Positions 1 to 64,000 of a DNA stretch of 64,000 nt are shown here, one piece after another (positions within the stretch are counted from its first letter, which is position 1; the number at the start of each line of letters is the position of its first letter). Source of the stretch: Candidatus Dojkabacteria bacterium (lineage in GTDB: Bacteria > Patescibacteriota > Dojkabacteria > GCA-002793355); NCBI GenBank assembly GCA_030583685.1, contig CP129470.1, positions 810,754 through 874,753 on the forward strand. The letters are read 5' to 3'. The position numbers and the translations under genes are program-made. The notes under the pieces were generated by a model. The model worked only from the letters and a program-made list of their open reading frames with translations, was not told the origin of the DNA and made no database searches.

Positions 1-360
1 AAAGTAACCCCTGAAATGTTGCGAGAACTCGTTCAGCGACTCCATGAAGGGAAAATTACCGCACCAAGCGCGAAACAGATTCTGGCAGAAATGCTTGTAT
101 CAGGGAAATCGCCAGATGCACTTATAACGGAACTCGGTCTTGAAGCAGTTTCTGACGAAGGAGCTATCCTTGATGTGGTGAAGCAGGTACTTGCTGCCAA
201 TCCAAAAGTCCTTGAGGACATGAAGAAAAATCCCAATGCGTACAAGTTCCTTATTGGACAGGCAATGAAACAACTCGGTGGCAAGGCAAATCCGCAGCAG
301 GTCGATGCATTACTGGTAAAAGAATTGGGTGTTACAGAGGGGGCGGAGTCTATTCAATAG
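1..360 (+). CDS. gatB: Asp/Glu-tRNA(Asn/Gln) amidotransferase subunit B, C-terminal fragment (5' end outside window)
   Basis: The frame is open from nt 1. The GatB/YqeY-type C-terminal helical domain is recognisable (..AKQILAEM..NPKVLEDMKKNP..KFLIGQAMKQLGGKANPQQV..). Confidence 0.75.
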   Translation, partial: KVTPEMLRELVQRLHEGKITAPSAKQILAEMLVSGKSPDALITELGLEAVSDEGAILDVVKQVLAANPKVLEDMKKNPNAYKFLIGQAMKQLGGKANPQQVDALLVKELGVTEGAESIQ

Positions 361-1432
361 TAAAATCAAAATCAGAAATATTGCCAACCCTAACGGGAGC
401 GTGTTCTTCAACCGGTACTGGCTTTTCTTCTGGAATCACAATATCTGCAAGGTGGTAACAGGTTCCTCGCCCTTTTCCGACTGAGGTGATGAGCCCTTTT
501 GTATATAAATCGTTTAAGTCTCTGAAGGCGGTAGCAATGGCAACATTCATCATTTTCGCATATTTTAAGCGTGTTATTTTCTTAAATTGTTTAAAGTGCG
601 TCAGAATCTTTAATTGTCGATCATTCAAAGATGCTCTAATATGCGGCGCAATCGATGATTGGTGGCGTAATGTATCGTCGATTGTATCAAGTTCCGTGAG
701 GAATTGCGTTGACACTTTTTCGGCGAAAGTTGTAAAGTGCTCAGGAGCGGAATCGAAGGTAAAATCGGTTCTTTGCAGTTGTTTCCACAGGGTTGTCATA
801 ATTGGCGTGACGCCGGAACTCCAATAGCGAGTTGGCTTAACAATTGCATATGCCGAGAGTAACGCGGTCTGCAGGTTGAATTGCAAAAATGGATACGCAT
901 AAATGAGGTGATATACTGTCATGCTCGCGAGGAGAAATGGATGAACCGAATTGTCGGGGAAGGATAATACTTGTCGTAATTCAGTCCAGAGCGAATAGGT
1001 GAAATTAGGGGGTCTGTTCCGTAGGCTATCATGGGCGAAAAGCGGAGCTTCGTGTGCTGCTCGGTGTTTTCCCTCCTCCCAAAAATCGGTAAACCCGTCA
1101 GAAATAAGTTTATTGATGTGCTGCAATACTGCTGAAGTAAACGCACCTTCACGAAGGGTTTTTGTATATTTCATGACCGCAACCATGTTAAAGAGCAACC
1201 GTTGTTGAGGATTAGTAGGCTTTGTTATCGGAGAATCCAGATAGAGTTTTGCATCATCGGCAAGAAGGGGGAGTTCGATGGTTTCTGCAAGAGTGATAAT
1301 TTCATTGAGTTGTACGTCTGCAGCACGCTTTCGATAAAAACTGGTATGGTCAGCAGTTCGTGGTAAAGAGGTTAGAGTTCGCTCTACAGCGGTAAGGGTG
1401 GTAACAAGTTTGTGGGATATGGTCAATTCCAT
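350..1432 (-). CDS. Fic/DOC-family-like protein with a degenerate Fic motif and a C-terminal winged-helix
   Basis: Fic core-like region HPFLLASMTVYHLIYAYPFLQFNLQTALL. The canonical HPFx(D/E)GNGR is replaced by YPFLQFNLQ. The C-terminus has GKGRGTCY, typical of the wHTH found in Fic proteins. Confidence 0.5.
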   Translation of the reverse strand: MELTISHKLVTTLTAVERTLTSLPRTADHTSFYRKRAADVQLNEIITLAETIELPLLADDAKLYLDSPITKPTNPQQRLLFNMVAVMKYTKTLREGAFTSAVLQHINKLISDGFTDFWEEGKHRAAHEAPLFAHDSLRNRPPNFTYSLWTELRQVLSFPDNSVHPFLLASMTVYHLIYAYPFLQFNLQTALLSAYAIVKPTRYWSSGVTPIMTTLWKQLQRTDFTFDSAPEHFTTFAEKVSTQFLTELDTIDDTLRHQSSIAPHIRASLNDRQLKILTHFKQFKKITRLKYAKMMNVAIATAFRDLNDLYTKGLITSVGKGRGTCYHLADIVIPEEKPVPVEEHAPVRVGNISDFDFTIE

Positions 1433-1462
1433 ATCGTAATCGTATCATGTGAAACGGGGATG

Positions 1463-1984
1463 TCAATCTGACACGAGGAAACTCTGAATGTAATTTTTAA
1501 GTTTTTCGTCGAACTCTGCGGGAGTCGCGCGAGCGAAATAGTCGTAAAAAATTCTCCGAATTTCTTGGGGTGTGTCATCAAATGGTAGGGTAACTACTTT
1601 TGAATTGAAAATTGGGGATCCTTTGTGTTGACTGGTAACCCTTAATTTGGCGAGGAAACGACGCTCAGAATCTTGTATAGTTTGCGTTAGTGCAAATTTA
1701 CCAGTAATAGTTCCTGAAGAAGAAAATTGAAAACTTAGAGTCAGTTCGCGAATCGTTTGTTTTGATGTTTTCGTACCAAAATTAATTGCACCTTCACCAT
1801 TTTTAACGTCAATCGCTATGATAATAGGCTGAGACTTTACGTCAATCCTCACAACCTTAATTTGCGAGGATTCACCATCATCAAGGGCGACGCTTCTCAA
1901 TTCAGGTATATCCAAGATATCACCAAGATTTGTAATGGCGCGTCGTGCATGTGTTTCATATGGTAGCTTTTTATCTGGTGCCAT
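1463..1984 (-). CDS. hypothetical protein (possible PD-(D/E)xK-like nuclease fold)
   Basis: 173-aa ORF starting at ATG 1984 (a TTG at 1990 is also in frame). Contains LDD..(13 aa)..RIDVK..IAIDVK, a PD-(D/E)xK-like pattern. A TATAAT sits just upstream on the minus strand. Confidence 0.4.
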   Translation of the reverse strand: MAPDKKLPYETHARRAITNLGDILDIPELRSVALDDGESSQIKVVRIDVKSQPIIIAIDVKNGEGAINFGTKTSKQTIRELTLSFQFSSSGTITGKFALTQTIQDSERRFLAKLRVTSQHKGSPIFNSKVVTLPFDDTPQEIRRIFYDYFARATPAEFDEKLKNYIQSFLVSD

Positions 1985-2022
1985 AAACAATTATACTATA
2001 GCGAGACCTGCTTGGTATAGTA

Positions 2023-2051
2023 TTGACACTCCTAGTAGCGTGATGTATAAT
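2023..2051 (+). promoter_or_regulatory. sigma70-type promoter (TTGACA-17 nt-TATAAT)
   Basis: Perfect consensus -35 (2023-2028) and -10 (2046-2051) with a 17-nt spacer, in the divergent intergenic region. Predicted TSS is about 2058, coinciding with the in-frame GTG. Confidence 0.55.
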
Positions 2052-2057
2052 TCTCTT

Positions 2058-2924
2058 GTGAAAACGCCACTGTTTGTGAAAATTAAAGAATCTCGACTCG
2101 CCGCGTCATTGACGCAAAAAGAGCTTGCGCATCGCCTTGGTTGTACTGAGGTGATGGTAAGTCGGTACGAGCTAGGGACTGTGCCTGTTTCAATCGAACG
2201 ATTGCAGCAAATTGCAAACATTGTGGGTAAGCCTATTTCCTACTATTTTGATGACGAGGAAAAATCGTTCAAACCAAAAAATCATCGGAAAGAAAAAGTA
2301 TTGAAAAGCGCCTTTGTGTTTGATTTGGACGATACACTCGTTGATGGACGAAAGTTTTGTGGAGAAACAATAGCTCGTGCAATTACCAGTCAAGTTCCCT
2401 CCGCCAACTTTGATTTAATCTGTCAGATGCATGATTCAATCCGCGGTTTGGCAATCGAAGATTTATACCATGAGATTCTGAAGCAATTGCAAATTAAAGC
2501 AGATGTCAAAAAACTCCTTGCTTATGACCGAGTGATTCAATCAGAAAGTGTCTACAAGTTACAGATTTTTGAAGGTGTTGTTGAAATGCTAGAATTTTTG
2601 AAATCACGAGGCAAGAAATTGTACATTTGCACGAATCGAACTCGTTCGTTACTCGATCAAGTGCTTGCTGTTAATGGAATAGGGCATTACTTTGATGAAG
2701 TCGTCTCTTGTGTTGATGCTGGGTATAAAAAACCAAACCCTACGTGTTTGCACGAAATTATTACAAAAACGGGAATTCCTCGCGAACAGTTTATTTACTT
2801 TGGAGATAGCGAAGTCGATTCTCAATTTGCACAAAACGCAGGAATAGAGCATATTATCTTTGATCAATACATGAACAATAATAATCTGTTTTCGAAATTG
2901 GTTAATATGTTTTTGGAAAAGTAA
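2058..2924 (+). CDS. XRE-family HTH domain fused to a HAD-superfamily hydrolase
   Basis: N-terminal HTH (LTQKELAHRLGCTEVMVSRYELG..SIERLQQIANIVG). HAD motif I FVFDLDDTLVD, motif II ICTNRT, motif IV FGDSEVD. The start is uncertain: GTG 2058 (leaderless), GTG 2076 or ATG 2043. The ORF-track start at 1935 overlaps the divergent gene and was rejected. Confidence 0.6.
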   Translation: MKTPLFVKIKESRLAASLTQKELAHRLGCTEVMVSRYELGTVPVSIERLQQIANIVGKPISYYFDDEEKSFKPKNHRKEKVLKSAFVFDLDDTLVDGRKFCGETIARAITSQVPSANFDLICQMHDSIRGLAIEDLYHEILKQLQIKADVKKLLAYDRVIQSESVYKLQIFEGVVEMLEFLKSRGKKLYICTNRTRSLLDQVLAVNGIGHYFDEVVSCVDAGYKKPNPTCLHEIITKTGIPREQFIYFGDSEVDSQFAQNAGIEHIIFDQYMNNNNLFSKLVNMFLEK

Positions 2925-3220
2925 TGGGAGGAGTAGGAACAGGATTTCCGCGAGAAGTTCTTTTGCCTCGTGTCGCAGAAAAAATTTCATGGGGAACGTT
3001 GGTTGCTCACCATTCTCACGATAATAAAATACAGGCAAAAAGAATGTTGAGACAATCCGAGCTCTTACACCGCATTGGCCTTTTTACAAAACGAGAAAGG
3101 TTACGATTTGAAGATCCTTTCGACTTATTAAAACAAGTACAGTCAGAAAATACCTATACGGCAACGGACACAGATATAACTGAAGCATTCGGTATTTTGG
3201 GTTATACCTGTATAGTATGA
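2924..3220 (+). CDS. hypothetical small protein
   Basis: 98-aa ORF with no recognised motif. Its stop overlaps the next ORF start (ATGA). Confidence 0.3.
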   Translation: MGGVGTGFPREVLLPRVAEKISWGTLVAHHSHDNKIQAKRMLRQSELLHRIGLFTKRERLRFEDPFDLLKQVQSENTYTATDTDITEAFGILGYTCIV

Positions 3221-3522
3221 AGCATAGGGTTTCGACAGAACTATTTTTTCCAAATGAACCATTGTTCTTACTCATTGATAATAAGAATCTCCGCTTGCAA
3301 GTATATGTTGAATACATCTTGGAATTTCGCAAGATGATTATTGATGAGCATATGAAGCTTATGAAAAAACATCGGCTTGAAACTGGCTCACGGTTACTTG
3401 GTAAAAATCAGTTACTCACTGTATGGTTACGAGAACCTGCAGTACCCAAGGAATTACACTGGTTTCTTATTCGTGAATTGCATCATCTTGAGCGAGAGGC
3501 CAGTAACGGGAATATTCATTAG
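3217..3522 (+). CDS. hypothetical small protein
   Basis: 101-aa ORF coupled to the upstream ORF by a 4-nt overlap. No motif recognised. Confidence 0.3.
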   Translation: MKHRVSTELFFPNEPLFLLIDNKNLRLQVYVEYILEFRKMIIDEHMKLMKKHRLETGSRLLGKNQLLTVWLREPAVPKELHWFLIRELHHLEREASNGNIH

Positions 3523-3527
3523 TCGTC

Positions 3528-3821
3528 TTACTTAAACCATTTTGCAGCATTTGGTCGATGGTGAGGACAGCCAGCCCAGCAACAAGGCCTTTTTTTCCCT
3601 TCGAGGATTTCTTTTTTCAAACGGACTAGGTGATTGTCGCGCGTTTCTTGTTTCTTTACATAAATAACCCAGCAGATCCATTCATTTCGAGCGAGAGGGG
3701 TTAAATTATTCCATTTTTCGAGGAGTGTTGCATTTGATTGCAAAATCTCTTTTAAATCTTTCGGAACGGTGTGTTTGACCCCTGATGCAATCATATTCCA
3801 GTATACCAGATTACAACTCAA
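3528..3821 (-). CDS. YdeI/OmpD-associated family protein (DUF1801-like)
   Basis: RNEWICWV..KKQETRDNHL..GKKRPCCWAGCPHH signature resembling the YdeI-like family. Confidence 0.55.
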   Translation of the reverse strand: MSCNLVYWNMIASGVKHTVPKDLKEILQSNATLLEKWNNLTPLARNEWICWVIYVKKQETRDNHLVRLKKEILEGKKRPCCWAGCPHHRPNAAKWFK

Positions 3822-4401
3822 GTGCGTCCGACACTTTTTGCATTGACGTTAAGCTTACCTCGATAAACTTTTCGATGGGCATATTGAGCCCTTCAGCTTT
3901 TTCACAGAGGGCAACCTCGTCACGTCGTGTGCCAGCTGCGAATTTTGGTTCTTTAAGGAAGCGTTTAAGGACAGAGGAGACTTTTACGTCAGCAAGCTTT
4001 CGCGAAGGATACACATACGCAACTGCGGTAATCAATCCGGTGAGACTATCAACGCAAAAGATCGACCATTCTGCAAGATTCTTCGGCTGATAGCCAGTTA
4101 AATCGGGTGCGTGTGCTTTAACGATATTGAGTACGGTGTCGGAAATCTCGAGTCCATATTTTGCAAGCATATCGCGGGTGTGTTGGGGATGTTCTTCCTT
4201 AAACTCACCTCCGAAATCACAATCGTGAATGAGCCCTGCTAAAAGCCAGTCTTCTTTTTTTGGCTCGTCTGCAGTGATACGACCTTGGCTTTCAAGATAG
4301 TCGTAGAGTCCATCCATACATGCTTCTACAGCAAAAGAGTGACGCACAATGTTTGGTTCAAGTTGTTGCTGCAACGCAGCGATAAAGTCTTTTCTTTCCA
4401 T
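3811..4401 (-). CDS. HD-domain phosphohydrolase
   Basis: H..HSFAV ... LLAGLIHDCD metal-binding HD motif. Confidence 0.7.
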   Translation of the reverse strand: MERKDFIAALQQQLEPNIVRHSFAVEACMDGLYDYLESQGRITADEPKKEDWLLAGLIHDCDFGGEFKEEHPQHTRDMLAKYGLEISDTVLNIVKAHAPDLTGYQPKNLAEWSIFCVDSLTGLITAVAYVYPSRKLADVKVSSVLKRFLKEPKFAAGTRRDEVALCEKAEGLNMPIEKFIEVSLTSMQKVSDALEL

Positions 4402-4492
4402 TGAGAAGTATATCGAAAAATGAAGGAAGTTAAAAGAAGTCGTTCCAATCTTTCATATCTTCTTTTTGTCCGATTTCAGTGTAAAATAGCTC

Positions 4493-5347
4493 ATGCCACG
4501 ACAAAAACGCGCAATTATTACGGGTGTTACCTCAGGTTTAGGGTTGGAAGTTTCAAAAAGTTTGGCAAAGCTTGGGTATGACTTAGTATTGGTCGGAAGG
4601 AATGAGGCAAAATTACGTGAAATTGCCGCAGAACTCGAAGCATTATCACCAAACAAAGCAACAATCGACTATTTTCTGTGTGATTTCGAGCAGCTCGATC
4701 AAATGGCAGCGGTCAGCAAGCTCATTGGAAAAGCCTATCGTGAAATCGATGTGGTCATTAATAATGTGGGTATTTGGGAAACGAAACAACGACTCAATGA
4801 AAATGGCTTTGATATGACATGGACGGTAAACTATTTCTCACCATTTGTATTTACGCACCAGTTACTCCCCACGCTGCGATTGACTGCACAGGAAACACAG
4901 GATGTTCGAATTGTAAACTTGACTTCAGATGCACACCGTTTTGGAAAAATTACGTTTCCGCTTGAGAAGCAACCATTTCACTTTTTCAGAACTTATGGCT
5001 CCACAAAATTGGCGAATTTGTTACACGCCAAATATTTGGCGTCTTTGTTTGCGGAAGAAAACATTCGCGTGAATGCAGTACACCCTGGTGTCGTCGCAAC
5101 GGAATTTTGGCGTACGCTGCCCAATCCTGTCATTAAAACGATTAAACTGTTGATGATTTCTCCTGAAGAGGGCGCTAAAACGGTTTTATCTGTTGCTGCA
5201 GCCCCGAATTTGACTGCGTCAGGGCAGTATTTTGAAAGAATGAAGTCGGTCGTCCCGAGCGAATTGGCACGAGACACAACGTTGATGAATACGCTATATC
5301 GAGAAACGACGGTTTTATTGGCTGAATTTTTACAAACAACGACATGA
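4493..5347 (+). CDS. short-chain dehydrogenase/reductase (SDR)
   Basis: TGVTSGLGLEV Rossmann motif, NNVG, and catalytic YGSTK (YxxxK). Confidence 0.85.
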   Translation: MPRQKRAIITGVTSGLGLEVSKSLAKLGYDLVLVGRNEAKLREIAAELEALSPNKATIDYFLCDFEQLDQMAAVSKLIGKAYREIDVVINNVGIWETKQRLNENGFDMTWTVNYFSPFVFTHQLLPTLRLTAQETQDVRIVNLTSDAHRFGKITFPLEKQPFHFFRTYGSTKLANLLHAKYLASLFAEENIRVNAVHPGVVATEFWRTLPNPVIKTIKLLMISPEEGAKTVLSVAAAPNLTASGQYFERMKSVVPSELARDTTLMNTLYRETTVLLAEFLQTTT

Positions 5348-5919
5348 TTATTGGCATCCAAGGAGGAAAAGGAAGTTTTAATGAGTTGGCATTGCAAGAT
5401 TTCTGTGAAAGAAACGATTTGTCTGGTGTTCAGGTGAAATATCTCTTTACCACGGAGAAGGTGTTGCAGGCATTAGTTGCAGGAGAAATTACCTATGGCC
5501 AGTTTGCTATTCACAACACGCTGGGTGGATTAGTTATTGAAACTCTCTCAGTATTAGGGACATATTCGTTTCAGGTGGTTGAGCATTTTAGCATTGCAAT
5601 TCGGCATAATTTGATGAAATTACCCTCAGTCTCAACAAAGGAACTCACTGAGATTATGGCGCACGATCAAGTATTGAAACAATGTGCCGGAACATTGCAG
5701 AAAAAGTATTCGCACCTTGAGCAAAAAACTGGTGAAGGAGATTTAGCAGACACGGCTGCAGCTGCGCAGGCACTTTACGAAGGAAAAATGCCAGAGGCCA
5801 CGGCTATACTCGGAAATCCTCTCCTTGCAGATTTATACCAACTTGAAACTATTGCCACCGATTTGCAAGACAGTGCAGACAACCGAACAACCTTTCTGAT
5901 AGTCAGCAGGCGAGAGTAA
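5344..5919 (+). CDS. prephenate dehydratase catalytic (PDT) domain protein, no ACT domain
   Basis: IGIQGGKGSFNE start and NRTTFLIV near the C-terminus (TRF-like PDT signature). At 191 aa it is too short to include the regulatory ACT domain. Confidence 0.45.
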   Translation: MIIGIQGGKGSFNELALQDFCERNDLSGVQVKYLFTTEKVLQALVAGEITYGQFAIHNTLGGLVIETLSVLGTYSFQVVEHFSIAIRHNLMKLPSVSTKELTEIMAHDQVLKQCAGTLQKKYSHLEQKTGEGDLADTAAAAQALYEGKMPEATAILGNPLLADLYQLETIATDLQDSADNRTTFLIVSRRE

Positions 5920-5928
5920 GGGTATAAT
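5900..5928 (+). promoter_or_regulatory. putative promoter of tRNA-Ser (TAGTCA-17-TATAAT)
   Basis: -10 TATAAT at 5923-5928 and a 4/6 -35 at 5900-5905. The tRNA 5' end lies 9 nt downstream. Confidence 0.4.
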
Positions 5929-5937
5929 ACCGAGTGA

Positions 5938-6024
5938 GGAGGGGTGGCTGAGTGGTTGAAGGCACTGCTCTCGAAAAGCAGCATACGGTTTTCCGTATCG
6001 AGGGTTCGAATCCCTCCCCCTCCG
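5938..6024 (+). tRNA. tRNA-Ser (anticodon CGA), class II with a long variable arm; CCA not encoded
   Basis: Hand fold gives acceptor GGAGGGG/CCCCTCC, D-arm GCTGAGTGGTTGAAGGC, anticodon stem-loop CTGCT-CTCGAAA-AGCAG, variable hairpin ATACGG-TTTT-CCGTAT, and T-arm GAGGG-TTCGAAT-CCCTC. Closely resembles E. coli tRNA-Ser. Confidence 0.9.
6007..6024. repeat. 18-nt direct repeat, copy 1 (tRNA-Ser 3' end CGAATCCCTCCCCCTCCG)
   Basis: An identical 18-mer recurs at 6275-6292. Confidence 0.8.
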
Positions 6025-6265
6025 TTTTATATTTTTCTCTCCTTCCCTGTTCAAAACAACCAGTTGTTTCTCACGACGGTCAGGATCCGAAAAATATAAA
6101 AAACGGCAAAGCAAGAAGGAGAGGAAAGTATAAAAATGAAATGGTGAGGGATGAAGAAACCCAAGGAGAACAGACAGTTCTGTTCGACGCAGGGCGGGGC
6201 TGCGCGCAAGGTCCGATAGAACTTACGATGTAGTATTTCAGAGCTGAAGCATGAAGCCTGAAATA

Positions 6266-6295
6266 CAAGGGTAGCCGAATCCCTCCCCCTCCGCC
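6266..6295 (+). pseudogene. tRNA 3' fragment (degenerate T-arm plus acceptor 3' strand plus CCA)
   Basis: The T-loop is expanded to 9 nt and there is no D-arm or anticodon arm, so it is not a functional tRNA. Confidence 0.4.
6275..6292. repeat. 18-nt direct repeat, copy 2 (att-like duplicate of the tRNA-Ser 3' end, followed by CCA)
   Basis: CGAATCCCTCCCCCTCCG followed by CCA. It is preceded by a degenerate T-arm-like AAGGG-TAGCCGAAT-CCCT. Confidence 0.8.
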
Positions 6296-6341
6296 AATTT
6301 TCACTTTTTGTGAAATCGTAAGAAACAGCCTCGGCTTTCTT

Positions 6342-6380
6342 CCCGCCCGCAGGAGGGGTCTGGGGAGGAATGCGGGCGGG
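6342..6380 (+). other. GC-rich perfect 10-bp inverted repeat (CCCGCCCGCA...TGCGGGCGGG) with a 19-nt loop, followed by ATTTTG
   Basis: Seen directly in the sequence. Possible terminator or protein-binding palindrome in the non-coding tRNA-to-HTH spacer. Confidence 0.4.
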
Positions 6381-6512
6381 ATTTTGAACCTTTCCTTTTT
6401 CGCTTCCGAATTTCGTATTTTGCAAAGTAAAATGCGCCACCAATGAAGATGTTGCCCTTGACCCACCCAACCCATTCGCGGGCAACGCTAAGGAACTCCC
6501 TAAAATTTTTCT

Positions 6513-6575
6513 TTGACTAAATGCTAAAAATTTCATATACTAACTATTGATAAGTGATATTTTTAATACTATACA
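6513..6575 (+). promoter_or_regulatory. tandem sigma70-like promoters upstream of the HTH gene
   Basis: TTGACT(6513-6518)-17 nt-TATACT(6536-6541), and TTGATA(6547-6552)-17 nt-TATACA(6570-6575). Confidence 0.45.
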
Positions 6576-6600
6576 ACTATCATAGTAAAACTATACGAAT

Positions 6601-6810
6601 ATGTCAAAGGAAAAATCCACAATCGCAGACAATATAAAGAAATACCGAAACAAGCTCGGCATTTCGCAGGATCAGCTTTCAAAAAAGGCGGATTTAGCTT
6701 TTCATACGATTGCAAAAATTGAAGCTGGCTCTACTCCTAACCCAACCATTGAAACAGTTAAAAAAATAGCGGACGCTCTCGGTGTTTCGCTTGATGATTT
6801 AATGAAATAA
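6601..6810 (+). CDS. XRE-family HTH protein (controller/C-protein-like, 69 aa)
   Basis: LGISQDQLSKKADLAFHTIAKIEAGS..PTIETVKKIADALGVSLDDL. It ends 4 nt before the nuclease gene. Confidence 0.75.
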   Translation: MSKEKSTIADNIKKYRNKLGISQDQLSKKADLAFHTIAKIEAGSTPNPTIETVKKIADALGVSLDDLMK

Positions 6811-6814
6811 AAAT

Positions 6815-8581
6815 ATGGCACAAGTATTCAAAACAACAGATTATACAATCGGAAAACTAATGGACGATATCGAAATCGGCGATATTGCTTTGCCAGATAT
6901 TCAGCGTCCGTTCGTATGGTACAAAAAAATATCAAAAGTCCGTGATTTGTTTGATTCGATTTATCGCGGTTATCCAATCGGATATTTGCTTTTCTGGGAA
7001 AATGCCAATCGCAGTGATTATAAAAATATTGGCTTTGATGAGAAGAAAAGGAAAATTCCGAGATTTTTGATAATTGACGGACAGCAAAGATTGACGGCTC
7101 TTTTTGCCGTTATGAAAAATCAGGAAGTTTTGACCCCTGATTATGAAAGCAAAGCTATCAAAATTGCTTTTCGCCCAATAGACGCACTTTTCAAAGTCGG
7201 CGACGCGGCGACCGATCGCGACCCCGAATATATTCCCGACCTTTCAGCTCTTTGGTCTGGCGAGGGTGATTTTGCTATCATTAGCAATTTTATTTCAGCG
7301 TTAAAAGAAAAACGAGAAATCACGAAAGAAGAAGAAAAGACAATTTCCTCAAACATTCAATCACTTATAAACATCAATAAATATCCTCTCACGGCTCTTG
7401 AAATTGCTCCTAATTTAGAAGAAGAAATCGTCTCGGATATTTTTGTTCGCATAAACAGTCAAGGGGTGAGTTTGACGCAAGCTGATTTCATTTTGACTTT
7501 ACTTTCCGTCTATTGGGAAGAGGGCAGGAAAGAAATTGAGCAGTTTTGTATTGATTCAAGAAAAATTCCAGAAAAAGAAACTCGTTTTTCGTCTTTCAAT
7601 TATTTGATAAAGCCCGATCCGGACGATATGCTTCGCGTTTTAGTTGGTCTGACATTCCACCGAGCAAAAATGAAAGATGTCTACTCCATTATTCGCGGAC
7701 GCGATATGGAAACAGGAGAATTTTCAGAAGAATTGCGAACGCATCAATTTGATAAATTGAAATTAAATTTGCCGACTATCCTTGATAATACGAATTGGCA
7801 AAGTTTTCTGAAAATTCTTATTGGTGGCGGATATAAAGATGAAGAACTTATATCGTCAAAAAATGCCGTTTTGTATAGCTATATTCTTTATCTTATTGGA
7901 AAACAAAATTTCAATACGCAAAATCACGAATTGCAAAGAATTATCGGGCGCTGGTTCGTGATGTCTTCTCTGACAGGTAGATATTCTTCTTCACCAGAAA
8001 CCGCCTTTGAAAAGGATCTAAACAGAATAAAAGAGTTTAGCCACGACGGATTTATCAGCGGACTTGAAAAGATAATTGGTGAGAATTTAACCAATGATTT
8101 TTGGGATATTACGCTTGTCGGGCAAATGGAAACATCATCAGCAAGAAGCCCAGAGGCAAATGCTTTTTATGCCGCGCTCAACAAGCTAGGCTCGCCAGTT
8201 TTATTTTCTCGCAAACTTGTAGGCGATCTTTATGATCCGTCTTTAAAGATTAAAAAGAAGCGTTTGGAAAAACATCACATATTCCCACGAAATTATCTCA
8301 TTTCAAAATATGGATTTGATAAGAACAAAGACAAGGCAAAAATAAACCAGATTGCCAATCTGACATTTTTGGAATTTGAAGATAATATCGAAATCAGCGA
8401 CGACAAACCAAGCGAATATTTTGCAATGGTGCAAAAAAGGTTCGGCGAGAGCGAAATTAAAGAAATGCTGGCAGAGCACGCTATTCCAGAAAATTTTTAT
8501 CAGCTTGAATATGATACATTCCTCCAAGAAAGAAGAAAACTCATGGCGGGAGTTATAAGAAAGGCATTTAATAAAATATAA
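6815..8581 (+). CDS. DUF262 (ParB-like NTPase) plus DUF1524 (His-Me finger nuclease) protein, GmrSD/BrxU/SspE family
   Basis: N-terminal DIQRPFVW..LIIDGQQRLTALF (DGQQR motif). C-terminal EKHHIFPRNYL..NQIANLTFLEFEDN (DUF1524-like HNH motif). Confidence 0.7.
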   Translation: MAQVFKTTDYTIGKLMDDIEIGDIALPDIQRPFVWYKKISKVRDLFDSIYRGYPIGYLLFWENANRSDYKNIGFDEKKRKIPRFLIIDGQQRLTALFAVMKNQEVLTPDYESKAIKIAFRPIDALFKVGDAATDRDPEYIPDLSALWSGEGDFAIISNFISALKEKREITKEEEKTISSNIQSLININKYPLTALEIAPNLEEEIVSDIFVRINSQGVSLTQADFILTLLSVYWEEGRKEIEQFCIDSRKIPEKETRFSSFNYLIKPDPDDMLRVLVGLTFHRAKMKDVYSIIRGRDMETGEFSEELRTHQFDKLKLNLPTILDNTNWQSFLKILIGGGYKDEELISSKNAVLYSYILYLIGKQNFNTQNHELQRIIGRWFVMSSLTGRYSSSPETAFEKDLNRIKEFSHDGFISGLEKIIGENLTNDFWDITLVGQMETSSARSPEANAFYAALNKLGSPVLFSRKLVGDLYDPSLKIKKKRLEKHHIFPRNYLISKYGFDKNKDKAKINQIANLTFLEFEDNIEISDDKPSEYFAMVQKRFGESEIKEMLAEHAIPENFYQLEYDTFLQERRKLMAGVIRKAFNKI

Positions 8582-8778
8582 GTATGACAAGAACTACTAA
8601 ACCTAAAAAAGAAACAAAAATCCGAAGAAAATTATTTTGATGATCTCCTCAGAGAAGAAGGATACGCGTCAGAGATTTCAATGCTTCTTGATTTAGGTAC
8701 ACCAGATAATAAACGACTATCAATCTTAGATGACCTTCTTGCACATCTGCAACGAAAAATTAAACATATTACGTAGTT

Positions 8779-9246
8779 TCATATAATCTCTACCTTCTTC
8801 GCATTCGCCGATATCAATCGAAACATATCTCGCTCTTTGTAATGCTTGGCTATGTTTGTCTCACTTGGGATATGGTCGGTGAGAAAAAATCCCCAAAAGG
8901 TTGTATGTAACAGTGCGAGCAGTCTACTGAATGAGCAAGTTGCTCGAAATTTTTTATCCTGTGTCCACCGTTTGAGAATTCGAATAACTGCCTGAAGAGG
9001 GGTAATCCGGATGTAAATCACCTTGTCTGCCCGCCGAATATAGTCTGGCAAGTAATAGGCACCTTCGATAATCCAATTTCCGTCCAATGGTATCGCTCGT
9101 GAAATTTCCTCATGGGTGAGCATTCTCTTTCCCTGGTTGTTCCATAAATCATCAGTATGAAATAGGGGTACGGCATGTTCTTGAGCAAGTTTCTTTGCAT
9201 AGGTCGTTTTCCCTGCACCAGGACTTCCAGAAATAAAGATTCTCAT
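8779..9246 (-). CDS. P-loop NMP-kinase-like protein (FlaR/adenylate-kinase-like)
   Basis: MRIFISGSPGAGKTTYAKKLA..FHTDDLW. The start is taken at the internal ATG that matches the Walker A position. Confidence 0.55.
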   Translation of the reverse strand: MRIFISGSPGAGKTTYAKKLAQEHAVPLFHTDDLWNNQGKRMLTHEEISRAIPLDGNWIIEGAYYLPDYIRRADKVIYIRITPLQAVIRILKRWTQDKKFRATCSFSRLLALLHTTFWGFFLTDHIPSETNIAKHYKERDMFRLISANAKKVEII

Positions 9247-9263
9247 ACGGTATTGTATAATTA

Positions 9264-10025
9264 GTGATGGTAGATGAGCAACTCCGCATCGCAACTGAAT
9301 CAGGAAAACAAATATTGGGGAGAATAACAGGCAATGAATCGAGTGATACGATACTCATCTTTTCTCACGGATTTGGTGTAAAAAGCGATTCCCGAGGAAT
9401 GTTCAACCTCTTGGTAGAGCGGTATCAAGAACGTTTTCTCACCGTTCGTTTTCACTATGTTGTCGTTGATGATATTACGCAAGATATCTTTGCCATAAGT
9501 TACTCTGAGCAAGTTGAAAAATTACTTCACGTTGTTTCGAAAGTTCAGAAAAAATACGGAAAAAAGAAAATTATCCTCATCTCACATTCACAAGGTTGTG
9601 GCGTCTCCTGCAAGTATATTGTTGAACAGAACGCGAAATTAGCAAAACATATTATGCTTGCACCTCCGCCAACAAAAAATGTTGCGGAAAGAACGCGTGA
9701 AAAGTTTGGTAAACGAAAAGGAGCGGTCCTTAATGAATCAGGAATGAGCATATATCCTCGAACAGATGGTTCACAAACAGTAATTCCTCCGAATTTTTGG
9801 GCGGAAGCAGAAGCAATGAAACCGCTTGAGCTGTACAAAAAGGCGTCTGAAATGGTGCCAACCGTTGTTGTGTGGGGAGCGCAAGATACAACCATTCAGC
9901 AGGAGAATTTCACTGAAATAAAACAATTGAAACTCAAGCGATTAGTTGAGCTTCCTAATGGTCATGAATTCATGGAAGATAAAATGCAAGGAGTAATGAA
10001 GGTTTTGGATGAGGAGTTAACTTAA
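9264..10025 (+). CDS. alpha/beta-hydrolase
   Basis: FSHGFG..; nucleophile elbow ISHSQGCG (GxSxG); NGHEF near the C-terminus. Confidence 0.6.
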   Translation: MMVDEQLRIATESGKQILGRITGNESSDTILIFSHGFGVKSDSRGMFNLLVERYQERFLTVRFHYVVVDDITQDIFAISYSEQVEKLLHVVSKVQKKYGKKKIILISHSQGCGVSCKYIVEQNAKLAKHIMLAPPPTKNVAERTREKFGKRKGAVLNESGMSIYPRTDGSQTVIPPNFWAEAEAMKPLELYKKASEMVPTVVVWGAQDTTIQQENFTEIKQLKLKRLVELPNGHEFMEDKMQGVMKVLDEELT

Positions 10026-10036
10026 TAGATTTTACA

Positions 10037-10669
10037 ATGGAATACGTTGACATACTTCGACCACCAACGTTTGAGAAGACAGGTGTGACTAAACCGTTGA
10101 AGCAAGCGTGGGACGACGAAAACTGGATAGGGACGTTTAACTTATGGATTGTACAAAAGCAACCTGTTCCTTCACTTGTGTATCAAGTGAGAAGCTTACG
10201 AAGTAGTTGGGAACCGGGCAAACTTGATGTTACAGCTGGTGGCCATTATTCCGCAGGAGAAGAACTTGCTGATGGATTGCGAGAAATTAAAGAAGAACTT
10301 GGAATCACCTATGAATTTGAGCAAGTAACCTATCTAGGAAAGCGATTGAATGTGAGCCTTGATGTTAATGGGAAACATCGAAACAATGCTGTGGATGTAT
10401 CTATAATCCACGATGATCGGCCAATTACAGACTATATACTTGAAGAAGCAGAGGTGTATGCGATATGTAGTGTTCCTTTAGCAGAGCTCAGAAAAGTGCA
10501 TACCAGAGAAGGATATCAAATTACTGTATCTGGTCTTACTTCGACAGGTGAAACAATTCCGCTTGAAGTGAACAAAAATGCTTTTCCGTATAACTACGAT
10601 AACTATCACTTTAAAATGGTAAGCTTAGCGGAGCGATTTCTGCAAGGTGAAGAGCATCTTATTTATTAG
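10037..10669 (+). CDS. Nudix hydrolase
   Basis: Nudix box GGHYSAGEELADGLREIKEELGI (REx2EExGU). Confidence 0.7.
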   Translation: MEYVDILRPPTFEKTGVTKPLKQAWDDENWIGTFNLWIVQKQPVPSLVYQVRSLRSSWEPGKLDVTAGGHYSAGEELADGLREIKEELGITYEFEQVTYLGKRLNVSLDVNGKHRNNAVDVSIIHDDRPITDYILEEAEVYAICSVPLAELRKVHTREGYQITVSGLTSTGETIPLEVNKNAFPYNYDNYHFKMVSLAERFLQGEEHLIY

Positions 10670-10677
10670 CAATTGCC

Positions 10678-11121
10678 ATGTCCATTTTTGAATCTAAACA
10701 CTTCCTCCTTGAATCGCTCGAAAAGCCCGAAGTTGATAGACTTGATGGGGGACATGTTAAAATTTCTCCGAAGATTTCTGTAGAAGACATTTCGTTTTAT
10801 ACCCCCGAACAAATGATTGATCTTGCGCGTTTGACTCAGGTCGCCGGAATCGCCATGAAAGAAGCGATGTCGGCAATTGGCGTCGAAATAGGTCGTATCA
10901 ATTATCAAGATAACGGTAACTGGACACCTGTTCAACATGTTCACCTGTATTGCAGAGCAAAACAGGCAAAATGGCAAAAATACGGTGATCCCATAATTCC
11001 AGGAAACAAGCCAGAATATCAACCACTAACAAGAGAAGATTGTGAACAAATCCATCAAATTGTTGAACGGTTGTTTACAGAAGAACGATTTTCAAACAAA
11101 GCATGGGGATTACAAGGTTAA
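10678..11121 (+). CDS. HIT-like (histidine-triad superfamily) protein, triad partly degenerate
   Basis: GGHVKISPK (HIT N-terminal-like) and QHVHLY instead of HxHxHxx. Confidence 0.4.
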   Translation: MSIFESKHFLLESLEKPEVDRLDGGHVKISPKISVEDISFYTPEQMIDLARLTQVAGIAMKEAMSAIGVEIGRINYQDNGNWTPVQHVHLYCRAKQAKWQKYGDPIIPGNKPEYQPLTREDCEQIHQIVERLFTEERFSNKAWGLQG

Positions 11122-13779
11122 CCGCCTCAGTCGAATTGTTTTATACACTTCTCCCGTTAACAGCACAATCCCGGATACAAGAATAACTCCGGAAAGCTCG
11201 AAAAAAGTGAGTGGGACAAAGTTGAAAATTGGCTGAAACGAAGGTGTATACATGGCGCCGAGGAAAAGAAACGACGAAACCGCGACCGCAACGTTTATTG
11301 CAGGATTAGAGAAGTACCCAAGTTTCCAAATGGGAGTATCCAGAGAACGAAGGTTGAAGACGTTAAACAACTGAGTGAAAACCATCACCGCAAAAACCAT
11401 GGTACGTGCCTTGTCGAGTGAGCCACTCAGATACGGCAAGAAATATGCCATGCCCAGAGTCATCATAAGAAGCGCTAACGTTATAATGAAAACGAAGTCT
11501 TTTCTTGTCACAATTGACTCGGTTTTATTTCGTGGCTTTTCCGTCAGAATTGAGCGGTGAGATTTTTCTGTCGCGAGGGCGACATCTGAAAGTCCGTCGG
11601 TTACGAGGTTAAGCCAGAGAATTTGCAAGGGTAGCAACGGCAATGGGGTTGCAAAGAGAAACGATACAAAGATCAAAAAGTACTCAGCAAGATTAGTGGT
11701 AATCAGATACAAACTTGTTTGCCTCATATTTTTGAAAACGGTTCGCCCTTCTTGAACCGCATCGATGATTGTTGCGAAGCTGTCTTCAAGGAGAATGAGG
11801 TCACTCGATTCTTTCGCGACATCGGTTCCCATAAGACCCATTGAGATACCAATATCGGCCTGCTTGATGACGGGAGCATCGTTAACTCCGTCGCCGGTCA
11901 TTGCAATGACTTGCCCGTCTTGTTGCAAAACCTGAGCAATTCGTTGTTTTGTTTCAGGAGTTACGCGTGCAAAAACATTGATCGTTCTCACTTTTTGTGC
12001 AAATTCTTCGTCAGAAAGCTCGTCGATATCTGTTTGCGACAGTGCCTGGATATGTAATTGAGAATTCGGCGTTGTTGGATCAATAATTCCAGATTTTCGT
12101 GCAATTTCAAAGGCGGTTGCAACATGATCCCCAGTTGCCATAATAACACGGATACCCGCAGTGTGAGCTGCTGTAATGGCCGCTGGCACCTCTTCACGGA
12201 GGGGGTCGGCAATTTGAAGCACCGCTCCTAATTCGAGCGTTTTTGGTACAGTTTTAGGCATTTCTGATTGGGAGATTTGAGTATAAGCAACTGCTTGCAT
12301 GCGGTACCCTTTTGTTGCTGCTCGCTCAACCTCGGAAACAAGGTCTCCTGCATTTTTGCAGTTCGCAAGAACGGCTTCTGCACCGCCAAGGAGTACAAAG
12401 AGAAACTTTCCTGTAGCTTTTTCTTTAAAGAGTGCACTTTTCGTTTTAGAATCCTGATTATATGCAGTGTCAGTCAGTAGCTCATAGTGTTCTGCGGCAA
12501 GTGTTCGGGTATATCCAGCTTTTCGTGCAACAACATAACGGGCAACTTCTGTTGGATAACCAGTAACTGTTGGACCGGATTCCGTTTCGGTGATCTCTCC
12601 GATACTCGTGAGTGCAAAAAGAGAAAACAGACGTTTTAATCCACTCATCTCAGTTGTTGAAATGCTTTTTTTGTTTCGCAGAAACTTCCCTGTGAGCTCC
12701 CATCTTTTTCCCGTTATGTCGATTGGATTTCTGTCTGCAAAAAGCAATTTTTCGACCTTCATCACATTTTCGGTTAAGGTGCCTGTTTTATCGGTGATAA
12801 TGGTTGTGACTGTTGAAAGTGTTTCAATGGCTGGGAGGTTTCGCAGAAGTGCCTTCTTGCGAGACATGCGCACAGAGGCGATAGAGAGCAAAACCGTCAA
12901 AACCGACGGCAACCCTTCAGGAATACCAGAAATGATTGTTGCAAACACAAAGGAGAGTATTTCGCTGAAGCTTTCGCCTCGAAAGTAAAGCAATATACCA
13001 ATTAATCCAGAAAGGACTATTGCAACAGTAATCATTTGTTTAAGCAAAAATTCCGTTCTCTGATGGAAGAGTGATTTTTGCTCGATCGTCGTTTGCAGTT
13101 GTTTCGAAATTTTGCCGATTTCTGTTTTTTCTCCGATTGCAACAACAACACCTTCACCTTTTCCAGAAACAACATGCGTACTCATGAAAACCATATTGAT
13201 CCTATCCCCAAGTGCCGTTTTTATGGGAAGTTCTTTTGCCTGTTTCAAGATTGGAAGTGATTCTCCGGTTAAACTCGCTTCCTCCGTGGACAACTCGCGA
13301 GAATCGAGTAATCGAATGTCTGCGGGCACAGTCTGTCCGTCTTCAAGAAGCACGATATCACCAGGTACAAGCTCGTATTGCTGAATGAGTTGAATTTTCC
13401 CGTTACGTCGAACTCGGCAGGTTAATGTTACCAGTTGTTTTAGACTTTGTACGCGTTTCTCAGCTCGGAATTCATGAAATACCCCAACGGACATATTGAT
13501 GACGATAAGGATGCCAATGACAACTGCGTCAATCAGGTGGTCGGAAAGAAGCGAGAGAATCGTTGCCAAGAGAAGAATGTAGGTAAGTGCATTATGAAAC
13601 TGATGCCAAAGAATTTGCCAGATGGTTTTTGCGGAAGTTTCAGGAAGTTTATTTTCTCCGTATAAAATTCTTCGTCGAATTACTTCTTCGGAAGAAAGCC
13701 CGTGAGTATTCGTAACTGACAGTTTCTTGAGGAGTTGAGTGAGTGACACTGAATGCGAGGCCATAAAGTATGGTAGCAT
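11110..13779 (-). CDS. cation-transporting P-type ATPase
   Basis: DKTGTLT phosphorylation motif, TGES-like actuator, MTGDGVNDAP hinge, N-terminal cation-ATPase domain, and about 10 TM segments. Confidence 0.9.
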   Translation of the reverse strand: MLPYFMASHSVSLTQLLKKLSVTNTHGLSSEEVIRRRILYGENKLPETSAKTIWQILWHQFHNALTYILLLATILSLLSDHLIDAVVIGILIVINMSVGVFHEFRAEKRVQSLKQLVTLTCRVRRNGKIQLIQQYELVPGDIVLLEDGQTVPADIRLLDSRELSTEEASLTGESLPILKQAKELPIKTALGDRINMVFMSTHVVSGKGEGVVVAIGEKTEIGKISKQLQTTIEQKSLFHQRTEFLLKQMITVAIVLSGLIGILLYFRGESFSEILSFVFATIISGIPEGLPSVLTVLLSIASVRMSRKKALLRNLPAIETLSTVTTIITDKTGTLTENVMKVEKLLFADRNPIDITGKRWELTGKFLRNKKSISTTEMSGLKRLFSLFALTSIGEITETESGPTVTGYPTEVARYVVARKAGYTRTLAAEHYELLTDTAYNQDSKTKSALFKEKATGKFLFVLLGGAEAVLANCKNAGDLVSEVERAATKGYRMQAVAYTQISQSEMPKTVPKTLELGAVLQIADPLREEVPAAITAAHTAGIRVIMATGDHVATAFEIARKSGIIDPTTPNSQLHIQALSQTDIDELSDEEFAQKVRTINVFARVTPETKQRIAQVLQQDGQVIAMTGDGVNDAPVIKQADIGISMGLMGTDVAKESSDLILLEDSFATIIDAVQEGRTVFKNMRQTSLYLITTNLAEYFLIFVSFLFATPLPLLPLQILWLNLVTDGLSDVALATEKSHRSILTEKPRNKTESIVTRKDFVFIITLALLMMTLGMAYFLPYLSGSLDKARTMVFAVMVFTQLFNVFNLRSLDTPIWKLGYFSNPAINVAVAVSSFLFLGAMYTPSFQPIFNFVPLTFFELSGVILVSGIVLLTGEVYKTIRLRRLTL

Positions 13780-14721
13780 ATGTTAATGCGAGGTAGTGAA
13801 GTAAGCAAATATATTGTTACCGCTGGTCCACGTAGTTCTGATATTGATGTTTATGCATGTGCAATTGCATATGCAGAGCTATTACGCAAAGAAGGAAAAG
13901 ACGCTCAAGCCTTAATTGGAAAGGAGTTTACTGCAAGTATTACAGAATCACTTCGTAAACTTGATGTACCGTTCCTGACAGAGTATATCGCAACTGGTAC
14001 TGAAAGTGTTGTTTTGGTTGATGTTTCTGATCCAAAGCATATTCCACAGCAATTTTTTAAATCACAAGTAATAGAGGTTTTTGATCATCGCCCGATGTTT
14101 ATAAATGAGTGGGTATCATCACCGAAGTTGTCTGTTAAAATAGAACAAGTTGGCGCATGCGCAACGCTAATTTGGGAAGAAGTAGAGAAACGTGGATTTG
14201 CAGAAAATATTTCCTCAGAATCGGCTTTATTACTGCTTGCGGCGATTGTTTCAAATAATCTAGCAATGAAATCTCCACTTCTTACCCAGCGTGATCGTTC
14301 CGCATTTGAAACATTAAAAGAGAAAGCAAGCATTTCGACAACATGGGTAGCGGAGTATTTTACCGAACAAGAAGAACATCTATATGCGAATTTAACAACA
14401 CTTGTGAAAGCTGATACGAAAGTAACTGACTCCCCAATTGGTCCACTTGTTATTGGGCAAATCGAACTTTGGAATGCATCGAGACTGGTAGCAGAAATGC
14501 AACAAGATTTGCTCGCATGTATGAACTCAGTTGCGCGGAATGGAAGATGGTTCATTAACATCGTATCCATTTCTGAAGGAGTGAATTACATTTTTACTCC
14601 TGATGAGAAAACAAAAAAGTTACTTCAAGAGAACTTGTCACTACAATTTCGAGATAATGTCGCAAAGACAGGTACTTTGCTTATGAGAAAGCAGATAATG
14701 AATAAATTAACGATCATATAA
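13780..14721 (+). CDS. DHH-family-like phosphoesterase (PpaC/NrnA-like), motif degenerate (DHR)
   Basis: N-terminal DIDVYACAIAYAELLRKEG resembles family II PPase/DHH motif I. The DHH motif is replaced by VFDHRP. Confidence 0.4.
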   Translation: MLMRGSEVSKYIVTAGPRSSDIDVYACAIAYAELLRKEGKDAQALIGKEFTASITESLRKLDVPFLTEYIATGTESVVLVDVSDPKHIPQQFFKSQVIEVFDHRPMFINEWVSSPKLSVKIEQVGACATLIWEEVEKRGFAENISSESALLLLAAIVSNNLAMKSPLLTQRDRSAFETLKEKASISTTWVAEYFTEQEEHLYANLTTLVKADTKVTDSPIGPLVIGQIELWNASRLVAEMQQDLLACMNSVARNGRWFINIVSISEGVNYIFTPDEKTKKLLQENLSLQFRDNVAKTGTLLMRKQIMNKLTII

Positions 14722-14723
14722 CA

Positions 14724-15188
14724 ATGTTGCCTTCCAATCTCCAAAAACTTCTTCGAGAATTCAATGTCAAAGGATATGCCGATCCAAGTAAGACGTACGA
14801 AGATAATTCGAAGCAAGGCAAGTTGCTCAGACTTCAGATTGATGCCTACACGTATGAAGACGAATTTTATGGTGGTGAACCGTATTCTGGCAATGAAACA
14901 ATTTGGGAACTGGCAAACCAATCTTTCGGTGTGTGTATTGGGGGAAAGTTGCAGAAGGGTGAAGATTTCGGAGTACTGTACTCATTTTTACGAGCTGCAT
15001 TGGCGCAAGGTCCGTCAGGAAACTGTGTTCATCGTGGGCCAGAATCGTATCGTGAAGCTGATTTAGAGTACACTAATGAATGTATTGGAGATATTACCGA
15101 GTTTCGACAAATAGAAAGGATAGTATCCAAGGGAAAGGAAGTCTACATCGCGTACTTTAATGGTGGAATTATCAATCAGAAATCGTAG
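14724..15188 (+). CDS. hypothetical protein
   Basis: 154-aa ORF with a 2-nt gap after the upstream gene. No motif recognised. Confidence 0.35.
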   Translation: MLPSNLQKLLREFNVKGYADPSKTYEDNSKQGKLLRLQIDAYTYEDEFYGGEPYSGNETIWELANQSFGVCIGGKLQKGEDFGVLYSFLRAALAQGPSGNCVHRGPESYREADLEYTNECIGDITEFRQIERIVSKGKEVYIAYFNGGIINQKS

Positions 15189-15189
15189 C

Positions 15190-15882
15190 CTAGTACCCGG
15201 GAAATCGATCGACAACTTCGTATGAGGTCGTCTCAGTTTTCTTGTTTTTCAGCAGAAAGCCAACAATAATTCCAAAGAGCAATCCTCCAATGTGCGCGAA
15301 CCACGCGGTACCACCCCCTTCTTCAGGAGTGACAAGACTTCCAAATCCGCTGAAAAATTGAGTGATTGCCCAGTAGACGAGAAAAATTTGTGCGGGTAAT
15401 TCTTGTCGAAAGATTCCTCCCCCAAAAATGACAAGGGTATTGATACGGTGGTGAGGAAACACCATCAGGTAATAACCCAAAATACCTGAGATGGCACCAC
15501 TTGCACCAAGCATTGGAATTGTAGACAGAGGATCAATGAAATACTGGAGAAAAACCGCGCTAATGGTCGCTCCAAGGTAGAAAACAAGGTAGCCAATTAT
15601 TCCGAGTGACTCCTCGACGTTATCACCAAAAACCCAAAGAAAAAGCATATTAAACAGAATATGGGTTATACCACCGTGCAAGAAAGCAGAAGTGATGACG
15701 GGTGCCCACGTGGAAGGATCCGAAAAAGAAAAGAGTGCAGGGGTAAATGCGTATTGCATAATAAATGCATCCAAATCAAGGGTAGTCATTTCAAACAGAA
15801 AAACCAGAACATTCACTATGACCAGAATAATAGTTATAAAGGGAATTGCGTATGTTTTGTGGCTATCACTTAATGGGATCAT
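15190..15882 (-). CDS. rhomboid-family intramembrane serine protease
   Basis: GASGAISGILG (catalytic Ser), HLGGLLFG-like HIGGLLFG (catalytic His), FLHGGITHILFNM. Start chosen at ATG 15882, which has TACAAT 5 nt upstream. The ORF-track start 15945 would overlap the divergent gene. Confidence 0.75.
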   Translation of the reverse strand: MIPLSDSHKTYAIPFITIILVIVNVLVFLFEMTTLDLDAFIMQYAFTPALFSFSDPSTWAPVITSAFLHGGITHILFNMLFLWVFGDNVEESLGIIGYLVFYLGATISAVFLQYFIDPLSTIPMLGASGAISGILGYYLMVFPHHRINTLVIFGGGIFRQELPAQIFLVYWAITQFFSGFGSLVTPEEGGGTAWFAHIGGLLFGIIVGFLLKNKKTETTSYEVVDRFPGY

Positions 15883-15933
15883 ACGGTATTGTATCGTATC
15901 AGACGATTTCAGAAAATTCCTGTACAATTCGGT

Positions 15934-16560
15934 ATGCGATCCCACATTTTTTTCGATTTTGATAGAACCTTAATCGATACGGACGCATTGAAAGCAGAAC
16001 AAGCACATCGGATAGCAAAGATTACACAGTTATCTGTAGAAGATATTCATGCAGGAATGCGTCAATATATTGATTCAATCCAGAATCATCTTTTGTTTTC
16101 TGTGGAAGGATATGCACAATTCTTGAGTGATTTGTATGGAGTTTCCCCAGGAGATGTTTTGAAAATCTATTTAACAGATTGTAACTATATTGCTGACTAT
16201 GTGTTTCCTGAAGTTTATGAGGTGTTGCAAACATTGTCTGAGAATAATGTTGAAATGGGAATATATTCAACAGCAAATCCAGGTCATCAAAGAATAAAAG
16301 TTGAACATTCTGGCGTGCTTAAATATATACCTTGGCACAAGGTCGTTATTGCACCGAATAAGTTGGCGCCCGAAATAGTTGCCAAAGTACCAAACAAAGT
16401 GACATTAATTGATGATGACTTGGAGGTGCTTACAACTTTTCAACGGGTTAGACCCGATGTCGAAGTGTTGTGGATTAATCGAAAGCAGAGTATGTCGTCT
16501 TTTTCAGGAAAGATGATATACTCTTTGCGCGAATTACTCACCTCTGAATCTGCGGTATAA
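15934..16560 (+). CDS. HAD-superfamily hydrolase
   Basis: IFFDFDRTLIDTD (DxDxT motif I). TGTACAAT extended -10 sits 5 nt upstream of the ATG. Confidence 0.55.
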   Translation: MRSHIFFDFDRTLIDTDALKAEQAHRIAKITQLSVEDIHAGMRQYIDSIQNHLLFSVEGYAQFLSDLYGVSPGDVLKIYLTDCNYIADYVFPEVYEVLQTLSENNVEMGIYSTANPGHQRIKVEHSGVLKYIPWHKVVIAPNKLAPEIVAKVPNKVTLIDDDLEVLTTFQRVRPDVEVLWINRKQSMSSFSGKMIYSLRELLTSESAV

Positions 16561-16566
16561 TGAGAA

Positions 16567-17136
16567 ATGGAAAAGAATGAATTTCAGTATCGCTTTACGG
16601 TAAAAAAGAAATTTTTTACCCTGCTTGGTAAAGAGTTTTCGATTATCGCTTCTGAAGGGAATCTTGTTGCCTATGCAAGACAAAAAGCATTCAAACTACG
16701 TGAGGAAATTACGTTTTACACGGACAAGACAATGAAAACACCCTTGGTTCGTATTAAGGCGCGAAATATTTTAGATTTTGGAGCAACGTTCGATGTTATT
16801 GATACTACAACAGAGGAGCAGTTAGGATCATGGAGGAGAATGGGAATTCGATCACTTTTTCGGGATGAATGGCGTGCAATGACGCCGAGTGGTCAAGAAT
16901 ATGCAGTTTTGCAGGAAGATTCAATGATTGCAGCATTATTCCGACGTTTTTTTATTCCTCTTGTTCCACAAACCTTTCATTTGAAGAGTGAGGAGAAAGA
17001 GATTGGTGCGTTCATTCAAAAATTCGATATTTTCCGCTACATACTTTCGGTTGATGTCGATACCACTGAAATATCCGAAAAAATGGCATGGGCAGGAGCT
17101 ATTCTGCTTGCAACAATAGATGGTAGACAGGAGTAA
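16567..17136 (+). CDS. LURP-one-related (DUF567, tubby C-terminal-like fold) protein
   Basis: YRFTVKKKFFTLLGKEFSII..GNLVAYARQKAFKLREEITFYTD..PLVRIKARNILDF, the pattern typical of LOR/LURP1 family proteins. Confidence 0.45.
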   Translation: MEKNEFQYRFTVKKKFFTLLGKEFSIIASEGNLVAYARQKAFKLREEITFYTDKTMKTPLVRIKARNILDFGATFDVIDTTTEEQLGSWRRMGIRSLFRDEWRAMTPSGQEYAVLQEDSMIAALFRRFFIPLVPQTFHLKSEEKEIGAFIQKFDIFRYILSVDVDTTEISEKMAWAGAILLATIDGRQE

Positions 17137-17536
17137 TGCGATGACACTGAGAATTCCGAAATGGATTGTGACACCACTGCTTGCAATTCTTATTGGTGGT
17201 TATGCAATTTATCAATTTGGTCGTGACGCCACAGTTCAGGAGGGTGTTAACAGTAATTCGCGCATTGCAGCAACGGTATTTGTTAAATCTGGCTACTTAC
17301 CTCGACTTGTAGAACTTCCTGCGGATGTCGAGAATGTTATCAGGTTTCAAACCAAAAATACGTATGATTGTAGTGCATCGTTAGTAATTCCTCGTTTAGG
17401 GATTGAGCGACTATTGCCACCAAACGGTACGGTCGATATTTCTGTCCCCCCACAACCAGCAGGGACAGAAGTAACTGCTGGGTGTTCGATGGGGATGTAC
17501 AGTTTTGTGATACGATTTACAGATGAAACAAACTAA
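17120..17536 (+). CDS. small membrane-anchored/secreted protein, possible metal-binding (cupredoxin-like?)
   Basis: N-terminal TM helix (IVTPLLAILIGGYAIY); C-terminal GCSMGMYSFVIRF. Sits directly upstream of the HMA-domain membrane protein. Confidence 0.35.
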   Translation: MVDRSNAMTLRIPKWIVTPLLAILIGGYAIYQFGRDATVQEGVNSNSRIAATVFVKSGYLPRLVELPADVENVIRFQTKNTYDCSASLVIPRLGIERLLPPNGTVDISVPPQPAGTEVTAGCSMGMYSFVIRFTDETN

Positions 17537-18536
17537 CCATAAAATTTGCGAGCTTTCAATTGAAGGAATGCACTGTGAGTCCTGTGAACTTTTTCTTGAA
17601 GAAATGGTTAATCGACAAAAGGGCGTGGTGGGTGTTGCCACCAATGCAGCCAAACAACAGGTAATTGTGACACTTACTGAAGACGTCAAGCTTGTCGATT
17701 TTCGTTCAACGTTACAGAAATTGATTGAACCTCAAGGGTATTCGATTCGCTCAGAAATTGCCAAAGAAAAGCCGAATTTGAGCAAGATAGTGAGTGCGGG
17801 GCTTCTTGCGCTGGTCGTTTTTGTGGGATATATCTACCTCCAACGGTTGGAGTTATTTCAGGGAGTAGCAACGGATGCGTTGACCTATCCAGCGATATTC
17901 CTTATTGGAGTCTTAGCGTCGATTTCGACCTGCATGGCAGTCGTCGGTGGCGTTGTTCTTTCGCTGTCGGCCCGACTAGGAAGTCAAAATAAGCAGAAAG
18001 GTATCGTCCTTTTTCATGTTGCTAGACTACTCGGCTTTATTCTGCTTGGAGCGGTTACCGGGTATATTGGAAAAGCGCTCATAATTTCTGCAACTGTTTC
18101 GGTTGTGTTACGAATACTCGTTGCCCTTGCTATGATTGGAGTAGGGGCTGAGTTACTTGGTATAAAACTCTTTCGCGTGGTACTTCCAAAAGGTATTAGT
18201 CGCGCATTGGGTACATTTTCAGATAAAGAAGGGTTAAGCGGTGCTGCGACGTTGGGGGTGGTTACGTATTTTCTACCCTGCGGCTTTACGCAATCAATAC
18301 AGTTATATGCACTTTCTACCGCAAGTGCACTTACAGGAGCATTGGTTATGGGGGTATTTGCTTTGGGAACCTTGCCTGTCCTTGGGGTATTGAGTGTTGG
18401 TGCAGTAAGCAGTTTGAAAGCAAATAATTTCTCGTTATTCTCCTATTTTATGGGAGCCTTGCTCGTCATTTTTGCGTTGTATAACGTATTTACAGCGTTA
18501 GCAACGCTCGGAATACACTCATTTACACTTTTTTAA
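17523..18536 (+). CDS. heavy-metal-associated (HMA) domain fused to a polytopic membrane permease-like domain
   Basis: GMHCESC metal-binding motif in a ferredoxin-like HMA fold, then more than 6 TM helices with intramembrane cysteines (ISTCMAVVGG, YFLPCGFTQS). Confidence 0.6.
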   Translation: MKQTNHKICELSIEGMHCESCELFLEEMVNRQKGVVGVATNAAKQQVIVTLTEDVKLVDFRSTLQKLIEPQGYSIRSEIAKEKPNLSKIVSAGLLALVVFVGYIYLQRLELFQGVATDALTYPAIFLIGVLASISTCMAVVGGVVLSLSARLGSQNKQKGIVLFHVARLLGFILLGAVTGYIGKALIISATVSVVLRILVALAMIGVGAELLGIKLFRVVLPKGISRALGTFSDKEGLSGAATLGVVTYFLPCGFTQSIQLYALSTASALTGALVMGVFALGTLPVLGVLSVGAVSSLKANNFSLFSYFMGALLVIFALYNVFTALATLGIHSFTLF

Positions 18537-18537
18537 T

Positions 18538-19038
18538 ATGAAATCAGTTGCAGTAAGGGAATCTCAGGTACAAGGGAAGGGTGTATATGCTTTGCGAGAC
18601 TTTAGTCCCGGCACTTTAGTGCTAACTATCGATGATTCTCATATCGTAACTGACGAAACACAGCTAACACCAGAACAACACGAGTTTGATCTTGATTATG
18701 TCGCAGGAAAGACAATACTGATGCAGGAACCTGAAAAGTATATCAACCACTCCTGTGATCCGAATGTGTATGTGCGAACCAGAGCGGGAGTTCGACATGT
18801 GTTTGCTTTACGAAAAATCCCTCGAGGTGACGAAATAACCTATGATTACGCGGTGAATGGTGACAATGATGGGACATTTCTCTGTCATTGTGGGGCCAAC
18901 ATCTGTCGGGGAATATACCAAGGAAATTTTTTTCTTTTACCTCGTGAACGGCAACGGTACTATCTGCCGTATCTCGACGGTTGGTTTGTCGAAAAGTATC
19001 GCGATATCCTTACGAAACTTTCTGAAGCGTCACCGTAG
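18538..19038 (+). CDS. SET-domain protein (putative lysine methyltransferase)
   Basis: INHSCDPNVY (NHSC), RGDEITYDY, and a post-SET-like CHCGANICRG. Confidence 0.75.
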   Translation: MKSVAVRESQVQGKGVYALRDFSPGTLVLTIDDSHIVTDETQLTPEQHEFDLDYVAGKTILMQEPEKYINHSCDPNVYVRTRAGVRHVFALRKIPRGDEITYDYAVNGDNDGTFLCHCGANICRGIYQGNFFLLPRERQRYYLPYLDGWFVEKYRDILTKLSEASP

Positions 19039-20665
19039 GTTTTTCCTTTTGTGCTCTGAATTCTGCTGAAATCGGAAGTTTTTGCTCGTGATAGCCATAT
19101 TTCTGGATAACCAGAGCTTTCGCAGAATGAGGTACCTTTCCATGAAGTTTCCCAGATATTCCTCCGCGAACGGTGATGCGAGAACCAGTGTCAAGAAGGA
19201 GATATCCTTTTGGAAAGCGTACAGCCTTGCCTCCAGAGGTTTGCACTTGAGCAATGGTTGGTTGTGTGGAGAGTAACCCAAAATAAATCAATGTGAGAGC
19301 GCCGAGTGACGGAAGAATATAGTATGTAAGTGGTTGTAACACCGTTTCATAAAACTGTTCGAGCATCGTTTTTGGTGCCGTTGGCCGAGAAGGCAACCCT
19401 GGGAGTTGGAGTACAATTTGTTCGATGCGAGTATTTCCTTCTAAATCTGAGATCTTTGCATATCCTGCAACTAAATTATGCTCAAACTGCAGGAGAAGTG
19501 ATTCAGGAAGGGTAATTGTAAAGACATAATTATTTTTGTTCCCGGTAACCGTGATGAGTTCTGGCGTACTCGCTAACGTAAAGGTTAATTTTCCAAGCGA
19601 AAGGACGAATGATTCTGGCGATAATCCGGATTGATCGGTTGCAACGATGACTATTTTGTTGTCGCTTCGGAGTTGTAAGGTTGTACCCGAGGTGATTTCG
19701 ATGACGGGACTGGTATTATCTGGCGGGGCGACAGGTGGTACAGAAGGACATGATCCAGGGACTGAAACTTGAGTAACGGGACAGGAGAGGTTTGCGTTTA
19801 CCACAATATTTGAGTTCCTTTTATTCCCCGCGTTATCTGTTGCCGATACAGAAATGACACTGAGGGTGTTTGTAGGAAATGGGGCTGCTGGAAGGACAGT
19901 AAATTGATAATTCCCAGGCGTTCCGGTATATGTTACTTCAGGACTTGTTGATGTGTAAACGGTGCCATTGATAACGATCGTGACAGAAGGAAGTGAAATC
20001 CCTGAGCCAGAATCCGAAACGGTGACGACCACAGGTGCGGTTGGAGAGACATTGTTTGCAAGGTTTTTTGGTGAATCAAATGTAATTGCCGGAGGTGTTG
20101 TATCTGCTTCACAGCCTCCTGCACTGAAAGTATAGGAGGCATTCGTCACACCAGAAAGCATGTCATACGAGGTCGTCGCATCCGCAATATTTGAATCGAG
20201 CGTGTTATATGGATTTGCCCCTGTAAAGAGAAAGGAGAATCCTCCATTTGCTGCGAGTGGTTTTGATTTAAAGAGTATTGTCGCGAAAACTGCTTCTCCG
20301 GTGAGGGTCTCATTTCCTGAATAACCGACGAGTTTTATCTCTCCTGTTGTGGTATTGACGGAATTTCCGGAATAACTTTCAAAGGCATTGCCGGGGAGGA
20401 TTTGTGTTCCCGGCACTCCTGGGAGAGCGTCAATAATATCTATTTTTGTTGTGTCGTAGGTAAGAATGATATCTGCAGCGTTACTTTCTCCACTGGTTAC
20501 GTCAATCATGATTGCAACACTTTGTTGACACGCGCGAATGAAATTTCCTGCAGTTGGATCTAAACGAAAAGTTCCATTTGCGGAAACGGGTTGAATGGAG
20601 AAGAGCGACCAGACGAGTACGGCAAGAATACCGATTTTTGTAAAGATTGTTGTGTTATTTGTCAT
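19010..20665 (-). CDS. secreted surface protein with cohesin-like and Ig-like (Big) domains
   Basis: Signal peptide MTNNTTIFTKIGILAVLVWSLFSIQPVSA. Cohesin-like segment ..ADIILTYDTTKIDIIDALPG.. . Ig-like repeats (VVVTVSDSGSGISLPSVTIVINGTVYT..). Confidence 0.5.
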   Translation of the reverse strand: MTNNTTIFTKIGILAVLVWSLFSIQPVSANGTFRLDPTAGNFIRACQQSVAIMIDVTSGESNAADIILTYDTTKIDIIDALPGVPGTQILPGNAFESYSGNSVNTTTGEIKLVGYSGNETLTGEAVFATILFKSKPLAANGGFSFLFTGANPYNTLDSNIADATTSYDMLSGVTNASYTFSAGGCEADTTPPAITFDSPKNLANNVSPTAPVVVTVSDSGSGISLPSVTIVINGTVYTSTSPEVTYTGTPGNYQFTVLPAAPFPTNTLSVISVSATDNAGNKRNSNIVVNANLSCPVTQVSVPGSCPSVPPVAPPDNTSPVIEITSGTTLQLRSDNKIVIVATDQSGLSPESFVLSLGKLTFTLASTPELITVTGNKNNYVFTITLPESLLLQFEHNLVAGYAKISDLEGNTRIEQIVLQLPGLPSRPTAPKTMLEQFYETVLQPLTYYILPSLGALTLIYFGLLSTQPTIAQVQTSGGKAVRFPKGYLLLDTGSRITVRGGISGKLHGKVPHSAKALVIQKYGYHEQKLPISAEFRAQKEKPTVTLQKVS

Positions 20666-21291
20666 TATTGATCTCCGTAACTATGTAAGTTTCTCAGCAG
20701 TGCTGAGTAATCGAGTGAGTTCACGATTCCGTCATTGGTTAGATCTGCTCGTGCGTCTGCAGAGTATACCGTCATATGCAAATAGGAGATATCCATACCA
20801 TTGACGTAGTTATCAGCGGTTGGATGTGCATCTCCCGCAGGAAGTTGGGGCAATAATAATGCATAGTTACGAATAACCGGTCCATCAAGATTTTGATTTT
20901 CAAAAACTTTGCGTAAATGTGATCTTCCTTTAATCGCGACATCATAGGTTCCAGGAGGAACGGTTACAGCGGAGATTGTCCCTAACGCTGCACTTCCGAG
21001 AGAGTCGGCAGTTGCGGTAATGGTGACCACAGGGAGGGTCTCTCCTGGCTGTCTAATTTCGACCTGTAAGGGTAAGTCATCGTTACCGATGGGGGGAATT
21101 CGGCTTTCCGGTTTGATTTGCACCGTGAGAATATGTGGGACATCCCCAGTTACGGTGACAATAGCAGAGTCTGTGAGTGAGAGTACCTGCCCTTTTATTT
21201 CGTCAAAATATACTATGATTGCTAGCCCAAGAAGACTGACAAGAACAATGAAAAGCAGGAGAATTTTTTGTAATCGAGTCAGGGCAGTCAT
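20665..21291 (-). CDS. membrane-anchored protein with a C-terminal dockerin-like double repeat
   Basis: N-terminal TM. Two Ca-loop-like repeats: ADNYVNGMDISYL and DLTNDGIVNSLDYSALLRNL (DxNxDGxVNxxD). Translationally coupled to both neighbours (overlapping stop/start). Confidence 0.5.
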   Translation of the reverse strand: MTALTRLQKILLLFIVLVSLLGLAIIVYFDEIKGQVLSLTDSAIVTVTGDVPHILTVQIKPESRIPPIGNDDLPLQVEIRQPGETLPVVTITATADSLGSAALGTISAVTVPPGTYDVAIKGRSHLRKVFENQNLDGPVIRNYALLLPQLPAGDAHPTADNYVNGMDISYLHMTVYSADARADLTNDGIVNSLDYSALLRNLHSYGDQ

Positions 21292-22157
21292 CCTGTCTCA
21301 TCATATCGTTTTTGGTGTTTTTGCGCAATGCGAAGGAATGTGACGACCCGAGAAGAAGCAATATAGGTCATGATCATGAGTGCTGAGAGAAGTGTGATAA
21401 ATATCCTTCTGGTGTTTTGTGCTGCCGCCTGTGCAAGATTTCCTGAAGAATCAGGAAGTCGAGACGGAAATGTGGATTTTGCATACGCAATGTAAGCGGG
21501 TGTTGTTTTTGTAGTATTTCCTGCAGCATCAGCAAACTCAAAATGAACCTCGTTATTGCCAGGGGATAAAGGGATTTTAAGTGAAAATGAAGCTGACGTC
21601 GAAATTTCTGCTTTTTCGACCGCGGTGTTGTTAACAAATGCCGTTACTATCGCATCTTCTTCCGTTGTTCCGGTGACAACAATGCTTGACACTTTGGTTT
21701 GTTTTGGCAACGAGGAAAGGGTGACAACCGGAGGTGTTCTGTCAACAATGGTTGACACTTCATTGCTCCAGTCACTCACAAATGCTTTAAAGAGAATGTT
21801 CTTTCTTGCAATCGCATGAAACGTGGTTTCTTCTTCTCTCGCAGGGGAAATGGTAAGCACAAAAAATCCTTTGGCATCGGCCGTTGTTTGGTAGCTTCGG
21901 TTGCTGGAAGAAACCTCAACTGCTGCATGTGCTGGTGCCGTTCCAGAGATAACGAGAGATTCATTGGTCGTGTAGCGTGGGAGTTCCTGCAAGTACGGTG
22001 CCGGAAGAGAATAGTTTGCAAAAAATGAATAGGCAACTGTCCCGAGAATAGCGAGAAACGTAACAATAGACAAAACGAGAAAAACCATGAGGACACTTTG
22101 TGGAAGTGTTTCAGAAGTATGATTTGTTGGAGGGGCAGCGTCTGGTAATGTTGCCAT
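21288..22157 (-). CDS. membrane/surface protein with Ig-like domains
   Basis: N-terminal TM anchor, beta-rich repeats, and a C-terminal hydrophobic segment plus basic tail (..RLPDSSGNLAQAAAQNTRRIFITLLSALMIMTYIASSR..). Start chosen at ATG 22157; the longer start at 22229 overlaps the sortase gene. Confidence 0.4.
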   Translation of the reverse strand: MATLPDAAPPTNHTSETLPQSVLMVFLVLSIVTFLAILGTVAYSFFANYSLPAPYLQELPRYTTNESLVISGTAPAHAAVEVSSSNRSYQTTADAKGFFVLTISPAREEETTFHAIARKNILFKAFVSDWSNEVSTIVDRTPPVVTLSSLPKQTKVSSIVVTGTTEEDAIVTAFVNNTAVEKAEISTSASFSLKIPLSPGNNEVHFEFADAAGNTTKTTPAYIAYAKSTFPSRLPDSSGNLAQAAAQNTRRIFITLLSALMIMTYIASSRVVTFLRIAQKHQKRYDETG

Positions 22158-22188
22158 AGCTAAGTAATAGTATAATAAACTAGGATAT

Positions 22189-22833
22189 ATGACAACTCCA
22201 ACAGAAATATTTTTTCGCAGGGTCAGCATCGTGCTACTTGCAATTGCTGTCTCTTTCGTGCTTCATGGTGAGTTACGCATGTATCAGCGAGTCACCATTC
22301 AGGAACTGGCTCTCCCGTCAGGAGATGAACAAAGGCCTCACCTCGTTGTAATGGAGATTGACCAAGCCGTCGCTACTTCTGCGCCCTATCCCTCGTCAAG
22401 GGAACAGGTGTTCTTAGAAATACCAAGTGTGTCGATTAAGGGAAGAGTCTATTTTTCGCATACTGAACGTATTCTCGATACAGGCTTTTGGAACTATTTG
22501 GGAACAAACCCTTGGGAAGATTCTGGGAATACCGTTATTATTGGACACCGATTTGCAGTTCTTCCGCCGAATCCCCAAACTTTTTACCACCTAGACCAGG
22601 TCAAGCAGGGCAGTGAAATCATCTTGACTGATGCTCGTGGGGTTCTTCGATATCAAGTACGTTCGAAACAGATTGTAATGGTTGATGACGTGTCAGTGCT
22701 CGCACAGACCGAAGTTCCCCAAATAACAGTAATAACGTGTCACCCTTTATGGACTTCTCGAGAGCGGCTCGTTATAATTGCCGATAGAAAAGAAGTGAAG
22801 TACTATGAAGCACCAAGTCATGAAGAACAATAA
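22189..22833 (+). CDS. sortase-family transpeptidase
   Basis: N-terminal TM, catalytic His (VIIGHRF), and the TLxTC Cys motif (QITVITCHP). TATAAT at 22171-22176 sits 12 nt upstream of the ATG. Confidence 0.7.
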   Translation: MTTPTEIFFRRVSIVLLAIAVSFVLHGELRMYQRVTIQELALPSGDEQRPHLVVMEIDQAVATSAPYPSSREQVFLEIPSVSIKGRVYFSHTERILDTGFWNYLGTNPWEDSGNTVIIGHRFAVLPPNPQTFYHLDQVKQGSEIILTDARGVLRYQVRSKQIVMVDDVSVLAQTEVPQITVITCHPLWTSRERLVIIADRKEVKYYEAPSHEEQ

Positions 22834-23917
22834 TACAGCAATTACCTACAACTACCAAAGTATTGAGCGTAAAACAAGAAATACCGCACTTCGATACCTT
22901 TTTGGAAAACTCGGGGTACAATTTCTGAAAAGCATTTTCCAATTTATTCCAGGAATAGATAATTCAATATACAAAAAAGGAGCGTCAGATACCTTGTTTG
23001 TTGAGATAGTTCCCTCTTTTCTTGGCATGTTTACCAAACATTGGGAGATAAAAATGAAAACAGTAACCAGATTTCTTTCGCTGGGGGTATCGGTGCGATC
23101 CATGCACGCGCCGTGGATTGATGATGGAAAAATTTACCAAACTGCGCGAAAATCCTATCTCGAAAATGTCCTTGACCTGACTGAAAACGTTTCTGCTACC
23201 TGGAATTGTCTCTTTTCTCACGTTCAGTTGTATTCTGTACTCGCCCCAAAGGAGCAAGAGAAGGTTCTTATCGTACATCCTTTACCTGCAAAGCCGGGAA
23301 AGACAGAAAAAGAGATGATACAAACAATCAGTGCTGTCGTAAAGAAAACATTGCCTGTTTTGCAAGGCGAAAATGTGAGACTTGTCGTTGAGAATATGCC
23401 TTGGCTGAAAAAACATCATGAGGAATACACCGCATTTTTGGGAGATGCGTTATTTTTTGATCGATTAATGAATGAAGTTAACAGCCCTTTTTATGGTGTT
23501 TTGTTTGACTGGGGGCATGCAAACTCGTTTAGTCGATTTATGACGATGAGAGAAATCAAACATCGTGAGCATTTCTTCTCCGAAGAAGCACTCTCACAGT
23601 TTGAATATCAGAATTACTTTATTAAACGACTGACCGAGAAGATTTTTTACGGTCATCTGAGTTTTAACGAGGCCCACGTGAAAACTGCGAAGGCGCCATT
23701 TTATGCAAAAAATTACGATTCTCACTATGATCTTACCTGGTTGCAGGAGGATGAATATCTATTTTACCGTAAAAATGTACTCGCCTTGGCACACTGTCCT
23801 TCTCTGGTCGGGATGACCATTGAATCGATACCTTCCTATGTCAGTCGGCGAAAGAGAATTCAGCGATATCGAGATAGTGTCGAAATTCTCAATTCTATGC
23901 TACAATCCGGAAGTTAA
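22805..23917 (+). CDS. hypothetical protein, possibly xylose-isomerase-like TIM-barrel (sugar-phosphate isomerase/epimerase family)
   Basis: LVVENMPW, FDWGHANSF and LSFNEAH are spaced like the metal ligands of AP-endonuclease-2/xylose-isomerase-like barrels. Weak. Confidence 0.3.
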   Translation: MKHQVMKNNNTAITYNYQSIERKTRNTALRYLFGKLGVQFLKSIFQFIPGIDNSIYKKGASDTLFVEIVPSFLGMFTKHWEIKMKTVTRFLSLGVSVRSMHAPWIDDGKIYQTARKSYLENVLDLTENVSATWNCLFSHVQLYSVLAPKEQEKVLIVHPLPAKPGKTEKEMIQTISAVVKKTLPVLQGENVRLVVENMPWLKKHHEEYTAFLGDALFFDRLMNEVNSPFYGVLFDWGHANSFSRFMTMREIKHREHFFSEEALSQFEYQNYFIKRLTEKIFYGHLSFNEAHVKTAKAPFYAKNYDSHYDLTWLQEDEYLFYRKNVLALAHCPSLVGMTIESIPSYVSRRKRIQRYRDSVEILNSMLQSGS

Positions 23918-23932
23918 ATTCTTCGACTCAGT

Positions 23933-25108
23933 ATGGCACAACTCTTAGAACCAGGGGCACAAAAGCTTGTCGGTGCAAAGAAAATTGTATCGCAGGAAGG
24001 AAGCCAATATATTTATGAAATTACCGTGAACGGTGCGGTCCAGAAAGATGCATATGAGAAGATCTTTGCTGCAAAGAGCAAGGAGATTCAGATTAAAGGC
24101 TTTCGAAAGGGAGAAGCGCCGAGAAATCTTGTTGAACAACAAATTTACCAAGAGGTGATTAAGGATCTGACTAACCTTTTAGTCAATTACTCTGTAGAAG
24201 AACTGTTGGCGGACGAAGGAATTATTGCGACCTCATCACCTGAAGTCGAGAGCGTCACCTTTACTATGGTTGAAAGTCCTTTAGTCTATCGTTTGAAGAT
24301 TGACAAATTACCAGACTATACCTTAGTTGACACGCGAAACTATACGGTGAAACTCGAAAAGTCAGAGGTATCCACAGAGGATATTGAGACAGCAAAGAAG
24401 AACCTGTGGGAAGAATGGGTCAAGAAAGCAAGTGAGGAAGATAAAAAGACATACGAAGCACTTTCAGATGTCTGGGTAAAAGAACAGATGAAAATTCCTA
24501 ATGTTGAAACAGTGCAGGCACTTGAAGGATTGTTACGTGAGGAATTAGAACATGCGAAATTACACCAGGAAGAAGATCGATTAGTCAATGAAGCGTTAGC
24601 AAAAGTGATCGCGGATATGAAGATTGTGACTCCACAGAGCGTCATTGATAAGAACTTTGAGTCAACTCGTCAATCACAAGAAGCACAATTTAAGCAGTAC
24701 GGAATTACCTTTGCTGATTACTTGAAGCATTACAACAAAACTGAAGAACAAAACGAAAAAGAAATTCGCGATGCAGCTGAAAAGCGATTTAAAGAGGATG
24801 TGTTCTGGACCCTCTTTATTCGTGATCGAAAAATCAAAGTAGATCCACAGAATCCACAGGATGTCGTTTTTATCAATTACGCTGCATCTTCCTTACGCAT
24901 TAAGCCAGATGAGAAGCTGTCTCAACGACAAATTGATGTCATATTGCAAACCGCTGCAATGTACAAGGCTGTTCAGTTGTTTAAACAGGAGATTGGGTTA
25001 CAGCCACATGAAGAACCAGAGATTGCGGTTGGGAACACTGAAGCGCAACCAAAGGGCCCTTCTGAAGAAGTTCCCGTTGCCGAGGCTCCTTCTCAAGAAA
25101 GTAAGTAG
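23933..25108 (+). CDS. tig: trigger factor
   Basis: N-terminal ribosome-binding signature GFRKGEAPRNLVE. Position immediately upstream of clpP. Confidence 0.7.
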   Translation: MAQLLEPGAQKLVGAKKIVSQEGSQYIYEITVNGAVQKDAYEKIFAAKSKEIQIKGFRKGEAPRNLVEQQIYQEVIKDLTNLLVNYSVEELLADEGIIATSSPEVESVTFTMVESPLVYRLKIDKLPDYTLVDTRNYTVKLEKSEVSTEDIETAKKNLWEEWVKKASEEDKKTYEALSDVWVKEQMKIPNVETVQALEGLLREELEHAKLHQEEDRLVNEALAKVIADMKIVTPQSVIDKNFESTRQSQEAQFKQYGITFADYLKHYNKTEEQNEKEIRDAAEKRFKEDVFWTLFIRDRKIKVDPQNPQDVVFINYAASSLRIKPDEKLSQRQIDVILQTAAMYKAVQLFKQEIGLQPHEEPEIAVGNTEAQPKGPSEEVPVAEAPSQESK

Positions 25109-25113
25109 TTCTC

Positions 25114-25187
25114 GTCCCAGTAGCTCAACTGGATAGAGCAGTCCCGTCCTAAGGGAAAGGTTGTGAGTTCGACTCTCGCCTGGGACA
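25114..25187 (+). tRNA. tRNA-Arg (anticodon CCT)
   Basis: Hand fold gives acceptor GTCCCAG/CTGGGAC, D-arm GCTC-AACTGGATA-GAGC, anticodon loop GTCCTAA (one G-A mismatch at the top of the anticodon stem), and T-arm GTGAG-TTCGACT-CTCGC. Confidence 0.75.
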
Positions 25188-25270
25188 TATTGAAAACCCG
25201 AATACCAGTATGCCAACTGAGTAGTCCCATGACGCTTCACTCTGAGCTTGTGAATCTGGTATAATGAGCA

Positions 25271-25873
25271 ATGAAACATCAGGTTGCAAATATGGTTGTT
25301 CCGACCGTTTATGAAGAGGATCGAAGAGGATATCGCTCGTATTACGACATTTTTTCACGGCTTCTGAAAGATAGAATAATCTTTTTGAACGGACCCGTTA
25401 CCGATCAAATGGCGAATATAATTATTGCAGAAATGGTTTTCTTGGAGAAGGAAAATTCGAAGGAAGACATCCAGATGTATATTCAAAGTCCCGGAGGATC
25501 TGTCTCAGCTGGGCTTGCAATCTATGATGCAATGCAATATTTAAAACCAGATGTGGTTACTATCGGGATGGGATCGATTGCCTCTATGGCAGCGATATTG
25601 CTTACCGCAGGAGCTTCGGGTAAGCGTTTTATGCTTCCTCATGCCCGTGCAATGATTCATCAAGTGCGAGTGTCTGGTTTACCACGAATGACGGCTACAG
25701 AATTGATGGTGGAGAACGAGGAATTACAGAAAAACAAACAAACCCTTAATGCAATTATCTCAAAACATTCAGGGAGAGATCTCAAAAAAGTGTCTCAAGA
25801 TACAGAACTCGATAATTGGATGTCAGCAGAAGAAGCGGTGGCATATGGTTTAGTTGATAAGGTGTTGGCATAA
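25271..25873 (+). CDS. clpP: ATP-dependent Clp protease proteolytic subunit
   Basis: IQSPGGSVSAGLAIYD, GMGSIASMAA (Ser), MIHQ (His). Confidence 0.9.
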   Translation: MKHQVANMVVPTVYEEDRRGYRSYYDIFSRLLKDRIIFLNGPVTDQMANIIIAEMVFLEKENSKEDIQMYIQSPGGSVSAGLAIYDAMQYLKPDVVTIGMGSIASMAAILLTAGASGKRFMLPHARAMIHQVRVSGLPRMTATELMVENEELQKNKQTLNAIISKHSGRDLKKVSQDTELDNWMSAEEAVAYGLVDKVLA

Positions 25874-25882
25874 CGGTATAAT
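25854..25882 (+). promoter_or_regulatory. promoter for thrS (TTGATA-17-TATAAT) overlapping the clpP stop
   Basis: -35 at 25854-25859 and -10 at 25877-25882. The ATG at 25895 gives a leader of about 6 nt. Confidence 0.5.
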
Positions 25883-25894
25883 AGCCAAATCTTT

Positions 25895-27649
25895 ATGAGC
25901 ACTGTCGATATTTCAAAATTACGCACCGCTGCAGCACATTTGCTCGCCCTTGCAGTGACTTCTTTATACAAAGATGCAAAGCTGGGTACGTTTGGAATTA
26001 CTGACCATGGTTTTTATTATGACATTGAGTTCGATGAACCAATCAGCTCTGATGAGCTTCCTGCTATTCAAGCTAAGATGCTTGAAATCGTCCTTGAAAA
26101 CGTCAAGTTTTCCCAAGAGAATAGATCGTACGATTCTGTGGTAAAAGAGTTTACGAGTAAAGAGCAACCTTATAAACGGGAACTTTTAGATGAGGTGGGG
26201 TCTCGTAAAGTGGAAATCACAATGATTGGAGGAAACGATGGGTTTATCGATTTAGCAGCAGGACCTGTTGTTGAATCGACCTCGCAGTTAGAACATTTGT
26301 GGCTATTAGATGTTTCTGGTGCATATTGGAAAGGTGATGATAAACGGTCAATGTTGACGAGAATTTCTGGTGCGTGTTTTGCCTCAGAAAAAGAACTAGA
26401 AGCCTTTCGGGAATATAGAGCTGAGCTTTTAAGAAGAGACCATCGAGTGATGGGAAAGAAACTCGGGTTTTACTCGGTTGATCCTGAAGTTGGTACGGGG
26501 CTCATTTTTTGGTCACCTCGCGGTCGATTTGTTCGAGATGCACTTGCGGGAATAATTAAACAACGAGTACTCCGTTTGGGTGCAGAGCTGGTTGAAACAC
26601 CTGTTTTAGCAAATGCAGAAAAAACAATTTTGATTACACAGCCACAATCTGAACAGGTGATTGCAAAAAGTACTCACGAAGATACAGAGCGATGGTATGC
26701 AGTTCGACAGCAAGTTGTTGGAGCGCACGTGCGAATGTTTTCTTGGAAAGAACGAAGTTATCGTGATTTACCTTGGAAAGTCGGAGAAATTGCAAAAGTT
26801 GTTCGCTACGAGAAAAGTGGTGAATTAGAAGGATTACATCGTTCTCGGGAGATTACGCAAGATACAACAACAATTGTGTGTACCCTAGAACAATTAGAAA
26901 AAGAATTAGAACTGCTCATCACGACGATTGTCGCCTTTGTCCGAGATCTTGGATTTACTGATTTCGAATTAGTATATCGACTTCCGGTTGCAACAACAAA
27001 ACAACAGAAACAGATACTTGCAGAAATTGAAACTAATGTGAAATCCATTTCTAAGAAATTGGCAATCTCGATTACCTTTGAAGCAGCTGAGCATCGTGTT
27101 ATTGCAGAACCTGAATTGGTAATGCGGGTAACCGATTCCCTGAAACAAAAACGTGAGTGGTCAAAAATACAGTTGCTTATGTCCTTGCCCATTGAGCAAC
27201 AAATTGAATATATGGGAAGCGACGGTGAGGTACATAATCCGGTCGTTATTCGTGCAACTATTGCAGGATCGTTAGAGCGAGTGATTGCAACGATGATTGA
27301 GCATTACGCGGGAGTACTCCCGTTGTGGTTGACCTACGAACATGCACGAGTAATTCCAGTAACGAGTAAACAAGAGCTGTATGCGGAGAAGGTCGCCAGA
27401 CAACTGCTTGAACGGGGGATTAGGGCAACCATCGATTCAGATGCAGAACCATTGGAAGGCAAAATTAAACAAGCAGAAGAGGAGAAAGTACCTTATATGC
27501 TTATTGTCGGTGAAAAAGAACAAACGACAAATGGAATTTCTGTCAGGGTTCAAGGACATGGCGATATTGGACTACTTGACATTGAAACGTTTATTCGAGA
27601 TATTCAAGGAGAAATTTCAAGTAAATCAATTAAATCTGCGCTCATATAA
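25895..27649 (+). CDS. thrS: threonyl-tRNA synthetase homologue (N2 editing-like, class II catalytic and anticodon-binding domains; no TGS domain); zinc-ligand positions appear substituted
   Basis: The architecture and many ThrRS blocks are present (..RDLPWKVGEIAKVVRYEKSGELEGLHRSREITQDTTTIV.., ..GSLERVIA.., and the anticodon-binding C-terminus). Where ThrRS has CHRNE / QDDAHIF / MIHRA, this protein has VVRYE / QDTTTIV / VIRAT. Confidence 0.8.
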   Translation: MSTVDISKLRTAAAHLLALAVTSLYKDAKLGTFGITDHGFYYDIEFDEPISSDELPAIQAKMLEIVLENVKFSQENRSYDSVVKEFTSKEQPYKRELLDEVGSRKVEITMIGGNDGFIDLAAGPVVESTSQLEHLWLLDVSGAYWKGDDKRSMLTRISGACFASEKELEAFREYRAELLRRDHRVMGKKLGFYSVDPEVGTGLIFWSPRGRFVRDALAGIIKQRVLRLGAELVETPVLANAEKTILITQPQSEQVIAKSTHEDTERWYAVRQQVVGAHVRMFSWKERSYRDLPWKVGEIAKVVRYEKSGELEGLHRSREITQDTTTIVCTLEQLEKELELLITTIVAFVRDLGFTDFELVYRLPVATTKQQKQILAEIETNVKSISKKLAISITFEAAEHRVIAEPELVMRVTDSLKQKREWSKIQLLMSLPIEQQIEYMGSDGEVHNPVVIRATIAGSLERVIATMIEHYAGVLPLWLTYEHARVIPVTSKQELYAEKVARQLLERGIRATIDSDAEPLEGKIKQAEEEKVPYMLIVGEKEQTTNGISVRVQGHGDIGLLDIETFIRDIQGEISSKSIKSALI

Positions 27650-28254
27650 TGAGAGATACACGATACCCTTATAACCCTCGCTTTGGAGGTGGAAGTACGT
27701 ATACCCGTACTGGTGGATACACACCACGACCTCGTCAACAAGTTTTTGATCCATTGGAAAGAGAGTTTCCTCGGAATCATGCAATTACCGCACAAGAAGT
27801 ACGAGTTATTGGTTCTGACGGTGAGAATCTCGGGGTTATGATGCGAGATGAAGCAATTTCTCGTGCAGAATCTGAAGAATTAGACCTCGTTATGATTGCT
27901 CCTCAGGCAAAACCTCCCGTTTGTAAAATTACCACATGGGAATCTTTCAAATATCAGCACAAAAAGAAAGAGAAGGAAATGAGGAAGCATTCAAAATCGA
28001 TTAAAGTAAAAGAAATTAAGGTAAGTCCCAAAATCGCTGGGAGCGATCTCGAAAGAAAAGTTGAAAAGATCCTTGAAATAACGGAGAAAGGTGATCAAGT
28101 AAAAATTACGATTATGAGAAGGTGGCCAGTGACTGAAGAAGCAGCCCGCAAATTCAAGGATGTTATGTTGACAAAAATTCAAGAATCCTGTACTATCATC
28201 AGCATTCAAGAAAAGGGTAAGAATATCTATATCTTGGTGAAATCTAATAAGTAG
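27649..28254 (+). CDS. infC: translation initiation factor IF-3
   Basis: ..AQEVRVIGSDGENLGVM..DLVMIAP.AKPPVCKI.. and the C-terminal domain KEIKVSPKI..DLERKV..GDQVKITIMRR. The ATG overlaps the thrS stop (TAATG). The ORF carries an unusual Gly/Arg/Tyr-rich N-terminal extension of about 30 aa, so the true start may be internal. Confidence 0.85.
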   Translation: MRDTRYPYNPRFGGGSTYTRTGGYTPRPRQQVFDPLEREFPRNHAITAQEVRVIGSDGENLGVMMRDEAISRAESEELDLVMIAPQAKPPVCKITTWESFKYQHKKKEKEMRKHSKSIKVKEIKVSPKIAGSDLERKVEKILEITEKGDQVKITIMRRWPVTEEAARKFKDVMLTKIQESCTIISIQEKGKNIYILVKSNK

Positions 28255-28261
28255 AATACTA

Positions 28262-28453
28262 ATGCCGAAACTAAAAACCAACAAAACATTAATGGCTCGA
28301 GTAAAGCTCACGCCAAATGGGAAGCTCGTCAGAAAGCGAGCATTTTCGGCACACCTTAGAAGCAAAAAATCTTCCTCAGCTCGAGCAAGAACTGCAGCGA
28401 AAAAGGTTGATTCTATTAAACGATATCCATGGAATAAACTGGTACAAGGATAA
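28262..28453 (+). CDS. rpmI: 50S ribosomal protein L35
   Basis: MPKLKTNKTLMARVKLTPNGKLVRKRAF.. and its position in the infC-rpmI-rplT operon. Confidence 0.8.
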   Translation: MPKLKTNKTLMARVKLTPNGKLVRKRAFSAHLRSKKSSSARARTAAKKVDSIKRYPWNKLVQG

Positions 28454-28455
28454 AT

Positions 28456-28794
28456 ATGCGAGTAAAAAGCGGAACAGTAACAGCACGGCGACACAAGAAA
28501 ATTCTCAAACGAGCGAAAGGCTACCGTTTGTCGCATAGCAAGAATGTCAGAAAAGCAATTGAAACACTCCTTCATGCACGACAATATTCGTATGTTGCGC
28601 GTAAGAAGCGACCTGGTCAATTTAAGAAGTTGTGGATTCAAAGAATTGGACTTGCACTCGAAGAGTTTGGAATGAGTTATTCCAAATTTATGGCAAACCT
28701 AAAAACCGCGAAGGTTGAACTTAACAGAAAAATGCTAGCGGAATTAGCTGTTAAGCAACCGGAGATCTTTAAAAAGATCGCGAAATTAGGTTAG
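28456..28794 (+). CDS. rplT: 50S ribosomal protein L20
   Basis: MRVKSGTVTARRHKKILKRAKGYRLSHSKNVRKA.. Confidence 0.9.
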   Translation: MRVKSGTVTARRHKKILKRAKGYRLSHSKNVRKAIETLLHARQYSYVARKKRPGQFKKLWIQRIGLALEEFGMSYSKFMANLKTAKVELNRKMLAELAVKQPEIFKKIAKLG

Positions 28795-28805
28795 TCATAT
28801 GATTC

Positions 28806-29870
28806 ATGGCAATAAACAAAATTGAGCGAGTACTGCGTGATCAGGTTACTCAACTGACACAAAAACTTTCAAAAATTACTCAAGCTGAAGAAATTTATCC
28901 GTTGCGGTCCCTTTATACGGGAAAGGAGAGTGAATTACAAAAAGCATTAGGATTGCTTAAAGATTTGCCCAAAGAAGAACGTCCAACTGCTGGCTCCCTT
29001 ATTAATGCAACTAAACGTGAGCTTGAGCAGGCAATTTCCGAGAAATTAACGAAGCTTTTGTCTGAAGAACTTGCTGCACAAGATGCGGTACGAGATATTG
29101 ATGTGACGGCGCCTTTTCACGTGAATATGCCAGATGTTCCAAAATTACCGAGAGTTGGTTCGTTGCACCCACTCCAGCACGAAATTAACCGAATGTTAAC
29201 GATTTTTACGACAATGGGGTTTACGCCATTTGAAGGGAGAGAAGTTGATTCAGATTATTATGTGTTTGATTCTCTCAACATGCCTAAGGAGCACCCTGCT
29301 CGCCAGAATTGGGATACATTCCGAACCGAGGACAATCTGATTCCGACCCCACACACCTCTAACATGCAGGTTCGCGTGATGCGAAAAATGAAGACAGCGC
29401 CATTACGTGCCGTAATTTATGGTCGCGTTTCTCGAAATGAAGCCATTGATGCGGTCCATGGGCACACATTTTATCAAATTGAAGGACTGTATATTGATAA
29501 GGGAGTTAGTATTAGCAATATGATTGCCACAATAAATGCCTTTGTAGAGGCATTTTTCGGGCGAAAAGTTACGGGAAAGGTCCAGCCGGGATATTTTCCT
29601 TTTGTTGAACCTGGAATTGAGTATATGGGGCAATGTCCCTTCTGTGAAGGCGCTGGATGTGGTTCCTGTAAGCATACAGGGTGGCTCGAGTTGGTTGGAG
29701 CAGGGATGATTCATCCGAGCGTTTTACGCGAAGGTGGATTTGACCCAGCAGTGTATAGCGGTTTTGCGTGGGGATTAGGGCTTGATAGAATGGTCATGCA
29801 ACGGAATGGCATCCAAGATATTCGCTCTCTCTTTTCAAGTGATATAAGATTTCTGAGCTCAGCAGTATGA
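28806..29870 (+). CDS. pheS: phenylalanyl-tRNA synthetase alpha subunit
   Basis: HPARQNWDTF, FRTEDNLIPTPHTS and class II motifs. Confidence 0.9.
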   Translation: MAINKIERVLRDQVTQLTQKLSKITQAEEIYPLRSLYTGKESELQKALGLLKDLPKEERPTAGSLINATKRELEQAISEKLTKLLSEELAAQDAVRDIDVTAPFHVNMPDVPKLPRVGSLHPLQHEINRMLTIFTTMGFTPFEGREVDSDYYVFDSLNMPKEHPARQNWDTFRTEDNLIPTPHTSNMQVRVMRKMKTAPLRAVIYGRVSRNEAIDAVHGHTFYQIEGLYIDKGVSISNMIATINAFVEAFFGRKVTGKVQPGYFPFVEPGIEYMGQCPFCEGAGCGSCKHTGWLELVGAGMIHPSVLREGGFDPAVYSGFAWGLGLDRMVMQRNGIQDIRSLFSSDIRFLSSAV

Positions 29871-32440
29871 AATACTCACTCACACAGATCAAAAAATACA
29901 TCCCAGAACTTGTCACAATTCCTACTGATGAATTGATCACTCGAATTTGGGGGTCGATTGCTGAGGTTGAGAGCGTGGTCGATTATAAAAAGAAATTTGA
30001 AGGGATTGTGGTTGCAAAAGTGCTGTCAGTTGAGGAACATCCTCGGTCATCAAAATTAGTTGTAGCAACCGTTGATTGTGGTGCTTCAGAACCGGTAACT
30101 GTGGTTACTGGCGCAAAGAACTTTGCAGTTGGTGATTTCGTTCCCTATCTTTCAGTTGGTGCAACTGTCCCTGCAATGACGGATGAGCAGGGAAATCCTT
30201 TAGAAATCGAAATAAGAACGATGGTTGGCATTCCTTCTGTTGGTATGTTGGCAAGCGAACGAGAACTGGGATTGAGTGACGATCATAGCGGAATTATGAT
30301 TCTGCGCCCTGAGGAAGTACGCTTTGACCTTGTCCCTGGGGCAGCACTTTCCTCGGTACTTGAATATGATGACGTCATTTTTGAGATTGAGAATAAATCA
30401 TTAACGCACCGTGGAGATTGTTTTTCTAATGCAGGAATAGCACGTGAAATTGCAACTTTGTATAACCTGCCTGTCACGATTCCTGAATGGCAACTTCCCT
30501 CACAGCAAACTGCAGATTTACTTGGTAAAGAGTTTGATAAGGAATTGCCATGCAAAATTTCAATCAAGTTATCTGCATTATCAGCAGTGGAAAGGTATTC
30601 AGCTATAGTGCTTGATGGTGTGCAAGTTCGTCCCTCACCGCTTTGGTTACGAGCTTATTTAACAAAACACGGTATTAATCCGGTCAATAATGTCGTTGAT
30701 GTTACTAACTATGTGATGCTTGAATATGGTCAGCCAATGCACGCTTTTGATGCATCGACCGTATTGCACAAGACAAGAGATGAAAAAGTGGACTTCCAAA
30801 TTGACGTCAGATTTTCCGAAGGTGGAGAAAAATTAGAAACACTCGATGGAAAAGTAAGAACTCTAGGACAGAACGTAACATTGATTACTGACACACAAGA
30901 ACCTCTTGCGCTTGCAGGAATAATCGGCGGGAAAGCATCAGGAATTACTGCTGACTCAACAAGAATTATTCTAGAATCTGCGGTATTCAATAAATATGCA
31001 ATTCGAAACGCAAGCATGGCATTGGGGGTTACCACAGATGCCTCAATTTTGTTCTCCCGAAAACAAGATCCAGAAAAAACAGTCAGAGCGTTATTGCGCG
31101 CAGTACATTTATTACAAGAACTGGCAAGCGCTCAGGTTGTTTCACCAATAGCTGATGACTATCCTCCGCAAAAATTATCAACAACAATTGTCGTTTCTCA
31201 TGAAAAATTAGAGGAATTCCTTGGTATTGCACTGTCGGTGGGAAATGTAGAACAGATCCTTACGGGGCTCGGGTGTGAGGTGCAACGAAAAAACGGGATG
31301 TATAGAATTGACACTCCCTCTTGGCGGCCAGATCTTGCAATTGACGAAGATATTTATGAAGAAATCGCCCGCATGGTAGAGTATAAAAATATTACTCCTG
31401 AATTACCCAAAAGAGGAATTTTTGGCGTTTCTTTGGATTCTTACGAACAGGTGAAGCAAACAATTCTCTCTGTGTTGACAGGAATAGGATACAGCCAAGG
31501 TATGAACTTTAGTTTTGTGAGTAAAGATCAGTACTCGTTGTGTCGAGTATCACTTGATGATGCTCAAAAAATTTCTAATGCAATTTCACCTGATGTCCAG
31601 TATATGAGAAAGCATGTATTGCCCGGTCTCTTCAGTCAGTTAACGAAAAATCAGTATAACGCACCTCTTTTCGGAATTTTTGAAATTGGAAAAACGTCTC
31701 GTCGTACCATGCGATATACTGGTGCACCTGTCGAAGAATTGCATATGCCTGAATCCTCTTTCGGCATTGATGAGTTGGGTTTGCCTATAGAAGACGAGCA
31801 TCTCTCGCTCGGTATTATCGATGATTCAAAACAACCAGGGTATTTTACGTTGAAGCATTCTATTGAGACGCTTGCAGCACGTTTGCGTATGACTGTATCA
31901 TTCTTGCATCCTTCCTCACTTTCGGCAAAGGAAAAGAAAGCACTTCCCGTTTGGTTAGTTGAACTGCTTTCGTTTTATCGCGAAGGGCGGGTTGCTCTCA
32001 TTTATGCTGGTGACCAAGAGGTATTGGGTGTCATAGGAGAGCCAAAGTCTGCCATTCTAACCGATGCCGGAATTACCAAGCAAATTGCACTTGCAGAGGT
32101 GAGTTTGCCAAAATTAAGTCGGTTTGCAACACTTGATCCTGTATATACCGAACCATCAAGATATCCAACAGTTACGGAAGATTATTGTTTCGAAGTACCT
32201 GTGTCTGTAGCGTATTCGTCTATCATTCAGAAAATCGAGAAGGCAGCACTTCTTTACAAAGCTGAAGTTACTGTTTCTTTGCGACCTCGTGATATTTTCC
32301 AAAAGAAAGAAGAAACGAAGCAGGTCACTGTAAGTGTTACCTACATGCCACTGAAGCAATCACTCTCTGAGAGAGAAGTACAAATGTATAGAAACTCACT
32401 CGTTTTCTCTGTTCAAGAAGTCGGTGGGAAATTGGTATAA
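29867..32440 (+). CDS. pheT: phenylalanyl-tRNA synthetase beta subunit
   Basis: N-terminal tRNA-binding OB domain, B3/4 and B5 domains, and a 4-nt overlap with pheS. Confidence 0.9.
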   Translation: MKYSLTQIKKYIPELVTIPTDELITRIWGSIAEVESVVDYKKKFEGIVVAKVLSVEEHPRSSKLVVATVDCGASEPVTVVTGAKNFAVGDFVPYLSVGATVPAMTDEQGNPLEIEIRTMVGIPSVGMLASERELGLSDDHSGIMILRPEEVRFDLVPGAALSSVLEYDDVIFEIENKSLTHRGDCFSNAGIAREIATLYNLPVTIPEWQLPSQQTADLLGKEFDKELPCKISIKLSALSAVERYSAIVLDGVQVRPSPLWLRAYLTKHGINPVNNVVDVTNYVMLEYGQPMHAFDASTVLHKTRDEKVDFQIDVRFSEGGEKLETLDGKVRTLGQNVTLITDTQEPLALAGIIGGKASGITADSTRIILESAVFNKYAIRNASMALGVTTDASILFSRKQDPEKTVRALLRAVHLLQELASAQVVSPIADDYPPQKLSTTIVVSHEKLEEFLGIALSVGNVEQILTGLGCEVQRKNGMYRIDTPSWRPDLAIDEDIYEEIARMVEYKNITPELPKRGIFGVSLDSYEQVKQTILSVLTGIGYSQGMNFSFVSKDQYSLCRVSLDDAQKISNAISPDVQYMRKHVLPGLFSQLTKNQYNAPLFGIFEIGKTSRRTMRYTGAPVEELHMPESSFGIDELGLPIEDEHLSLGIIDDSKQPGYFTLKHSIETLAARLRMTVSFLHPSSLSAKEKKALPVWLVELLSFYREGRVALIYAGDQEVLGVIGEPKSAILTDAGITKQIALAEVSLPKLSRFATLDPVYTEPSRYPTVTEDYCFEVPVSVAYSSIIQKIEKAALLYKAEVTVSLRPRDIFQKKEETKQVTVSVTYMPLKQSLSEREVQMYRNSLVFSVQEVGGKLV

Positions 32441-32451
32441 TTTCCGGATTG

Positions 32452-35091
32452 TTATGGTCCCGATGGGGTGACGGTTGGGAGTATTACGGTGATATTTCTG
32501 GTAGCAGTTCCAATTCTTGCCGAATTGTCAGTCGCCTTGGCAGTAATGGTCAAAGTGCCTGGAGATGCCGTTAAGGGGACTTTACACCCAATGCAGGTAT
32601 ATTTCCCGTCTGCAAATACGCTTGGATAGGTGTCAGTTCCTATCGTAAACACAACAGTTGCAATCCCATCGACAGAAGATGCGGTAACAGAAGCTGCAAT
32701 CGCTTGATTCGGAATGTAGGTAGTTCCCTCATTTGGGGTAACAAACGCAATTGTGACATCTGGGATACAGGGGGCTTCATCGGGACGATTTTTCCAAAGC
32801 TTGTATTTGAGAGTTTCGGTCACATACTTATCATAAGCAGCTTGTTGTGCTGAGTTAGGCAATTTAAAGTCGAGATACAGTGTATCCTTAACAAGTCCAG
32901 CTGCTCGTGCTTCGGCTTCATTTGAAGGGATTTTGCCGGTTTTAGTACAAATGGGAAGTTTTTTATGTGCATTGTCTGCAGGTGGTCCTTTTCCTCTAAT
33001 GATGGGAGTTGAGAACTTCTTACAATCAACATCTCCTGTTGCGCCGAGTCCTGTATCGGTACAGACTGCTGTGAACGTAACCCCTGATGGTTGAGTATAG
33101 AATTCTTTCCCATATTTTGGCACTAATCGTTTCATAATGTTGTTCGCGACAATAATTGGAACATTTTCTGACCATCCAGTCGTTCTATCTCCATTATTAT
33201 TCCCATTCCATACGCCAACAGTTAAGCGAGGATAGTAGAGGAGTGTGACCAAATCTTTCTGATCGTTGGTCGTTCCTGTTTTTCCACAGAGGGTTTGCCC
33301 GGCCGCTGCGTAATATTGAGGAACGTGTTTATCTCTGTCACCACCAATCATACACATAACCCAGTTAAGGAGATACACTTCTTCTTCAGTATACACGCGC
33401 TTTGCTGTGGCTTGAGGATTTGATTTAAACAACTCGTTGTCTTTGGAATCAGTTATTCGAAGAATTGTTGTGATATCATGTTTCACCCCTTTATTTGCGA
33501 AAGTTGCAAATGCATTTGTATGTTCGATGAGTTTCATGTCACCTGCACCCAAGGTAAGGGAAAGCCCATATCGTTCTTTTTGTGTGAGTGTTGTAATGCC
33601 AAGTTTCTCAGCAGCTTCAAGGAATACTTCAGTTCCGCCAATTAGTTGTAGGGTGTAAACAGCAGGAAGATTTCGTGATTGGTTGAGTGCTCGTCTCATA
33701 GTCATGAGCCCATCATAGCGAAAGTTCCAGTTTTCGGGTCGATATGCACCGAAGGTCATTTTAATATCAGGAGCGAGTGTTCCTGGGTTGTACCCTCGGT
33801 GAAATGCCTCTAAGTAGGTGTACGGTTTGACGGAAGAACCCATTTGTCTCGGCATTACTGCAACATTAACCTTACCATCTATACGTTTATCTTTGGTGTT
33901 ATTGTAGTCAACAGAACCAACCATTGCGAGTATCTCACCGTTCTTAGGGTTGTTAATAACTACAGAACCATTGTGAACTTTGTATCGATTCCGTACATTA
34001 TTGATGTGTTTTCGGAGTTCTTCCTCTGCAATCTTTTGTGTCTCTAAGTCAAGCGTCGTGTAAACACGTAAACCTCCGGCGCGTACCGCATCTGAACCAT
34101 ATTGCTGTTCGAGAAGCTGAATTACATAAAAGACAAAATGAGGAGCTGTGATATCAACCTTCCCTGGGGTGATAACGATTTCTTCCGCTTTTGCCGCTTC
34201 AATTTCTTCTGGAGTGACGCCGGTTTTGTCGCGGTGCTTCAACATATTGTCGAGAACAATATTTCTAAAAAAGATGATTTCTTCGAATTTAGCGTTATAT
34301 AAGCTATTACTATAATATCCTGGAGCTCGAACAACGACTGATAACATTGCACTTTCTGCAAGTGTCAGTTTGCTAATATCCTTATTAAAGTACGCTTTTG
34401 AGGCAGTCTGGAAACCATACACAGGTCCTCCGAGGGGGACTTCATTCATGTACAACTCTAAAATTTGATCTTTGGTGAGTTTGCTTTCAAGCTGAAATGC
34501 TACGAGCATTTCCTTTAGTTTTCGATTGAGGTCTCTGTTATATGCATCACTACCGAGGACTTTGAAGAGCACCGTATTTCGAGCGAGTTGTTGCGTGATC
34601 GTACTTGCTCCTCGAGAACGTTGTGTGCCTGAACGAATATAATCGACACCAGCAGAAATGATTCCAATAATATCAATTCCTTTGTGTTCGTAGAACTCTA
34701 CATCCTCGGCCGCAAGCAAGGCCCACTGTGTTTTTTCAGGAATATTTTCTAAAGCGACAAATTCTCTGTTGATATCTCCATAAACGGTATATAACAACTT
34801 ACCATTTCTATCAAAAATTTTTGTACTTTGTTCTAAGTCTTGTGTTGCCAACTTACCTGCATCGGGAAGTGATGCGTTGATAGTCCCGATGTATCCAGTA
34901 ACCAATACAGCTCCGACAATGCCAGAAAGAACGAATATTCCAAATATAATTCCAAGTATCGTCAGGAACACTTTCTTTCCTGTGTTTTGCCCTTTCTTGC
35001 GAGCCTTGGCTCCTTTTTGCGCCGCTTTCACCGCAACAAATTGAAAAGATTTCGGTTGTCTTGATTGTGAGTGTAACCGTAGTCTATTCAT
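32452..35091 (-). CDS. class A penicillin-binding protein (glycosyltransferase plus transpeptidase) with a C-terminal Ig-like extension
   Basis: GT51 motifs EDVEFYEHKGID and RGASTITQQLARN. Transpeptidase SSVKP (SxxK), SRN (SxN) and KTGTT (KTG). The C-terminal approximately 150 aa are beta-rich and Ig-like. Confidence 0.9.
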   Translation of the reverse strand: MNRLRLHSQSRQPKSFQFVAVKAAQKGAKARKKGQNTGKKVFLTILGIIFGIFVLSGIVGAVLVTGYIGTINASLPDAGKLATQDLEQSTKIFDRNGKLLYTVYGDINREFVALENIPEKTQWALLAAEDVEFYEHKGIDIIGIISAGVDYIRSGTQRSRGASTITQQLARNTVLFKVLGSDAYNRDLNRKLKEMLVAFQLESKLTKDQILELYMNEVPLGGPVYGFQTASKAYFNKDISKLTLAESAMLSVVVRAPGYYSNSLYNAKFEEIIFFRNIVLDNMLKHRDKTGVTPEEIEAAKAEEIVITPGKVDITAPHFVFYVIQLLEQQYGSDAVRAGGLRVYTTLDLETQKIAEEELRKHINNVRNRYKVHNGSVVINNPKNGEILAMVGSVDYNNTKDKRIDGKVNVAVMPRQMGSSVKPYTYLEAFHRGYNPGTLAPDIKMTFGAYRPENWNFRYDGLMTMRRALNQSRNLPAVYTLQLIGGTEVFLEAAEKLGITTLTQKERYGLSLTLGAGDMKLIEHTNAFATFANKGVKHDITTILRITDSKDNELFKSNPQATAKRVYTEEEVYLLNWVMCMIGGDRDKHVPQYYAAAGQTLCGKTGTTNDQKDLVTLLYYPRLTVGVWNGNNNGDRTTGWSENVPIIVANNIMKRLVPKYGKEFYTQPSGVTFTAVCTDTGLGATGDVDCKKFSTPIIRGKGPPADNAHKKLPICTKTGKIPSNEAEARAAGLVKDTLYLDFKLPNSAQQAAYDKYVTETLKYKLWKNRPDEAPCIPDVTIAFVTPNEGTTYIPNQAIAASVTASSVDGIATVVFTIGTDTYPSVFADGKYTCIGCKVPLTASPGTLTITAKATDNSARIGTATRNITVILPTVTPSGP

Positions 35092-35124
35092 GTGTTCCTA
35101 ATAATACACGAAGTAATTCCCGCA

Positions 35125-35133
35125 TGCTATAAT
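35125..35133 (+). promoter_or_regulatory. extended -10 element (TGcTATAAT)
   Basis: Ends 6 nt before ATG 35140, implying a leaderless transcript for the small membrane ORF and probably recG. Confidence 0.4.
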
Positions 35134-35139
35134 GGTACT

Positions 35140-35337
35140 ATGAATTTGCCAATCAGCAAAGACCTAGCAAAGCCCTCCGCAAAGGAGCTTCGTCTACAAA
35201 AGGAGCGTCGATCACAACTTTTTCACCAAGTGATGAACGGATTAAAAAAAGGCATTGTGAAAACCTTTATCATTTTATTCGTCATCTCAGTAATTTTTTC
35301 CATGGTGGCAATCCCACTACTCTTGGTGTTTGGATAA
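35140..35337 (+). CDS. small tail-anchored membrane protein (65 aa)
   Basis: Basic N-terminus plus one C-terminal TM (VKTFIILFVISVIFSMVAIPLLLVFG). Start moved from 35092, which would abut the divergent PBP start, to ATG 35140 downstream of the -10 element. Confidence 0.4.
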   Translation: MNLPISKDLAKPSAKELRLQKERRSQLFHQVMNGLKKGIVKTFIILFVISVIFSMVAIPLLLVFG

Positions 35338-35340
35338 AGT

Positions 35341-37374
35341 ATGCAGCTTTCAGATGCGGTAGAAACAATTCCCGGTGTTGGAGCAAAGACGCAGCAGGTC
35401 TTCAATGGGGCGGGAATTTATTCGATTGGCGATTTATTACACTATCTTCCGACTGGTTATGAAGACAGCACCGAAATACTCTCTCTTGCGGAGGCCATAA
35501 AGCGAATTTCTCATCTTCCGTTATGGCAATTATCGCGTGAGAAATTCGCAATAAAAGGGAAACTTCGGAAGATATCAAGCTTTAAGACGAAACGCCGATT
35601 TGCGTTGACAACCGCACATATTGTAGACGAGCAAACGCAGGATACATTGCAAACGATTTGGTTTAATATGCCGTTCGTGACGACACAATTAAAAGTTGGA
35701 ACAGAGTATGTTTTTTTTGGAAAAGTGAAAAGAGAGAGTGCAGCGAGGTTTACGTTAAGCTCACCGCAATTTGAGGAGTATAATAGCGAGAAAACGTTGC
35801 AGCGATTAGGAAGAATTAGTCCCGTTTATCGAAGGATTAAAACACTTAAGTCTCCGGCTATTGCGCGAACAATTCGAGCAATTCTTCCCAAGCTTGAAGT
35901 TTCCGATTTTTTATCTGGAATTATCGATCAGCATGAATTTTCACCATTGACCGATGCGTATTGGAATATTCATTCACCTGCCAGCTTCATACAACTCAAT
36001 CAAGGAGTAAATCGCCTGAAACTACAGGAATTACTTGAATTACGAGATGAATTTGAAAAAAAGAAACAGGCGAGTACTCATGAACCATTCAAAATGGATG
36101 AGTTTGGAAAAAAGGTTCAAGAGCTCATTAACTCCTGGGTACCCCTCTTGCCGTTTACTCTCACCAAAGGGCAACAAGAAATCCTTGATGCATACATGCA
36201 AAAAGTTCAGCAAAAGTCTGCCGAAGATACTTTTCTATACGGTGATGTTGGAAGTGGCAAGACAATAATCGCACAACTAGTTGCACTCGCGTTTGCGGTC
36301 TTAGGTAAAAGCGCATTGATACTTGTTCCAACGACGATCCTGTCTCGACAGCACGCGTTATCGACAAAACAACTTATCGAACGACTACAGGGAGCTGCAC
36401 AAGTGAAGGTTGAGGAAGTTACTGCAACAAGAACCAAACGTACCCAATCGTTTCAGCCACACGTTATTTATATAGGAACTCAGGCGATCCTGTATCAATC
36501 TGAACTCATTGCACACCCCTTACTCGCATTTGTATGTATCGATGAACAACATCGCTTTGGGGTTGAGCAGAGGCTCCTGTTTCAGAGAGGGAATAGAAAC
36601 GTACTTACTTTGTCTGCTACTCCGATCCCGCGGACCTTGGCGTTGAGTTTCATGCAATTCACGGAAGCACTTTTTTTAGAGGAAAAACCTTACGGAAGGA
36701 AAGAAATCCTATCTCGAGTTGTGCCTCAGGATAAGCACGATAGTACCTACACGTGGATTGCGGAAAAAGTAAAGAAAGGGGAGCAAGCATATATTATTTT
36801 CCCTCGAATTACGTCCGAAGATGACGAAAAGAAATCACTCATCGAGATGTTTGAGATGTTATCTGACTCGTATTTTTCTGGTTGTCGCGTAGGGATGCTT
36901 CATGGAGGAATGAAACAATCAGAAAAAGAAAGCATTATGACATCATTTGCAGAAGGTAATCTTGACATACTTTGTGCGACTTCGGTGGTAGAAGTCGGTG
37001 TTGATGTCCCAAATGCGACAATAATTGCGATTCATGGAGCAGAGTACTTTGGTTTAGCACAATTGCACCAGCTACGAGGGAGAGTGGGAAGAAGCAACCA
37101 ACAGTCATATTGTTTTCTGATTCCCTCTCGATATGAAGATACAGTCATTGAGCGGTTGGAGTTCTTTACTTCACACCATAAGGGCAGTGATGTTGCGACA
37201 TATGATTTACAGCGACGTGGTGCGGGTAAACTCTTAGGAATCGATCAATCTGGTGTTACTGAACTGAAAATAGCCTCATTAGAGGAGTTATCGCTTATTG
37301 AACAAGCTATGCGAGTGTATTCATTGCTGAGAGAGAAGCATATTTCTGTTTTACCAATTATTAGGGTAAAATAG
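35341..37374 (+). CDS. recG: ATP-dependent DNA helicase RecG
   Basis: Wedge/OB N-terminal domain. Helicase motifs GDVGSGKT, DEQHRFGV, SATPIPRT and QLRGRVGR. Confidence 0.9.
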   Translation: MQLSDAVETIPGVGAKTQQVFNGAGIYSIGDLLHYLPTGYEDSTEILSLAEAIKRISHLPLWQLSREKFAIKGKLRKISSFKTKRRFALTTAHIVDEQTQDTLQTIWFNMPFVTTQLKVGTEYVFFGKVKRESAARFTLSSPQFEEYNSEKTLQRLGRISPVYRRIKTLKSPAIARTIRAILPKLEVSDFLSGIIDQHEFSPLTDAYWNIHSPASFIQLNQGVNRLKLQELLELRDEFEKKKQASTHEPFKMDEFGKKVQELINSWVPLLPFTLTKGQQEILDAYMQKVQQKSAEDTFLYGDVGSGKTIIAQLVALAFAVLGKSALILVPTTILSRQHALSTKQLIERLQGAAQVKVEEVTATRTKRTQSFQPHVIYIGTQAILYQSELIAHPLLAFVCIDEQHRFGVEQRLLFQRGNRNVLTLSATPIPRTLALSFMQFTEALFLEEKPYGRKEILSRVVPQDKHDSTYTWIAEKVKKGEQAYIIFPRITSEDDEKKSLIEMFEMLSDSYFSGCRVGMLHGGMKQSEKESIMTSFAEGNLDILCATSVVEVGVDVPNATIIAIHGAEYFGLAQLHQLRGRVGRSNQQSYCFLIPSRYEDTVIERLEFFTSHHKGSDVATYDLQRRGAGKLLGIDQSGVTELKIASLEELSLIEQAMRVYSLLREKHISVLPIIRVK

Positions 37375-37377
37375 TGT

Positions 37378-37878
37378 ATGACAGCGAAATTATCTTCGCT
37401 TGCCGAAGTTCAATCTCATCCTACTATCACTACCTGGTTGGTGGCGGTTGATGTTCGTTCTGCATACAATGTTGGGGCAATGTTTAGGACTGCTGATGGG
37501 ACAGGTTCAACAGGGATAATTCTTGCAGGTTATTCACCGACTCCAGAAAATCCAAAAGTAAACAAAACTGCGCTTGGTGCGGAATTCCACGTCCCTTGGT
37601 TTGTCGTGTCCGACCCAACTGAATTGTTTTCGAAAACGAGTTTTGCCCATATTGGCTTGGAAACAACGCAGAAGGCTCAAAATATCTTTACGTGGACCCC
37701 GACGAAACGAAAGCTTTTTCTGTATGTTGGAAATGAAGTAACGGGGCTCCCCCTCTCGGTGATGACGGGTTTAAAAGAATTTGTGCGTATTCCAATGGTT
37801 GGACTGAAGCAATCACTAAATGTTGCTGAAGCAGCAAGTATAGCGATGTACGAATTGTTCCGAAAAACCCAAGAGTAA
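37378..37878 (+). CDS. SpoU/TrmH-class RNA 2'-O-methyltransferase (TrmL-like size)
   Basis: SPOUT motifs: VAVDVRSAYNVGAMFRTADG, GNEVTGL, and SLNVAEAASIAMYEL. Confidence 0.7.
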   Translation: MTAKLSSLAEVQSHPTITTWLVAVDVRSAYNVGAMFRTADGTGSTGIILAGYSPTPENPKVNKTALGAEFHVPWFVVSDPTELFSKTSFAHIGLETTQKAQNIFTWTPTKRKLFLYVGNEVTGLPLSVMTGLKEFVRIPMVGLKQSLNVAEAASIAMYELFRKTQE

Positions 37879-37939
37879 ACACGATTTTCTGGCAAAGTGT
37901 TTTTTGTGTAAATAACAGTAATTTTTCATCGTTAACCTC

Positions 37940-37968
37940 TTTACAAATGCAAATGAATTGGTTATAAT
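37940..37968 (+). promoter_or_regulatory. promoter of the mraZ/dcw operon (TTTACA-17-TATAAT)
   Basis: -35 at 37940-37945 and -10 at 37963-37968. The ATG at 37977 lies 8 nt downstream of the -10. Confidence 0.5.
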
Positions 37969-37976
37969 GGTGAAGT

Positions 37977-38462
37977 ATGGTGAAAATTGGTGAAAGTACA
38001 AAACTTATCGGAGAGTACTCCGGTAAACTTGTCGCCGGTCACCGAGTTGCACTGCCCGTTGCACTCAGAAAATTACTGGGAAACTCATTTGTTATGACAA
38101 AAGGTTATGAGGGGTGCTTACTTATTGTTCCGTCGTCGTCGTGGGAAAGTCTTATCCAACCTATGGAGTCGAGATCGTTCCTAGATCGAAATGTTCGTGA
38201 CTCCCTTCGTTTTCTTGTCGGAAGCGCATTCGAAATTACTGCAGATGCCCAAGGACGAGTCGTAATCCCTGAGACCTTGAGAGCATACGCACAAACCCTC
38301 TATTCAGAACGTTCATCTTGTGAAGTTGTCTTTGTTGGATTGGTGAACTGGATTGAAGTCTGGGAAAAATCTCGTTGGTTAGAGCGAAACACTTTTCTTG
38401 AAGAAAATGCTGATGCAATTGCACAAGAATTAATATCTGTTAAAGAGTCTCAATCAGTATGA
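37977..38462 (+). CDS. mraZ: transcriptional regulator MraZ
   Basis: Two MraZ-type repeats (..GHRVALPVALRKLLG.. and ..DAQGRVVIPETLRAYA..) and its position as first gene of the dcw cluster. Confidence 0.8.
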   Translation: MVKIGESTKLIGEYSGKLVAGHRVALPVALRKLLGNSFVMTKGYEGCLLIVPSSSWESLIQPMESRSFLDRNVRDSLRFLVGSAFEITADAQGRVVIPETLRAYAQTLYSERSSCEVVFVGLVNWIEVWEKSRWLERNTFLEENADAIAQELISVKESQSV

Positions 38463-39424
38463 AATCCCAAACTGCCCCCAAAAAACTTTATCATCGACCT
38501 GTTTTGTTACAAGAAGTCATTGAAGAATTATCAGTAGTCCCTCCAAATGGATGGATTATCGATGGAACGTTTGGAGATGGAGGACATTCGCGCGCAATAT
38601 ACGAGAAAATTATCAAACCATATAAAAGAAATCGTCTTTGTAGTGTTGATTGGGATATGTCAGGATACTCTGCCTTACAATCGCATGAGATTGAATTGCC
38701 ATCGGTTCTTGACGAGGTGACAGAAAATACTGAATGGGTGATGGTATCGGATAATTTCGCGAATATGCGTAAGTATCTGCCAGTAGTCACAAAGAAAACC
38801 AATACAGAAATGGCACTCTCTGGATTGCTTCTCGATTTGGGAATTTCTTCTCGACAACTTGCGCAAAAAAAGAGGGGATTTAGTTTTCATGCTGAGGGGA
38901 AAGTCGATATGAGAATGGATCCTGAGCATTATGCTGTTGCCGCCTATGATTTATTGAATATTTTGCCTTACAAAAAAATGTCAGCGATGTTCCGCGATAC
39001 GGTTGGAATGCCACCAGGAATTGCTGCAAAATTGACCAAAGAGATTTTAATTGCACGAGAAGTAAAACTCTTTGGTAACTCTGACGATATAAACAGATTA
39101 ACGAATATTTCGCATAAAGTAGTACCGATTCGGGCTAGCTCGAAGGGGAGGATTCATCCTGCAACACTTCTGTTTTTGGCTTTGCGCATCTCTGTCAATA
39201 CAGAATTGCAAAACTTGCAGGAAGTCCTCCCGGTCGCTTTTTCTTATCTGATTCCTTCAGGTAGGTTGTTATTAATGACCTATCATAGTGGTGAAGAAAT
39301 GGTTGTGGAATCATTCGCCCGCCAAAATGGAATCAGAGTGGAAGTAATTCTTCCCGCTCCTCGGGAAGTGAGGGGGAATCCACGCGCACGAAGTGCAAAA
39401 TTATATATTATTACGAAAAAATGA
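38459..39424 (+). CDS. rsmH: 16S rRNA (cytosine1402-N4)-methyltransferase RsmH
   Basis: YHRPVLLQEVIEEL..DGTFGDGGHSRAI, and a 4-nt overlap with mraZ. Confidence 0.9.
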   Translation: MKSQTAPKKLYHRPVLLQEVIEELSVVPPNGWIIDGTFGDGGHSRAIYEKIIKPYKRNRLCSVDWDMSGYSALQSHEIELPSVLDEVTENTEWVMVSDNFANMRKYLPVVTKKTNTEMALSGLLLDLGISSRQLAQKKRGFSFHAEGKVDMRMDPEHYAVAAYDLLNILPYKKMSAMFRDTVGMPPGIAAKLTKEILIAREVKLFGNSDDINRLTNISHKVVPIRASSKGRIHPATLLFLALRISVNTELQNLQEVLPVAFSYLIPSGRLLLMTYHSGEEMVVESFARQNGIRVEVILPAPREVRGNPRARSAKLYIITKK

Positions 39425-39732
39425 AAAATTCACGACATAACCACGCAGTTGTACCAAATTTTGTTTTACGCATTGCTGTTCTTCTCACCTTTTTCACTAT
39501 AGCATTGCAATTTGTCGTGGTAACTCGATATGAGCCTGTAGCCAGCGCAATTGGCGTCATGGATCAACAATCAAGAATTTTGAATACCACCTACTTGGAT
39601 TATGAGGAACAGAATGCTATTCTTCGTTCAAGTAAGTTTTTGGTCAGCGAGAAGGCGTCAGGATTTGTTTCGACACCATCAAAAGTGTTGTACGTAAATC
39701 CTGGTAACACGCTCGTGAGTAGTAATGAATAA
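39421..39732 (+). CDS. FtsL-like cell-division protein (small bitopic)
   Basis: Single TM (IAVLLTFFTIALQFVVV) and its position between rsmH and ftsI. Confidence 0.4.
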   Translation: MKNSRHNHAVVPNFVLRIAVLLTFFTIALQFVVVTRYEPVASAIGVMDQQSRILNTTYLDYEEQNAILRSSKFLVSEKASGFVSTPSKVLYVNPGNTLVSSNE

Positions 39733-41464
39733 AAAACTTGAAAAGAAAGTATCCCACAGCTTGTCAACGAAAGAATATATTTGGATGGCAATTGTCTTTT
39801 TGTTTTTTGGACTTCTTTATTTTCAATTTCGGTGGCAAATTCTCGAGTACGATCGATTTTCTGCTCTTGCAAATGCTCAATTGGCAGTAAGACAAGACGT
39901 ATTTACCAAGAGGGGAACGATTTATACCCAAGATGGTGTTGTTCTTGCAGTTGATAGTCCGGCGTGGAACGTTGTTCTCTCTGTAACCAATCACGTCGAT
40001 CAAGCAAATTTTCTTGTGAAGCAAGATGAAATTTTGTCAGAATTAGCTTCGGTGTTAGACATTGATGCAGAAGAAATGAGTGAAATCTACAATCCAAACG
40101 TACTTACGTATCAGGTGTTATATCGCGGTATCAATAAGAGACAGAAAGATATTTTAGAAGAGAAAAAGCTACTGGGAATATACACAGAAGATTCAATAAA
40201 ACGGTTGTACCCGAACGGCGATTTGTTTTCTCACGTCATCGGGTATATTGGGACAGATAGTTTTGGGCGACCGCGGGGAAATTATGGTATCGAGGGCTTC
40301 TTCTGGGGTGATATTAAGGGAAAGGAAGGTGCGACGCAACAAGAGAAAGATTTAAGTGGCAAGGCAATTATCAGTAAACAGTATAGAAATGTTCAGTTTC
40401 GTGAAGGGAAAAATATTGTGCTCACCGTTAATTCTGGGATTCAAAAGAAGGTGGAACAAATTCTTGAGAGCGGTGTGCGTGAGCAACGTGCAGATGCCGG
40501 AAGTGTGGTCATTATGAATCCGAAAACTGGAGAGATTATCGCAATGGCAAATTATCCTGACTACGATCCAAATGAATTTTGGAAGGTTCGTGATGTTTCT
40601 GTGTTTCGTAACGGCGCGGTTTCTGGTCCTTACGAATATGGATCAGTGCAAAAACCGCTGACGGTTGCAATGGCCTTAGAAGAGCAAAAAATAACCGAGA
40701 AGCATATTTGTAATGATACTGGTCGGTTAAAACTTGATGACAAGACCATTTACAACTTTAACTTCGCGCGATATGGAAGAATTACTCCTATGCAAACCCT
40801 TCAATATTCGGACAATATCTGTGCGGCAGAGTATGGACTATTAGTTGGGGCGGATCGTATGTATGCATATTTACGAGAATTAGGGCTCGGTGTTTCGACG
40901 GGAATTGGTATTCACGAAGAAGAAACAAGTTTTATTAAAGCACCTGACCGTTGGTTGAGCATCGATGTCGCAACAACGTCCTATGGACAGGCAATTTCAG
41001 CAACTCCTCTGCAATTTGCTTCAGCCATGTCCACGTTGGCAAATGGTGGCGTAAGAATGCAACCAATGTTAGTAAAAAAAATATATAACAATGAAGATGA
41101 GATTACGATTACTCCAACAAGTGTGGGGAGAGTGTTTTCAGAAAAAACTGCAACTATGGTTGCAAAAATGATGGAAGAGGCCACCTTTACTCGTGCTGAT
41201 ATGGCTCGTTATAAAGGTGTCTACAGTATTGCAGGTAAGACAGGAACAGCTCAGGTTGCGCGTTCTGACACTGCTGGGTATTATGATGACCGGGTAAATG
41301 TAACCTATGTTGGTTTTGCACCAGCAATTGATGCTCGATTTGTGATGGTAGTAAAAATTGAAAATCCAAAAGAGGGGACGTTAGCAAACTTAACGGTACT
41401 TCCCCTATGGATGAAAATCTTTGATACAATTAAAGACGATCTTGGTGTACCAAGAATTAACTAA
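39725..41464 (+). CDS. ftsI: class B penicillin-binding protein / peptidoglycan transpeptidase (FtsI-like)
   Basis: N-terminal TM and dimerisation domain. GSVQKP (SxxK), YSDN (SxN) and GKTGTAQ (KTG). Confidence 0.85.
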   Translation: MNKKLEKKVSHSLSTKEYIWMAIVFLFFGLLYFQFRWQILEYDRFSALANAQLAVRQDVFTKRGTIYTQDGVVLAVDSPAWNVVLSVTNHVDQANFLVKQDEILSELASVLDIDAEEMSEIYNPNVLTYQVLYRGINKRQKDILEEKKLLGIYTEDSIKRLYPNGDLFSHVIGYIGTDSFGRPRGNYGIEGFFWGDIKGKEGATQQEKDLSGKAIISKQYRNVQFREGKNIVLTVNSGIQKKVEQILESGVREQRADAGSVVIMNPKTGEIIAMANYPDYDPNEFWKVRDVSVFRNGAVSGPYEYGSVQKPLTVAMALEEQKITEKHICNDTGRLKLDDKTIYNFNFARYGRITPMQTLQYSDNICAAEYGLLVGADRMYAYLRELGLGVSTGIGIHEEETSFIKAPDRWLSIDVATTSYGQAISATPLQFASAMSTLANGGVRMQPMLVKKIYNNEDEITITPTSVGRVFSEKTATMVAKMMEEATFTRADMARYKGVYSIAGKTGTAQVARSDTAGYYDDRVNVTYVGFAPAIDARFVMVVKIENPKEGTLANLTVLPLWMKIFDTIKDDLGVPRIN

Positions 41465-41475
41465 CTACAAAATAA

Positions 41476-42525
41476 ATGATTACTGCAATTTCTTTCTTTA
41501 TGGTTAAGGAACTCGCTGTTTGGGCGATGATAGGTCTTGTGGCGGCTGCCCTCTGGGTCGTTCCACTTATTGACTTTTTGTATCGGTTTCAATTTACCAT
41601 CAAACATATAGAAATGCCCAGCAAAATTAATGCGGAATGGATGAAAATTCACGGTAAAGACTCGGGAACTCCTAGCCTTGGTGGTATTTTAATTTGGCTC
41701 ACAATTCCGTTTCTACTCCTTGTTGGTTTTTGGGAAGTTCCGTTGATGAAGGCTGTCTCATTTATATACTTGTTAGTCGGTGCGTATGGATTTTTGGATG
41801 GTTTAAGTGATGTGTTAACTAAGAATAATGTTAAATTTCGGGAGTTTCAGAATAAATTCGAGTGGAGAGTCGGCAAGTTTATCATTGCAATGGCTATAAA
41901 TGTTATTGTTGCGTTGATTATTGTAAAAATCGCGGGAATACAGCAGATAGATGTCTTTGGCTTCAACCTTGTCTTGAATTCTCTCGTTGGGATTCTGATA
42001 CTCACCTTGGCATCAACGTTCTTTACGTATGCGACAGAGATTATTGATGGAATCGATGGTTTATCATCTGGGATGTTTCTCATTACGATTGTAGGCTTTA
42101 CTCTTTTGATGCTTGCGTTTCCTGCAAGTTATTTTACTTCAGGTGAGTCAACAGCCGCCGTTATTGCAGGCGTTATGATGGGCGTACTTATGGTTTACCT
42201 TTATTTCAATATTCCGCCTGCACGTATTTATATGGGTGCACCAGGAGCAATGCCCATGGGGCCAGTTTTTTTGCTTTTAGGATTATATGGTAACGTGCTC
42301 CCTGCGCTGATTGTATTGATGTTACCTTACTTTGTCGATTTAGCTACGAGTTTTATCCAACTTTGGTCAATTCGCTTTTTTGGGAAGAAGGTATTCAAAA
42401 TCGCACCTATTCATCATCACTTTGAGGCAATTGGTTGGCCAGGAACGAAAGTGGTTATGAGATTCTGGTTATTTAATGTCGGAATTATCTTGCTTGCTGT
42501 ACTTGCACAAGTGTATTTCGGATAG
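41476..42525 (+). CDS. mraY: phospho-N-acetylmuramoyl-pentapeptide transferase
   Basis: IDGIDGLSSGM, IYMGAPGAMPMG and APIHHHFE. Ten TM segments. Confidence 0.9.
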   Translation: MITAISFFMVKELAVWAMIGLVAAALWVVPLIDFLYRFQFTIKHIEMPSKINAEWMKIHGKDSGTPSLGGILIWLTIPFLLLVGFWEVPLMKAVSFIYLLVGAYGFLDGLSDVLTKNNVKFREFQNKFEWRVGKFIIAMAINVIVALIIVKIAGIQQIDVFGFNLVLNSLVGILILTLASTFFTYATEIIDGIDGLSSGMFLITIVGFTLLMLAFPASYFTSGESTAAVIAGVMMGVLMVYLYFNIPPARIYMGAPGAMPMGPVFLLLGLYGNVLPALIVLMLPYFVDLATSFIQLWSIRFFGKKVFKIAPIHHHFEAIGWPGTKVVMRFWLFNVGIILLAVLAQVYFG

Positions 42526-42566
42526 GTGCTGTTGCGAAATATGCGGAAATACCATAGAATAGTTAC

Positions 42567-43577
42567 ATGCCCATGCTACGTCGTAAACAGATACCAAACC
42601 GTCTTAATGTTCGCAAGAAAAGAATTAGTATCTCGCCAAAGATTCAAAAAGTTATTGGGAGAGGAAGCCTACTTCTCCTCAGTGTGAGTATACTTGCGTT
42701 TTTTGCAGTTTCTGGTTGGGGTGCAATTTCAAAAGCAATAAATGAGTCATATCGTCCAGGAGTAGCAAAATTTTCTGCGTGTTCACCCTTATTTCTTCAA
42801 GTCAAAACAAAACCACTTTATGGGGTTATTCTTCGTACGGAAGGTTCATTTGTCAAGGATATTTTTTTAACCTCACCTACGACAACGGGCTCAGTCAAAG
42901 CAATTAGACTGACCAGCTCAGATTGGGTACCAGTATATTTCTCAAAAAACTTTACCTTCACTCAAATCGGAGAAATATTACGATTAAGCCGATTAGAAAC
43001 AGGTGATTATGATCCTTGTTATGTTATTGAACAGCTCTCACTCACAAGCGGTGTTCCTGTTGAGTATATTCTCATCGATGATTCCGAGAAGGGCTTGCAG
43101 ACAACGGTGACCATCGCGGAAGCACAGGAATTACTCCGAGGAATTGAGCAAAATACACCATTACAATTGAGAACAAACCTACTCGGATTAAGAAAGTTAG
43201 ACGACGGAACCGAAGTATCTGTGATTACCTATGAAGCATTTCGAGAACAATACCCTGACTTCTTCAAAATCGATGAGATCGCTCAGGAGCAGGCATTCGT
43301 TGAAGTTTATAATGCAACTGATATCTCTGGGTATGCAAGTATAGTTTCACGAAAATGGGCGATGTTAGGGATTGATATTTCTCGGATTGGCAATGCAACA
43401 TACGAAGAAGTAGGGGATGCACTTGCGGTGATGTACGTTCGTGATAGTTTGGCGTACTCACGAACTCAAGCGATCATCAAGAGTTCTTTTCCCAACGGAA
43501 AACTAGTTGTTAAGGAGGGGAGACCAAGTAATTTAGTGACAACCGGGGATATTGTAGTATTCTTGATTAAACGGTAG
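42567..43577 (+). CDS. membrane-anchored protein with a LytR_C-like C-terminal domain
   Basis: N-terminal TM. The C-terminus (VEVYNATDISGYASIVSRKWAMLGIDISRIGNATYE) resembles the LytR_C (LCP-associated) domain. Confidence 0.35.
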   Translation: MPMLRRKQIPNRLNVRKKRISISPKIQKVIGRGSLLLLSVSILAFFAVSGWGAISKAINESYRPGVAKFSACSPLFLQVKTKPLYGVILRTEGSFVKDIFLTSPTTTGSVKAIRLTSSDWVPVYFSKNFTFTQIGEILRLSRLETGDYDPCYVIEQLSLTSGVPVEYILIDDSEKGLQTTVTIAEAQELLRGIEQNTPLQLRTNLLGLRKLDDGTEVSVITYEAFREQYPDFFKIDEIAQEQAFVEVYNATDISGYASIVSRKWAMLGIDISRIGNATYEEVGDALAVMYVRDSLAYSRTQAIIKSSFPNGKLVVKEGRPSNLVTTGDIVVFLIKR

Positions 43578-43586
43578 AATGGAGAG

Positions 43587-46007
43587 ATGAATACGCCCCT
43601 TGTTATTTTCCTAATTGCTCTTGGCATTGTCTTTTTTCTGTTTCTCCTCATTATGCTCTGGCCAAGGAAGAGAAACACCGATGCTTTCCCTGTCGGGACA
43701 GAAGAAACGTTACAAGGAAATACGAAAGTTATTCTCAAAATAGAGGTCCCCCGAAATAACGATAAAACACCGCTTGCGGCAGAGCAATTATTTGCCTCAC
43801 TTCATGGTCTGTACAAGGATGGAGCAAGAATTCCGATTCTAAGCCTAGAGTTGGCGTCCAATTCACGCATGGGGGTTCAATTTTATGTTGTTGTTCACAG
43901 TGCGGTTGCCTCATTTGTCAAAGGTCAAATATATGCGCAGTATCCTGCTGCAGAGATTGGAGTTGTCTCTGATTACATGGATACCGCAGAAACCTGGGAT
44001 CAATCTACACAAGTCTCTGCTGGTGAAATTGTGCTCGAAAGAGAGCATATTTTTCCATTGAAAACGTTCAAAGATTTTGATGTTGATCCTTTGTCAGGAA
44101 TAACAGGAGCAATTAGCGAACTCAAAGGTGACGAAGAGGCTTGGTTGCAAATGGTTATTCGACCATACCCAAATATTTGGCAAAAAGTTTCACAGAAATA
44201 TATTTCTGCTTTACGAGCGGAAGGAAGCAGTATTTTCGAAGCAAACGGTTTTTGGAAAGCATTTTGGTCGGTTTTTGCAGGATTCTTCAGATTCTTTGCT
44301 GATTCGTTAACCTATGATCCAGATAAACCGCAGCAAGTAAAAGTTCCTTCAGTTCGCTTAGAGCCGTACCAAGAGGAAGAAATCAAAAGAGTAGAAGCAA
44401 AAGCGGAAAAACAAGGGTTTCAAGTTGTTATACGAGTTCTTTCTAAGAGTCGTGACTCAGCGCGTGCTGCTCAGATTTTTGAAGGAATTGCTGCATCCTT
44501 TCGGCAGTATGCAACGGCACACTTGAATGCGTTTTCGCTGAATCTGTCGAAACAACCTGCTACGGTTTTTACACAAATGAAGGCGCGATATATGTCCCAA
44601 TTACACGAAGAGATATTGAATATTGAAGAAATTGCGTCTTTATATCACTTACCAAATACAGCAGGTGAAGCGACCTCGTTGTTTGTGACAACCGCAGGGA
44701 AGTTACCTCCACCCGTAGATTTACCCATTGGCGAAGGTACGTTGTTCGCTCGTACAAACTATCGCGGAGAAAGTCATGAATTTGGCATACTCCCGCGTGA
44801 TAAGCGACGTCACGCATATATAATCGGTCGTACAGGAACAGGAAAGACAAGTCTTATGCGAAATATGATTGTCTCTGACATCATGGCAGGCGAAGGTGTT
44901 GGGTTAATTGACCCGCATGGTGAGACTGCCGAATTTATTCTTGATCATATACCTGCGCACCGTGTTGAGGATGTTATTTATTTTAATCCCGGAGATATTG
45001 AGTATCCAGTTGGTTTCAATCCGATTTATGTGAAGGACAAGTCACAGCGAGATTTAATTGCAGACAATATTATTGGCGTCTTCAAAAAATATTTTGATTC
45101 GTGGGGACCACGGTTAGAATATATTTTATACAACACCATCCTTTCGGCGTTAGACTCACAAGGTACGACATTACTTTCGGTACAGCGGATGCTTACTGAC
45201 ACAGAATATAGAAAGCGTGTTCTATCGCATGTGAAAGACCCAATGATTCACCGATTTTGGCGTGAAGAATTCAGTATGATTGAGGAAAATCGCAAACTGC
45301 TGTCTGATGCGGTTGCACCAATTCAGAACAAAATTGGGCGCTACTTGTCACCAAGAATTGTCAGAAACATTTTGGGCCAAACCAAATCAACCTTTAATAT
45401 TCGCGAAATGATTGATAGTAAGAAAATTTTCATTGCAAATCTTTCCAAAGGTAGAATTGGCGAAGAAAATACCGCGTTACTTGGTGGCTTGCTCATTGCA
45501 CGAATTTATACCGCAGCAATGGAGCGCGCTGATCAACCTGACGAAGAACGAACAGACTTTTCACTGTACATTGATGAGGTTCAGAGCTTTACGACTGATG
45601 CCTTTGTCAATATTTTGTCTGAAGCACGAAAGTATCGACTCTCCTTGGTAATTAACCATCAATTCACTGAGCAGTTGCCACCCAATATGCGAGCAGGAAT
45701 TTTTGGAAATGTAGGAACGATGATCACCTTTAGTGTCAGCCAGAAAGATGCAGTCGAATTGTCTCAAGAATTTGCCCCTTACGTAACACCAGAAGATATT
45801 CTTTCACTTCCCAATTATCATATCTATTTAAGAATGATTATTAAGGATAGGATTTCTGAACCTTTCAGTGCCGTTTCACTACCGTTTCGTTTCCAAAGCT
45901 TTGGTTATAAAGACATCATTAAGCAGAAATCACGTGAGAAGTATGCTGTTCCCCGAGAAGTGATAGAAGAAAAGATCCAGAGGTGGGTAGAGAATAAGGG
46001 GGAGTGA
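43587..46007 (+). CDS. VirD4/TraG/TrwB-like type IV coupling-protein-family ATPase (FtsK-HerA superfamily), membrane-anchored
   Basis: N-terminal TM (VIFLIALGIVFFLFLLIMLW). Walker A HAYIIGRTGTGKTSLMRNM followed by LIDPHGE (T4CP-like DPxGE). Walker B LYIDEVQSF. RKYRLSLVINHQFTEQL (TrwB-like). Confidence 0.6.
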   Translation: MNTPLVIFLIALGIVFFLFLLIMLWPRKRNTDAFPVGTEETLQGNTKVILKIEVPRNNDKTPLAAEQLFASLHGLYKDGARIPILSLELASNSRMGVQFYVVVHSAVASFVKGQIYAQYPAAEIGVVSDYMDTAETWDQSTQVSAGEIVLEREHIFPLKTFKDFDVDPLSGITGAISELKGDEEAWLQMVIRPYPNIWQKVSQKYISALRAEGSSIFEANGFWKAFWSVFAGFFRFFADSLTYDPDKPQQVKVPSVRLEPYQEEEIKRVEAKAEKQGFQVVIRVLSKSRDSARAAQIFEGIAASFRQYATAHLNAFSLNLSKQPATVFTQMKARYMSQLHEEILNIEEIASLYHLPNTAGEATSLFVTTAGKLPPPVDLPIGEGTLFARTNYRGESHEFGILPRDKRRHAYIIGRTGTGKTSLMRNMIVSDIMAGEGVGLIDPHGETAEFILDHIPAHRVEDVIYFNPGDIEYPVGFNPIYVKDKSQRDLIADNIIGVFKKYFDSWGPRLEYILYNTILSALDSQGTTLLSVQRMLTDTEYRKRVLSHVKDPMIHRFWREEFSMIEENRKLLSDAVAPIQNKIGRYLSPRIVRNILGQTKSTFNIREMIDSKKIFIANLSKGRIGEENTALLGGLLIARIYTAAMERADQPDEERTDFSLYIDEVQSFTTDAFVNILSEARKYRLSLVINHQFTEQLPPNMRAGIFGNVGTMITFSVSQKDAVELSQEFAPYVTPEDILSLPNYHIYLRMIIKDRISEPFSAVSLPFRFQSFGYKDIIKQKSREKYAVPREVIEEKIQRWVENKGE

Positions 46008-46008
46008 A

Positions 46009-47955
46009 TTAGTAATTCCCTTGAGCATCTCTTAAGGATATAGGAATGCCTCTTTCTCTAAGTATTGCTTGTATGGTTGTTGCCGTTACTCCATTTTTCC
46101 TCAGAGTTGTAATAATTTCTGCTACCCCTGGCGCAGGAGCCGGGGCCGCTTGAGGTGGCGTTTGCGGTGGTTGTCGTGGGGGCGTGGTTCCCGTAGTGGC
46201 ATCCACTTTTAATACAGGGACTTTCGTTGAAACCATACGCGAATGTTGTAATGAAAAATCGTTACTCTTTAATCGACGAGCCATTACGCCAACGAATTTG
46301 TCTACACGTGAACCAGTCCATGCGTTGGAATCACCTGCATTACTTCGCAGCATCTCTTGAGCTACTCCGTTAAGTAAGGATGTCGCGGTCTCTATAAATT
46401 CCAAAAAATTAGCAATATCTGCCATAGAATTCTGCGTGTTGTTGAGGAACGAATTCTCCAAAAAGTGTATGATTTGTTGATCAATATTCTTTTTAAATTC
46501 TCGTAAGAAGACTACAGGGGTATTCTTAGCGTTTTGCTTTGGTGCTTGTATCGCTTCATCAATAATCTCATCTAAAAAAAGAATCGCTCTGTTGTAAGTT
46601 GATAGATTATTCTCTATTTGATTTAGTTTCTCTGATAATCTTCCACTCTTATCACCTATAAACTCAAGAAAATTAATTCTCTGTTTATTCCTCTTCTCTT
46701 GTTTTGTAAACAAAGTAATAGAGTACGGTCGAGTGAGTCTAACTATACGTTTCGCTCCCATTCTTGTTACGAATTCCTTTAACGTATATTTAACGTCATC
46801 AATTCCTGGAACAAGTGTTCCTCTCCAAAACTTGTTTTGAACGGATACTCTTTCATTTTGATAGTCTACTAGTTCATTGAAAATTATTCGAAATCTATTC
46901 TGTAATTTCAAGAAGAAGTTATGGTCTTCAAAGCGTGGGTCATACTTGTAGAGAGTCATTTTTAAACGAAGTAGCTGTAAGGAAGTAAAAAAGGTTTGAA
47001 TGTCGATATTCATAAGACTAAGGGCCTCATAGATGTTGGCGCTTGGTCTGAGATAGGTGTATTCGGCAATATTCATTACCATTCGCATGAGTGGACCTTT
47101 CTTCTTCTTTACCTCGTTGTACCAGGCAAAAGCCCGTTCATATTGTCTTGCATGATCTCCATCTTTTCTTTGAACTGCTGTAATCTTTTTGTCAATTGTT
47201 ATATTGTAATGACCATGTTTGTCAGTAGCGTCTGCTGTCCTTCGCGTAAAGTTATAAACTCCTAATGCCTTTGTCGGGTTATTCGGGGCATGAGCTTTTG
47301 CAATAAAAGCGGCCGTCATATCGATAAGGTTCAGGTTTTTAGGGATACTTTGGTGCGGTTTATAAGAAAATGGATTTCCCTCTTCAGGTACCACTCTGAG
47401 AGAATTATCGGCATTTCTATTTTGCTTTTTTGCGGCTTCAAATAAAGTGTCTATAAACTTTCCAATATCTTCAGGCCGAGTATCTCTTCTCGAAATTAGT
47501 CGATTAAACCTAGCAAGAGTACCAGAATCGTTTGCAATCACCAATGCGATTGGGAGAACTCCAAATTGATAAAGAAATGCAGACTTATCTGTTTCCCATG
47601 ATCCTGTTCGATATTCTATTTTAAAAAATTTAAATTTTTCTGCAATAAGGGGAATTGATTGTGGAGGGCGACGTTCATTACGTCGAGCTGAAAATTCAAT
47701 ATGTTCCAATACTTCGTATAAATATCGAGGAAATACTGTCGCTTTTTCAAACCCTACTGAGAGGTTTGTTAACAATTTATGTACCTCTGGATTTGTTTGT
47801 GCCAAATTATCCACCATTCTCACAATGCTGCTTGTCCTCAAAGAATTTTCTTGAGAGGCATCCTTAGAGGTAGTTTGAAAAAGTAATTTAACAATCGGAG
47901 CTGTTACGTGTAGTTCATTTCGATTCTGAGTTTCGTGTAGATAAGTGTGAGCCAT
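46009..47955 (-). CDS. large hypothetical protein (648 aa) with a Pro-rich linker and a C-terminal helix-hairpin-helix (SAP/Rho-N-like) motif
   Basis: No family recognised. Internal ..RTADATDKHGHYNITI.. (D..HxH..N, loosely relaxase/HUH-like). C-terminal PPRQPPQTPPQAAPAPAPG followed by VAEIITTLRKNGVTATTIQAILRERGIP. Confidence 0.5.
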   Translation of the reverse strand: MAHTYLHETQNRNELHVTAPIVKLLFQTTSKDASQENSLRTSSIVRMVDNLAQTNPEVHKLLTNLSVGFEKATVFPRYLYEVLEHIEFSARRNERRPPQSIPLIAEKFKFFKIEYRTGSWETDKSAFLYQFGVLPIALVIANDSGTLARFNRLISRRDTRPEDIGKFIDTLFEAAKKQNRNADNSLRVVPEEGNPFSYKPHQSIPKNLNLIDMTAAFIAKAHAPNNPTKALGVYNFTRRTADATDKHGHYNITIDKKITAVQRKDGDHARQYERAFAWYNEVKKKKGPLMRMVMNIAEYTYLRPSANIYEALSLMNIDIQTFFTSLQLLRLKMTLYKYDPRFEDHNFFLKLQNRFRIIFNELVDYQNERVSVQNKFWRGTLVPGIDDVKYTLKEFVTRMGAKRIVRLTRPYSITLFTKQEKRNKQRINFLEFIGDKSGRLSEKLNQIENNLSTYNRAILFLDEIIDEAIQAPKQNAKNTPVVFLREFKKNIDQQIIHFLENSFLNNTQNSMADIANFLEFIETATSLLNGVAQEMLRSNAGDSNAWTGSRVDKFVGVMARRLKSNDFSLQHSRMVSTKVPVLKVDATTGTTPPRQPPQTPPQAAPAPAPGVAEIITTLRKNGVTATTIQAILRERGIPISLRDAQGNY

Positions 47956-48020
47956 TGTGAAGGTATTATATCATTTTTACCGAAAATTTTACAGAGCAAC
48001 GCATTCAGGTATAATCCCCT

Positions 48021-48794
48021 ATGGCAGGACATTCTCATTGGCACAATATTCAACAAGCCAAAGGCAAAGCAGACGCAAAACGGGGTATTTTATTTACCAA
48101 GGCCGCACAACAAGTTATATTGGCGGCTCGAGAGGGTGGTGGCGACCCAAACCACAATTTATCACTTCGCATTGCCATTGACTACGCGAAATCGGTTAAT
48201 ATGCCAAAGGAAAATATAGAGCGTGCAATTAAAAAGGGAACAGGAGAGGATTCTTCATCACAACTCGAAAAAGTCGTTTACGAGGGGTATGGGCCACTCA
48301 AAATTCCGTTTATTGTATCAGCTATCACCGATAACAAAAACCGAACGGTAAATGAGTTGCGAAATATTTTTTCGAAGGCGGGTGGTGAACTGGGGTCGAT
48401 TGGCTCTGTCCTCTGGCAGTTTACGGAATCAGGCAGAATCACCGTAAAGGCAACCAAGATTGTTCCGTCAGAAAAGTTCGGAGAAGCTGATAAAGAAGTT
48501 TCGTGTGACGTTGATGAGGTAATGCTTACCTTGATGGAGATAACGAACATTGTTGATATCGAGAAGAATGAACATGAAGAGGGAGTCATTTATGTCTATA
48601 CCGCGACGAACCTGTTGGCACAGGTCAGTCAGGCAATTCGGGAGGTCGGTTATCAAGTCATTGCGTCGGAACACCATTTTGAGGCGAATACTCCAAAGGA
48701 AGTGACTGAAAAGGAGCGAGAGACGGTACAGAATTTTCTTGACACACTTGAAGAACACCAAGATGTTCAATCAGTTTGGCATAGTGCGCGATGA
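48021..48794 (+). CDS. yebC: YebC/PmpR-family transcriptional regulator
   Basis: MAGHSHWHNIQQAKGKADAKRG.. Confidence 0.9.
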   Translation: MAGHSHWHNIQQAKGKADAKRGILFTKAAQQVILAAREGGGDPNHNLSLRIAIDYAKSVNMPKENIERAIKKGTGEDSSSQLEKVVYEGYGPLKIPFIVSAITDNKNRTVNELRNIFSKAGGELGSIGSVLWQFTESGRITVKATKIVPSEKFGEADKEVSCDVDEVMLTLMEITNIVDIEKNEHEEGVIYVYTATNLLAQVSQAIREVGYQVIASEHHFEANTPKEVTEKERETVQNFLDTLEEHQDVQSVWHSAR

Positions 48795-49270
48795 TTGTTC
48801 TTGGGTTAGATCCTGGTATTGATCGATTAGGCTGGGCATTTTTAAAAGATTCCGAAGAAGGGATTGCGTTATTGCATTACGGCTTAATCACAACAGAGAA
48901 AACGAAGGATTCCGTTTTTCGACTTGGAGAGATTGCTTCAGATTTGAATCAGCTTATCGTAACTCATTCACCTGATTGTATGTGTATCGAGCATATTTTC
49001 TTTTCCAAGAATGTAAAAACAGCGATGACCATTGCAGAAGTCCGAGGTGTGTTGAAAGTTATTGCGTCACAACATTTGTTGGAGGTACGCGAAATACACC
49101 CGATGCAATTGAAAAAAAAACTCGTTGGCTCGGGGAAGGCAAGTAAAAAAGAAATGCAACTCGTCATGAAGAACCTTTTTGGTCTCGTGAACGACTTCAA
49201 AACAGATGATGTTGCCGATGCTATTGCGATTGGCTATGTTGGATTACTTGAAGCAATTGGTCAATTGTAG
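48791..49270 (+). CDS. ruvC: Holliday-junction resolvase RuvC
   Basis: VLGLDPGIDRLGWAF.., ..DAADAIAIG.. and a 4-nt overlap with yebC. Confidence 0.85.
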   Translation: MIVLGLDPGIDRLGWAFLKDSEEGIALLHYGLITTEKTKDSVFRLGEIASDLNQLIVTHSPDCMCIEHIFFSKNVKTAMTIAEVRGVLKVIASQHLLEVREIHPMQLKKKLVGSGKASKKEMQLVMKNLFGLVNDFKTDDVADAIAIGYVGLLEAIGQL

Positions 49271-49291
49271 TATAGTGAAGTAATAAACTAA

Positions 49292-49618
49292 TTGCCTCGA
49301 ATTATGAGTGGAAAATCATTTGTTAAAGGGTTACTTGCTGGAGCAGCAGTTGGCGCAGCGGTTGGGTTACTCACTGCACCAAAATCTGGTAAAGAACTAC
49401 GTAAAGATCTTGCTGATTATGCAAAGAAAATGAGCAAGGACGTAGAAAAGATGCTTGCCAAGGCAAAGACTGTCAGCAAAGAAACATACGCAAAAGCAGT
49501 GGAAGAAGTCACTGCAATGTACGCAAAAGTCAAGTCATTCGACAAGGCCGATATGGATGCGCTAAAGAAGAAATTGATGGGTGAATGGGAAAGTGTGGTC
49601 AAGAAATTAAAGAAATAA
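49292..49618 (+). CDS. YtxH-like (DUF948) small membrane/stress protein
   Basis: GKSFVKGLLAGAAVGAAVGLLTAPKSGKELRKDL, then a Lys/Ala-rich helix. Confidence 0.55.
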   Translation: MPRIMSGKSFVKGLLAGAAVGAAVGLLTAPKSGKELRKDLADYAKKMSKDVEKMLAKAKTVSKETYAKAVEEVTAMYAKVKSFDKADMDALKKKLMGEWESVVKKLKK

Positions 49619-49720
49619 TCACTTTTCTCTTTGTTGGGTAGAGTAAAGCTTGCTTTTGATACTGTAGGAGTGTTTACTCTGTCGTCACGCGGTGGATTCT
49701 GTTGTCGGTAGGGGAGCTCC

Positions 49721-50395
49721 CTATTTTTCCCAGATCAAGGTGTGAGGCTCAAAGCCAATACTTTCAAGAATTTCTCTCATGTTTTTAACAAATTCTTTAG
49801 GTCCGCAAATATAGGCGGTATCCCTTTGCGTGGGGCAAAATTCCTTTAATACATTTGCAGTAATTCTTCCTGAAACATATCCCATTGCAGATTTTCTTGT
49901 CAGCGTCAAAAGAAGCCCGTTACTTTCTTGCGAGAAGTAGTGAGTTAACTCGTGTTCACAGATAATATCTGCTTTTGTTTTATTGGAGTAGAGGAGGCAG
50001 GAGTTGCGCAACTCACCTTGACTCCATAAAGTTCTGAAGATAGAAAGAAATGGTGTAATCCCCGCTCCTCCGGCAAGAAATAATCCCGGTTTTGAATATT
50101 TTATTGCGCCAAACGGCTTATCGAGGAGAAGTGTGTCTCCTACTTTTGTGTCCCAGAGGGCATGCGTAACGCCGTTATGATCATGATAAGATTTAATGGT
50201 AAATTCGAGTATTTTATCGTCTGGTCGAGAGGTAAAGGTGAAAGGGCGTTTATCGTCGCGGAGGCCAGGTTTGTCGATCGCGACTTCTGTTGCTTGTCCG
50301 GGTTGAAACGTATAGTTTTCTGGTTTGGAAACGATGTATCGTTTTACATCGTGGGTAACATACCCCGTGGAAAGAATAGTAACTTTATGAGCCAT
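49721..50395 (-). CDS. FAD/NAD(P)-binding oxidoreductase (ferredoxin-NADP reductase-like)
   Basis: RPFTFTS (RxYS-type FAD motif) and LFLAGGAGITPFLS (NAD(P) GGxGxxP). Confidence 0.7.
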   Translation of the reverse strand: MAHKVTILSTGYVTHDVKRYIVSKPENYTFQPGQATEVAIDKPGLRDDKRPFTFTSRPDDKILEFTIKSYHDHNGVTHALWDTKVGDTLLLDKPFGAIKYSKPGLFLAGGAGITPFLSIFRTLWSQGELRNSCLLYSNKTKADIICEHELTHYFSQESNGLLLTLTRKSAMGYVSGRITANVLKEFCPTQRDTAYICGPKEFVKNMREILESIGFEPHTLIWEK

Positions 50396-50439
50396 AGTGA
50401 TTCTTGCGTGATATTATCGACTAGGGTATCATTCCCAGT

Positions 50440-51051
50440 ATGAAGTGGCAAGTGCATCGATTGAAACAATATGCAGTACTCATCGCGATGATGGGTGTTG
50501 GAACATTCTCTGTGTGGTTTGCAGATCAAATGGTACGCAACTATTTTCCTGTACGACCAATCCTCGATGACCTCTTTTTCCGCATTACTCCCTATATTCC
50601 TGAGTTTTCATATGTTGCAGATGGTGTCATTGTGGTGTCTTTTCTTCTCTATTTATTTCTGATAAAGATTGACCAAACGAAGCTTCAGACGGCAATGGCG
50701 ACGGCTGCTTTTCTGTATTTCTTGAGAGGATTACTCAATCTCGTCACCCCGATTGGCGATCCCAGTGGCGATGTTGAGGTCTATGGATTTCTGGAAGCAT
50801 ATCCGCTTATGGGGATGTTTCCCTCCGGACACATTGGCTTCCTGGTTGGACAATATCTCTTACTTCACAAGTGGAATTATCCAAAAAAATGGCTTGCAGT
50901 ATATATTTTGCTCATTGTTCTTGAATCGTTTGCTTTGTGGGTTACGAGAGGTCATTACACCATTGATATTGTTGGAGGGATGATGGTTGCGTATTTTGCA
51001 GTCAAATATGGTACTCGTTTGATGCAACAACCATTTTTTCAACGCGGGTAA
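50440..51051 (+). CDS. PAP2-family membrane phosphatase
   Basis: PAP2 motifs FPSGH and TRGHYTIDIVGG (SRx5Hx3D). Confidence 0.7.
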   Translation: MKWQVHRLKQYAVLIAMMGVGTFSVWFADQMVRNYFPVRPILDDLFFRITPYIPEFSYVADGVIVVSFLLYLFLIKIDQTKLQTAMATAAFLYFLRGLLNLVTPIGDPSGDVEVYGFLEAYPLMGMFPSGHIGFLVGQYLLLHKWNYPKKWLAVYILLIVLESFALWVTRGHYTIDIVGGMMVAYFAVKYGTRLMQQPFFQRG

Positions 51052-52354
51052 TATACTCAGATACAGAAAACTTACGCGACGCTCCTGACTCATTCATGTA
51101 TCGGATATATCCATAAACTGGTCTTTCGAACCATGGTCTATCATGGACACCGCCAATTGCCCAGGCTATTCCTGTATAGCCATTTGGATCTCGTCCATCA
51201 AATTGATACGTATCGTTCAATCTTATTGCAATCTGTTGTGCGAGTTGAGGAGACTCACTCCATTCTAGAATTTTCTTAGCCCAATACATCCGAAGATAAC
51301 CATTCAGATATCCTGTGTGGCGAAGTTCTTTTTGTATTGCATTCCAGAATGGTTCGTGTGTTTGCGATGAGTCAAACTCATCATAAGAATAGGTATACTG
51401 GCGTGGATCAGAAGTATGCTGTAGCAGTGATGCGCGTGCCCATCGAGGAAATCCCTCAAACGAGTCGTATTGGTCATTATAGTAACAATAATTTTCCGCA
51501 AGTTCGCGACGGATAAGGAGTTGCTCGAGAAATGCTTCTTTCTCGACACTTTCGGGAAGCTCAGTAATTTTTTCTGCAACTGTTGCACAACTAAGGTGCC
51601 CAAAATGTAAGTATTTTGAGAGTTGCGAGGTTGCATGGGCAAGTGGATTGTTTCTCTCGCCATAACGAGAGAGCGTTGTGATAAAGCGGGTAAGTGCCAG
51701 CTCTGGGGAGGTAATATTTGGAGAGCGTGATTTCTTTTCGGTATAGTTTCTCTTGGATGTGTAAAAAGGATGGGGGATAAGTTTTGGCTTTTCAGGAGTC
51801 AGTAATGCTAGGGATTTGTAGAATTTTGGACGAAAAGTTTTTGCAGAATACTCTTGCTTATCAGAAGTAATCCATGGAGGAACGACATTGTGTGCGTCAA
51901 TTCGCCAAAAAGAGCAAGAAATTTTGTTTGCAATTTGTCTTTCCCATTCGCGCTTTACTTTGAGGGGAGAAAAATCAGTAAGGAGGAGGGATGCTTTTTG
52001 TGTTGCTACATATGCTGGTAATCTCTCGACAACATTACCTTCTTCCCAGTGAAAGTACACTGAATATTTTTCGCATTCTCTGCCGACATGATGCAAACCT
52101 TCTTCCATAAACGTGAAAATTCGGGGGGTTGCCTGGAGAAACTCTTTTGCTTGACAAAAGTAAACGACGAGTGGTTGCTTTCTTGCAAGTGCTTCTTCTT
52201 GTGCAACGGAAACGGCCCAATTATCAGTAATTCTTTGGTCTCGTGACATCCAGTAGACAACGGGACCAGTTGAGATTGCAGGCTCTTCGCGTAAATAGTG
52301 AATTCGTTGCTGCTGATATTTCATAAACATGTTATTATAAAGGAACGCGTACAT
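51002..52354 (-). CDS. class II CPD deoxyribodipyrimidine photolyase
   Basis: GPVVYWMSRDQR (class II hallmark) and the C-terminal FAD-binding domain (..GYTGIAWAIGGVHDRPW..). Confidence 0.8.
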   Translation of the reverse strand: MYAFLYNNMFMKYQQQRIHYLREEPAISTGPVVYWMSRDQRITDNWAVSVAQEEALARKQPLVVYFCQAKEFLQATPRIFTFMEEGLHHVGRECEKYSVYFHWEEGNVVERLPAYVATQKASLLLTDFSPLKVKREWERQIANKISCSFWRIDAHNVVPPWITSDKQEYSAKTFRPKFYKSLALLTPEKPKLIPHPFYTSKRNYTEKKSRSPNITSPELALTRFITTLSRYGERNNPLAHATSQLSKYLHFGHLSCATVAEKITELPESVEKEAFLEQLLIRRELAENYCYYNDQYDSFEGFPRWARASLLQHTSDPRQYTYSYDEFDSSQTHEPFWNAIQKELRHTGYLNGYLRMYWAKKILEWSESPQLAQQIAIRLNDTYQFDGRDPNGYTGIAWAIGGVHDRPWFERPVYGYIRYMNESGASRKFSVSEYITRVEKMVVASNEYHI

Positions 52355-52373
52355 AATTTCAGGTACTTACTCA

Positions 52374-52754
52374 ATGAATGGATATGTTGCAAATATTGTA
52401 GAAAAGTCGCTACAAAACAAAAACTTCCGGCACGTGCTCTTTACTGGTACAAAAATGCAATTAGTTGTTATGTCATTACTTCCTGGTGAGGAAATTGGCG
52501 AAGAAGTTCATCCAACGGTTGATCAGTTTTTTCGAATCGAAGAGGGGATAGCAACGGTAATCATCGATGGAGAAGAGCAGATTGTTGTTGATGATGATGT
52601 TATTATTGTTCCCGCAGGAGCAACGCATAATCTGATTAATACAGGCACTGGCGTCGTGAAACTGTATACCATCTACACTCCACCAAATCACCCAGAGGGA
52701 ACCGTTCATGTAACAAAAGCCGAAGCGGACGAGGCGGAAGAACATCACTCATAA
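52374..52754 (+). CDS. cupin-domain protein
   Basis: GEEIGEEVHP.. and VPAGATHNLINTG, the two cupin motifs. Confidence 0.6.
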   Translation: MNGYVANIVEKSLQNKNFRHVLFTGTKMQLVVMSLLPGEEIGEEVHPTVDQFFRIEEGIATVIIDGEEQIVVDDDVIIVPAGATHNLINTGTGVVKLYTIYTPPNHPEGTVHVTKAEADEAEEHHS

Positions 52755-52809
52755 ACGTTACGAGAGAAAAGTTCTCCTTCACGGTGGACTGTATTTTTTT
52801 TATTGAAGA

Positions 52810-52818
52810 TGGTATAAT
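52810..52818 (+). promoter_or_regulatory. extended -10 element (TGgTATAAT) upstream of the RRM-protein gene
   Basis: Seen in the sequence. No convincing -35 element. Confidence 0.35.
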
Positions 52819-52913
52819 GATATTGTCAGGTAAGAGTATTGATACGCCCCGAGAACTTTTCCGGTAAGCGTCGGTATTTCCAACTGTCTTTAGTTAATCT
52901 ATCATGGGAATCC

Positions 52914-53264
52914 ATGGAGAATAAAATTTTTATCGGCAATGTTGCGTTCGAAACAAAGATCGAAACATTAGTCGAACTTTTCTCACAATATGGTGAGATT
53001 ACCGACTCATACAAGCCTATGGGGAAGGGATTTGCATTCATCACATTCAAAGATGAAGCAGCAGTCCAAGCAGCCATTGAAGGCATGAACGGAAAAGAGG
53101 TTGAAGGGCGAGAACTCGTCGTCAACGTCGCAAGACCACGTGAAGAGCGACCAAGCCGAGGATTCGGTGGCGGTGGCTACGGTGGTGGCGGAAACAGACC
53201 AAATAGAGGCTTTGGCGGAGATCGCCGTGGCGGATTTGGTGGTGGTTTCGGTGGACGACGATAA
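52914..53264 (+). CDS. RRM-type RNA-binding protein with a Gly/Arg-rich tail
   Basis: RNP2 IFIGNV and RNP1 KGFAFITF. The C-terminus is GFGGGGYGGGGNRPNRGFGGDRRGGFGGGFGGRR. Start set at ATG 52914 (MENKIF..). Confidence 0.8.
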   Translation: MENKIFIGNVAFETKIETLVELFSQYGEITDSYKPMGKGFAFITFKDEAAVQAAIEGMNGKEVEGRELVVNVARPREERPSRGFGGGGYGGGGNRPNRGFGGDRRGGFGGGFGGRR

Positions 53265-53286
53265 GTTAGTCACGAAATTTACAGAA

Positions 53287-53316
53287 GAAGGGAGCGAAAG
53301 CTCCCTTCTTTTTTTT
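53287..53316. terminator. bidirectional rho-independent terminator
   Basis: GAAGGGAGC-GAAA-GCTCCCTTC followed by T8. It lies between the convergent RRM and DHH genes. Confidence 0.7.
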
Positions 53317-53330
53317 ATCAATGCCTTGCG

Positions 53331-54362
53331 TTAGGAGATCTTTGCCTGTTCTTTGTGCTCAGCAACTGTGTTAAGCGCAATTGCTAACGCAGTCTCAACT
53401 GATGGTGCTTCAAGATAAAATCCTGCTGCTGGTTGCTGCCCTCCGCCTCCAAGTTTTTTTGCAAAAAATGCAACATCATACGTGTTAATGAGCGCGCGAT
53501 AAGAACCTTTATAACCATTACCTTCAGGATAAAGAAGTAGATAGATTGGTTTGAAGGTTGTATTTCTGAGAAAATAATGATTCACTGCATCTTTCGCAAT
53601 GCTGTAGGCATCGCGAGATATCTCAGGGTGTGCCTGGGCGAATTCATCGGTTACCCAAAAATAGGCGACATTTTCATCAGATTGATGATTTTGTAGAAAT
53701 TCTGCAACGACGAGGAGGTGATCTGGGGTATATCTGGTGATTTGACGATCAATTTCATCAATAAAGTGTCCTTCTGACAGAATTTTTTCCACCAGCGAAA
53801 ACGTGTGGCGATTGTTTACTCTCATGAATCTGAAGTTATTTGTGTCGTTGAGAATACCCGCTCCAAGATAACGATGTATTTCAGCAGGTTGCGTATATCC
53901 GCATTCAGTAATAAATAATTCGTAGACTTCCTCAACTGCACAATTGTAAGGAGTACTGAAGACTATTTCAGGAAGCATACGATCTTCGGGCGGATGATGA
54001 TCAATAGCGATGATAGGAATAGTATTGTTGTGGTACCAAGCTTCTAGTTCAGAAACTGAGAATGAAATTCTATTCACACTTGGGCAATCGGTAATCACGA
54101 TGAGATCGGGGTCGAATTCGGAAACTACGGTTAGGAAGGAGTCAGTGAGAATTTCAGTATACCCGGGAAGGTATTCTCCGTTCGGAATTGTCCCCTTTTC
54201 GATAACTACTCGTATATACTTGTTGGGGTATTTCTTTTGCAAAATCTTTTCCGTGAGAAGGGCAGAAGCAAGGGCATCCCAGTCGGGTCGGATATGAGTT
54301 GCAATAAGTATTTTTGTAGATTTTTCAATATACTGCTGTATTTTTTGCACTTGTGGATTCAT
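53331..54362 (-). CDS. DHH/DHHA1 phosphoesterase (NrnA-like oligoribonuclease / pAp phosphatase)
   Basis: HIRPDWDALAS (motif I) and IAIDHHPPE (DHH). Start at ATG 54362, which has TATAAT 6 nt upstream; the alternative start at 54461 is also in frame. Confidence 0.7.
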   Translation of the reverse strand: MNPQVQKIQQYIEKSTKILIATHIRPDWDALASALLTEKILQKKYPNKYIRVVIEKGTIPNGEYLPGYTEILTDSFLTVVSEFDPDLIVITDCPSVNRISFSVSELEAWYHNNTIPIIAIDHHPPEDRMLPEIVFSTPYNCAVEEVYELFITECGYTQPAEIHRYLGAGILNDTNNFRFMRVNNRHTFSLVEKILSEGHFIDEIDRQITRYTPDHLLVVAEFLQNHQSDENVAYFWVTDEFAQAHPEISRDAYSIAKDAVNHYFLRNTTFKPIYLLLYPEGNGYKGSYRALINTYDVAFFAKKLGGGGQQPAAGFYLEAPSVETALAIALNTVAEHKEQAKIS

Positions 54363-54398
54363 GTCGTGATTATACAACAGGGGTGGTACAATAGGAAT

Positions 54399-54974
54399 AT
54401 GAAAACTCCGTTTTATACCGGTGTAGGCGACGCGGGTATGACAAACACGGGAAAGCTTCACCTTCCCAAAAGCGATGCAGTTTTCGAATTACTGGGTAGT
54501 CTTGATGAGTGTAACTGCTGGCTTGGGTATGCGGCTGGTGAAGCTAACAAGCTACATAACGAGAAACAGATACATACATGGCTTATCAGATTACAACAGA
54601 CAGTATTTATCGCCCAAGCAGAAGTTGCGGCCCTCGCGTTTTCTTATGGAACATATACGGACTCTCCACGTACGTTTCCCTATTTGAGAAAGAAACACAT
54701 CACTCTGTTGCAGCGCATAATTCGACACATTGATGGGGAGTATCCATCCTTGCAGCATTTTATTTTGCCAGGTGGGTCTGAATTATCGTCTCGCTGCGAT
54801 ATTGCACGCACCATAGCTCGGAGAGCAGAACGAGCGGCAATTGCAGTACAAGGAACGTATTCTTTTTCACCAACTTTTCTGCAGTATCTTAATCGTCTTT
54901 CGAGTGTTCTGTTTGCTCTTGCGAGATATGCGAATTTTCGCGCAGGAGTTGGCGAAAATTCGCCGACATATTAA
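54399..54974 (+). CDS. PduO-type ATP:cob(I)alamin adenosyltransferase (MMAB family)
   Basis: FYTGVGDAGMTNTGKLHLPKSDAVFELLGSLDECNCWLG. TGgTACAAT extended -10 sits 6 nt upstream of the ATG. Confidence 0.7.
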   Translation: MKTPFYTGVGDAGMTNTGKLHLPKSDAVFELLGSLDECNCWLGYAAGEANKLHNEKQIHTWLIRLQQTVFIAQAEVAALAFSYGTYTDSPRTFPYLRKKHITLLQRIIRHIDGEYPSLQHFILPGGSELSSRCDIARTIARRAERAAIAVQGTYSFSPTFLQYLNRLSSVLFALARYANFRAGVGENSPTY

Positions 54975-55574
54975 ATGCTACCAATGCCCATGAACTCATA
55001 CTCATCCCTTAAAAAAGAATTTTCAGAATATTGGCGGGAAAAGCCGGTACGAACGATGTTTTGGGTGCGTTTTCTTGCCTATTTCTTAATTTATCTCTCA
55101 CCTTTTTGGGGGATGGTTTTAGCAATATATTTGGATTCCTGGGATTGGGATTATTTGCAAAAATATAACGTGAGTAAGACGTGGTACCACCGAATTGATA
55201 AAGTGGTTGATTTTTTGGAATATTTGGTCATTATACCGCTCGTCCTAACGACCCCTATTGCGCCTTACTATCTGGTATTTCTCATATGGCGAACGGTTGG
55301 GATGGTGTTGTATTTCGTGTATGAGAAAAAGCCCGTCGTATTCGTCATTTTCCCTAATATGGCAGAATACCTTGCATTACTCTATTTCGCCAGTGAACAA
55401 TTCAACTTTGGGTGGGAAGTGACCAGTATATCTTGGCTTGTTGGGTTGTTGGTGTTCAAACTTATTATTGAGTTGCAGTTCCATTATTTTCAACTCTTCT
55501 TACCTATTAAACAGTCCAAACAACCGAAGCTACTTCAGTGGTACGCACGGTTTAATCAATCACTTATCAAGTGA
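54975..55574 (+). CDS. hypothetical polytopic membrane protein
   Basis: 4-5 predicted TM helices and no motif recognised. Confidence 0.4.
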   Translation: MLPMPMNSYSSLKKEFSEYWREKPVRTMFWVRFLAYFLIYLSPFWGMVLAIYLDSWDWDYLQKYNVSKTWYHRIDKVVDFLEYLVIIPLVLTTPIAPYYLVFLIWRTVGMVLYFVYEKKPVVFVIFPNMAEYLALLYFASEQFNFGWEVTSISWLVGLLVFKLIIELQFHYFQLFLPIKQSKQPKLLQWYARFNQSLIK

Positions 55575-56447
55575 TTGCGCGCGAAGAAACGAATTGATGT
55601 AGGCAGCAAACGCATCAACTTCCATTGAGTTACTCGTCATTCGTGGTGAACGATTCGTCTCAAGAATATAAGCCTTGCCCGTCTGTGAGGAGATGAGAAT
55701 GTCAGATCGAGACCACGCAAGAGAAAGGAGGGTATTTGCTTGTTTTGCAATCGTTACTACTTTCTCAGGAACTTTTTCTAGGGGAAGAAACACCTCTGTT
55801 GCACCACCGGCTGCGTGATTCATAAAACTCTCTGAGTTTTTATTCCGGAAACTCTTTTCCGCAGAAAGCAACTTGCCACCACCGATAATTATTCCCCAAT
55901 CAAAATCGTTTGGAATATACTCTTGAAACACAAAATCGATATTTTCGGGAATTTGAAAGAGTTTTCGTTTGAGTTCTTTGCTATTCCTTGCAAGAAAACT
56001 ATGCTTTCCAAATGTTCCTCGTGTATCTTTTGCAATAAGGGGAAATTGACAGACAATTTCAATTTCATTCAGCCGTTTAGAATATTCAGAGGATATACAA
56101 TAGTAAGATCGAGGTTGCGGTAGTTCGCCAAGCGCAAAAAGCACCATATCAACAAGCTTCGAACTTCCTGAGCCTTCCTCAACTAACGTGTGCGCACAGG
56201 AATAATGTGAAAGGTAGAGTGATATGCTTTTTGCAATGTCACGTTTACTCCAAGACCCTGATATCCAAACAAAATCGAATCTGCGCATATCTTTTTTCTT
56301 ATGCAAAATCCTGACGCTTTTATTGACGATAATAACTTCGATATCCTTATAATTCCCTCGTATCAGCCTGACTGACGAATTCAGTTTTTTTTGAACTTCT
56401 CGGAGTTTCAACGGAGGATTCAAAACCAGTATTCGCGGTTTTTTCAT
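55560..56447 (-). CDS. ATP-grasp-fold protein (RimK/glutathione-synthetase-like)
   Basis: FPLIAKDTRGTFGKHSFLA, FVFQEYIP, and the C-terminal ..YILETNRSPRMT.. Confidence 0.45.
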   Translation of the reverse strand: MKKPRILVLNPPLKLREVQKKLNSSVRLIRGNYKDIEVIIVNKSVRILHKKKDMRRFDFVWISGSWSKRDIAKSISLYLSHYSCAHTLVEEGSGSSKLVDMVLFALGELPQPRSYYCISSEYSKRLNEIEIVCQFPLIAKDTRGTFGKHSFLARNSKELKRKLFQIPENIDFVFQEYIPNDFDWGIIIGGGKLLSAEKSFRNKNSESFMNHAAGGATEVFLPLEKVPEKVVTIAKQANTLLSLAWSRSDILISSQTGKAYILETNRSPRMTSNSMEVDAFAAYINSFLRAQSLDK

Positions 56448-57730
56448 TACCGATTCCCCGATGCTCTGTTTGGCACAAAGGTAAGCGCAACCCCTTTCCG
56501 ATTTGCACGACCTGTTCTTCCGATTCTATGTGCGTAATCATCAAAGTTGTTGGGAATATCAAAGTTGATAACGTGACTGACATTGTCAATATCAAGCCCT
56601 CGTGCCGCGACATCGGTAGCCAAAAGGATATTGACTCTTCCGCTCTTAAAGTCTTCGATAGCACGGCTACGTTGATTTTGTCTTTTGTCACCATGGATTG
56701 AGTTGACGCGAAAACCCTTGTCGCGTAACAGCTTCTCAAGCTTATCAACGTGCCATTTCATATTGATAAACACAAGTACTCGCTCAAATTCGTCCTTTCG
56801 AAGCAATTCCATTAAACGAGATATTTTTTCTTCTTTACTTCCGACTCTGATGACATCTTGATCGATGTGTTGCGCAGTTTCGCCTTTTTTGACAGAAACT
56901 CGAACATGATCCGGTTTCAAAATCAGTTTTATGATCTCTTCAATTCGTGGTTCCATCGTTGCCGAAAAGAATAACGATTGTCGTTCTTTTGGAAGAAAGT
57001 TGATGAGGAATTTGATGTCAGTGATAAACCCCATATCTAACATTCGGTCAACTTCATCAAGAACGATTGCAGTGAAGTTGGTTAAATCAAGTGCTTTACG
57101 ATCAATTAAGTCCTTGAGTCGCCCTGGTGTTCCTACGACAAATTGCGGATTTCTTCGTAACTGCGAAATCTGAGAAGAAATGTTTGCACCGCCAATACAC
57201 ATTGCTCCTGACATGCGAAGATCCCAGGTGAGAAGGTACAATTCATCTGCAATTTGTTCTGCGAGTTCACGTGTTGGGGTAATGATGAGTACTCGTTCTC
57301 TCTGATTTTTTGAAACTTTATCGACAAGCGGGATCAAAAAGGCTGCGGTCTTCCCCGTTCCTGTGTTTGCAATTCCAAGAATATCTTTCCCTGCGAGTGC
57401 ATGGGGGATAGACTGGTCTTGAATAGGAGTTGGATGCGCGAATCCTTTCGACACAATGTTTCTCTTGAGTGTCTCGTTGATTGCTAATTCTGAAAATTGG
57501 AAAGAATGTTTATATGGCGCTTCTTCCTCGAGTGGTCGCGCTTTATTGATAAACTTTCGTTCATCGATATATTCCTCACCCCGTCTGCCTCTTCCCTTCA
57601 CATTGTGAGGAGAATTACGTCTAAAGCGAGCTGGTGCATTGCCACTCGGTCTATTGCCTCGTGGTGCAAAATTATTGCGAAAAGCCATGATACTGGTTAT
57701 TAAATTATTCGCACAAAACGACACGAACAA
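56447..57730 (-). CDS. DEAD-box ATP-dependent RNA helicase (DEVD variant) with an Arg-rich N-terminal extension
   Basis: Q-motif, ANTGTGKTAAF, PTRELA, DEVDRM, SAT, and HRIGRTGRAN. About 60 aa of R/G/N-rich N-terminus. Confidence 0.9.
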   Translation of the reverse strand: MFVSFCANNLITSIMAFRNNFAPRGNRPSGNAPARFRRNSPHNVKGRGRRGEEYIDERKFINKARPLEEEAPYKHSFQFSELAINETLKRNIVSKGFAHPTPIQDQSIPHALAGKDILGIANTGTGKTAAFLIPLVDKVSKNQRERVLIITPTRELAEQIADELYLLTWDLRMSGAMCIGGANISSQISQLRRNPQFVVGTPGRLKDLIDRKALDLTNFTAIVLDEVDRMLDMGFITDIKFLINFLPKERQSLFFSATMEPRIEEIIKLILKPDHVRVSVKKGETAQHIDQDVIRVGSKEEKISRLMELLRKDEFERVLVFINMKWHVDKLEKLLRDKGFRVNSIHGDKRQNQRSRAIEDFKSGRVNILLATDVAARGLDIDNVSHVINFDIPNNFDDYAHRIGRTGRANRKGVALTFVPNRASGNR

Positions 57731-57931
57731 TACGTGTGATGCCTAATTTGTGGGAATTGGTATATCCCGAGGCACAAGCCCCGAGGAGTATTAACAACCG
57801 AAGCTTTACGCGAGAGAAATCTCTCGAAATTGCAGTATTTCTACTGTAATGTCGTTACTGTAAGTGAATTATACCACAGTAAGTGGAAGACTACTACTTT
57901 TCGTTTTTACGAGTATGAGTAATTTATGTCG

Positions 57932-58576
57932 TTATCGCTCAAACTTCCAATAGTACCAGAACGAATAGCCAACAGTCATAATGAGCATCGCCAGTAACGT
58001 TCCAAGAAATACAAAAATTGCAGCATCTCCGAGAATAACAGTTGGTAACAGCAGAAATGAGCCATAAGTAAAGACCTTGCTTCCAACTCTGTGCGTTTCA
58101 TCCCAGTTCTTATCACTGTTGAGCGTCCAGGGTGTGCGAATACCTATGGAATAGTTTCTTTTTGATACCTGAAGTAATCTACCGACACCAAAGAAAAGTA
58201 TAGAGATGGCAGGAATAATAAAGTAATTAATAGGGAACTCATAACCTAATGCAGACAACGTGGTATATCCATATAGTGCCACAAAAAAGGAGGTCATAAG
58301 AACCACAAAAAAGCCAAAATTCGGGGCAAATTTTTGAATATTTGAATACTTTGGATCAAGATAAGGGAGAATCATCATGAGGATGGGAAGGAACGCCGAA
58401 AGTCCGAGGAAAAAGAAAACGTGAAAATGACGAGACTGGTAGGCATCAACTTGTCCCGCAGCGTTCCAATGGCTGGGTACCTGTTCTGGAAGGTGAGGGT
58501 AAATAAACCACGTTATCAGTGCCGCGAGTGCGACAATGCTTAATGAGGCGTACAAATATTTTTTATCCATGTTCAA
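57932..58576 (-). CDS. DUF1648 / SdpI-YhfL-like membrane protein
   Basis: N-terminal ..YPHLPEQVPSHWNAAGQVDAYQSRH.. followed by 4 TM segments. Confidence 0.5.
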   Translation of the reverse strand: MNMDKKYLYASLSIVALAALITWFIYPHLPEQVPSHWNAAGQVDAYQSRHFHVFFFLGLSAFLPILMMILPYLDPKYSNIQKFAPNFGFFVVLMTSFFVALYGYTTLSALGYEFPINYFIIPAISILFFGVGRLLQVSKRNYSIGIRTPWTLNSDKNWDETHRVGSKVFTYGSFLLLPTVILGDAAIFVFLGTLLAMLIMTVGYSFWYYWKFER

Positions 58577-58630
58577 GTATACCGCGAATGTCCCTAGAAA
58601 GAAAAGTGAGTATCTTGTACACTCTCAATA

Positions 58631-59158
58631 ATGACCCAAGAAGAATTAGCAGAATTCTACGATGCACATATTGAAAAAATATATAGATTCTTCTTTTACA
58701 AAGTCGCTAACAGAGTCATTGCTGAGGATTTAACCAGCCAAACCTTTTTGCAATTCGTAAAAGCACTAAAAAAGCAGGAGTTTGAGAATACAAAAGCATA
58801 CCTGTACGGAATAGCCAAATTCGTTCTCCTAGATTACCTTCGTCAGAAGTATAAGCGGGTAGAAATCCCCTTAGATGATGAAATTGATTATTCTGTAGAA
58901 ATGGGGGTACAGCATCTTGATGTCTTTACTTTACTTGAGAAATTTCTTCCACAGTTGCCTAAAAAGCAACAGGAGATTCTAACCCTTCGCTTTATCGAAA
59001 AAAATAGCGTGAGTGAAACTGCAAAGAGAATCGGGAGAGACGTAAACTATGTGAGCACAACCCAAAAAAGAGCATTTCATTCACTTCGAAAGTTGCTCGA
59101 CTGTACAGATGCTTCGACTAATATTACAGAGGAACAAACAGATGAAACAGAAACATAG
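58631..59158 (+). CDS. ECF-type RNA polymerase sigma factor
   Basis: Region 2 (..FFYKVANRVIAEDLTSQTFLQF..) and region 4 HTH (..QQEILTLRFIEKNSVSETAKRIGRDVNYV..). Confidence 0.75.
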   Translation: MTQEELAEFYDAHIEKIYRFFFYKVANRVIAEDLTSQTFLQFVKALKKQEFENTKAYLYGIAKFVLLDYLRQKYKRVEIPLDDEIDYSVEMGVQHLDVFTLLEKFLPQLPKKQQEILTLRFIEKNSVSETAKRIGRDVNYVSTTQKRAFHSLRKLLDCTDASTNITEEQTDETET

Positions 59159-61085
59159 AAAATCTCCTTCACCAGAAACTGGTATTGAAGAGATTCAACA
59201 ACTCATTCGGGAAGCTGCAGCTCCGCGAGGAAAGTTTGTTACTGCATTAAAAAGGCAGGTACTTTCTGGAACTACTGAAAACCCTCGAACTAATTTAATG
59301 TCCCACTTCATGAAAAAACTATCCCCGAAATTCATGAAAATTGGTGGAATCGCAGTTGCTACTGTTCTTGTTGCAGGAACAGTCACGCTTGCGTACCTCA
59401 CTCAACCAGTTTCTCTTGCGAATCAGCAAGAGATTTTACGTAAAATAGCACTGGCGAACGAGAATCGTACTCAGGATTCTCGGGCTGAGACGATGAGTTC
59501 TGAAAAGAAAATGGACGCAGCCTTAACGATGATGCTCGCAGAAAAAGACTATAATTTTCGTACAGCAAAGACTACGTATTCTTACGGTGTAGCTGCAAAT
59601 TCATGTGCTGCAATGGTACCCTATGAGGGCGTTGTCACGAGCGAAGAAGTGAAAGAATTTTACTCCAACAAGAAGGAGCCTCAGGCAAAGTATTCAAGTT
59701 ACGCAACCTATGTTAGTGGTGACGTGTTTGAGTATCATCTCTTAGCTGAAAATGTTGAATGGGAATATCGAGGTGGCTCATATGCGGTTCGTTTACTTAA
59801 TGTTCCACGAATGTATCTCTTGGAGGCTTCGATAAAAATGACTGATACAGGGAACGAAAGTGAAGGTACTGACGTCGTTACCGAAGTACCCGTTATTGAC
59901 GAGGAAACTTCAGAAGAAATTCCTCCAATGGAAAATGAGAACCCAAATCAAGCACCTGAAATGCCAGGAGAAATTCTTCCCTCTGAAGAACCTCCTGTTG
60001 CACCAGAGCCTACGGTTGAACCAATCGATCCAATAAAGGAGCGGTTTGGCGAAAATGCAAAACTTCTTGGCCAAACAACCAGCAACGGGAGAAAGGCATA
60101 CAAAATAGAATGGTCTTATCAAGGATATTGCGCTTTTCCTGAGGGCCCTGCAGGTGACACGGTTGTTTCCTCAGAAGGAGACACCAAAATTGTGATCGTT
60201 GCTCTTGCAGACAGTGAGACGTTCGAGATTTTTAGTGAATCCTTCTATAAAGGGACAACTGCGACAAGAAATCACATTTTCACTCGAGAAGTCTCCGAAG
60301 TGAAACAAGACGGTGTCTCTGAAAACGCAGTAAAACAGCAGTTCCAATTCCCATTTCAGGTTGAAACCAGGGATGTTGATTATGCAAAAACAAATTATGA
60401 GCAAGCATATCGACAAGGGGTATTTGCTGAATTACGGAAAAAAGGGGGCAATGTGGTCACGCTTTCCGAAGGATTTACCTTCCAGTCGATAAATATCCCT
60501 AATATCACAGTTATTGTTGAAACTGAGAAGCATCGGTATGATCGAAACTTCTACTCTCCCGCAGCATATGGAACAAAGGCGTTTACTAATATGACACGAG
60601 TACACTCAAGTTCCAATAAGGGTGCTCAAGCGTCAGTAATACTTTCTTACGAAGGAAAAAAGTCACCGCTATCTTGGATTACCTTGTATAATTATGCAGG
60701 ACAACCATCTCTATCTGACATTGCGCTTGGCTTGGGGTATGACAATGCTTTTTCGGAAATTGGCACGGCGACCGTACAAATTTCAGGTAACTCTGTTACG
60801 GGTTCGGTGTACTCACTGACTGCGGGTGGTCGAAACCCAGGGGGGAGTGCTGAAGACCAAAAACTACCACGAGAAGAAATTCAAGCGACAAGAGATATTC
60901 TTGCTGTTTTTAGCGTAGAAGGAAATACCATTGTGGTGCAATCTCATTTGCCAGCAACAACACAGGCTGCTGATGTTTCAAAATGGCTGAAATTCCAAGT
61001 AGTTTCAGTAAGTGATCAGACTGCACTTGATAAGGCGTTTCCGCCAGTTGAAGCAGGTGGGATTCCAGAATTATATGCTCGCTAG
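59142..61085 (+). CDS. putative anti-sigma factor with a large extracytoplasmic domain
   Basis: Overlaps the sigma gene by 17 nt. Short cytoplasmic N-terminus, a single TM (IGGIAVATVLVAGTVTLAYL), an acidic Pro/Glu-rich linker, and a roughly 350-aa beta-rich C-terminal domain. Confidence 0.5.
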   Translation: MKQKHRKSPSPETGIEEIQQLIREAAAPRGKFVTALKRQVLSGTTENPRTNLMSHFMKKLSPKFMKIGGIAVATVLVAGTVTLAYLTQPVSLANQQEILRKIALANENRTQDSRAETMSSEKKMDAALTMMLAEKDYNFRTAKTTYSYGVAANSCAAMVPYEGVVTSEEVKEFYSNKKEPQAKYSSYATYVSGDVFEYHLLAENVEWEYRGGSYAVRLLNVPRMYLLEASIKMTDTGNESEGTDVVTEVPVIDEETSEEIPPMENENPNQAPEMPGEILPSEEPPVAPEPTVEPIDPIKERFGENAKLLGQTTSNGRKAYKIEWSYQGYCAFPEGPAGDTVVSSEGDTKIVIVALADSETFEIFSESFYKGTTATRNHIFTREVSEVKQDGVSENAVKQQFQFPFQVETRDVDYAKTNYEQAYRQGVFAELRKKGGNVVTLSEGFTFQSINIPNITVIVETEKHRYDRNFYSPAAYGTKAFTNMTRVHSSSNKGAQASVILSYEGKKSPLSWITLYNYAGQPSLSDIALGLGYDNAFSEIGTATVQISGNSVTGSVYSLTAGGRNPGGSAEDQKLPREEIQATRDILAVFSVEGNTIVVQSHLPATTQAADVSKWLKFQVVSVSDQTALDKAFPPVEAGGIPELYAR

Positions 61086-61127
61086 AGTCGTTCACTAACG
61101 GCGGTGATAAGGCACCGTTGTTCAAAA

Positions 61128-61161
61128 GGGGAGTTGCTGCAAAGCAACTCCCCTTTTTTTT
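61128..61161. terminator. rho-independent terminator
   Basis: GGGGAGTTGC-TGCAAA-GCAACTCCCC followed by T8. Confidence 0.8.
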
Positions 61162-61305
61162 ACCTCGAATACAAGGAGTGGGGGGGGGAGATTTCCAAAG
61201 AAATCCACACAAGCATCAGCCGAGTTGGCACAGAAGAATCGATTCGCGTAATCCTGTCTATACAGAAATACAAGTAATCAATGGTATTCTCTTGTGAGAG
61301 AAAGG

Positions 61306-63288
61306 CTATTTCGTCTTGAGAATATAGCTTCTGGTCACTGTTTGCTTTGTTGCTATGTCTTCAAAACGCACGATGTAGGCATAGGATCGTTTTGAAGGAA
61401 GGAGGTATTGACTTCGAACATGCATTGAGGATGAGGTACGTTTTGTGATTACAATAGGGCGGTAGTACTGAAGTGAATAATCAAAAAGTGCTACGTGTAC
61501 AACGCGTACTTTTTTGGGATCAAAGTTCCTAAAGCGCATGGTATCCCCTTGATACAATTGCTTCGAAGTGTAGGTTTGATTCTCTCGAAGTTTTGAGAAA
61601 TAAAAGGTAACATTCTGAAGTGATGAAGGAATAAAGCTTGGTGTTGGTGTTGGCGTATACGTAATGGTTGGGGATGGTGTGCGAGTTGCGGTGACAATTG
61701 GCGTTGTTGGTGCTGGTGACGTCGCTGCAATCGTTGTGGTTATAGGAGGCGTTGTTGCTGCGATAGTCGTTGTAACTGGTGGGGTAGTAACGGCAATCGT
61801 TGTGCTTACAGGAGGTGTTGTTGTGATTGGCGCGGTTGTAGTGACGGGTGGCGATGTGGTAACCGGAGCGGTTGTAGACACTGTCACCGTGGCGGTTCCT
61901 GTTACTGTTCCTTCTGGTTGATATTCGTGTGCACCGATATCATATGCACCACCATGAGGACGTGGTAAACCATAGGCATCCAGAGTAAGGGCTACGGTTG
62001 TTCCTGCATTAATTGCAGGGGAAGATGACTGTAGTTTAAATGAATTTCTATCGTCAAATACGGGGGCTTTAACGAGTTTTACGTCGCCCGATTTATCTGT
62101 TGCACTTCTTACCGTTGAAGAGGGAAGTTTCGTTCCAACCCAGAAGTTGTTACTAAAGGTCAAGCCTGCGTTACTGGGAACATAAACAAGCTTATCGTCT
62201 GGTTGATGGATTATATTATTTGCAATGATGGTTCCTGAGTGAGACCCATCGCTATTTAGCGTTAAGGCTGTATTATGACTTCCCCAAAGAGTATTATTAA
62301 TAATTTTGACGTTCTTTAAACCACCTCCTGCAACTTCAGTTTCCCAATACATGATGCCACGGTTACAGTATGCGAGAAGGTTATTACTGATAGTGACATT
62401 ATTAAGCTGTGCTCCCCAGCCGGTGTATTGTTCTACACCTATCAAAATTGCAGAGGGATGATTTCCTTCTCGGTTATATTTTTTATTTGAGGTACATGTA
62501 GCCATATTTCTATCAATCACGACGTCACTTGAGTTATCAATATAAATATTGACACTATAATTGTCGTATGAATGATTGTTATGAACAGTGACTCGCTTTC
62601 CCTTGGTAACTGCAATTCCTTCTCCATAATTGTGGTAAATTCTGTTATAACGCAATACAATATCTTCTCCTCCTTCACTTACTTTTAACCCTGAACCCCA
62701 ACTACAGTTACTGGTACACCCAGCGTTCTCCATGTTCGTATCGTATGCCGTGCTGTTTTCGACGAGAATGTTTTTTCCGCCGACGTTAATCCCATGCGTT
62801 CCACATCCTGTCACTGTTACTTGAGAAACGGTGTTGTGTTGCCCTTTAATGGAGGCACACACTTTATCAGCGTTCTTAAAGGTTATTCCAGAGATATCTA
62901 AGTAAGAACCAAGCACATCTGCGACCGGATTGATTGTTTCACCTCCATCAAAGACGACAGTTGCACCAGGTGCTGCTTGAATCTTTATTCTCATAGATGC
63001 GGTACCTGATGTAGTAATTAGAAATTTATGGGTATACGTGCCCGAAAGTATTTGTAAGGTATCACCAGGTTGTAAGAGGCTGTTTGCTTTAGAAATTGTT
63101 TTTACGGGTTGTGTCTGCGTTCCTGGATTTGAATCGTTACCATTTGGGGAGAGGTAGAGAATCCTTCCTGTATTGGCAGAGGTGTTATTGTTGACAGAGT
63201 CTTCTCGCTGAATCCAATATACGAGCCCGATAGCAAGACCGACTTGAAGCACTACGAGTGCAGTAATGAGCAGTTGTTTCTTATTCAT
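61306..63288 (-). CDS. secreted/anchored right-handed parallel beta-helix (pectate-lyase-fold) protein with a Thr/Pro-rich repeat linker
   Basis: N-terminal signal anchor (MNKKQLLITALVVLQVGLAIGLVY). Repeated NN..N beta-helix rungs (..IINNTLWGSHNTALTLNSDG..). An 11-aa Thr/Pro repeat, then a C-terminal beta domain. The ORF track's GTG start at 63303 was replaced by ATG 63288. Confidence 0.6.
   Translation of the reverse strand: MNKKQLLITALVVLQVGLAIGLVYWIQREDSVNNNTSANTGRILYLSPNGNDSNPGTQTQPVKTISKANSLLQPGDTLQILSGTYTHKFLITTSGTASMRIKIQAAPGATVVFDGGETINPVADVLGSYLDISGITFKNADKVCASIKGQHNTVSQVTVTGCGTHGINVGGKNILVENSTAYDTNMENAGCTSNCSWGSGLKVSEGGEDIVLRYNRIYHNYGEGIAVTKGKRVTVHNNHSYDNYSVNIYIDNSSDVVIDRNMATCTSNKKYNREGNHPSAILIGVEQYTGWGAQLNNVTISNNLLAYCNRGIMYWETEVAGGGLKNVKIINNTLWGSHNTALTLNSDGSHSGTIIANNIIHQPDDKLVYVPSNAGLTFSNNFWVGTKLPSSTVRSATDKSGDVKLVKAPVFDDRNSFKLQSSSPAINAGTTVALTLDAYGLPRPHGGAYDIGAHEYQPEGTVTGTATVTVSTTAPVTTSPPVTTTAPITTTPPVSTTIAVTTPPVTTTIAATTPPITTTIAATSPAPTTPIVTATRTPSPTITYTPTPTPSFIPSSLQNVTFYFSKLRENQTYTSKQLYQGDTMRFRNFDPKKVRVVHVALFDYSLQYYRPIVITKRTSSSMHVRSQYLLPSKRSYAYIVRFEDIATKQTVTRSYILKTK
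61690..61930. repeat. tandem 33-nt (11-aa TTPP[VI]TTTIAA) repeats inside the beta-helix protein gene
   Basis: About 5-6 imperfect copies. The antisense frame gives a spurious Val/Gly-rich ORF (61664-61921). Confidence 0.6.
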
Positions 63289-63309
63289 GCACTCATGGTA
63301 CACGAAGAT

Positions 63310-64000
63310 TTACAATTCTTCAATCGGAAGTTGTTCAGTCAGAAAATGTTTGACTGCTTCGATACTTTCTGTGTCAATAACTGAGCAGAGAACAAAAGGA
63401 ATCTTTTTTTTGGAAAAGTAGGTTTTAAGTTCCTGCAGTGTTTCTGGTGAGGCTTCATCAGTTTTTGTTATGATGACGCATGTTTTTTTTGAAGAAAGTG
63501 CCGAGTCAATACGAGTAATTTCTTTGGAGAGAGACTCGTATCGTGTCATTGCGTTGAGCGCACTTGAGTCAACGAGGTGAGCAATAAGCGTTGCAGTTTC
63601 GGTATGCTGAACAAAGTGAGTGCCCAATCCTTTGCCTTCGTGGGTGCCGTCGATAAGTCCAGGGAGGTCGAGAATTTTTATGGTACCCATTCGTCCAAGT
63701 TTTGGAGTCAGTGTGGTGAACTCATAGTTGCCAACCTTTGCCTTCGCTTGGGTTAATGTATTCAGCAAGCTCGATTTTCCAACGTTAGGGTAGCCAATAA
63801 GAAGGATATCGGCATCAATTTTGTATACGAGTGTGAATATTCCTTCTTCACCCATTCTTTCTTCTTCGGTAAGAGGTGTCCATGTTGGGTGTTTTTTTAG
63901 TGTTAAATTTCCCTTGTCACCACGTCCTCCTTTGAGTAATTTCTCAGTTTGTCCATTCTCTGTGATGGTTGTGACGAGTTCGCCATCCTTGTAGATCTCC
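63310..64000 (-). CDS. obg: GTPase Obg/CgtA, C-terminal two-thirds (5' end beyond window)
   Basis: The reading frame stays open upstream of the ORF-track Met (..ENGQTEKLLKGGRGDKGNLTLKK..). G domain ADILLIGYPNVGKSSLL and DLPGLIDGTHEGKGLG. Confidence 0.85.
   Translation of the reverse strand, partial: EIYKDGELVTTITENGQTEKLLKGGRGDKGNLTLKKHPTWTPLTEEERMGEEGIFTLVYKIDADILLIGYPNVGKSSLLNTLTQAKAKVGNYEFTTLTPKLGRMGTIKILDLPGLIDGTHEGKGLGTHFVQHTETATLIAHLVDSSALNAMTRYESLSKEITRIDSALSSKKTCVIITKTDEASPETLQELKTYFSKKKIPFVLCSVIDTESIEAVKHFLTEQLPIEEL

Follow-up and report, generated by a model that had tools for sequence, protein, structure and literature searches.

What kind of unit occupies the DNA beside a serine tRNA gene of Candidatus Dojkabacteria, and how it came to be there, is the question raised by the 64,000-nucleotide stretch analysed here (CP129470.1:810754-874753, the window). 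The tRNA-Ser(CGA) gene (5938-6024, + strand) is intact, with no encoded CCA, according to ARAGORN and Rfam (tRNA, 57.9 bits), and its sequence is the same in the relatives L011, L151 and L152. The 3' terminal 18 nt of this gene, CGAATCCCTCCCCCTCCG, occur exactly twice in the window, at 6007-6024 and again on the + strand at 6276-6293; none of 100 shuffles contained even one match. An earlier note on this DNA had reported the exact second copy at 6275-6292, and correctly described its degenerate T-arm-like context (GGGTAGC before it) and the CCA that follows at 6294-6296. The 18-mer with its CCA is a genuine relic of integration at the tRNA, the 18-nt copy being the tRNA half of an attL relic that spans 6276-6335. 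The note had taken the repeat for the att duplication of a tRNA-targeting integrase. The integration relic stands, but the two copies do not bracket the island, both lying to the left of the defence genes.

The 251 bp between the copies contain two segments. The first, the tRNA trailer (6025-6190, + strand), is also present in relatives without the island: the alignment with the L152-type locus extends to about 6190, so that the first ~165 nt have a diverged counterpart there. The trailer carries a hairpin with the arms TTTTATATTTTTC (6025-6037) and GAAAAATATAAAA (6089-6101), which covary in L152 as TTTTGTAATTTC and GAAATTACAAAA. In L151, a 599-bp element, here element X, is inserted exactly between the last G of the tRNA and the trailer. 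The second segment (6191-6275), directly left of the tRNA-end copy, is specific to the window lineage. It includes the hairpin GTATTTCAG..CTGAAATAC and has no counterpart in L152, no likeness to the tRNA body and no match among the fetched loci. The whole 251 bp, this segment included, are present in L151 and L011 with one SNP. That the attL relic lies 251 bp from the tRNA counts against the reading as a decayed element favoured below. The 570-bp non-coding spacer proposed beyond the second copy corresponds to the distance between the tRNA and the helix-turn-helix (HTH) gene (576 bp). The true gap from the second copy is only 307 bp and is not featureless, being occupied by conserved arms, hairpins and promoters.

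These parts recur in an element family found in more than 100 metagenome contigs. The order of the family is a tRNA, arm A, a large serine recombinase, A', a 187-bp arm B, the HTH gene, a variable cargo, an inverted B' and the flank, as seen in L001, L031, L071, L072, L075, L091, L125, L135, L144, L149 and others. In intact elements the recombinase gene lies on the opposite strand and A' is inverted, such that inverted repeats of 130 bp and 187 bp frame the recombinase and the cargo, respectively. The recombinase, encoded in L001 at 7669-9165 on the minus strand, matches CcrB/XisF-type large serine recombinase models. Without a stop of its own, its reading frame continues through attL into the antisense tRNA; arm A is the antisense 3' end of the gene. 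The cargo consists mostly of defence or restriction-modification (RM) genes: Type I, II, III and IIG-like RM genes, GmrSD-like proteins and ATPases. Derivatives without the recombinase show several different junctions (L053, L062, L080, L102, L111, L118), and in L111 arm A lies beside non-tRNA DNA. The family appears to be undescribed in the literature searched, and the HTH-GmrSD gene pair itself is ordinary.

The ends of the family are position-specific. Comparison places the recombinase-bearing elements immediately 3' of the tRNA discriminator base. Arm A begins at the same base in at least 11 other contigs, directly after the ...CCG end of complete, host-specific tRNAs, which are tRNA-Ser(GCT/GGA/CGA) and occasionally tRNA-Trp or tRNA-Asp, all ending in CCG. 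The B' end abuts differing flanks at the same base, and a 23-mer of this end occurs in at least 120 metagenome contigs. From the motif GTTCGAA to the end of CCG the tRNAs have 14 nt; the B' end and the right end of element X have 19 nt. In serine integrases a shared motif is shifted 5 bp outwards in attP compared with attB (PMC3783163); the shared GTTCGAA, 5 bp further out in the element arm than in the tRNA arm, fits this rule. The assignment of att sites comes from comparative junctions: on that basis, the tRNA-Ser(CGA) at 5938-6024 is a putative attB-type target of the family.

In the window, the 18-nt copy is followed by the element-borne CCA and the first 39 nt of arm A (6294-6335, + strand), which match L001; 6289-6335 and L001 7661-7707 (arm A positions 2-48) are 100% identical. 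At the shared GCCTCGGC (6328-6335), arm A is fused with the inner part of arm B, 87 nt long (B positions 101-187; 6328-6414, + strand), which is 100% identical to L001 9514-9600. This arm B segment (6328 to about 6414-6416) recurs inverted at the far end of the cassette with 100% identity in L001-L004. It contains an 11-bp stem (6341-6351 and 6371-6381) followed by TTTT, terminator-like when read rightwards. In L001 the recombinase unit is located between A and B, and it is missing from the window; the fusion of arm A to the inner arm B at GCCTCGGC indicates that the recombinase was deleted. Two backbone hairpins follow on the + strand. Hairpin 2 (CGTATTTTGC-AAA-GTAAAATGCG, 6414-6436), from the RNAalifold consensus, has one covarying pair, which is C-G instead of U-A in 4 of 11 sequences, and a U.G pair compatible with the + strand only. 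Hairpin 3 (6451-6486) has a 7-bp stem, GTTGCCC/GGGCAAC, and a conserved C-rich loop of 22 nt. Five different stems are found, all complementary, with compensatory changes in six of the seven pairs, and 100% of cells are paired versus 30-57% when the partners are slid; no Rfam family matched it.

The tandem promoters described earlier upstream of the HTH gene were recovered by a consensus scan as two sigma-70-like matches. P1 (TTGACT-17-TATACT, 6513-6541, + strand), upstream of the HTH-GmrSD operon, scores 10/12 and is invariant across 13 diverged copies; the second match (6554-6583) scores 9/12. A candidate operator, TACTAT-N9-ATAGTA (6567-6587), includes the inner palindrome ACTATCATAGT (6576-6586), and an extra ACTATAC half-site is found nearby at 6590-6596. 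The core of this operator, ACTAT(A/C)ATAGT, is invariant in the 13 copies, within an AT-rich region and with a geometry unlike classical C-boxes. At the same spacing from the ATG (-34 to -44), the inverted repeats of other HTH subtypes differ. A strong leftward promoter-like site (TTGACA-17-TATGAT, 6579-6607, - strand, 11/12), whose -10 overlies the operator palindrome, faces the recombinase gene in intact elements.

The first cassette gene (6601-6810, + strand) encodes the 69-aa XRE/HTH_3 regulator (Pfam HTH_3, E 3e-17). As previously noted, the nuclease gene follows on the same strand after a gap of 4 nt. The regulator is 100% identical in L001-L005. It matches the PADLOC control-protein model with E 3e-11, and capH and generic HTH models score equally. 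Its nearest solved structures in the PDB include SinR, the 434 repressor and HigA, and no solved C protein is found among the matches at E<=0.01. With the C proteins of restriction systems (C.PvuII, C.AhdI, C.Esp1396I) it shares the small size and the co-oriented position just upstream of a nuclease gene; the conserved palindrome near its promoter, a candidate C-box, and the PADLOC match may be further likenesses. On the other hand, the candidate operator is downstream of P1 and not at the -35, and the HTH is part of the element frame, ahead of whatever cargo follows. The HTH gene adjoins arm B in dozens of cassettes with unrelated cargo, including plain methyltransferase/restriction pairs. 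From this arrangement, an HTH gene heads each cassette in the family regardless of the cargo, and it is not tied to GmrSD in particular. The controller role suggested for it survives as that of a plausible autoregulator, but not one dedicated to GmrSD.

The second gene (6815-8581, + strand) encodes an intact protein of 588 aa with a DUF262 NTPase domain and a DUF1524 His-Me/HNH nuclease domain, as had been recognized. Pfam identifies GmrSD_N (PF03235, E 1.6e-31) in residues 12-229 and GmrSD_C (PF07510) in residues 466-535, the latter at 23.3 bits against a cut-off of 23.0, a margin of just 0.3 bits. The motifs RDLFDS (43-48), DGQQR (88-92), KHHIFP (485-490) and N511/N515/N524 are present. DGQQR is invariant in 12 homologues with identity down to 73%, and HHIFP (487-491), N511, N515 and N524 are conserved. 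The best PADLOC model is HEC-05 (E 2.6e-40), and the only significant PDB match is BrxU (7P9K, E 1e-10) over residues 11-244; residues 509-584 give a weak, non-significant alignment to the BrxU C-terminus. An AlphaFold2 model built on a shallow alignment (pLDDT 41, pTM 0.27) was unusable, also for comparison with the intertwined homodimer of 7P9K. The gene has a dN/dS of 0.02-0.04 with no indels.

Among known enzymes, the closest likeness is to BrxU, the BREX-embedded type IV enzyme of pEFER (PDB 7P9K/7P9M), which corresponds to HEC-05 in PADLOC. Each is a single chain of about 590 aa in which a DUF262 domain, carrying DGQQR and the nucleotide-binding motif R(x)LFDS, is connected through a long helical linker to a DUF1524 HNH motif at the C-terminus, and both are embedded with a methylation-based system. 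The differences are that the significant alignment is limited to the N-terminal ~235 residues at low identity, that the first HNH residue is His (HHIFP) in the window protein and Asp (DHIYP) in BrxU, and that the partner is a Type I RM system (deleted here) and not BREX. The BrxU gene is preceded by the WYL-type BrxR, whereas an XRE HTH precedes the gene in the window. GmrSD-like proteins embedded in Type I RM systems were reported in the preprint of Payne et al. The classical GmrSD (E. coli CT596, Eco94GmrSD), which performs type IV restriction of glucosyl-hmC DNA, shares GmrSD_N, GmrSD_C and DGQQR. Unlike the window protein, it does not contain the RLFDS motif, and no direct match to it was found in PADLOC or the PDB. 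SspE, a phosphorothioate-sensing nicking nuclease, also combines DUF262 and DUF1524. An SspE identity is not supported: the PADLOC SspE model gives E about 1e-4 (1.3e-4) with no significant stretch, no solved SspE chain is among the PDB sequence matches, and no sspABCD genes lie nearby. Of the type IV/SspE-like nuclease proposed in the earlier note, the GmrSD-family part is upheld by Pfam, HEC-05 and BrxU, but not the SspE part. The protein is classified by its domains as a DUF262+DUF1524 member of the GmrSD family, BrxU-like rather than SspE-like, and by analogy it probably cuts modified phage DNA.

The exact 588-aa sequence is found on 14 contigs, always in the order HTH-GmrSD-HsdM-HsdS-HsdR-196 aa and with differing flanks. 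The homology of the window to these cassettes covers 6328-8614 only, at 98%. Within the cassette the gene's neighbours are the HTH gene and hsdM; those in the window are housekeeping genes. Identical proteins occur in metagenome-assembled genomes (MAGs) labelled as many different phyla, labels that may carry binning errors; the archaeal copy (L013) adjoins a scaffold gap.

To the right of the nuclease gene, the first 31 nt of a Type I methyltransferase gene remain (8584-8614, + strand). They are 100% identical to the hsdM start of L001-L009 and end at 8614, and their frame meets a stop after 18 codons. HsdM, HsdS and HsdR were otherwise not found by tblastn in the window. An orphan 3' gene fragment (...EENYFDDLLREEGY...KIKHIT*; 8615-8773, + strand), with no homologue in the fetched loci, lies between the deletion point and the host DNA, and the homology to the L152-type relatives resumes at 8774. 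The right end of the island is deleted, and the rest of the Type I system and B' are gone. The search for an integrase suggested previously found neither a recombinase (tblastn) nor a tyrosine integrase in the window, and the B' arm and attR are also absent. The mobility here is therefore historical only, and since intact relatives still have the recombinase, the copy in the window is a non-autonomous remnant. The view of the region as an accessory defence islet is borne out: 6191-8773 is absent at the same locus from the close relatives L152-L159, the protein occurs in unrelated flanks, and the GC content of the island is 37.9% against 41.7 +/- 1.4%. The HTH and nuclease genes are assessed as accessory and horizontally acquired.

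We consider it quite likely that 6276-8614 is the left part of a decayed modular integrative element, inserted by its recombinase, in which an HTH-controlled type IV nuclease operon was kept. The recombinase itself would do the inserting. Its attB arm would be the 3' end of the tRNA, where 14 nt up to and including CCG follow the T-loop GTTCGAA, and its attP arm the outer end of B', where 19 nt up to and including CCG follow GTTCGAAC. The copy found here would derive from an L001-type HTH-GmrSD-HsdM-HsdS-HsdR-196 aa cassette, with which it shares 98% nucleotide identity. Subsequently, the recombinase unit would have been lost by deletion between the GCCTCGGC repeats in arms A and B, and a second deletion would have removed everything from codon 11 of hsdM up to and including B'. 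The element would also have lost its direct contact with the tRNA body, of which 18 nt are left at the junction, with the intact tRNA and its trailer 251 bp upstream. The functional remainder would be a two-gene operon. The HTH may bind the palindrome between the promoter and the start codon and limit the transcription of its own gene and of the nuclease; in intact elements it would also limit the leftward promoter facing the recombinase. Family membership suggests a type IV, modification-dependent nuclease like BrxU/GmrSD, in which an NTP-binding/hydrolysing DUF262 would be coupled to an HNH-type DUF1524 that cuts DNA with modified cytosines, and whose target may be phage DNA that escapes ordinary restriction.

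Other explanations have been weighed against this decayed element. The perfect 18-nt repeat of the tRNA end, the T-arm-like context and the CCA are the usual trace of a classical island of a tRNA-targeting tyrosine integrase, with the 18-mers as attL/attR core repeats delimiting the HTH and the nuclease, and element X exactly at the tRNA end in L151 marks the site as a hotspot. Such an island is very improbable here, as the defence genes lie outside the repeat pair, about 165 of the 251 bp between the copies are common to island-less relatives, and no tyrosine integrase or other recombinase is found in the window. In addition, at least 11 other contigs have the CCA and arm A, found here to the right of the second copy, as the unvarying left end of a serine-recombinase element, and a large serine recombinase needs no long direct repeat. 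The A|B junction, in turn, could represent the precise site-specific excision of a self-contained recombinase unit with GCCTCGGC as the crossover core, the window being an 'empty' two-tier form. In L001 the unit is flanked by GCCTCGGC (or GGAATTGCC..CTCGGC) as a direct repeat, a similar junction with different cargo is found in L111, CTCGGC also occurs at an internal deletion in the B' of L027 and at the A|HTH junction of L016, and GCC-TC-GGC, a dyad with an asymmetric centre, resembles a serine-recombinase core. However, the copies without recombinase have at least five different junctions (L053, L062, L080/57/126, L102, L118) that lie at other short repeats, GTTCGAAC among them, or at palindrome centres, and the junction sequences of the window and L111 differ. 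The boundaries that are position-invariant with diverse flanks are those at the tRNA end and the B' end, not CTCGGC, and precise excision is therefore unlikely.

The function and the arrival of the gene pair also admit alternatives. A small HTH, a 4-nt gap and a nuclease resemble controller/toxin pairs, and the pair could be mainly a selfish, addiction-like stabilisation module whose regulator restrains a potentially self-toxic nuclease. The extreme purifying selection is unusual for an arms-race gene, the pair persists though all else is lost, and the antitoxins HigA and HipB are among the nearest solved HTH structures. Nevertheless, the same HTH position precedes many unrelated cargos, there is no sign that the nuclease attacks host DNA, and BrxU and HEC-05, the nearest relatives that have been characterised, give protection from phages with modified DNA (10.1101/2024.01.29.577857; PMC8565348); the addiction reading is unlikely. 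A GmrSD gene arriving alone, with or without the HTH, by homologous or illegitimate recombination would make the proximity of the attL relic incidental. Solo GmrSD genes without A or B arms occur 45 bp past tRNA-Ser(GGA) in L026 and beside other genes in L017-L021, the former indicating that the gene also moves or persists outside the element frame, and natural transformation is considered common in this bacterial group. But arm A, arm B, the hairpins, the promoter, the HTH, GmrSD and the hsdM start follow one another without a break in the window, in the order found in L001 and with 98-100% identity to it; the block thus arrived as one piece of that cassette, and a solitary arrival has very little probability.

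The decayed element compares with two groups of known systems. With the elements of large serine recombinases (A118/Bxb1/phiC31 integrases, SCCmec Ccr, XisF), the family shares the CcrB/XisF-type recombinase domains, the lack of a long direct repeat at the ends and an element-arm motif 5 bp further from the crossover. It differs in its target, the tRNA 3' end just past the discriminator base, and in the inverted-repeat frame and the recombinase reading frame that runs into the antisense tRNA, neither of which is left in the window. Like tycheposons and other tRNA-targeted cargo islands, the family consists of small cargo-bearing elements that gather at tRNA genes, where incomplete copies of the tRNA are left behind. 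In contrast, 910 of 937 of those islands use tyrosine recombinases, and the frame, hosts and cargo differ.

A broader reading, tentative and clearly less probable than the decayed element itself, is that the B/B'-framed, HTH-led cassettes together with the recombinase form an undescribed integron-like platform, which would insert after the discriminator base of tRNA-Ser and swap restriction or defence cargo within a constant frame, and of which the window would hold a fossil. If so, recombination or control would need the covarying backbone hairpins, acting in cis as RNA or single-stranded DNA. With a target as universally conserved as a tRNA end, the platform might spread across lineages that are far apart: among candidate-phyla bacteria and, provided the MAG labels are right, to other phyla and an archaeon.

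The two genes of interest are a 69-aa HTH_3 ORF (6601-6810) and, 4 nt after it, a 588-aa ORF (6815-8581) that matches GmrSD_N and, marginally, GmrSD_C. The 588-aa protein carries the motifs RDLFDS, DGQQR and HHIFP...N...N. Its best match is BrxU, both by the best PADLOC model, HEC-05 (E 2.6e-40), which the HEC-05 authors equate with BrxU, and by the BrxU structure 7P9K, the only significant solved relative (match over residues 11-244). SspE, one of the families named in the earlier note, is not supported. The nuclease family comprises 463 cluster representatives at E<=1e-30. Against 17 copies, all of them exactly 588 aa long, dN/dS lies at 0.02-0.04 and dS extends to saturation; the nuclease is under much stronger purifying selection than one would expect of a defence gene. 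The structure predicted from 32 near-identical homologues has a pLDDT of 41, too low to be of use. An alignment of 6815-8581 with the fetched contigs L001-L027, which bear different phylum labels, contains zero indels in 588 codons. The 69-aa HTH is a generic XRE protein, and its nearest solved structures (SinR, 434 repressor and HigA) include no C protein. The pair is of known kinds, a BrxU-like GmrSD-family type IV nuclease and a controller-like HTH.

The pair is found beyond tRNA-Ser(CGA) (5938-6024, by ARAGORN and Rfam); another tRNA gene of the window is tRNA-Arg(CCT) (25114-25187). The last 18 nt of tRNA-Ser(CGA), CGAATCCCTCCCCCTCCG, recur a single time in the window, at 6276-6293 (match in 0 of 100 shuffles). 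The repeat described earlier is thus present, one base above the coordinates then assigned to it, and the 570-bp spacer placed beyond it shrinks to 307 bp between the second copy and the HTH. Downstream, the second copy continues with CCA, the real tRNA gene with TTTTATA. A decayed full tRNA at the second copy is ruled out, as there is no tRNA match even at E<=10, and the 80 nt upstream of it are no more alignable to the tRNA body than shuffled sequence is. The 251-bp spacer between the two copies was also considered as an inserted mini-element; this was dropped, since the first ~165 nt of the spacer correspond by alignment to the trailer found in island-free relatives. A hairpin in this trailer (6025-6037 / 6089-6101) covaries between the window (TTTTATATTTTTC / GAAAAATATAAAA) and those relatives (TTTTGTAATTTC / GAAATTACAAAA), and could be a structure conserved for termination or processing of the tRNA transcript.

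These relatives are contigs L152-L159, from several samples of a 97%-related lineage, which contain PDT, tRNA-Ser(CGA), the trailer, three small ORFs and an AAA kinase. The HTH and the nuclease are absent from this locus in all of them. Homology with the window runs through the tRNA and ~165 nt of trailer and resumes at 8774, and the block 6191-8773 is therefore accessory. The two genes are consequently not syntenic in all relatives, the case in which the earlier note would have had to give up its accessory reading. The GC content of the island is 37.9%, and that of equal-size windows 41.7 +/- 1.4%. In place of the island, L152 contains at 10463-11451 (minus strand) three small ORFs of 146, 85 and 54 aa, with no Pfam hits on record. 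As other ORFs are found there in L152, the stretch from the tRNA trailer to the AAA kinase is a variable slot in the species group.

The exact 588-aa sequence occurs in 14 public contigs, always in the order HTH-GmrSD-HsdM-HsdS-HsdR-196 aa and with differing genes on both sides, and the protein is 88-98% identical to its best 120 homologues. In a scan of one genome per species, the MAGs found to carry the nuclease gene (83-100% identity) bore the labels Nomurabacteria, Moraniibacteria, Shapirobacteria, Peribacteria, Omnitrophota, TA06, Lentisphaerota and Altiarchaeales, although binning errors are possible. The archaeal assignment is to be treated with caution, because the copy in the Altiarchaeales-labelled contig L013 (9273-9373) lies ~150 bp from an N-run (scaffold gap), near the end of a 1.39-Mb scaffold. 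Between the window and these cassettes homology is restricted to 6328-8614, at 98% nucleotide identity, and ends 31 nt into hsdM. The stretch 6328-6416 recurs inverted at the far end of the cassette. In L001, an intact copy, this inverted repeat (arms B and B') measures 187 bp, and its outer end meets different DNA in L001, L002, L003 and L027.

The intact copy reveals the vehicle. In L001, tRNA-Ser(GCT) is followed by CCA and 39 nt identical to window 6297-6335, then by a large serine recombinase of 499 aa on the opposite strand that matches CcrB/XisF-type models, the first 133 bp repeated in inverted orientation (arms A and A'), arm B, the HTH, the cargo and B'. The recombinase is thus of another kind than the one assumed in the earlier note. 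The 23-mer at the outer end of B' matched at least 120 contigs in a metagenome scan, and when A, B, recombinase, HTH, cargo and tRNAs were mapped on every locus, many contigs shared this order. The frame is 92-100% identical across differing cargos, and the first gene beside arm B is always an HTH gene. The cargo is varied and mostly defence-related, including restriction-modification types (Type I, Type III, EcoRV with a Dam-like methylase, Eco57I-like methylases), a GmrSD_N-HNH protein, AAA_15/21 and ABC ATPases, a DEAD helicase, a PPDK_N protein and a beta-helix protein. The hosts are mostly candidate-phyla-radiation bacteria, and the frame adjoins tRNA-Ser genes. Known phages, plasmids and IMG/VR viral contigs gave no relevant match as carriers, the sole match being a 95-nt stretch at 75% identity to a Calothrix plasmid. 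No description of the family was found in the literature, in a search of incomplete coverage.

Arm A lies directly 3' of complete tRNAs, namely tRNA-Ser of three anticodons, one tRNA-Trp and one tRNA-Asp, all ending CCG-CCA. Their acceptor stems match their own 5' ends, and the tRNAs are therefore host genes, which the element joins at the discriminator base or immediately 3' of it. At its outer end B' reads ...GTTCGAAC-N-...CACCG(C) and is followed by unrelated flanks. Counting from the first base after GTTCGAA, the terminal CCG is complete after 14 nt in a tRNA and after 19 nt in B'. This agrees with the relationship established for serine integrases, in which the attP copy of a shared motif is displaced outwards by 5 bp relative to the attB copy (Rutherford et al. 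2013, PMC3783163). The attP of the intact element would be the B'/A junction, ...GTTCGAACATCAATCAAAAAACACCG|CCAATTTTCACTTTTTGTGAAATCG, and attB the 3' end of tRNA-Ser with its trailer; the T-loop motif is probably what the zinc-ribbon domain of the recombinase reads. The 97%-related genome L151 carries at the same tRNA a separate insert, element X (10682-11280, 599 bp, with a 115-aa membrane-like ORF), exactly between the last G of tRNA-Ser(CGA) and the trailer, after which the same 251 bp as in the window follow. Its right end (AAAAAAGTTCGAGC-N-CTCCCCG) shares the pseudo-tRNA architecture of the B' end and the 19-nt spacing. Because element X was inserted exactly there, the tRNA end is a repeatedly used target.

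The recombinase ORF of L001 (7578-9165) has no stop codon within the element, as is also the case in L072, L091, L144, L149 and others. It reads on through attL, antisense to the host tRNA (...SENW/RRGRDSNPR, then stop), and the C-terminal tail of the recombinase therefore depends on the insertion site. In the excised form the tail would be different again (...SENW/RCFLIDVRTFFEQNPQ and stop), a tail that is found in L140. The recombinase unit of L140 (2615-4487) lies in opposite orientation between the tRNA and arm B, and the whole contig L148 is a near-perfect palindrome with the recombinase at both ends. Both arrangements are either inversions via the 133-bp and 187-bp inverted repeats or assembly artefacts.

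The window keeps, from left to right, the 18-nt tRNA 3' end, the element-borne CCA, arm A up to position 48 and positions 101-187 of arm B. The recombinase unit has therefore been deleted, and the joint carries an 8-nt GCCTCGGC common to arms A and B. No recombinase, B' or further arm copy exists anywhere in the window. One precise excision is kept as a rival explanation for this loss; against it, recombinase-less copies elsewhere show several different junctions (L053, L062, L080/57/126, L102 and L118, with L111 near the junction of the window), and decay by deletion between short repeats appears to fit better. Two other loci beside tRNA-Ser genes show further states of decay. L016 (9824-10000) has arm A joined to what is left of the HTH gene, its last ~30 nt, and the GmrSD there is therefore without its regulator; L026 (9870-10000) lacks the arms altogether and has a lone GmrSD beginning 45 bp beyond tRNA-Ser(GGA). 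The right end of the cassette in the window is 8614, and host DNA begins again at 8774. Between them, 8615-8773 (159 bp) holds an orphan C-terminal gene fragment of ~52 codons ending KIKHIT and a stop, with no homologue among the fetched loci. On the left, the attL relic (6276-6335) sits 251 bp downstream of an intact tRNA-plus-trailer, which is awkward for the reconstruction, and the 85 nt to its left match neither the fetched loci nor the tRNA body. Replacement of the tRNA-proximal part by DNA of an unoccupied allele, together with an illegitimate right-hand join, would be one possibility. Contigs L011, L030 and L010, which come from a different sample, match the window at 100% identity to the left and to the right of the block, and the shortened form is therefore established in a population. 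The earlier reading as a tRNA-linked accessory defence islet holds, whereas its view of what the repeat delimits does not.

The backbone between arm B and the HTH is structured. Hairpins 2 (6414-6436) and 3 (6451-6486) lie between the terminator-like hairpin of arm B and the HTH promoter. Hairpin 3 occurs with five differing stems, all complementary, around a conserved C-rich loop; compensatory change affects 6/7 pairs, with 100% of cells paired versus 30-57% with partners slid, in a covariation test that is partly circular because instances were collected at <=1 stem mismatch. The stem is absent from the decayed copy L015, and the strand favoured by the G.U pairs is +. Neither the backbone nor the hairpins match an Rfam family. 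A G-quadruplex of the hairpin-3 loop (minus strand) was dropped, as the fourth G-tract is not kept among variants, and no convincing complementarity for kissing-loop pairing with the arm B loop was seen by eye. Comparison of L001 18200-18240 with window 6406-6443 indicates that the inverted repeat goes past 187 bp in structure, not in sequence: in L001 the place at the right end that mirrors hairpin 2 is taken by another hairpin, GCCAGTT-GAAA-AACTGGC, and both are bounded by CGAATTTCG and CGCCACC.

The region upstream of the HTH is strongly conserved. It contains a promoter-like TTGACT-17-TATACT (6513-6541), the palindrome ACTAT(A/C)ATAGT within TACTAT-N9-ATAGTA (6567-6587) and a strong leftward promoter-like site (6607 to 6579) with its -10 on the palindrome. 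Other HTH subtypes have different inverted repeats at equal distance from the start codon. The HTH probably autoregulates and may repress leftward transcription, which in an intact element would extend to the recombinase.

Taken alone, the two genes amount to a BrxU-like type IV nuclease with a small regulator, an accessory defence pair of the ordinary sort. The wider value lies in the very abundant element family (at least 120 contigs) to which they led, whose cargo includes restriction-modification genes of Types I, II and III, GmrSD-like proteins and ATPases. The vehicle resembles serine-integrase islands and differs from them in its tRNA-end target, its long inverted-repeat frame with swappable cargo and a recombinase ORF without its own stop that reads across attL into the antisense tRNA. 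The tight purifying selection on the nuclease and the structured hairpins are experimentally testable. Little is known of the mobile elements and defence repertoire of candidate-phyla-radiation bacteria. Should the recombinase and its short target at the tRNA end behave as we infer, the family would explain near-identical defence operons in unrelated genomes and would contribute a serine integrase whose target is naturally universal.

Follow-up and report, generated by a model that had tools for sequence, protein, structure and literature searches.

A threonyl-tRNA synthetase orthologue without the zinc triad in the thrS operon position of a Dojkabacteria lineage

In the standard mechanism of threonyl-tRNA synthetase (ThrRS) the discrimination of threonine from valine is mediated by zinc, and to our knowledge no zinc-free ThrRS is known; likewise, in the searchable literature we came across neither a zinc-less ThrRS nor any special ThrRS features of CPR bacteria or Dojkabacteria. 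The ThrRS of Mycoplasma are editing-defective and, as far as is known, keep the zinc-dependent aminoacylation site, and in Crenarchaeota the system is split into ThrRS-cat and ThrRS-ed (Ser-tRNA(Thr) hydrolase, NF011500). Among other aminoacyl-tRNA synthetases (aaRS), SerRS occurs in zinc-dependent and zinc-independent types, and HisZ keeps the aaRS fold without canonical catalysis. SLIMP and pseudo-dimeric TyrRS are further examples of catalytically altered aaRS relatives (PMC9437257). The HxxxH/CxxxH motif of ThrRS-Ed is termed 'invariant' in PMC12003907, in which mistranslation of Thr codons is also reported to be tolerated. The ThrRS paralogues regulated by Zur keep the zinc-binding residues (PMC2770081), and the T2 ThrRS of Anabaena is described in PMC9437257, which does not cover its zinc ligands.

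The window considered here, that is, the whole 64-kb stretch of Candidatus Dojkabacteria DNA that was analysed, carries in its ORF list a thrS orthologue of 584 aa (Table 1), the product of which is identical to WKZ23935.1 (P0121) of Candidatus Dojkabacteria, encoded on an 888,748-bp contig; the host genome is small (0.89 Mb). Judged from its sequence, the ORF encodes a bacterial-type ThrRS of full length and occupies the clpP-thrS-infC-rpmI-rplT-pheST slot, the gene order being tig, tRNA-Arg(CCT), clpP, thrS, infC, rpmI, rplT, pheS, pheT, which bears out the thrS-infC-rpmI-rplT-pheST placement given in the initial annotation. The ATG of infC and the TAA of thrS overlap by one base (TAATG), and no tRNA-Thr gene was detected by ARAGORN in the window or the fetched flanks. 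The expected domain architecture of ThrRS is present, with an N2 domain (predicted fold), a class II core and an HGTP anticodon-binding domain (ABD); Pfam matches comprise tRNA-synt_2b (residues 263-471) and HGTP_anticodon (residues 484-571), and neither tRNA_SAD nor TGS was detected in the Pfam search of the protein. In a profile search with TIGR00418 (thrS) the protein reaches 423.3 bits (cut-off 383.65), compared with 721 for a canonical Dojkabacteria ThrRS and 403-469 for orthologues with a dead aminoacylation site, and since the latter also pass, a passing score is no proof of activity. An AF2 model built from a 99-sequence alignment predicts a confident ThrRS fold (pLDDT 91.8, with dips at residues 241-270 and 301-310) that superposes on 1qf6 and 1nyq with TM 0.86-0.90 over 584-589 alignment columns; with a shallow alignment of 14 sequences the core was unreliable (pLDDT 68.7, residues 232-321 below 50).

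Table 1. Positions in the window of the thrS orthologue, its parts and its neighbours
Feature	Position	Strand	Remarks
tRNA-Arg(CCT)	25114-25187	+	ARAGORN; upstream synteny marker, also at L003, L004, L006, L007, L008
clpP	25271-25873	+	upstream neighbour, conserved operon context
thrS orthologue	25895-27649	+	ORF list
N2 (editing-type) scaffold, residues 1-163	25895-26383	+	alignments; editing catalytic residues lost: His73 to Thr11 (25925-25927), Cys182 to Ala121 (26255-26257), His186 to Val125 (26267-26269)
Class II catalytic core, residues about 190-480	26462-27334	+	Pfam tRNA-synt_2b, predicted fold
Rebuilt active-site loop ITQPQSEQVIAK, residues 247-258	26633-26668	+	replaces His309-bearing 'SGHxxxYxxxMF'
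'RQQVVGAH' (canonical 'KPMNCPGH'), residues 271-278	26705-26728	+	Cys334 site is Val275 (26717-26719)
Motif 2	26798-26878	+	His385 to Thr326 (26870-26872); Asp383 to Thr324
Strands with replaced pocket residues	27104-27172	+	alignments, clade conservation
VVIRATIAGSLER	27242-27280	+	His511 to Arg453 (27251-27253); Ala513 to Thr455; Arg453 clade-invariant
Anticodon-binding domain (ABD)	27335-27646	+	Pfam HGTP_anticodon; clade signature EP[LI]EGKIKQAEE[DE]KVPY
infC	27649-28254	+	downstream of thrS
rpmI	28262-28453	+	downstream of infC
rplT	28456-28794	+	downstream of rpmI
pheS	28806-29870	+	downstream of rplT
pheT	29867-32440	+	downstream of pheS

All three zinc ligands are replaced in the window protein, Cys334 by Val275, His385 by Thr326 and His511 by Arg453, and this assignment rests on a HMMER alignment with ThrRS 1qf6 of E. 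coli and on several MAFFT alignments, all of which are concordant, the losses recurring in three independent alignments. The triad is present without exception in 105 canonical ThrRS sequences and in every further canonical sequence compared; it is missing from 15/15 members of the clade to which the window protein belongs, here called Zn-less, in which the Cys334 position is occupied by V, I or L in the clade alignment, the His385 position by T or V in all 15 and the His511 position by R throughout. The loss of the whole triad, first proposed from an alignment by eye, is thus real, heritable and conserved across the 15-member clade in identical synteny. The initial annotation was right about His385 (Thr326) and about the missing His511 (MIHRA reading VIRAT, with Arg453), both seen with HMMER and MAFFT, and right that the motif-2 and motif-3 arginines persist (VVRYE, Arg304; GSLER, Arg462). 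Its valine for Cys334 is the correct residue, reached by coincidence: the cysteine used ('GSCHRNE') is Cys361, and the true Cys334, in 'KPMNCPGH', aligns with 'RQQVVGAH'. The shift that such an alignment might have concealed does not restore the ligands, Cys/His/His being still absent, and the conclusions survive two wrong residue assignments, the other of which concerns the editing site.

The surroundings of the lost ligands have been rebuilt. Residues implicated in threonine binding or transfer are lost as well (Asp383 to Thr324, Tyr462 to Ala404, Lys465 to Glu407, and His309 to Gln249, the register of the His309 loop being uncertain because of a 2-residue deletion), and at the ATP site Phe379 is Ile in the window protein and Val376, Gln479 and Lys465 also differ. 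The position of Ala404 is variable within the clade; Gly463 to Glu405, Lys465 to Glu407 and Thr482 to Lys424 are fixed replacements, with Glu405, Glu407 and Lys424 invariant in 14/14 clade members, as is Gln426, the retained Gln484. Arg271, Gln272 and Gln273 are likewise fixed, and within the loop ITQPQSEQVIAK Gln249, Pro250, Glu253 and Ala257 are invariant across the clade. Motif 2 keeps Arg304 (=Arg363), Glu306 (=Glu365), Arg316 (=Arg375) and Gln322 (=Gln381), and motif 3, in VVIRATIAGSLER, keeps Gly458, Ser459, Glu461 and Arg462 (=Arg520), the set Arg304, Glu306, Arg316 and Arg462 being invariant in the clade. Of 140 positions that are invariant in canonical ThrRS, 71 are retained in the clade and 19 have switched to a new invariant or nearly invariant residue, including His511Arg, Lys465Glu, Gly463Glu, Thr482Lys and His385Thr.

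The editing site is lost too, as had been proposed, although the histidine pair is not that of 'AHLLGHA' but His73/His77 in the HxxxH motif 'RHSCAH', which reads 'RTAAAH' (Thr11/His15) in the window protein; the CxxxH motif 'DMCRGPH' reads 'DLAAGPV'. His77 (His15), Lys156 (Lys94) and Asp180 (Asp119) are retained in N2; His186 is gone in every clade member, and Cys182 and His73 are variable. The editing residues have an entropy of 0.94 in the Zn-less clade, where the N2 mean is 1.08, and of 0.00 in every other Dojkabacteria group, so the editing site of this clade is drifting or decayed. A trans-editing role (ThrRS-ed-like, as Ser-tRNA(Thr) hydrolase) was rejected because the editing site is lost, its residues having disappeared or differing between clade members. 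The anticodon-recognition residues Glu542 (=Glu600) and Arg551 (=Arg609) are kept and are invariant across all groups, and mean pairwise identity within the clade is highest in the ABD (0.72, against 0.59 in the catalytic domain and 0.58 in N2).

The Zn-less state is common to 15 full-length proteins of 54-71% identity, in the same synteny and with no frame disruptions. Five GTDB genomes with the Zn-less gene share the order tig, tRNA-Arg, clpP, thrS, infC, rpmI, rplT, pheS, pheT, pbp1a, recG. Zn-less genes occur in the genome of WKZ23935.1, in BOKM01000001.1 (BroJett019) and in the CAZGEO01 and JADYZG01 assemblies. The complete genome CP129477.1 (L008), whose ThrRS is a zinc-containing relative, has this order too, and the genes of the fully canonical relatives P0129, P0130 and P0133 likewise lie between clpP and infC. 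Since canonical Dojkabacteria thrS occupy the same slot, the window gene is not an extra copy but the ancestral thrS of the operon in one lineage of the Dojkabacteria (CPR/Patescibacteria). Other lineages of the class show site loss of different kinds. The sister protein P0127 has Cys334Tyr and His385Tyr, and P0128 has Cys334Asn, Arg363Lys, Asp383Glu and Tyr462Gln, a differing decay that is most readily understood if the cell could already dispense with catalysis by this gene. In dozens of other Dojkabacteria orthologues the residue table reveals a plainly dead aminoacylation site, CP129475.1 and WS6 OLB20 also carrying a dead site of this kind, and genomes with such an operon thrS must have another source of Thr-tRNA-Thr; across the class, orthologues show every combination of editing and aminoacylation sites lost or retained.

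That this was the only visible thrS, as the initial annotation had it, holds for the 64-kb window, in which no other ThrRS-like ORF was found by tblastn with the window protein and E. coli ThrRS or by Pfam searches of 20 large ORFs. When the closest zinc-containing relative was compared with a set of 5.8 billion proteins, none of the best 120 matches came from the 888,748-, 668,260-, 383,677- or 1,051,512-bp contigs. Candidate second copies were rejected: P0129, P0130 and P0133 are operon orthologues of other lineages, and the Cys334Thr subgroup (P0425) is again an operon orthologue. P0363 and P0380, candidates for a short 'catalytic-only' ThrRS, resemble N-terminally truncated gene calls, each beginning at a conserved internal ThrRS Met after a short upstream ORF, with P0363 lying in the thrS-infC slot.

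The rebuilt pocket is under purifying selection in the Zn-less clade. The ratio of active-site position entropy to catalytic-domain background entropy, calculated for 23 active-site positions against the whole catalytic domain and for 81 canonical-invariant positions against the remaining positions, is 0.10 and 0.15, respectively, in canonical Dojkabacteria, 0.23 and 0.31 in the Cys334Thr (THH) subgroup, 0.44 (P about 1e-4 by resampling) and 0.49 in the Zn-less clade, 0.99 and 0.73 in orthologues that have lost zinc and kept the motif arginines, and 1.08 and 0.84 in dead-site orthologues. With ratios of 0.44 and 0.49, the former active site is more conserved than the remainder of the domain, which is not what would be expected of a catalytically dead pseudo-synthetase. 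Between two strains thrS differs by 7 synonymous and 2 non-synonymous codons, and neighbouring genes look similar, which points to recent purifying selection; these within-species counts were used because sequences are 30-45% diverged between species and synonymous sites would be saturated. Other measures indicate that the Zn-less gene evolves faster than canonical thrS and that constraint is partly relaxed: in Zn-less pairs thrS identity is 55-69% and pheS identity 70-74% (ratio 0.77-0.96), against 77.6% and 62% in a canonical pair (ratio 1.25), and the ratio of catalytic to ABD identity is 0.82, against 1.23-1.37 in canonical ThrRS.

Since the rebuilt pocket is under purifying selection, we infer that it is still in use. 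The zinc pocket has been replaced by a fixed polar and charged set (Gln249, Arg271, Gln272, Gln273, Thr326, Glu405, Glu407, Lys424, Arg453 and Thr455), and the class II ATP/adenylate machinery (Arg304, Glu306, Arg316, Gln322, Gln426, Ser459 and Arg462) and the tRNA-Thr anticodon-binding residues Glu542 and Arg551 are retained. The most likely use would be the activation of an amino acid with ATP and its loading on tRNA-Thr without a Cys/His/His zinc site, by a zinc-independent, non-editing ThrRS that is probably the cell's own. In such a pocket Arg453 would occupy the place of the zinc ligand His511, the acidic pair Glu405/Glu407 could anchor the amino group of the substrate or coordinate a hard metal (Mg, Mn), Thr324 and Thr326 could hydrogen-bond the side-chain hydroxyl, and Lys424 could substitute for the lost Lys465. 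Catalysis, the amino acid used and the absence of another ThrRS from the genome are points that we infer. That the protein, probably acting as the ThrRS of the cell, still employs this zinc-free pocket on tRNA-Thr can be advanced only tentatively, and the fuller proposal, in which the lineage charges tRNA-Thr by a zinc-less, non-proofreading ThrRS reading threonine through a pocket lined by Arg, Glu and Thr or holding a hard metal, is somewhat more doubtful. Against this route stand the changed ATP-site positions, the faster evolution of the gene, the decay in the sister group and the dead sites elsewhere in the class, and the intermediates are hard to imagine for an essential single-copy enzyme.

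The initial annotation had left a choice between altered specificity, a pseudo-synthetase and a non-zinc recognition mechanism, and the choice can now be narrowed, since the pocket positions are under purifying selection, unlike those of the hypervariable dead orthologues, so that a freely drifting dead site is disfavoured and a plain relic becomes less likely. The main rival to a zinc-free ThrRS, a second ThrRS elsewhere in the genome, is nevertheless plausible because sister lineages with a dead aminoacylation site need another enzyme. Were such an enzyme to charge tRNA-Thr, the operon copy could persist as a non-catalytic dimer that binds tRNA-Thr and serves, for instance, as a partner, chaperone or regulator, with a pocket conserved for structural reasons alone. 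This would accord with the degeneration of both catalytic sites, with the ABD being the most conserved domain, with the low thrS/pheS identity ratio, with the independent and differing decay in P0127 and P0128, and with the many dead orthologues in the same slot, which imply a further source of ThrRS within the class, where, moreover, an archaeal/eukaryal-type TyrRS is already known (PMC5370408). We regard it as unlikely, however, given that the pocket is more constrained than the catalytic domain (0.44-0.49, against 0.84-1.08 in dead orthologues), the replacements are fixed rather than variable, no second ThrRS appeared in the window or among the best 120 matches, the genome measures only 0.89 Mb, and canonical lineages stand between this clade and the dead-site clade in the tree, which argues against vertical inheritance of a second gene.

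With a second ThrRS supplying Thr-tRNA-Thr, the rebuilt pocket might instead adenylate a different substrate, that is, another amino acid or precursor destined for tRNA-Thr, for a tRNA-Thr-like RNA or for a non-tRNA acceptor. A pocket that is constrained yet fully re-lined, with the new charges of Arg453, Lys424, Glu405 and Glu407, would suit such a ligase, as would the retained ATP-binding arginines and anticodon-binding residues, and there is precedent for duplicated aaRS whose specificity has changed, such as ProRSx (review: PMC9437257). The gene shows no sign of being a duplicate, though, being a positional orthologue rather than a paralogue; no conserved new neighbour gene, such as one for a modifying enzyme or carrier protein, sets the Zn-less loci apart from L008, and no candidate substrate can be named, all of which makes this change of function improbable. 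It is scarcely conceivable that the missing triad is an artefact of misalignment, of sequencing or assembly error or of a decaying pseudogene, a suspicion nourished by the two misplacements in the first alignment by eye and refuted by the concordance of HMMER with several MAFFT alignments, by an identical protein in independent assemblies, by 15 full-length homologues without frame disruptions and by the 7 to 2 ratio of synonymous to non-synonymous differences.

A conserved zinc-less orthologue under selection would mean either a second, zinc-free way of recognising threonine or an unrecognised replacement ThrRS in the class. If true, a zinc-free ThrRS would break a mechanistic feature regarded as universal. 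More broadly, Dojkabacteria with a dead-site operon gene must draw their Thr-tRNA-Thr from a further, unrecognised enzyme. Both the Zn-less and the plainly dead-site proteins clear the curated threshold for thrS and carry the name 'threonine--tRNA ligase', and genome surveys therefore overstate functional ThrRS in CPR bacteria. The Dojkabacteria thrS series offers a natural experiment on the partitioning of aaRS functions.

Compared with canonical ThrRS (E. coli 1qf6, S. aureus 1nyq), the window protein has the same domain order, predicted fold, operon slot, motif 2/3 arginines and Glu600/Arg609, at 28-31% identity to the solved structures, but is without Cys334/His385/His511, Asp383, Tyr462, Lys465 and His309, and without the editing residues Cys182/His186 and His73; the TGS domain is missing, as in other CPR ThrRS. 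Its closest zinc-containing relative, the ThrRS of Dojkabacteria cMAG.19 (CP129477.1, L008/P0125; 39% identity overall, 33% in the catalytic domain), shares the tig-to-recG order, the ABD signature, the C-terminal tail (...KSxLV) and the loss of the editing residues, whereas it keeps Cys334, Asp383, His385, Tyr462, Lys465, His511 and His309. ThrRS-ed resembles the window protein in its degenerate aminoacylation site and intact anticodon-binding domain, as do those Dojkabacteria orthologues whose editing site is intact and whose core is dead; these orthologues differ, however, in having a perfect editing site and a freely drifting core (0.28 identity, entropy ratio about 1), where in the window protein the editing site is gone and the pocket constrained. 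The Mycoplasma ThrRS provide a parallel in the natural loss of editing residues in a reduced-genome bacterium. The zinc-stress paralogues (Anabaena T2, Zur-regulated) share a link to zinc economy but are extra copies, in contrast to the single visible orthologue without zinc ligands found here. Similarly, SLIMP, HisZ and pseudo-dimeric TyrRS, none of them a ThrRS, set a precedent for aaRS folds without canonical catalysis, although SLIMP and HisZ are paralogues beside an active enzyme and the window gene is known as a positional orthologue. The SerRS types, albeit not ThrRS, show by precedent that one hydroxy-amino acid can be recognised by two distinct chemistries.

HMMER alignment of the thrS product with E. 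coli ThrRS (1qf6) and S. aureus ThrRS (1nyq), with which several MAFFT alignments were concordant, bears out the initial annotation's claim that the zinc triad is wholly lost, and the alterations extend to the threonine pocket and the editing site (see the table; Cys334 and the like are E. coli numbering). Two placements in that annotation were nevertheless wrong: the cysteine taken for Cys334 (in 'GSCHRNE') is Cys361, the true Cys334 lying in 'KPMNCPGH', opposite 'RQQVVGAH', and the editing pair is not 'AHLLGHA' but His73-x3-His77 ('RHSCAH', opposite 'RTAAAH'). The motif 2 and 3 residues (Arg363, Glu365, Arg375, Gln381, Gln484, Ser517 and Arg520) and the anticodon-binding Glu600 and Arg609 are retained.

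Coordinates of features and residue correspondences between E. coli ThrRS and the window protein
Feature	Position	Strand	Remark
thrS ORF	25895-27649	+	intact, 584 codons
tRNA-synt_2b (Pfam)	residues 263-471		class II core
HGTP anticodon-binding domain (Pfam)	residues 484-571
thrS stop/infC start overlap and predicted IF3 N-terminal extension	27647-27780		extension ~45 residues, Arg/Gly/Tyr/Pro-rich
GmrSD-type restriction endonuclease	6815-8581	+	GmrSD_N and GmrSD_C domains; in a very small genome
806-aa protein	43587-46007	+	TrwB/HerA-like coupling-ATPase domains (Pfam)
Large ORFs near the 806-aa ATPase	42567-43577, 46009-47955, 59109-61085		336, 648, 658 aa; no Pfam match
thrS of L008 (CP129477.1 locus)	4730-6499		belongs with P0125-P0128, sister group of the window clade
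Cys334	Val275		zinc ligand
His385	Thr326		zinc ligand
His511	Arg453		zinc ligand
Asp383	Thr324		threonine hydroxyl contact
Tyr462	Ala404		active site
Lys465	Glu407		active site
Thr482	Lys424		active site
His309	Gln249		register uncertain, within rebuilt loop
His73 / His77	Thr11 / His15		editing HxxxH
Cys182 / His186	Ala121 / Val125		editing CxxxH

The protein scores 423 bits with the NCBIfam thrS equivalog TIGR00418 (cut-off 383.65), has no Pfam match to tRNA_SAD or TGS, and is identical to WKZ23935.1 ('MAG: threonine--tRNA ligase [Candidatus Dojkabacteria bacterium]', 888,748-bp contig). Its gene stands in the order tig, tRNA-Arg(CCT), clpP, thrS, infC, rpmI, rplT, pheS, pheT, the thrS stop and infC start overlapping by one base (TAATG), and no second ThrRS-like sequence is found elsewhere within the 64-kb window. 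The called length of IF3 varies from 138 to 220 aa across related loci, so that its true start is uncertain.

A scan of GTDB species genomes gave five zinc-less loci (Dojkabacteria CG_4_10, SJ560, two Saccharibacteria-labelled MAGs, and BroJett019 on a 1.05-Mb contig) together with L008, from a complete Dojkabacteria genome, whose protein is the closest relative in which the zinc and threonine residues are all still present; none of its four editing residues survives, and it bears the clade's anticodon-domain signature. The tig-to-recG gene order is common to L008 and the four zinc-less loci with full flanks, the fifth, L005, lying on a 6.7-kb contig that covers thrS to pheT only, and P0129, P0130 and P0133, relatives that are canonical throughout, likewise lie between clpP and infC; it follows that the window carries the ancestral thrS, modified in situ. 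Throughout the sister group P0125-P0128 all four editing residues are lost; P0125 and P0126 retain the zinc pocket, the substitutions being Cys334Tyr and His385Tyr in P0127, and Cys334Asn, Arg363Lys, Asp383Glu and Tyr462Gln in P0128. The label 'uncultured Candidatus Saccharibacteria bacterium' on L005 (CAZCKT010000050.1) and L006 (CAZGEO010000002.1), which have a zinc-less thrS in Dojkabacteria-type synteny, is probably a taxonomic mislabel.

Among 5.8 billion proteins the zinc-less clade comprises 16 clusters at 54-100% identity (P0001-P0016), beyond which the next matches fall to 38% and are canonical ThrRS; a profile search run exhaustively over 1.84 billion representatives yielded only one full-length representative and one fragment of this type. 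The variant is rare. As to whether orthologues carry the same substitutions, all full-length members do, position 334 being V, I or L, position 385 T (once V) and position 511 R. Across 140 positions with conservation of 95% or more among 105 canonical ThrRS, the clade retains 71, relaxes 50 and has switched 19 to another invariant or nearly invariant residue, including His511Arg, Lys465Glu, Gly463Glu, Thr482Lys and His385Thr. The zinc-less form is a clade-wide conserved state and no accident. Between two strains of the window species, thrS differs by seven synonymous and two non-synonymous codons, neighbouring genes being similar. An AlphaFold2 model from a 99-sequence alignment (pLDDT 91.8) superposes on 1qf6 and 1nyq at TM 0.86-0.90, with confidence lower in just two stretches, the rebuilt loop (241-270) and that of motif 2 (301-310); since 14 clade sequences alone leave residues 232-321 below pLDDT 50, confidence in the rebuilt region stems largely from the canonical homologues.

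Dozens of other Dojkabacteria and WS6 orthologues, gathered from the nearest representatives and a search with one of them, occupy the same clpP-thrS-infC slot. In these (including P0259, P0393-P0405, P0418-P0424, P0430, P0435, P0336 and P0351; loci L017, L019, L020 and L021) the aminoacylation site is wholly degenerate and hypervariable, the zinc ligands, Arg363, Glu365, Lys465, Gln484 and often Arg520 being lost, while the editing site (His73, His77, Cys182, His186) is perfectly preserved in every member, as are the anticodon residues; catalytic-domain identity is 0.28 against 0.64 for the editing-type domain N2. Some of these genes lie on 0.7-1.2 Mb contigs, including the complete genome CP129475.1 (L020). 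Such genomes must obtain Thr-tRNA-Thr from another source, which implies that they carry some other ThrRS. A further group (P0410, P0412, P0413, P0416, P0422, P0425, P0426, P0428, P0429; L024, L025), also in the operon slot, has invariant Thr at 334 and variable Asp383, its other active-site residues being canonical and strongly constrained; it could represent a zinc site altered in a second way. A neighbour-joining tree on BLOSUM distances for the N2 and anticodon domains places the dead-site radiation and the window clade on separate branches, each sister to canonical lineages. P0403, P0421, P0128, P0014 and the window protein all pass TIGR00418 (403-498 bits), so that pipelines call even dead-site forms threonine--tRNA ligase. 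At L019, L020, L021 and L024 an AlaRS of only 625-647 aa (tRNA-synt_2c and tRNA_SAD) lies 6-9 kb upstream of thrS.

Constraint was expressed as the ratio of Shannon entropy at active-site positions to that of the entire catalytic domain, for 23 positions chosen on the basis of the E. coli ThrRS structures and for 81 objectively defined canonical-invariant positions of the catalytic domain. The respective ratios are 0.10 and 0.15 in canonical Dojkabacteria, 0.23 and 0.31 in the Cys334Thr subgroup, 0.44 (P about 1e-4, resampling) and 0.49 in the zinc-less clade, 0.99 and 0.73 where zinc is lost and the motif arginines kept, and 1.08 and 0.84 in dead-site orthologues. Purifying selection is therefore acting on the rebuilt pocket, in contrast to the real pseudo-sites, and this tells against a non-catalytic tRNA-binding relic in a cell with a second ThrRS elsewhere. 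We consider such a relic, one of two main rivals to the reading favoured below, unlikely, even though zinc-less thrS evolves faster overall, the sisters P0127 and P0128 decayed independently and the dead-site lineages prove an alternative ThrRS source in the class. As a whole the gene is under weaker constraint than canonical thrS: the catalytic/anticodon-domain identity ratio is 0.82 against 1.23-1.37, and the thrS/pheS ratio is 0.77-0.96, compared with 1.25 for a canonical and 0.66 for a dead-site pair. Editing residues are free to vary in this clade only among the groups compared (entropy 0.94, the N2 mean being 1.08; the other groups all show zero).

A pocket that is constrained yet re-lined would also suit the other main rival, a ligase with a new substrate, which again assumes a second ThrRS elsewhere; we regard this ligase reading as rather improbable. 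Tentatively, and at somewhat less than an even chance, we favour a ThrRS that works without zinc and without proofreading and is probably the cell's own; it would still use its pocket, the class II ATP machinery and tRNA-Thr anticodon recognition. In such an enzyme Arg453 would occupy a former zinc-ligand position, Glu405 and Glu407 might hold the amino group or a hard metal, Thr324 and Thr326 could contact the hydroxyl, and Lys424 may substitute for Lys465.

Neither a zinc-less ThrRS nor any of these Dojkabacteria variants was described in the literature searched, and the ThrRS editing motif is called invariant across life (PMC12003907). An archaeal/eukaryal-type TyrRS is known in Dojkabacteria (PMC5370408), so that replacement of aminoacyl-tRNA synthetases by transfer does happen there. 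By their intact editing and degenerate aminoacylation sites, the dead-site orthologues resemble a bacterial version of the trans-editing ThrRS-ed of archaea. The window protein differs from the Zur-regulated ThrRS paralogues, which retain the zinc-binding residues (PMC2770081) that it has lost.

Follow-up and report, generated by a model that had tools for sequence, protein, structure and literature searches.

The window, by which is meant the whole 64,000-nucleotide stretch of DNA that was analyzed, includes a segment of ~11 kb in which a fragment of the dcw cluster, a gene pair for a membrane protein and an ATPase, a variable cassette, and yebC and ruvC succeed one another:

37977-42525, + strand: truncated dcw fragment with mraZ, rsmH, ftsL-like, ftsI and mraY (Pfam/NCBIfam matches; context only)
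42567-43577, + strand: LytR_C-like bitopic membrane protein, 336 aa (LytR_C in orthologues, TM prediction)
43587-46007, + strand: DUF8128-type coupling-protein-like ATPase, 806 aa (Pfam, PHROG, AF2, Foldseek, BLASTP)
44826-44849, + strand: Walker A GRTGTGKT, aa 414-421 (G414, G417, G419 and K420 invariant in a 19-sequence alignment)
45561-45578, + strand: Walker B SLYIDE, aa 659-664 (D663 and E664 invariant in a 19-sequence alignment)
46006-48003, no strand: variable cassette slot, the only segment not common to near-identical strains
46009-47955, - strand: 648-aa orphan ("family C"), convergent with the ATPase gene and 1 nt from its stop codon
47965-47973, - strand: extended -10-like element (TGATATAAT), read from the printed sequence, 9 nt 5′ of the 648-aa ATG
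47988-48015, + strand: yebC promoter-like site TTTACA-16-TATAAT, its -10 belonging to the conserved flank and its -35 to the variable segment
48021-49270, + strand: yebC and ruvC (Pfam, synteny), the conserved downstream genes that form the right edge of the slot

The three open reading frames that a first-pass annotation had placed after mraY, the 648-aa one being convergent, were all confirmed at their coordinates (3/3). Pfam and NCBIfam searches agreed with its dcw run mraZ-rsmH-ftsL-ftsI-mraY, in which the ftsL-like frame upstream of the mraY region encodes 103 aa, and revealed no murD, ftsW or murG among the scanned frames of ≥150 aa in the whole 64-kb window. VirB4/B6/B8-type genes, which had been described as out of view, were also absent from the Pfam-scanned frames of ≥150 aa, every frame of >400 aa included, and T4SS genes were not found within the window. 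Neither flanking repeats nor an adjacent tRNA gene were detected at the locus, and no scanned frame matched an integrase or relaxase.

The ATPase is a member of a distinct coupling-protein subfamily characterized by one TM helix (aa 5-23), a DUF8128 alpha/beta domain (~aa 40-355), and a TrwB/VirB4-like P-loop domain (~aa 385-770) that bears a helical insertion at ~aa 485-610. The motifs of the VirD4/TrwB pattern that had been reported from inspection are present in the sequence: Walker A reads GRTGTGKTS and is followed by ...GLIDPHGE, and Walker B reads LYIDEVQSF and is followed by ...ARKYRLSLVINHQFTEQL. In Pfam searches the protein matched TrwB_AAD_bind (PF10412) with 32.5 bits (cut-off 20.5) and DUF87 (PF01935) with 26.7 bits (cut-off 23.2), and PF26449 (DUF8128) is a precomputed annotation of an identical protein. 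PHROG 5156 matched over the full length (E 2.4e-80), as did gp156 of Bacillus phage G (E 6e-46) when the AF2 model (pLDDT 79.9) was used in Foldseek. The coupling-protein-like assignment was upheld by TrwB, which was the closest solved sequence (E 9e-6), and by an annotated T4CP of an Embleya (Streptomycetaceae) plasmid, with which the ATPase shares 29% identity over 697 aa in BLASTP (E 3e-82). The neighbors of the Embleya gene encode PrgI, a VirB4-like ATPase, Replic_Relax and NlpC/P60 proteins, and the pairing of ATPase with Replic_Relax recurs in SPO1 (gp27.4/gp27.3) and on a plasmid of B. licheniformis. On the Bacillus and Embleya plasmids, the ATPase gene is surrounded by genes for conjugation. 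Full-length homologues occur among the coupling proteins of conjugation clusters, both Gram-positive and archaeal, and among SPO1-type phage proteins. NCBIfam VirB4 models matched at the P-loop only and far under their cut-offs, and Pfam detected neither FtsK_SpoIIIE nor any FtsK-type or winged-helix domain.

The 336-aa protein encoded immediately upstream has a basic N-terminal tail, a TM helix at aa 36-54 and an extracytoplasmic LytR_C domain. The earlier LytR_C-like call fell below threshold for the window protein itself (19.7 bits versus a cut-off of 22.2), whereas it was borne out by LytR_C matches in 21 of 22 orthologues (best E 1.5e-11); LytR_cpsA_psr was matched in one, and the protein is possibly a degenerate LCP. 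Only 9 nt separate the gene from the ATPase start, and it lies immediately 5′ of the ATPase gene in 39 of the 68 loci that have an upstream frame. Thus, it is a conserved upstream operon partner of the ATPase gene. On the other side, yebC is directly 3′ of the ATPase gene in 28 of 76 loci and no more than four frames away in 45 of 76, and the synteny extends lineage-wide to yebC-ruvC-ruvA-ruvB. As a counterpoint to a role in secretion, the close operon linkage to an extracytoplasmic LytR_C protein may mean that the ATPase acts in the envelope independently of secretion.

The block of LytR_C-like gene, ATPase gene, yebC and ruvC is kept across Dojkabacteria down to an ATPase identity of 46%, and the dcw fragment lies directly or nearly directly 5′ of it only in the clade with ≥63% identity. 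As the loci at the 46% end have dnaB…rluD upstream in place of mraY, the block predates the adjacency to mraY, which contradicts the proposal that a module was inserted into the dcw cluster. The ATPase gene occurs in at least 589 species-representative genomes and is under extreme purifying selection, with a dN/dS of 0.003 at a dS of 0.70 and of 0.04 in comparison with L001. It is an old, vertically inherited, chromosomal motor of Dojkabacteria and other CPR bacteria rather than a mobile insertion.

The 648-aa protein is basic (pI 9.8) and mostly helical with no predicted TM helix or signal peptide, and has the previously noted Pro-rich linker (aa 586-609) followed by a short C-terminal helical hairpin, the only part in which the AF2 model exceeds a pLDDT of 70. 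The lack of a recognizable family was corroborated by searches of Pfam, NCBIfam, PADLOC and PHROG, none of which produced a match, and the protein could be assigned to neither a known family nor a known fold. Of the SAP/HeH-like tail that had been proposed, the hairpin stands and the likeness to SAP is unproven (E 0.14; 12.2 bits versus a cut-off of 23.9). An exhaustive HMMER search of 1.84 billion representatives retrieved only a fragment of the query itself and an 844-aa protein from the same slot; this protein (L092) and a 739-aa protein (L095), also from that slot, are its sole relatives, both remote. The HGH segment that had been likened to a relaxase motif did not survive this comparison, only the G being kept in the two homologues. 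The 648-aa gene differs from the allele in L101 by 18 nonsynonymous changes and one synonymous change, which corresponds to a pN/pS of ~5 (19 differences; binomial p ~0.06 against neutrality), and one allele contains a homopolymer frameshift. The allele thus shows no purifying selection and, given the 19 differences and the frameshift, the gene may be under relaxed constraint or in decay.

Comparison with near-identical strains by blastn showed that 99.2% identity stops at position 46005 and restarts at 48004; the left junction coincides with the ATPase stop codon and the right one is 17 nt 5′ of the yebC ATG. Within these limits the strains possess 3.5 kb with genes for 682-aa and 414-aa proteins that lack similarity to the 648-aa protein by BLASTP or hhalign, and the slot is empty in sister lineages at 75% and 63-65% ATPase identity. 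The description of the 648-aa protein as a partner of the ATPase is therefore not supported: it is a strain-specific orphan unrelated to the ATPase that is swapped wholesale between near-identical strains. Other occupants encode proteins of 735, 660 plus 399, 471 plus 128, 844 and 739 aa. The slot spans 2-3.5 kb from the ATPase stop codon to the yebC promoter, is restricted to one genus-level clade, and houses one or two genes on the minus strand, which belong to at least two mutually unrelated orphan families. A contig of 2,058 bp (L088) consists of the cassette with 30 nt of flanking sequence on either side, and hence the assembly graph branches at both junctions. For cassette family A, dS was 0.10 while that of the flanks was 0.7-0.9, a sign of recent horizontal exchange; entire cassettes would be traded among lineages through homologous recombination in the conserved flanking sequence. 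Most genomes that bear the ATPase gene have no cassette. Wherever the slot is filled, its content directly adjoins the ATPase 3′ end, with a spacing of 1 nt in the window and a 4-nt overlap in L092 and L095, an arrangement that could reflect a functional link.

The slot resembles hypervariable islets such as capsule/O-antigen loci and flexible genomic islands in that its flanks are conserved, its junctions coincide sharply with gene boundaries, and alleles without mutual homology segregate within one species, as well as in horizontal exchange in which cassette dS is far below flank dS. It differs in being tiny (one or two genes), in its lineage-restricted orphans without recognizable function, and in its setting within a reduced CPR genome.

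With T4CPs of monoderm MPF-FATA conjugation (VirD4/TrwB; PF10412, PF02534), the ATPase shares the N-terminal membrane anchor, the TrwB-like P-loop motifs GxxGxGKS/T…DPxGE and DE…RK…Q, and a helical insertion at the position of the all-alpha domain. However, those proteins usually have two TM helices and the window ATPase has one, along with an additional cytoplasmic DUF8128 of ~315 aa between anchor and ATPase domain; it is also chromosomal and vertically inherited, its gene shares an operon with that of an LCP/LytR_C envelope protein, and no T4SS or relaxase gene was found within 64 kb. Sequence profiles favor TrwB over the C-terminal ATPase domains of VirB4 and DptH (DndH), and defence-system neighbors are lacking. 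PHROG 5156/SPO1 gp27.4, phage G gp156 and "DUF87 domain-containing proteins" of Bacillus plasmids are homologous over the full length including the N-terminal domain, but in their case the gene resides on a mobile element and Replic_Relax (PF13814) is encoded next after it, a neighbor that the window ATPase does not have; judging by their annotations, they have no functional characterization. The accessible portion of a recent survey describes 5,713 VirD4-like T4CP homologues in 2,918 CPR genomes, of which 148 are near virB4, as "possibly exapted", with orphan T4CPs of Patescibacteria away from virB4, without relaxase and at about two per genome (Quiñonero-Coronel et al., 2025, 10.1101/2025.01.22.634366). 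These orphans are from the same phylum-level group as the window ATPase, and the tandem ATPase paralogues in Berkelbacteria-type loci fit about two copies per genome. The window ATPase probably belongs to this already reported set, although the same portion makes no mention of the DUF8128 architecture, the LytR_C–ATPase–yebC–ruvC synteny, the Replic_Relax pairing or the variable slot (10.1101/2025.01.22.634366).

We consider it probable that the locus combines a vertically inherited coupling-type ATPase with an unrelated, swappable arms-race orphan cassette alongside. The ATPase would have lost its conjugation context in Dojkabacteria and other CPR bacteria and become a fixed component of the core genome, sharing its operon with an envelope protein of LCP/LytR_C type. 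As a membrane-anchored hexameric ring, it may use ATP to feed a macromolecular substrate, either DNA or protein, to a membrane channel. The likeliest candidate is the chromosomal T4SS of CPR bacteria, with its genes elsewhere, or else a role exapted from it; coupling to a T4SS is a proposal, no T4SS gene having been found within the 64 kb. A T4SS is essential for epibiotic growth of a cultivated CPR bacterium; in Southlakia, the T4SS was reported to be essential and the T4CP homologue not to be. The fast evolution of the cassette genes would be best fitted by arms-race genes that act in host or phage interaction.

Might the ATPase instead be a housekeeping segregation or division translocase, FtsK/SpoIIIE- or HerA-like, grouped with dcw and the yebC-ruvCAB recombination operon? 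The lineage-wide yebC-ruvC-ruvA-ruvB synteny, together with mraZ…mraY in this clade, the very strong purifying selection, and a DUF87 score slightly over the cut-off accord with such a role. However, of the two signs of chromosome segregation that had been named at the outset, only conserved synteny across the lineage was found and FtsK/SpoIIIE or HerA identity proper was not: the ATPase has a single TM helix, no NurA neighbor, and no Pfam-detected FtsK_SpoIIIE, FtsK-type or winged-helix domain, its full-length homologues belong to conjugation clusters and phages, and dcw adjacency is limited to one clade. Such a translocase is distinctly unlikely. The original proposal of a minimal DNA-mobilization module, in which the ATPase and the 648-aa protein as atypical relaxase or DNA-binding protein constitute a decayed integrative element after mraY, is highly improbable and largely refuted. 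Although genuine mobile elements pair the same ATPase subfamily with an immediately following Replic_Relax gene, so that the two-gene layout exists, and the 648-aa protein is basic with a small C-terminal hairpin, its gene is convergent rather than co-directional, matches neither Replic_Relax nor any relaxase, is replaced by unrelated genes in 99%-identical strains and is missing from sister lineages. Equally, the breadth and constraint of the ATPase (at least 589 species representatives, dN/dS 0.003-0.04) and the failure to find att-like repeats, an adjacent tRNA, integrase or relaxase at the locus are at odds with a decaying element.

The cassette proteins could alternatively be strain-specific effectors that the ATPase recruits via their C-terminal tails and delivers to a host bacterium, their diversity reflecting host specificity. 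The invariable abutment to the ATPase 3′ end, the absence of a Sec signal or TM helices from the 648-aa protein, the fast or diversifying evolution of the cassettes and the requirement for a T4SS in epibiotic growth are compatible with this scheme, as is the observation by eye that families A and C, though unrelated, each terminate in a low-complexity linker and short helical hairpin(s), which may recall C-terminal T4SS signals. However, the tail likeness has no statistical support (16.9 bits, E 2.9; hhalign probability <2%), such a tail is missing in some family A members (L007_660), segments of weak hydrophobicity that may span the membrane occur in family A, and the majority of ATPase genomes carry no cassette. 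Delivery of the cassette products by the ATPase is accordingly unlikely, and the inherited motor beside an unrelated exchangeable cassette is the preferred reading.

A two-hexamer promoter scan missed the extended -10-like element upstream of the 648-aa gene. From its position, TGATATAAT is a candidate promoter that would produce a near-leaderless mRNA.

The three open reading frames (ORFs) that the first-pass annotation placed downstream of mraY were recovered with the same coordinates and strands, and the motifs that it quoted for the ATPase were found in the translated sequence. The genes are arranged as follows.

42567-43577, plus strand: LytR_C-like gene, ORF of 336 aa
43587-46007, plus strand: ATPase gene, ORF of 806 aa
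46009-47955, minus strand: 648-aa orphan gene, ORF convergent to the ATPase gene

The mraZ, rsmH, ftsI and mraY genes and a small ftsL-like ORF are located upstream, and yebC and ruvC downstream. Pfam scans of the larger ORFs in the 64-kb window revealed neither murD, ftsW or murG nor any T4SS component, and the scanned ORFs included no gene for VirB4/B6/B8, PrgI or a relaxase. The closest homologues carry hit names of Candidatus Dojkabacteria, in the CPR/Patescibacteria lineage.

The ATPase matched both TrwB_AAD_bind (32.5 bits; cut-off 20.5) and DUF87 (26.7 bits; cut-off 23.2) in Pfam, and precomputed annotation of an identical database protein assigns PF26449 (DUF8128) to the N-terminus. 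The DUF8128 domain precedes the P-loop domain and is strongly conserved in the homologue alignment. A profile of 19 homologues retrieved TrwB as the top solved sequence (E 9e-6) followed by DotL. In the AF2 model built on the 19-homologue alignment (pLDDT 79.9), a transmembrane (TM) helix is followed by an alpha/beta domain (~aa 40-355) and then by a P-loop domain that is interrupted by a helical insertion (aa 485-610). The Walker A and B motifs and the fold are those of a TrwB-type nucleotide-binding domain, and an FtsK_SpoIIIE motor domain was not found in the protein. The seven-helix insertion is placed by the model between strands 463-466 and 614-618; VirB4 and DptH possess comparable insertions and the feature is non-discriminating. 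The N-terminal anchor is a single strong hydrophobic helix (aa 5-23) followed by RKRN, with the bulk of the protein cytoplasmic, whereas canonical T4CPs usually have two TM helices. In Foldseek comparisons R388 VirB4 aligned over the full length but with a TM score of 0.30, TrwB aligned over the C-terminal 400 residues with a score of 0.66, and Bacillus phage G gp156 was a full-length match (E 6e-46). PHROG 5156 covers aa 84-797 (E 2.4e-80). The data establish to which family the ATPase belongs, how it is built and what class of fold it has; it is one of the orphan T4CP-like ATPases of Patescibacteria, linked here to the DUF8128/PHROG 5156 subfamily.

The classification of the ATPase was decided by comparison with mobile elements. 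Homologues were detected by tblastn in 33 phage records, comprising SPO1 gp27.4 and relatives, and on plasmids of Streptomyces, Bacillus, haloarchaea and Sulfolobus (348 records). An Embleya plasmid homologue that is annotated as a T4CP is 29% identical over 697 aa (E 3e-82) and is accompanied by genes for PrgI, a VirB4-like ATPase, Replic_Relax and NlpC/P60. The homology to this T4CP, which is part of a bona fide conjugation cluster, is full-length. A B. licheniformis plasmid and SPO1 (gp27.4/gp27.3) likewise have the ATPase paired with Replic_Relax. In view of these homologues in phages, plasmids and a conjugation cluster, the ATPase is a member of a genuine subfamily of coupling proteins from monoderm and archaeal elements, a subfamily that the DUF8128 domain sets apart. 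A Replic_Relax (PF13814) gene was not found downstream of the window ATPase, where the neighboring gene runs convergently and gave no Pfam match.

A published survey of CPR genomes describes 5,713 VirD4-like T4CP homologues in 2,918 genomes, only 148 of them near virB4, and portrays these homologues as lacking a relaxase and as possibly exapted (10.1101/2025.01.22.634366). The properties of the window ATPase agree with that account of orphan T4CPs. Literature searches with DUF8128, or with 'replication-relaxation' and coupling protein, returned nothing useful. In SPO1 and on the plasmids from Bacillus and Embleya, the Replic_Relax gene always is immediately 3′ of the DUF8128-type ATPase gene (L098:1-3560, L099:6584-10102 and L100:4743-8280). 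Most plasmids that harbor an ATPase homologue are designated 'non-mobilizable' by MOB-suite, which suggests that an unrecognized relaxase/T4CP pair is involved.

Relatives of the ATPase were identified with a degenerate-pattern scan in at least 589 species-representative genomes of Dojkabacteria, Berkelbacteria and other Patescibacteria. Synteny was compared in 77 loci, with denominators of 68 for loci with an upstream ORF and 76 for downstream genes. The LytR_C-like gene directly precedes the ATPase gene in 39 of the 68 loci, and yebC directly follows it in 28 of the 76 and is no more than four ORFs away in 45. The main Dojkabacteria clade (46-49% ATPase identity) has the order dnaB-Zn-ribbon-lgt-like-(lspA)-rluD-LytR_C-like-ATPase-yebC-ruvC-ruvA-ruvB, in which gene names were read from translations except for families scanned with Pfam. 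There are no dcw genes near the ATPase block in this clade, and mraZ to mraY are upstream of the block only in the clade with at least 63% ATPase identity. The ATPase block therefore is older than its adjacency to mraY. The genes had been viewed initially as an insertion in the dcw cluster, a proposal that is reversed by these comparisons: the LytR_C-like-ATPase-yebC-ruvC block predates the junction with mraY. In one relative with 65% identity, an enolase gene on the opposite strand separates mraY from the LytR_C-like gene (L093:5653-6942), and the mraY/LytR_C junction therefore is itself a point of rearrangement.

Purifying selection on the ATPase is extreme. Between loci L007 and L089 the gene has a dS of 0.70 and a dN/dS of 0.003, and the proteins are 99.8% identical; the dN/dS in comparison with the near-identical strain L001 is 0.04. 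The region is not marked by repeats, an adjacent tRNA gene, an integrase gene or a break in composition, and searches for flanking direct or inverted repeats, tRNA genes and terminators yielded nothing above chance. The core-genome status of the ATPase gene, its synteny and its selection regime are all demonstrated by the data.

Other CPR lineages possess two tandem ATPase paralogues with a small conserved (c13) protein and a Sigma70_r4+HARE-HTH protein encoded in between, both of which are absent from the window. In Berkelbacteria-type and other CPR loci (L061, L068-L075 and L079-L085, e.g., L085:3541-10985) the tandem DUF8128 ATPases are ~840 and 900-1050 aa, the small protein bears the motif HPVPPNYASKS, the HTH protein often is present, and secDF is downstream. 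The paralogues, the small protein and the HTH protein could constitute a conserved four-gene module.

The LytR_C-like protein consists of a basic N-terminal tail, a single TM helix and, outside the cytoplasm, a putative LytR_C domain, which was recognized in 21 of 22 orthologues (best E 1.5e-11) and in the window copy scored 19.7 bits against a cut-off of 22.2; the catalytic LCP domain (LytR_cpsA_psr) was present in one of the 22. As the LytR_C-like gene ends 9 nt ahead of the ATPase start codon, the two genes probably are co-transcribed.

The segment between the ATPase gene and yebC has a different history. Four contigs that encode a nearly identical ATPase (2 aa differences) are 99.2% identical to the window in nucleotide sequence from 33587 to 46005 and again from 48004 onward. 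Between these positions the four contigs instead carry 3.5 kb with minus-strand genes for proteins of 682 and 414 aa, to which the 648-aa protein has no similarity in BLASTP or profile comparisons. The left junction is inside the ATPase stop codon (TGA vs. TAG), and on the right identity resumes 17 nt before the yebC ATG with the TATAAT box retained. Other occupants of this slot were found in relatives with 79-86% ATPase identity.

Occupants of the cassette slot in relatives with 79-86% ATPase identity
735 aa
660 + 399 aa
650 + 399 aa
471 + 128 aa
844 aa
739 aa

The slot is empty, with yebC directly adjacent, at 75% and at 63-65% ATPase identity and in most of the main clade. All-against-all BLASTP grouped the 682-, 735-, 660-, 650- and 471-aa proteins as family A. 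The 414- and 399-aa proteins make up family B, which has an N-terminal domain in common with family A and is its paralogue. The window 648-aa protein forms family C with the 844-aa (E 2e-13) and 739-aa proteins, and hhalign disclosed no homology of this family with families A and B.

The family A gene of L007 (10520-12472) differs from that of L089 (8598-10550) with a dS of only 0.10, compared to 0.7-0.9 for every flanking gene, and the cassette therefore moved recently between lineages. The contrast in dS cleanly marks a single gene that was replaced horizontally in the recent past. Families A and B have dN/dS values of ~0.1, and this purifying selection indicates that the genes are functional. 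The exact 648-aa allele was located on three further contigs, one of which spans 2,058 bp and is made up of the cassette with exactly 30 nt of conserved flank on either side. This contig reflects branch points of the assembly graph at both junctions, and thus the alleles co-exist in that sample. A second 648-type allele (L101) is 98.9% identical and derives from a sample whose accession is adjacent to that which yielded the 682+414 allele. Compared to the window allele it has 18 nonsynonymous substitutions, one synonymous substitution and a T6→T7 frameshift. With a pN/pS of ~5 (p ~0.06 against neutrality), selection on the 648-type alleles is diversifying or relaxed, clearly unlike that on the flanks. 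A diversity-generating retroelement was rejected as the source of the 19 differences, which are scattered and are not adenine-specific. The homopolymer change is at L101:1042-1048 (window ~46981-46986, minus strand; sample SRR33280778); assembly error, decay and phase variation are its possible causes. Overall, the comparisons demonstrate allelic replacement, restricted distribution and horizontal exchange at the slot and, for the 648-type alleles, that purifying selection is lacking. The 648-aa gene, proposed at first as the partner of the ATPase, is a strain-variable orphan that is replaced in strains whose flanks are 99.2% identical and for which the slot is empty in relatives.

The 648-aa protein is basic (pI 9.8), lacks TM helices, a signal peptide and Cys residues, and is predicted to be mostly helical. 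The overall pLDDT of 39.7 in AF2 was too low for a fold search. Only the last ~40 residues were modeled confidently, as a two-helix hairpin (aa 611-634) that follows a Pro-rich linker. The protein had no match in Pfam, NCBIfam, PADLOC, PHROGs or the PDB, or in phages and plasmids searched by tblastn, and the cassette proteins of all three families found nothing in PADLOC, PHROG or Pfam. A word-indexed protein search with the 648-aa protein returned nothing, and the family A alignment retrieved only itself. When 1.84 billion representatives were searched exhaustively with HMMER, the only matches were the 844-aa protein and a fragment of the 648-aa protein itself. Family C thus has three members only, which permit no deeper alignment, and its profile retrieved only noise from the PDB. 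The HGH segment (aa 247-249) that had been likened to a relaxase motif aligns with DGS and EGT in the two homologues and is therefore no His motif of the relaxase type, and no relaxase profile matched. The isolated C-terminal tail scored below threshold for SAP (E 0.14; 12.2 bits; cut-off 23.9). An extended -10-like element, TGATATAAT, was read 9 nt upstream of the ATG, suggesting a candidate promoter of its own and a near-leaderless mRNA for the gene. The family C genes in L092 (8424-8427) and L095 (4597-4600) overlap the ATPase 3′ end convergently by 4 nt, and the stop codons of the window pair are separated by 1 nt; convergent transcription therefore is likely to extend into the ATPase gene.

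The region had been interpreted as a possible minimal mobilization module or decayed integrative element. The coupling-protein character of the ATPase upholds one part of this reading, but the partner and the insertion are not sustained. The ATPase may be a hexameric translocase, or a receptor for substrates, that is anchored in the membrane and acts jointly with the LytR_C envelope protein. The system that it serves probably would be a chromosomal CPR T4SS, or the protein may have an exapted role. The cassettes may be exchanged by homologous recombination in the flanks, which is plausible because natural competence has been reported in CPR, namely for Saccharibacteria, and their genes may serve in host or phage interaction. 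A more elaborate proposal is that the slot is a polymorphic effector locus, in which unrelated orphan proteins with only a linker and a helical-hairpin C-terminus in common would be recruited by the DUF8128 ATPase and delivered via the CPR T4SS into the host bacterium. The arguments for it are three: adjacency to the ATPase, lack of Sec signals, and an unquantified likeness of the C-terminal tails. This proposal is improbable. If it were correct, recombinational swapping of the cassettes would alter host range or allow escape from host immunity.

CPR/Patescibacteria depend on other bacteria, and the CPR T4SS is essential in the only system tested. Handles on the role and substrate of CPR orphan coupling proteins are offered by the DUF8128 subfamily, which is common to Gram-positive and archaeal plasmids and SPO1-like phages, by its pairing with Replic_Relax on mobile elements, and by its Dojkabacteria members as core genes that probably are co-operonic with LCP/LytR_C and on which purifying selection is extreme. 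The cassette slot provides a small, clear-cut case of allele swapping in a reduced genome; it is a candidate marker of how strains interact with hosts or phages, and its link to the ATPase is putative. The synteny, the mobile-element homologues and the swapping of cassettes add new and useful detail without establishing a new kind of system.

Other features of the window also were noted. No internal repeat was present at 52799-53170. A 658-aa ORF without a Pfam family (59109-61085, plus strand) adjoins a gene for a 665-aa right-handed beta-helix protein (61306-63303, minus strand). The minus strand at 19010-22229 encodes several probable surface proteins in succession: a 551-aa protein with a weak cohesin-domain match, a 208-aa protein without a family, and a 313-aa protein with Big_6/Glucodextran_B Ig-like domains. 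A GmrSD-type (DUF262/DUF1524) restriction endonuclease gene at 6815-8581 represents a defense gene in a reduced genome.
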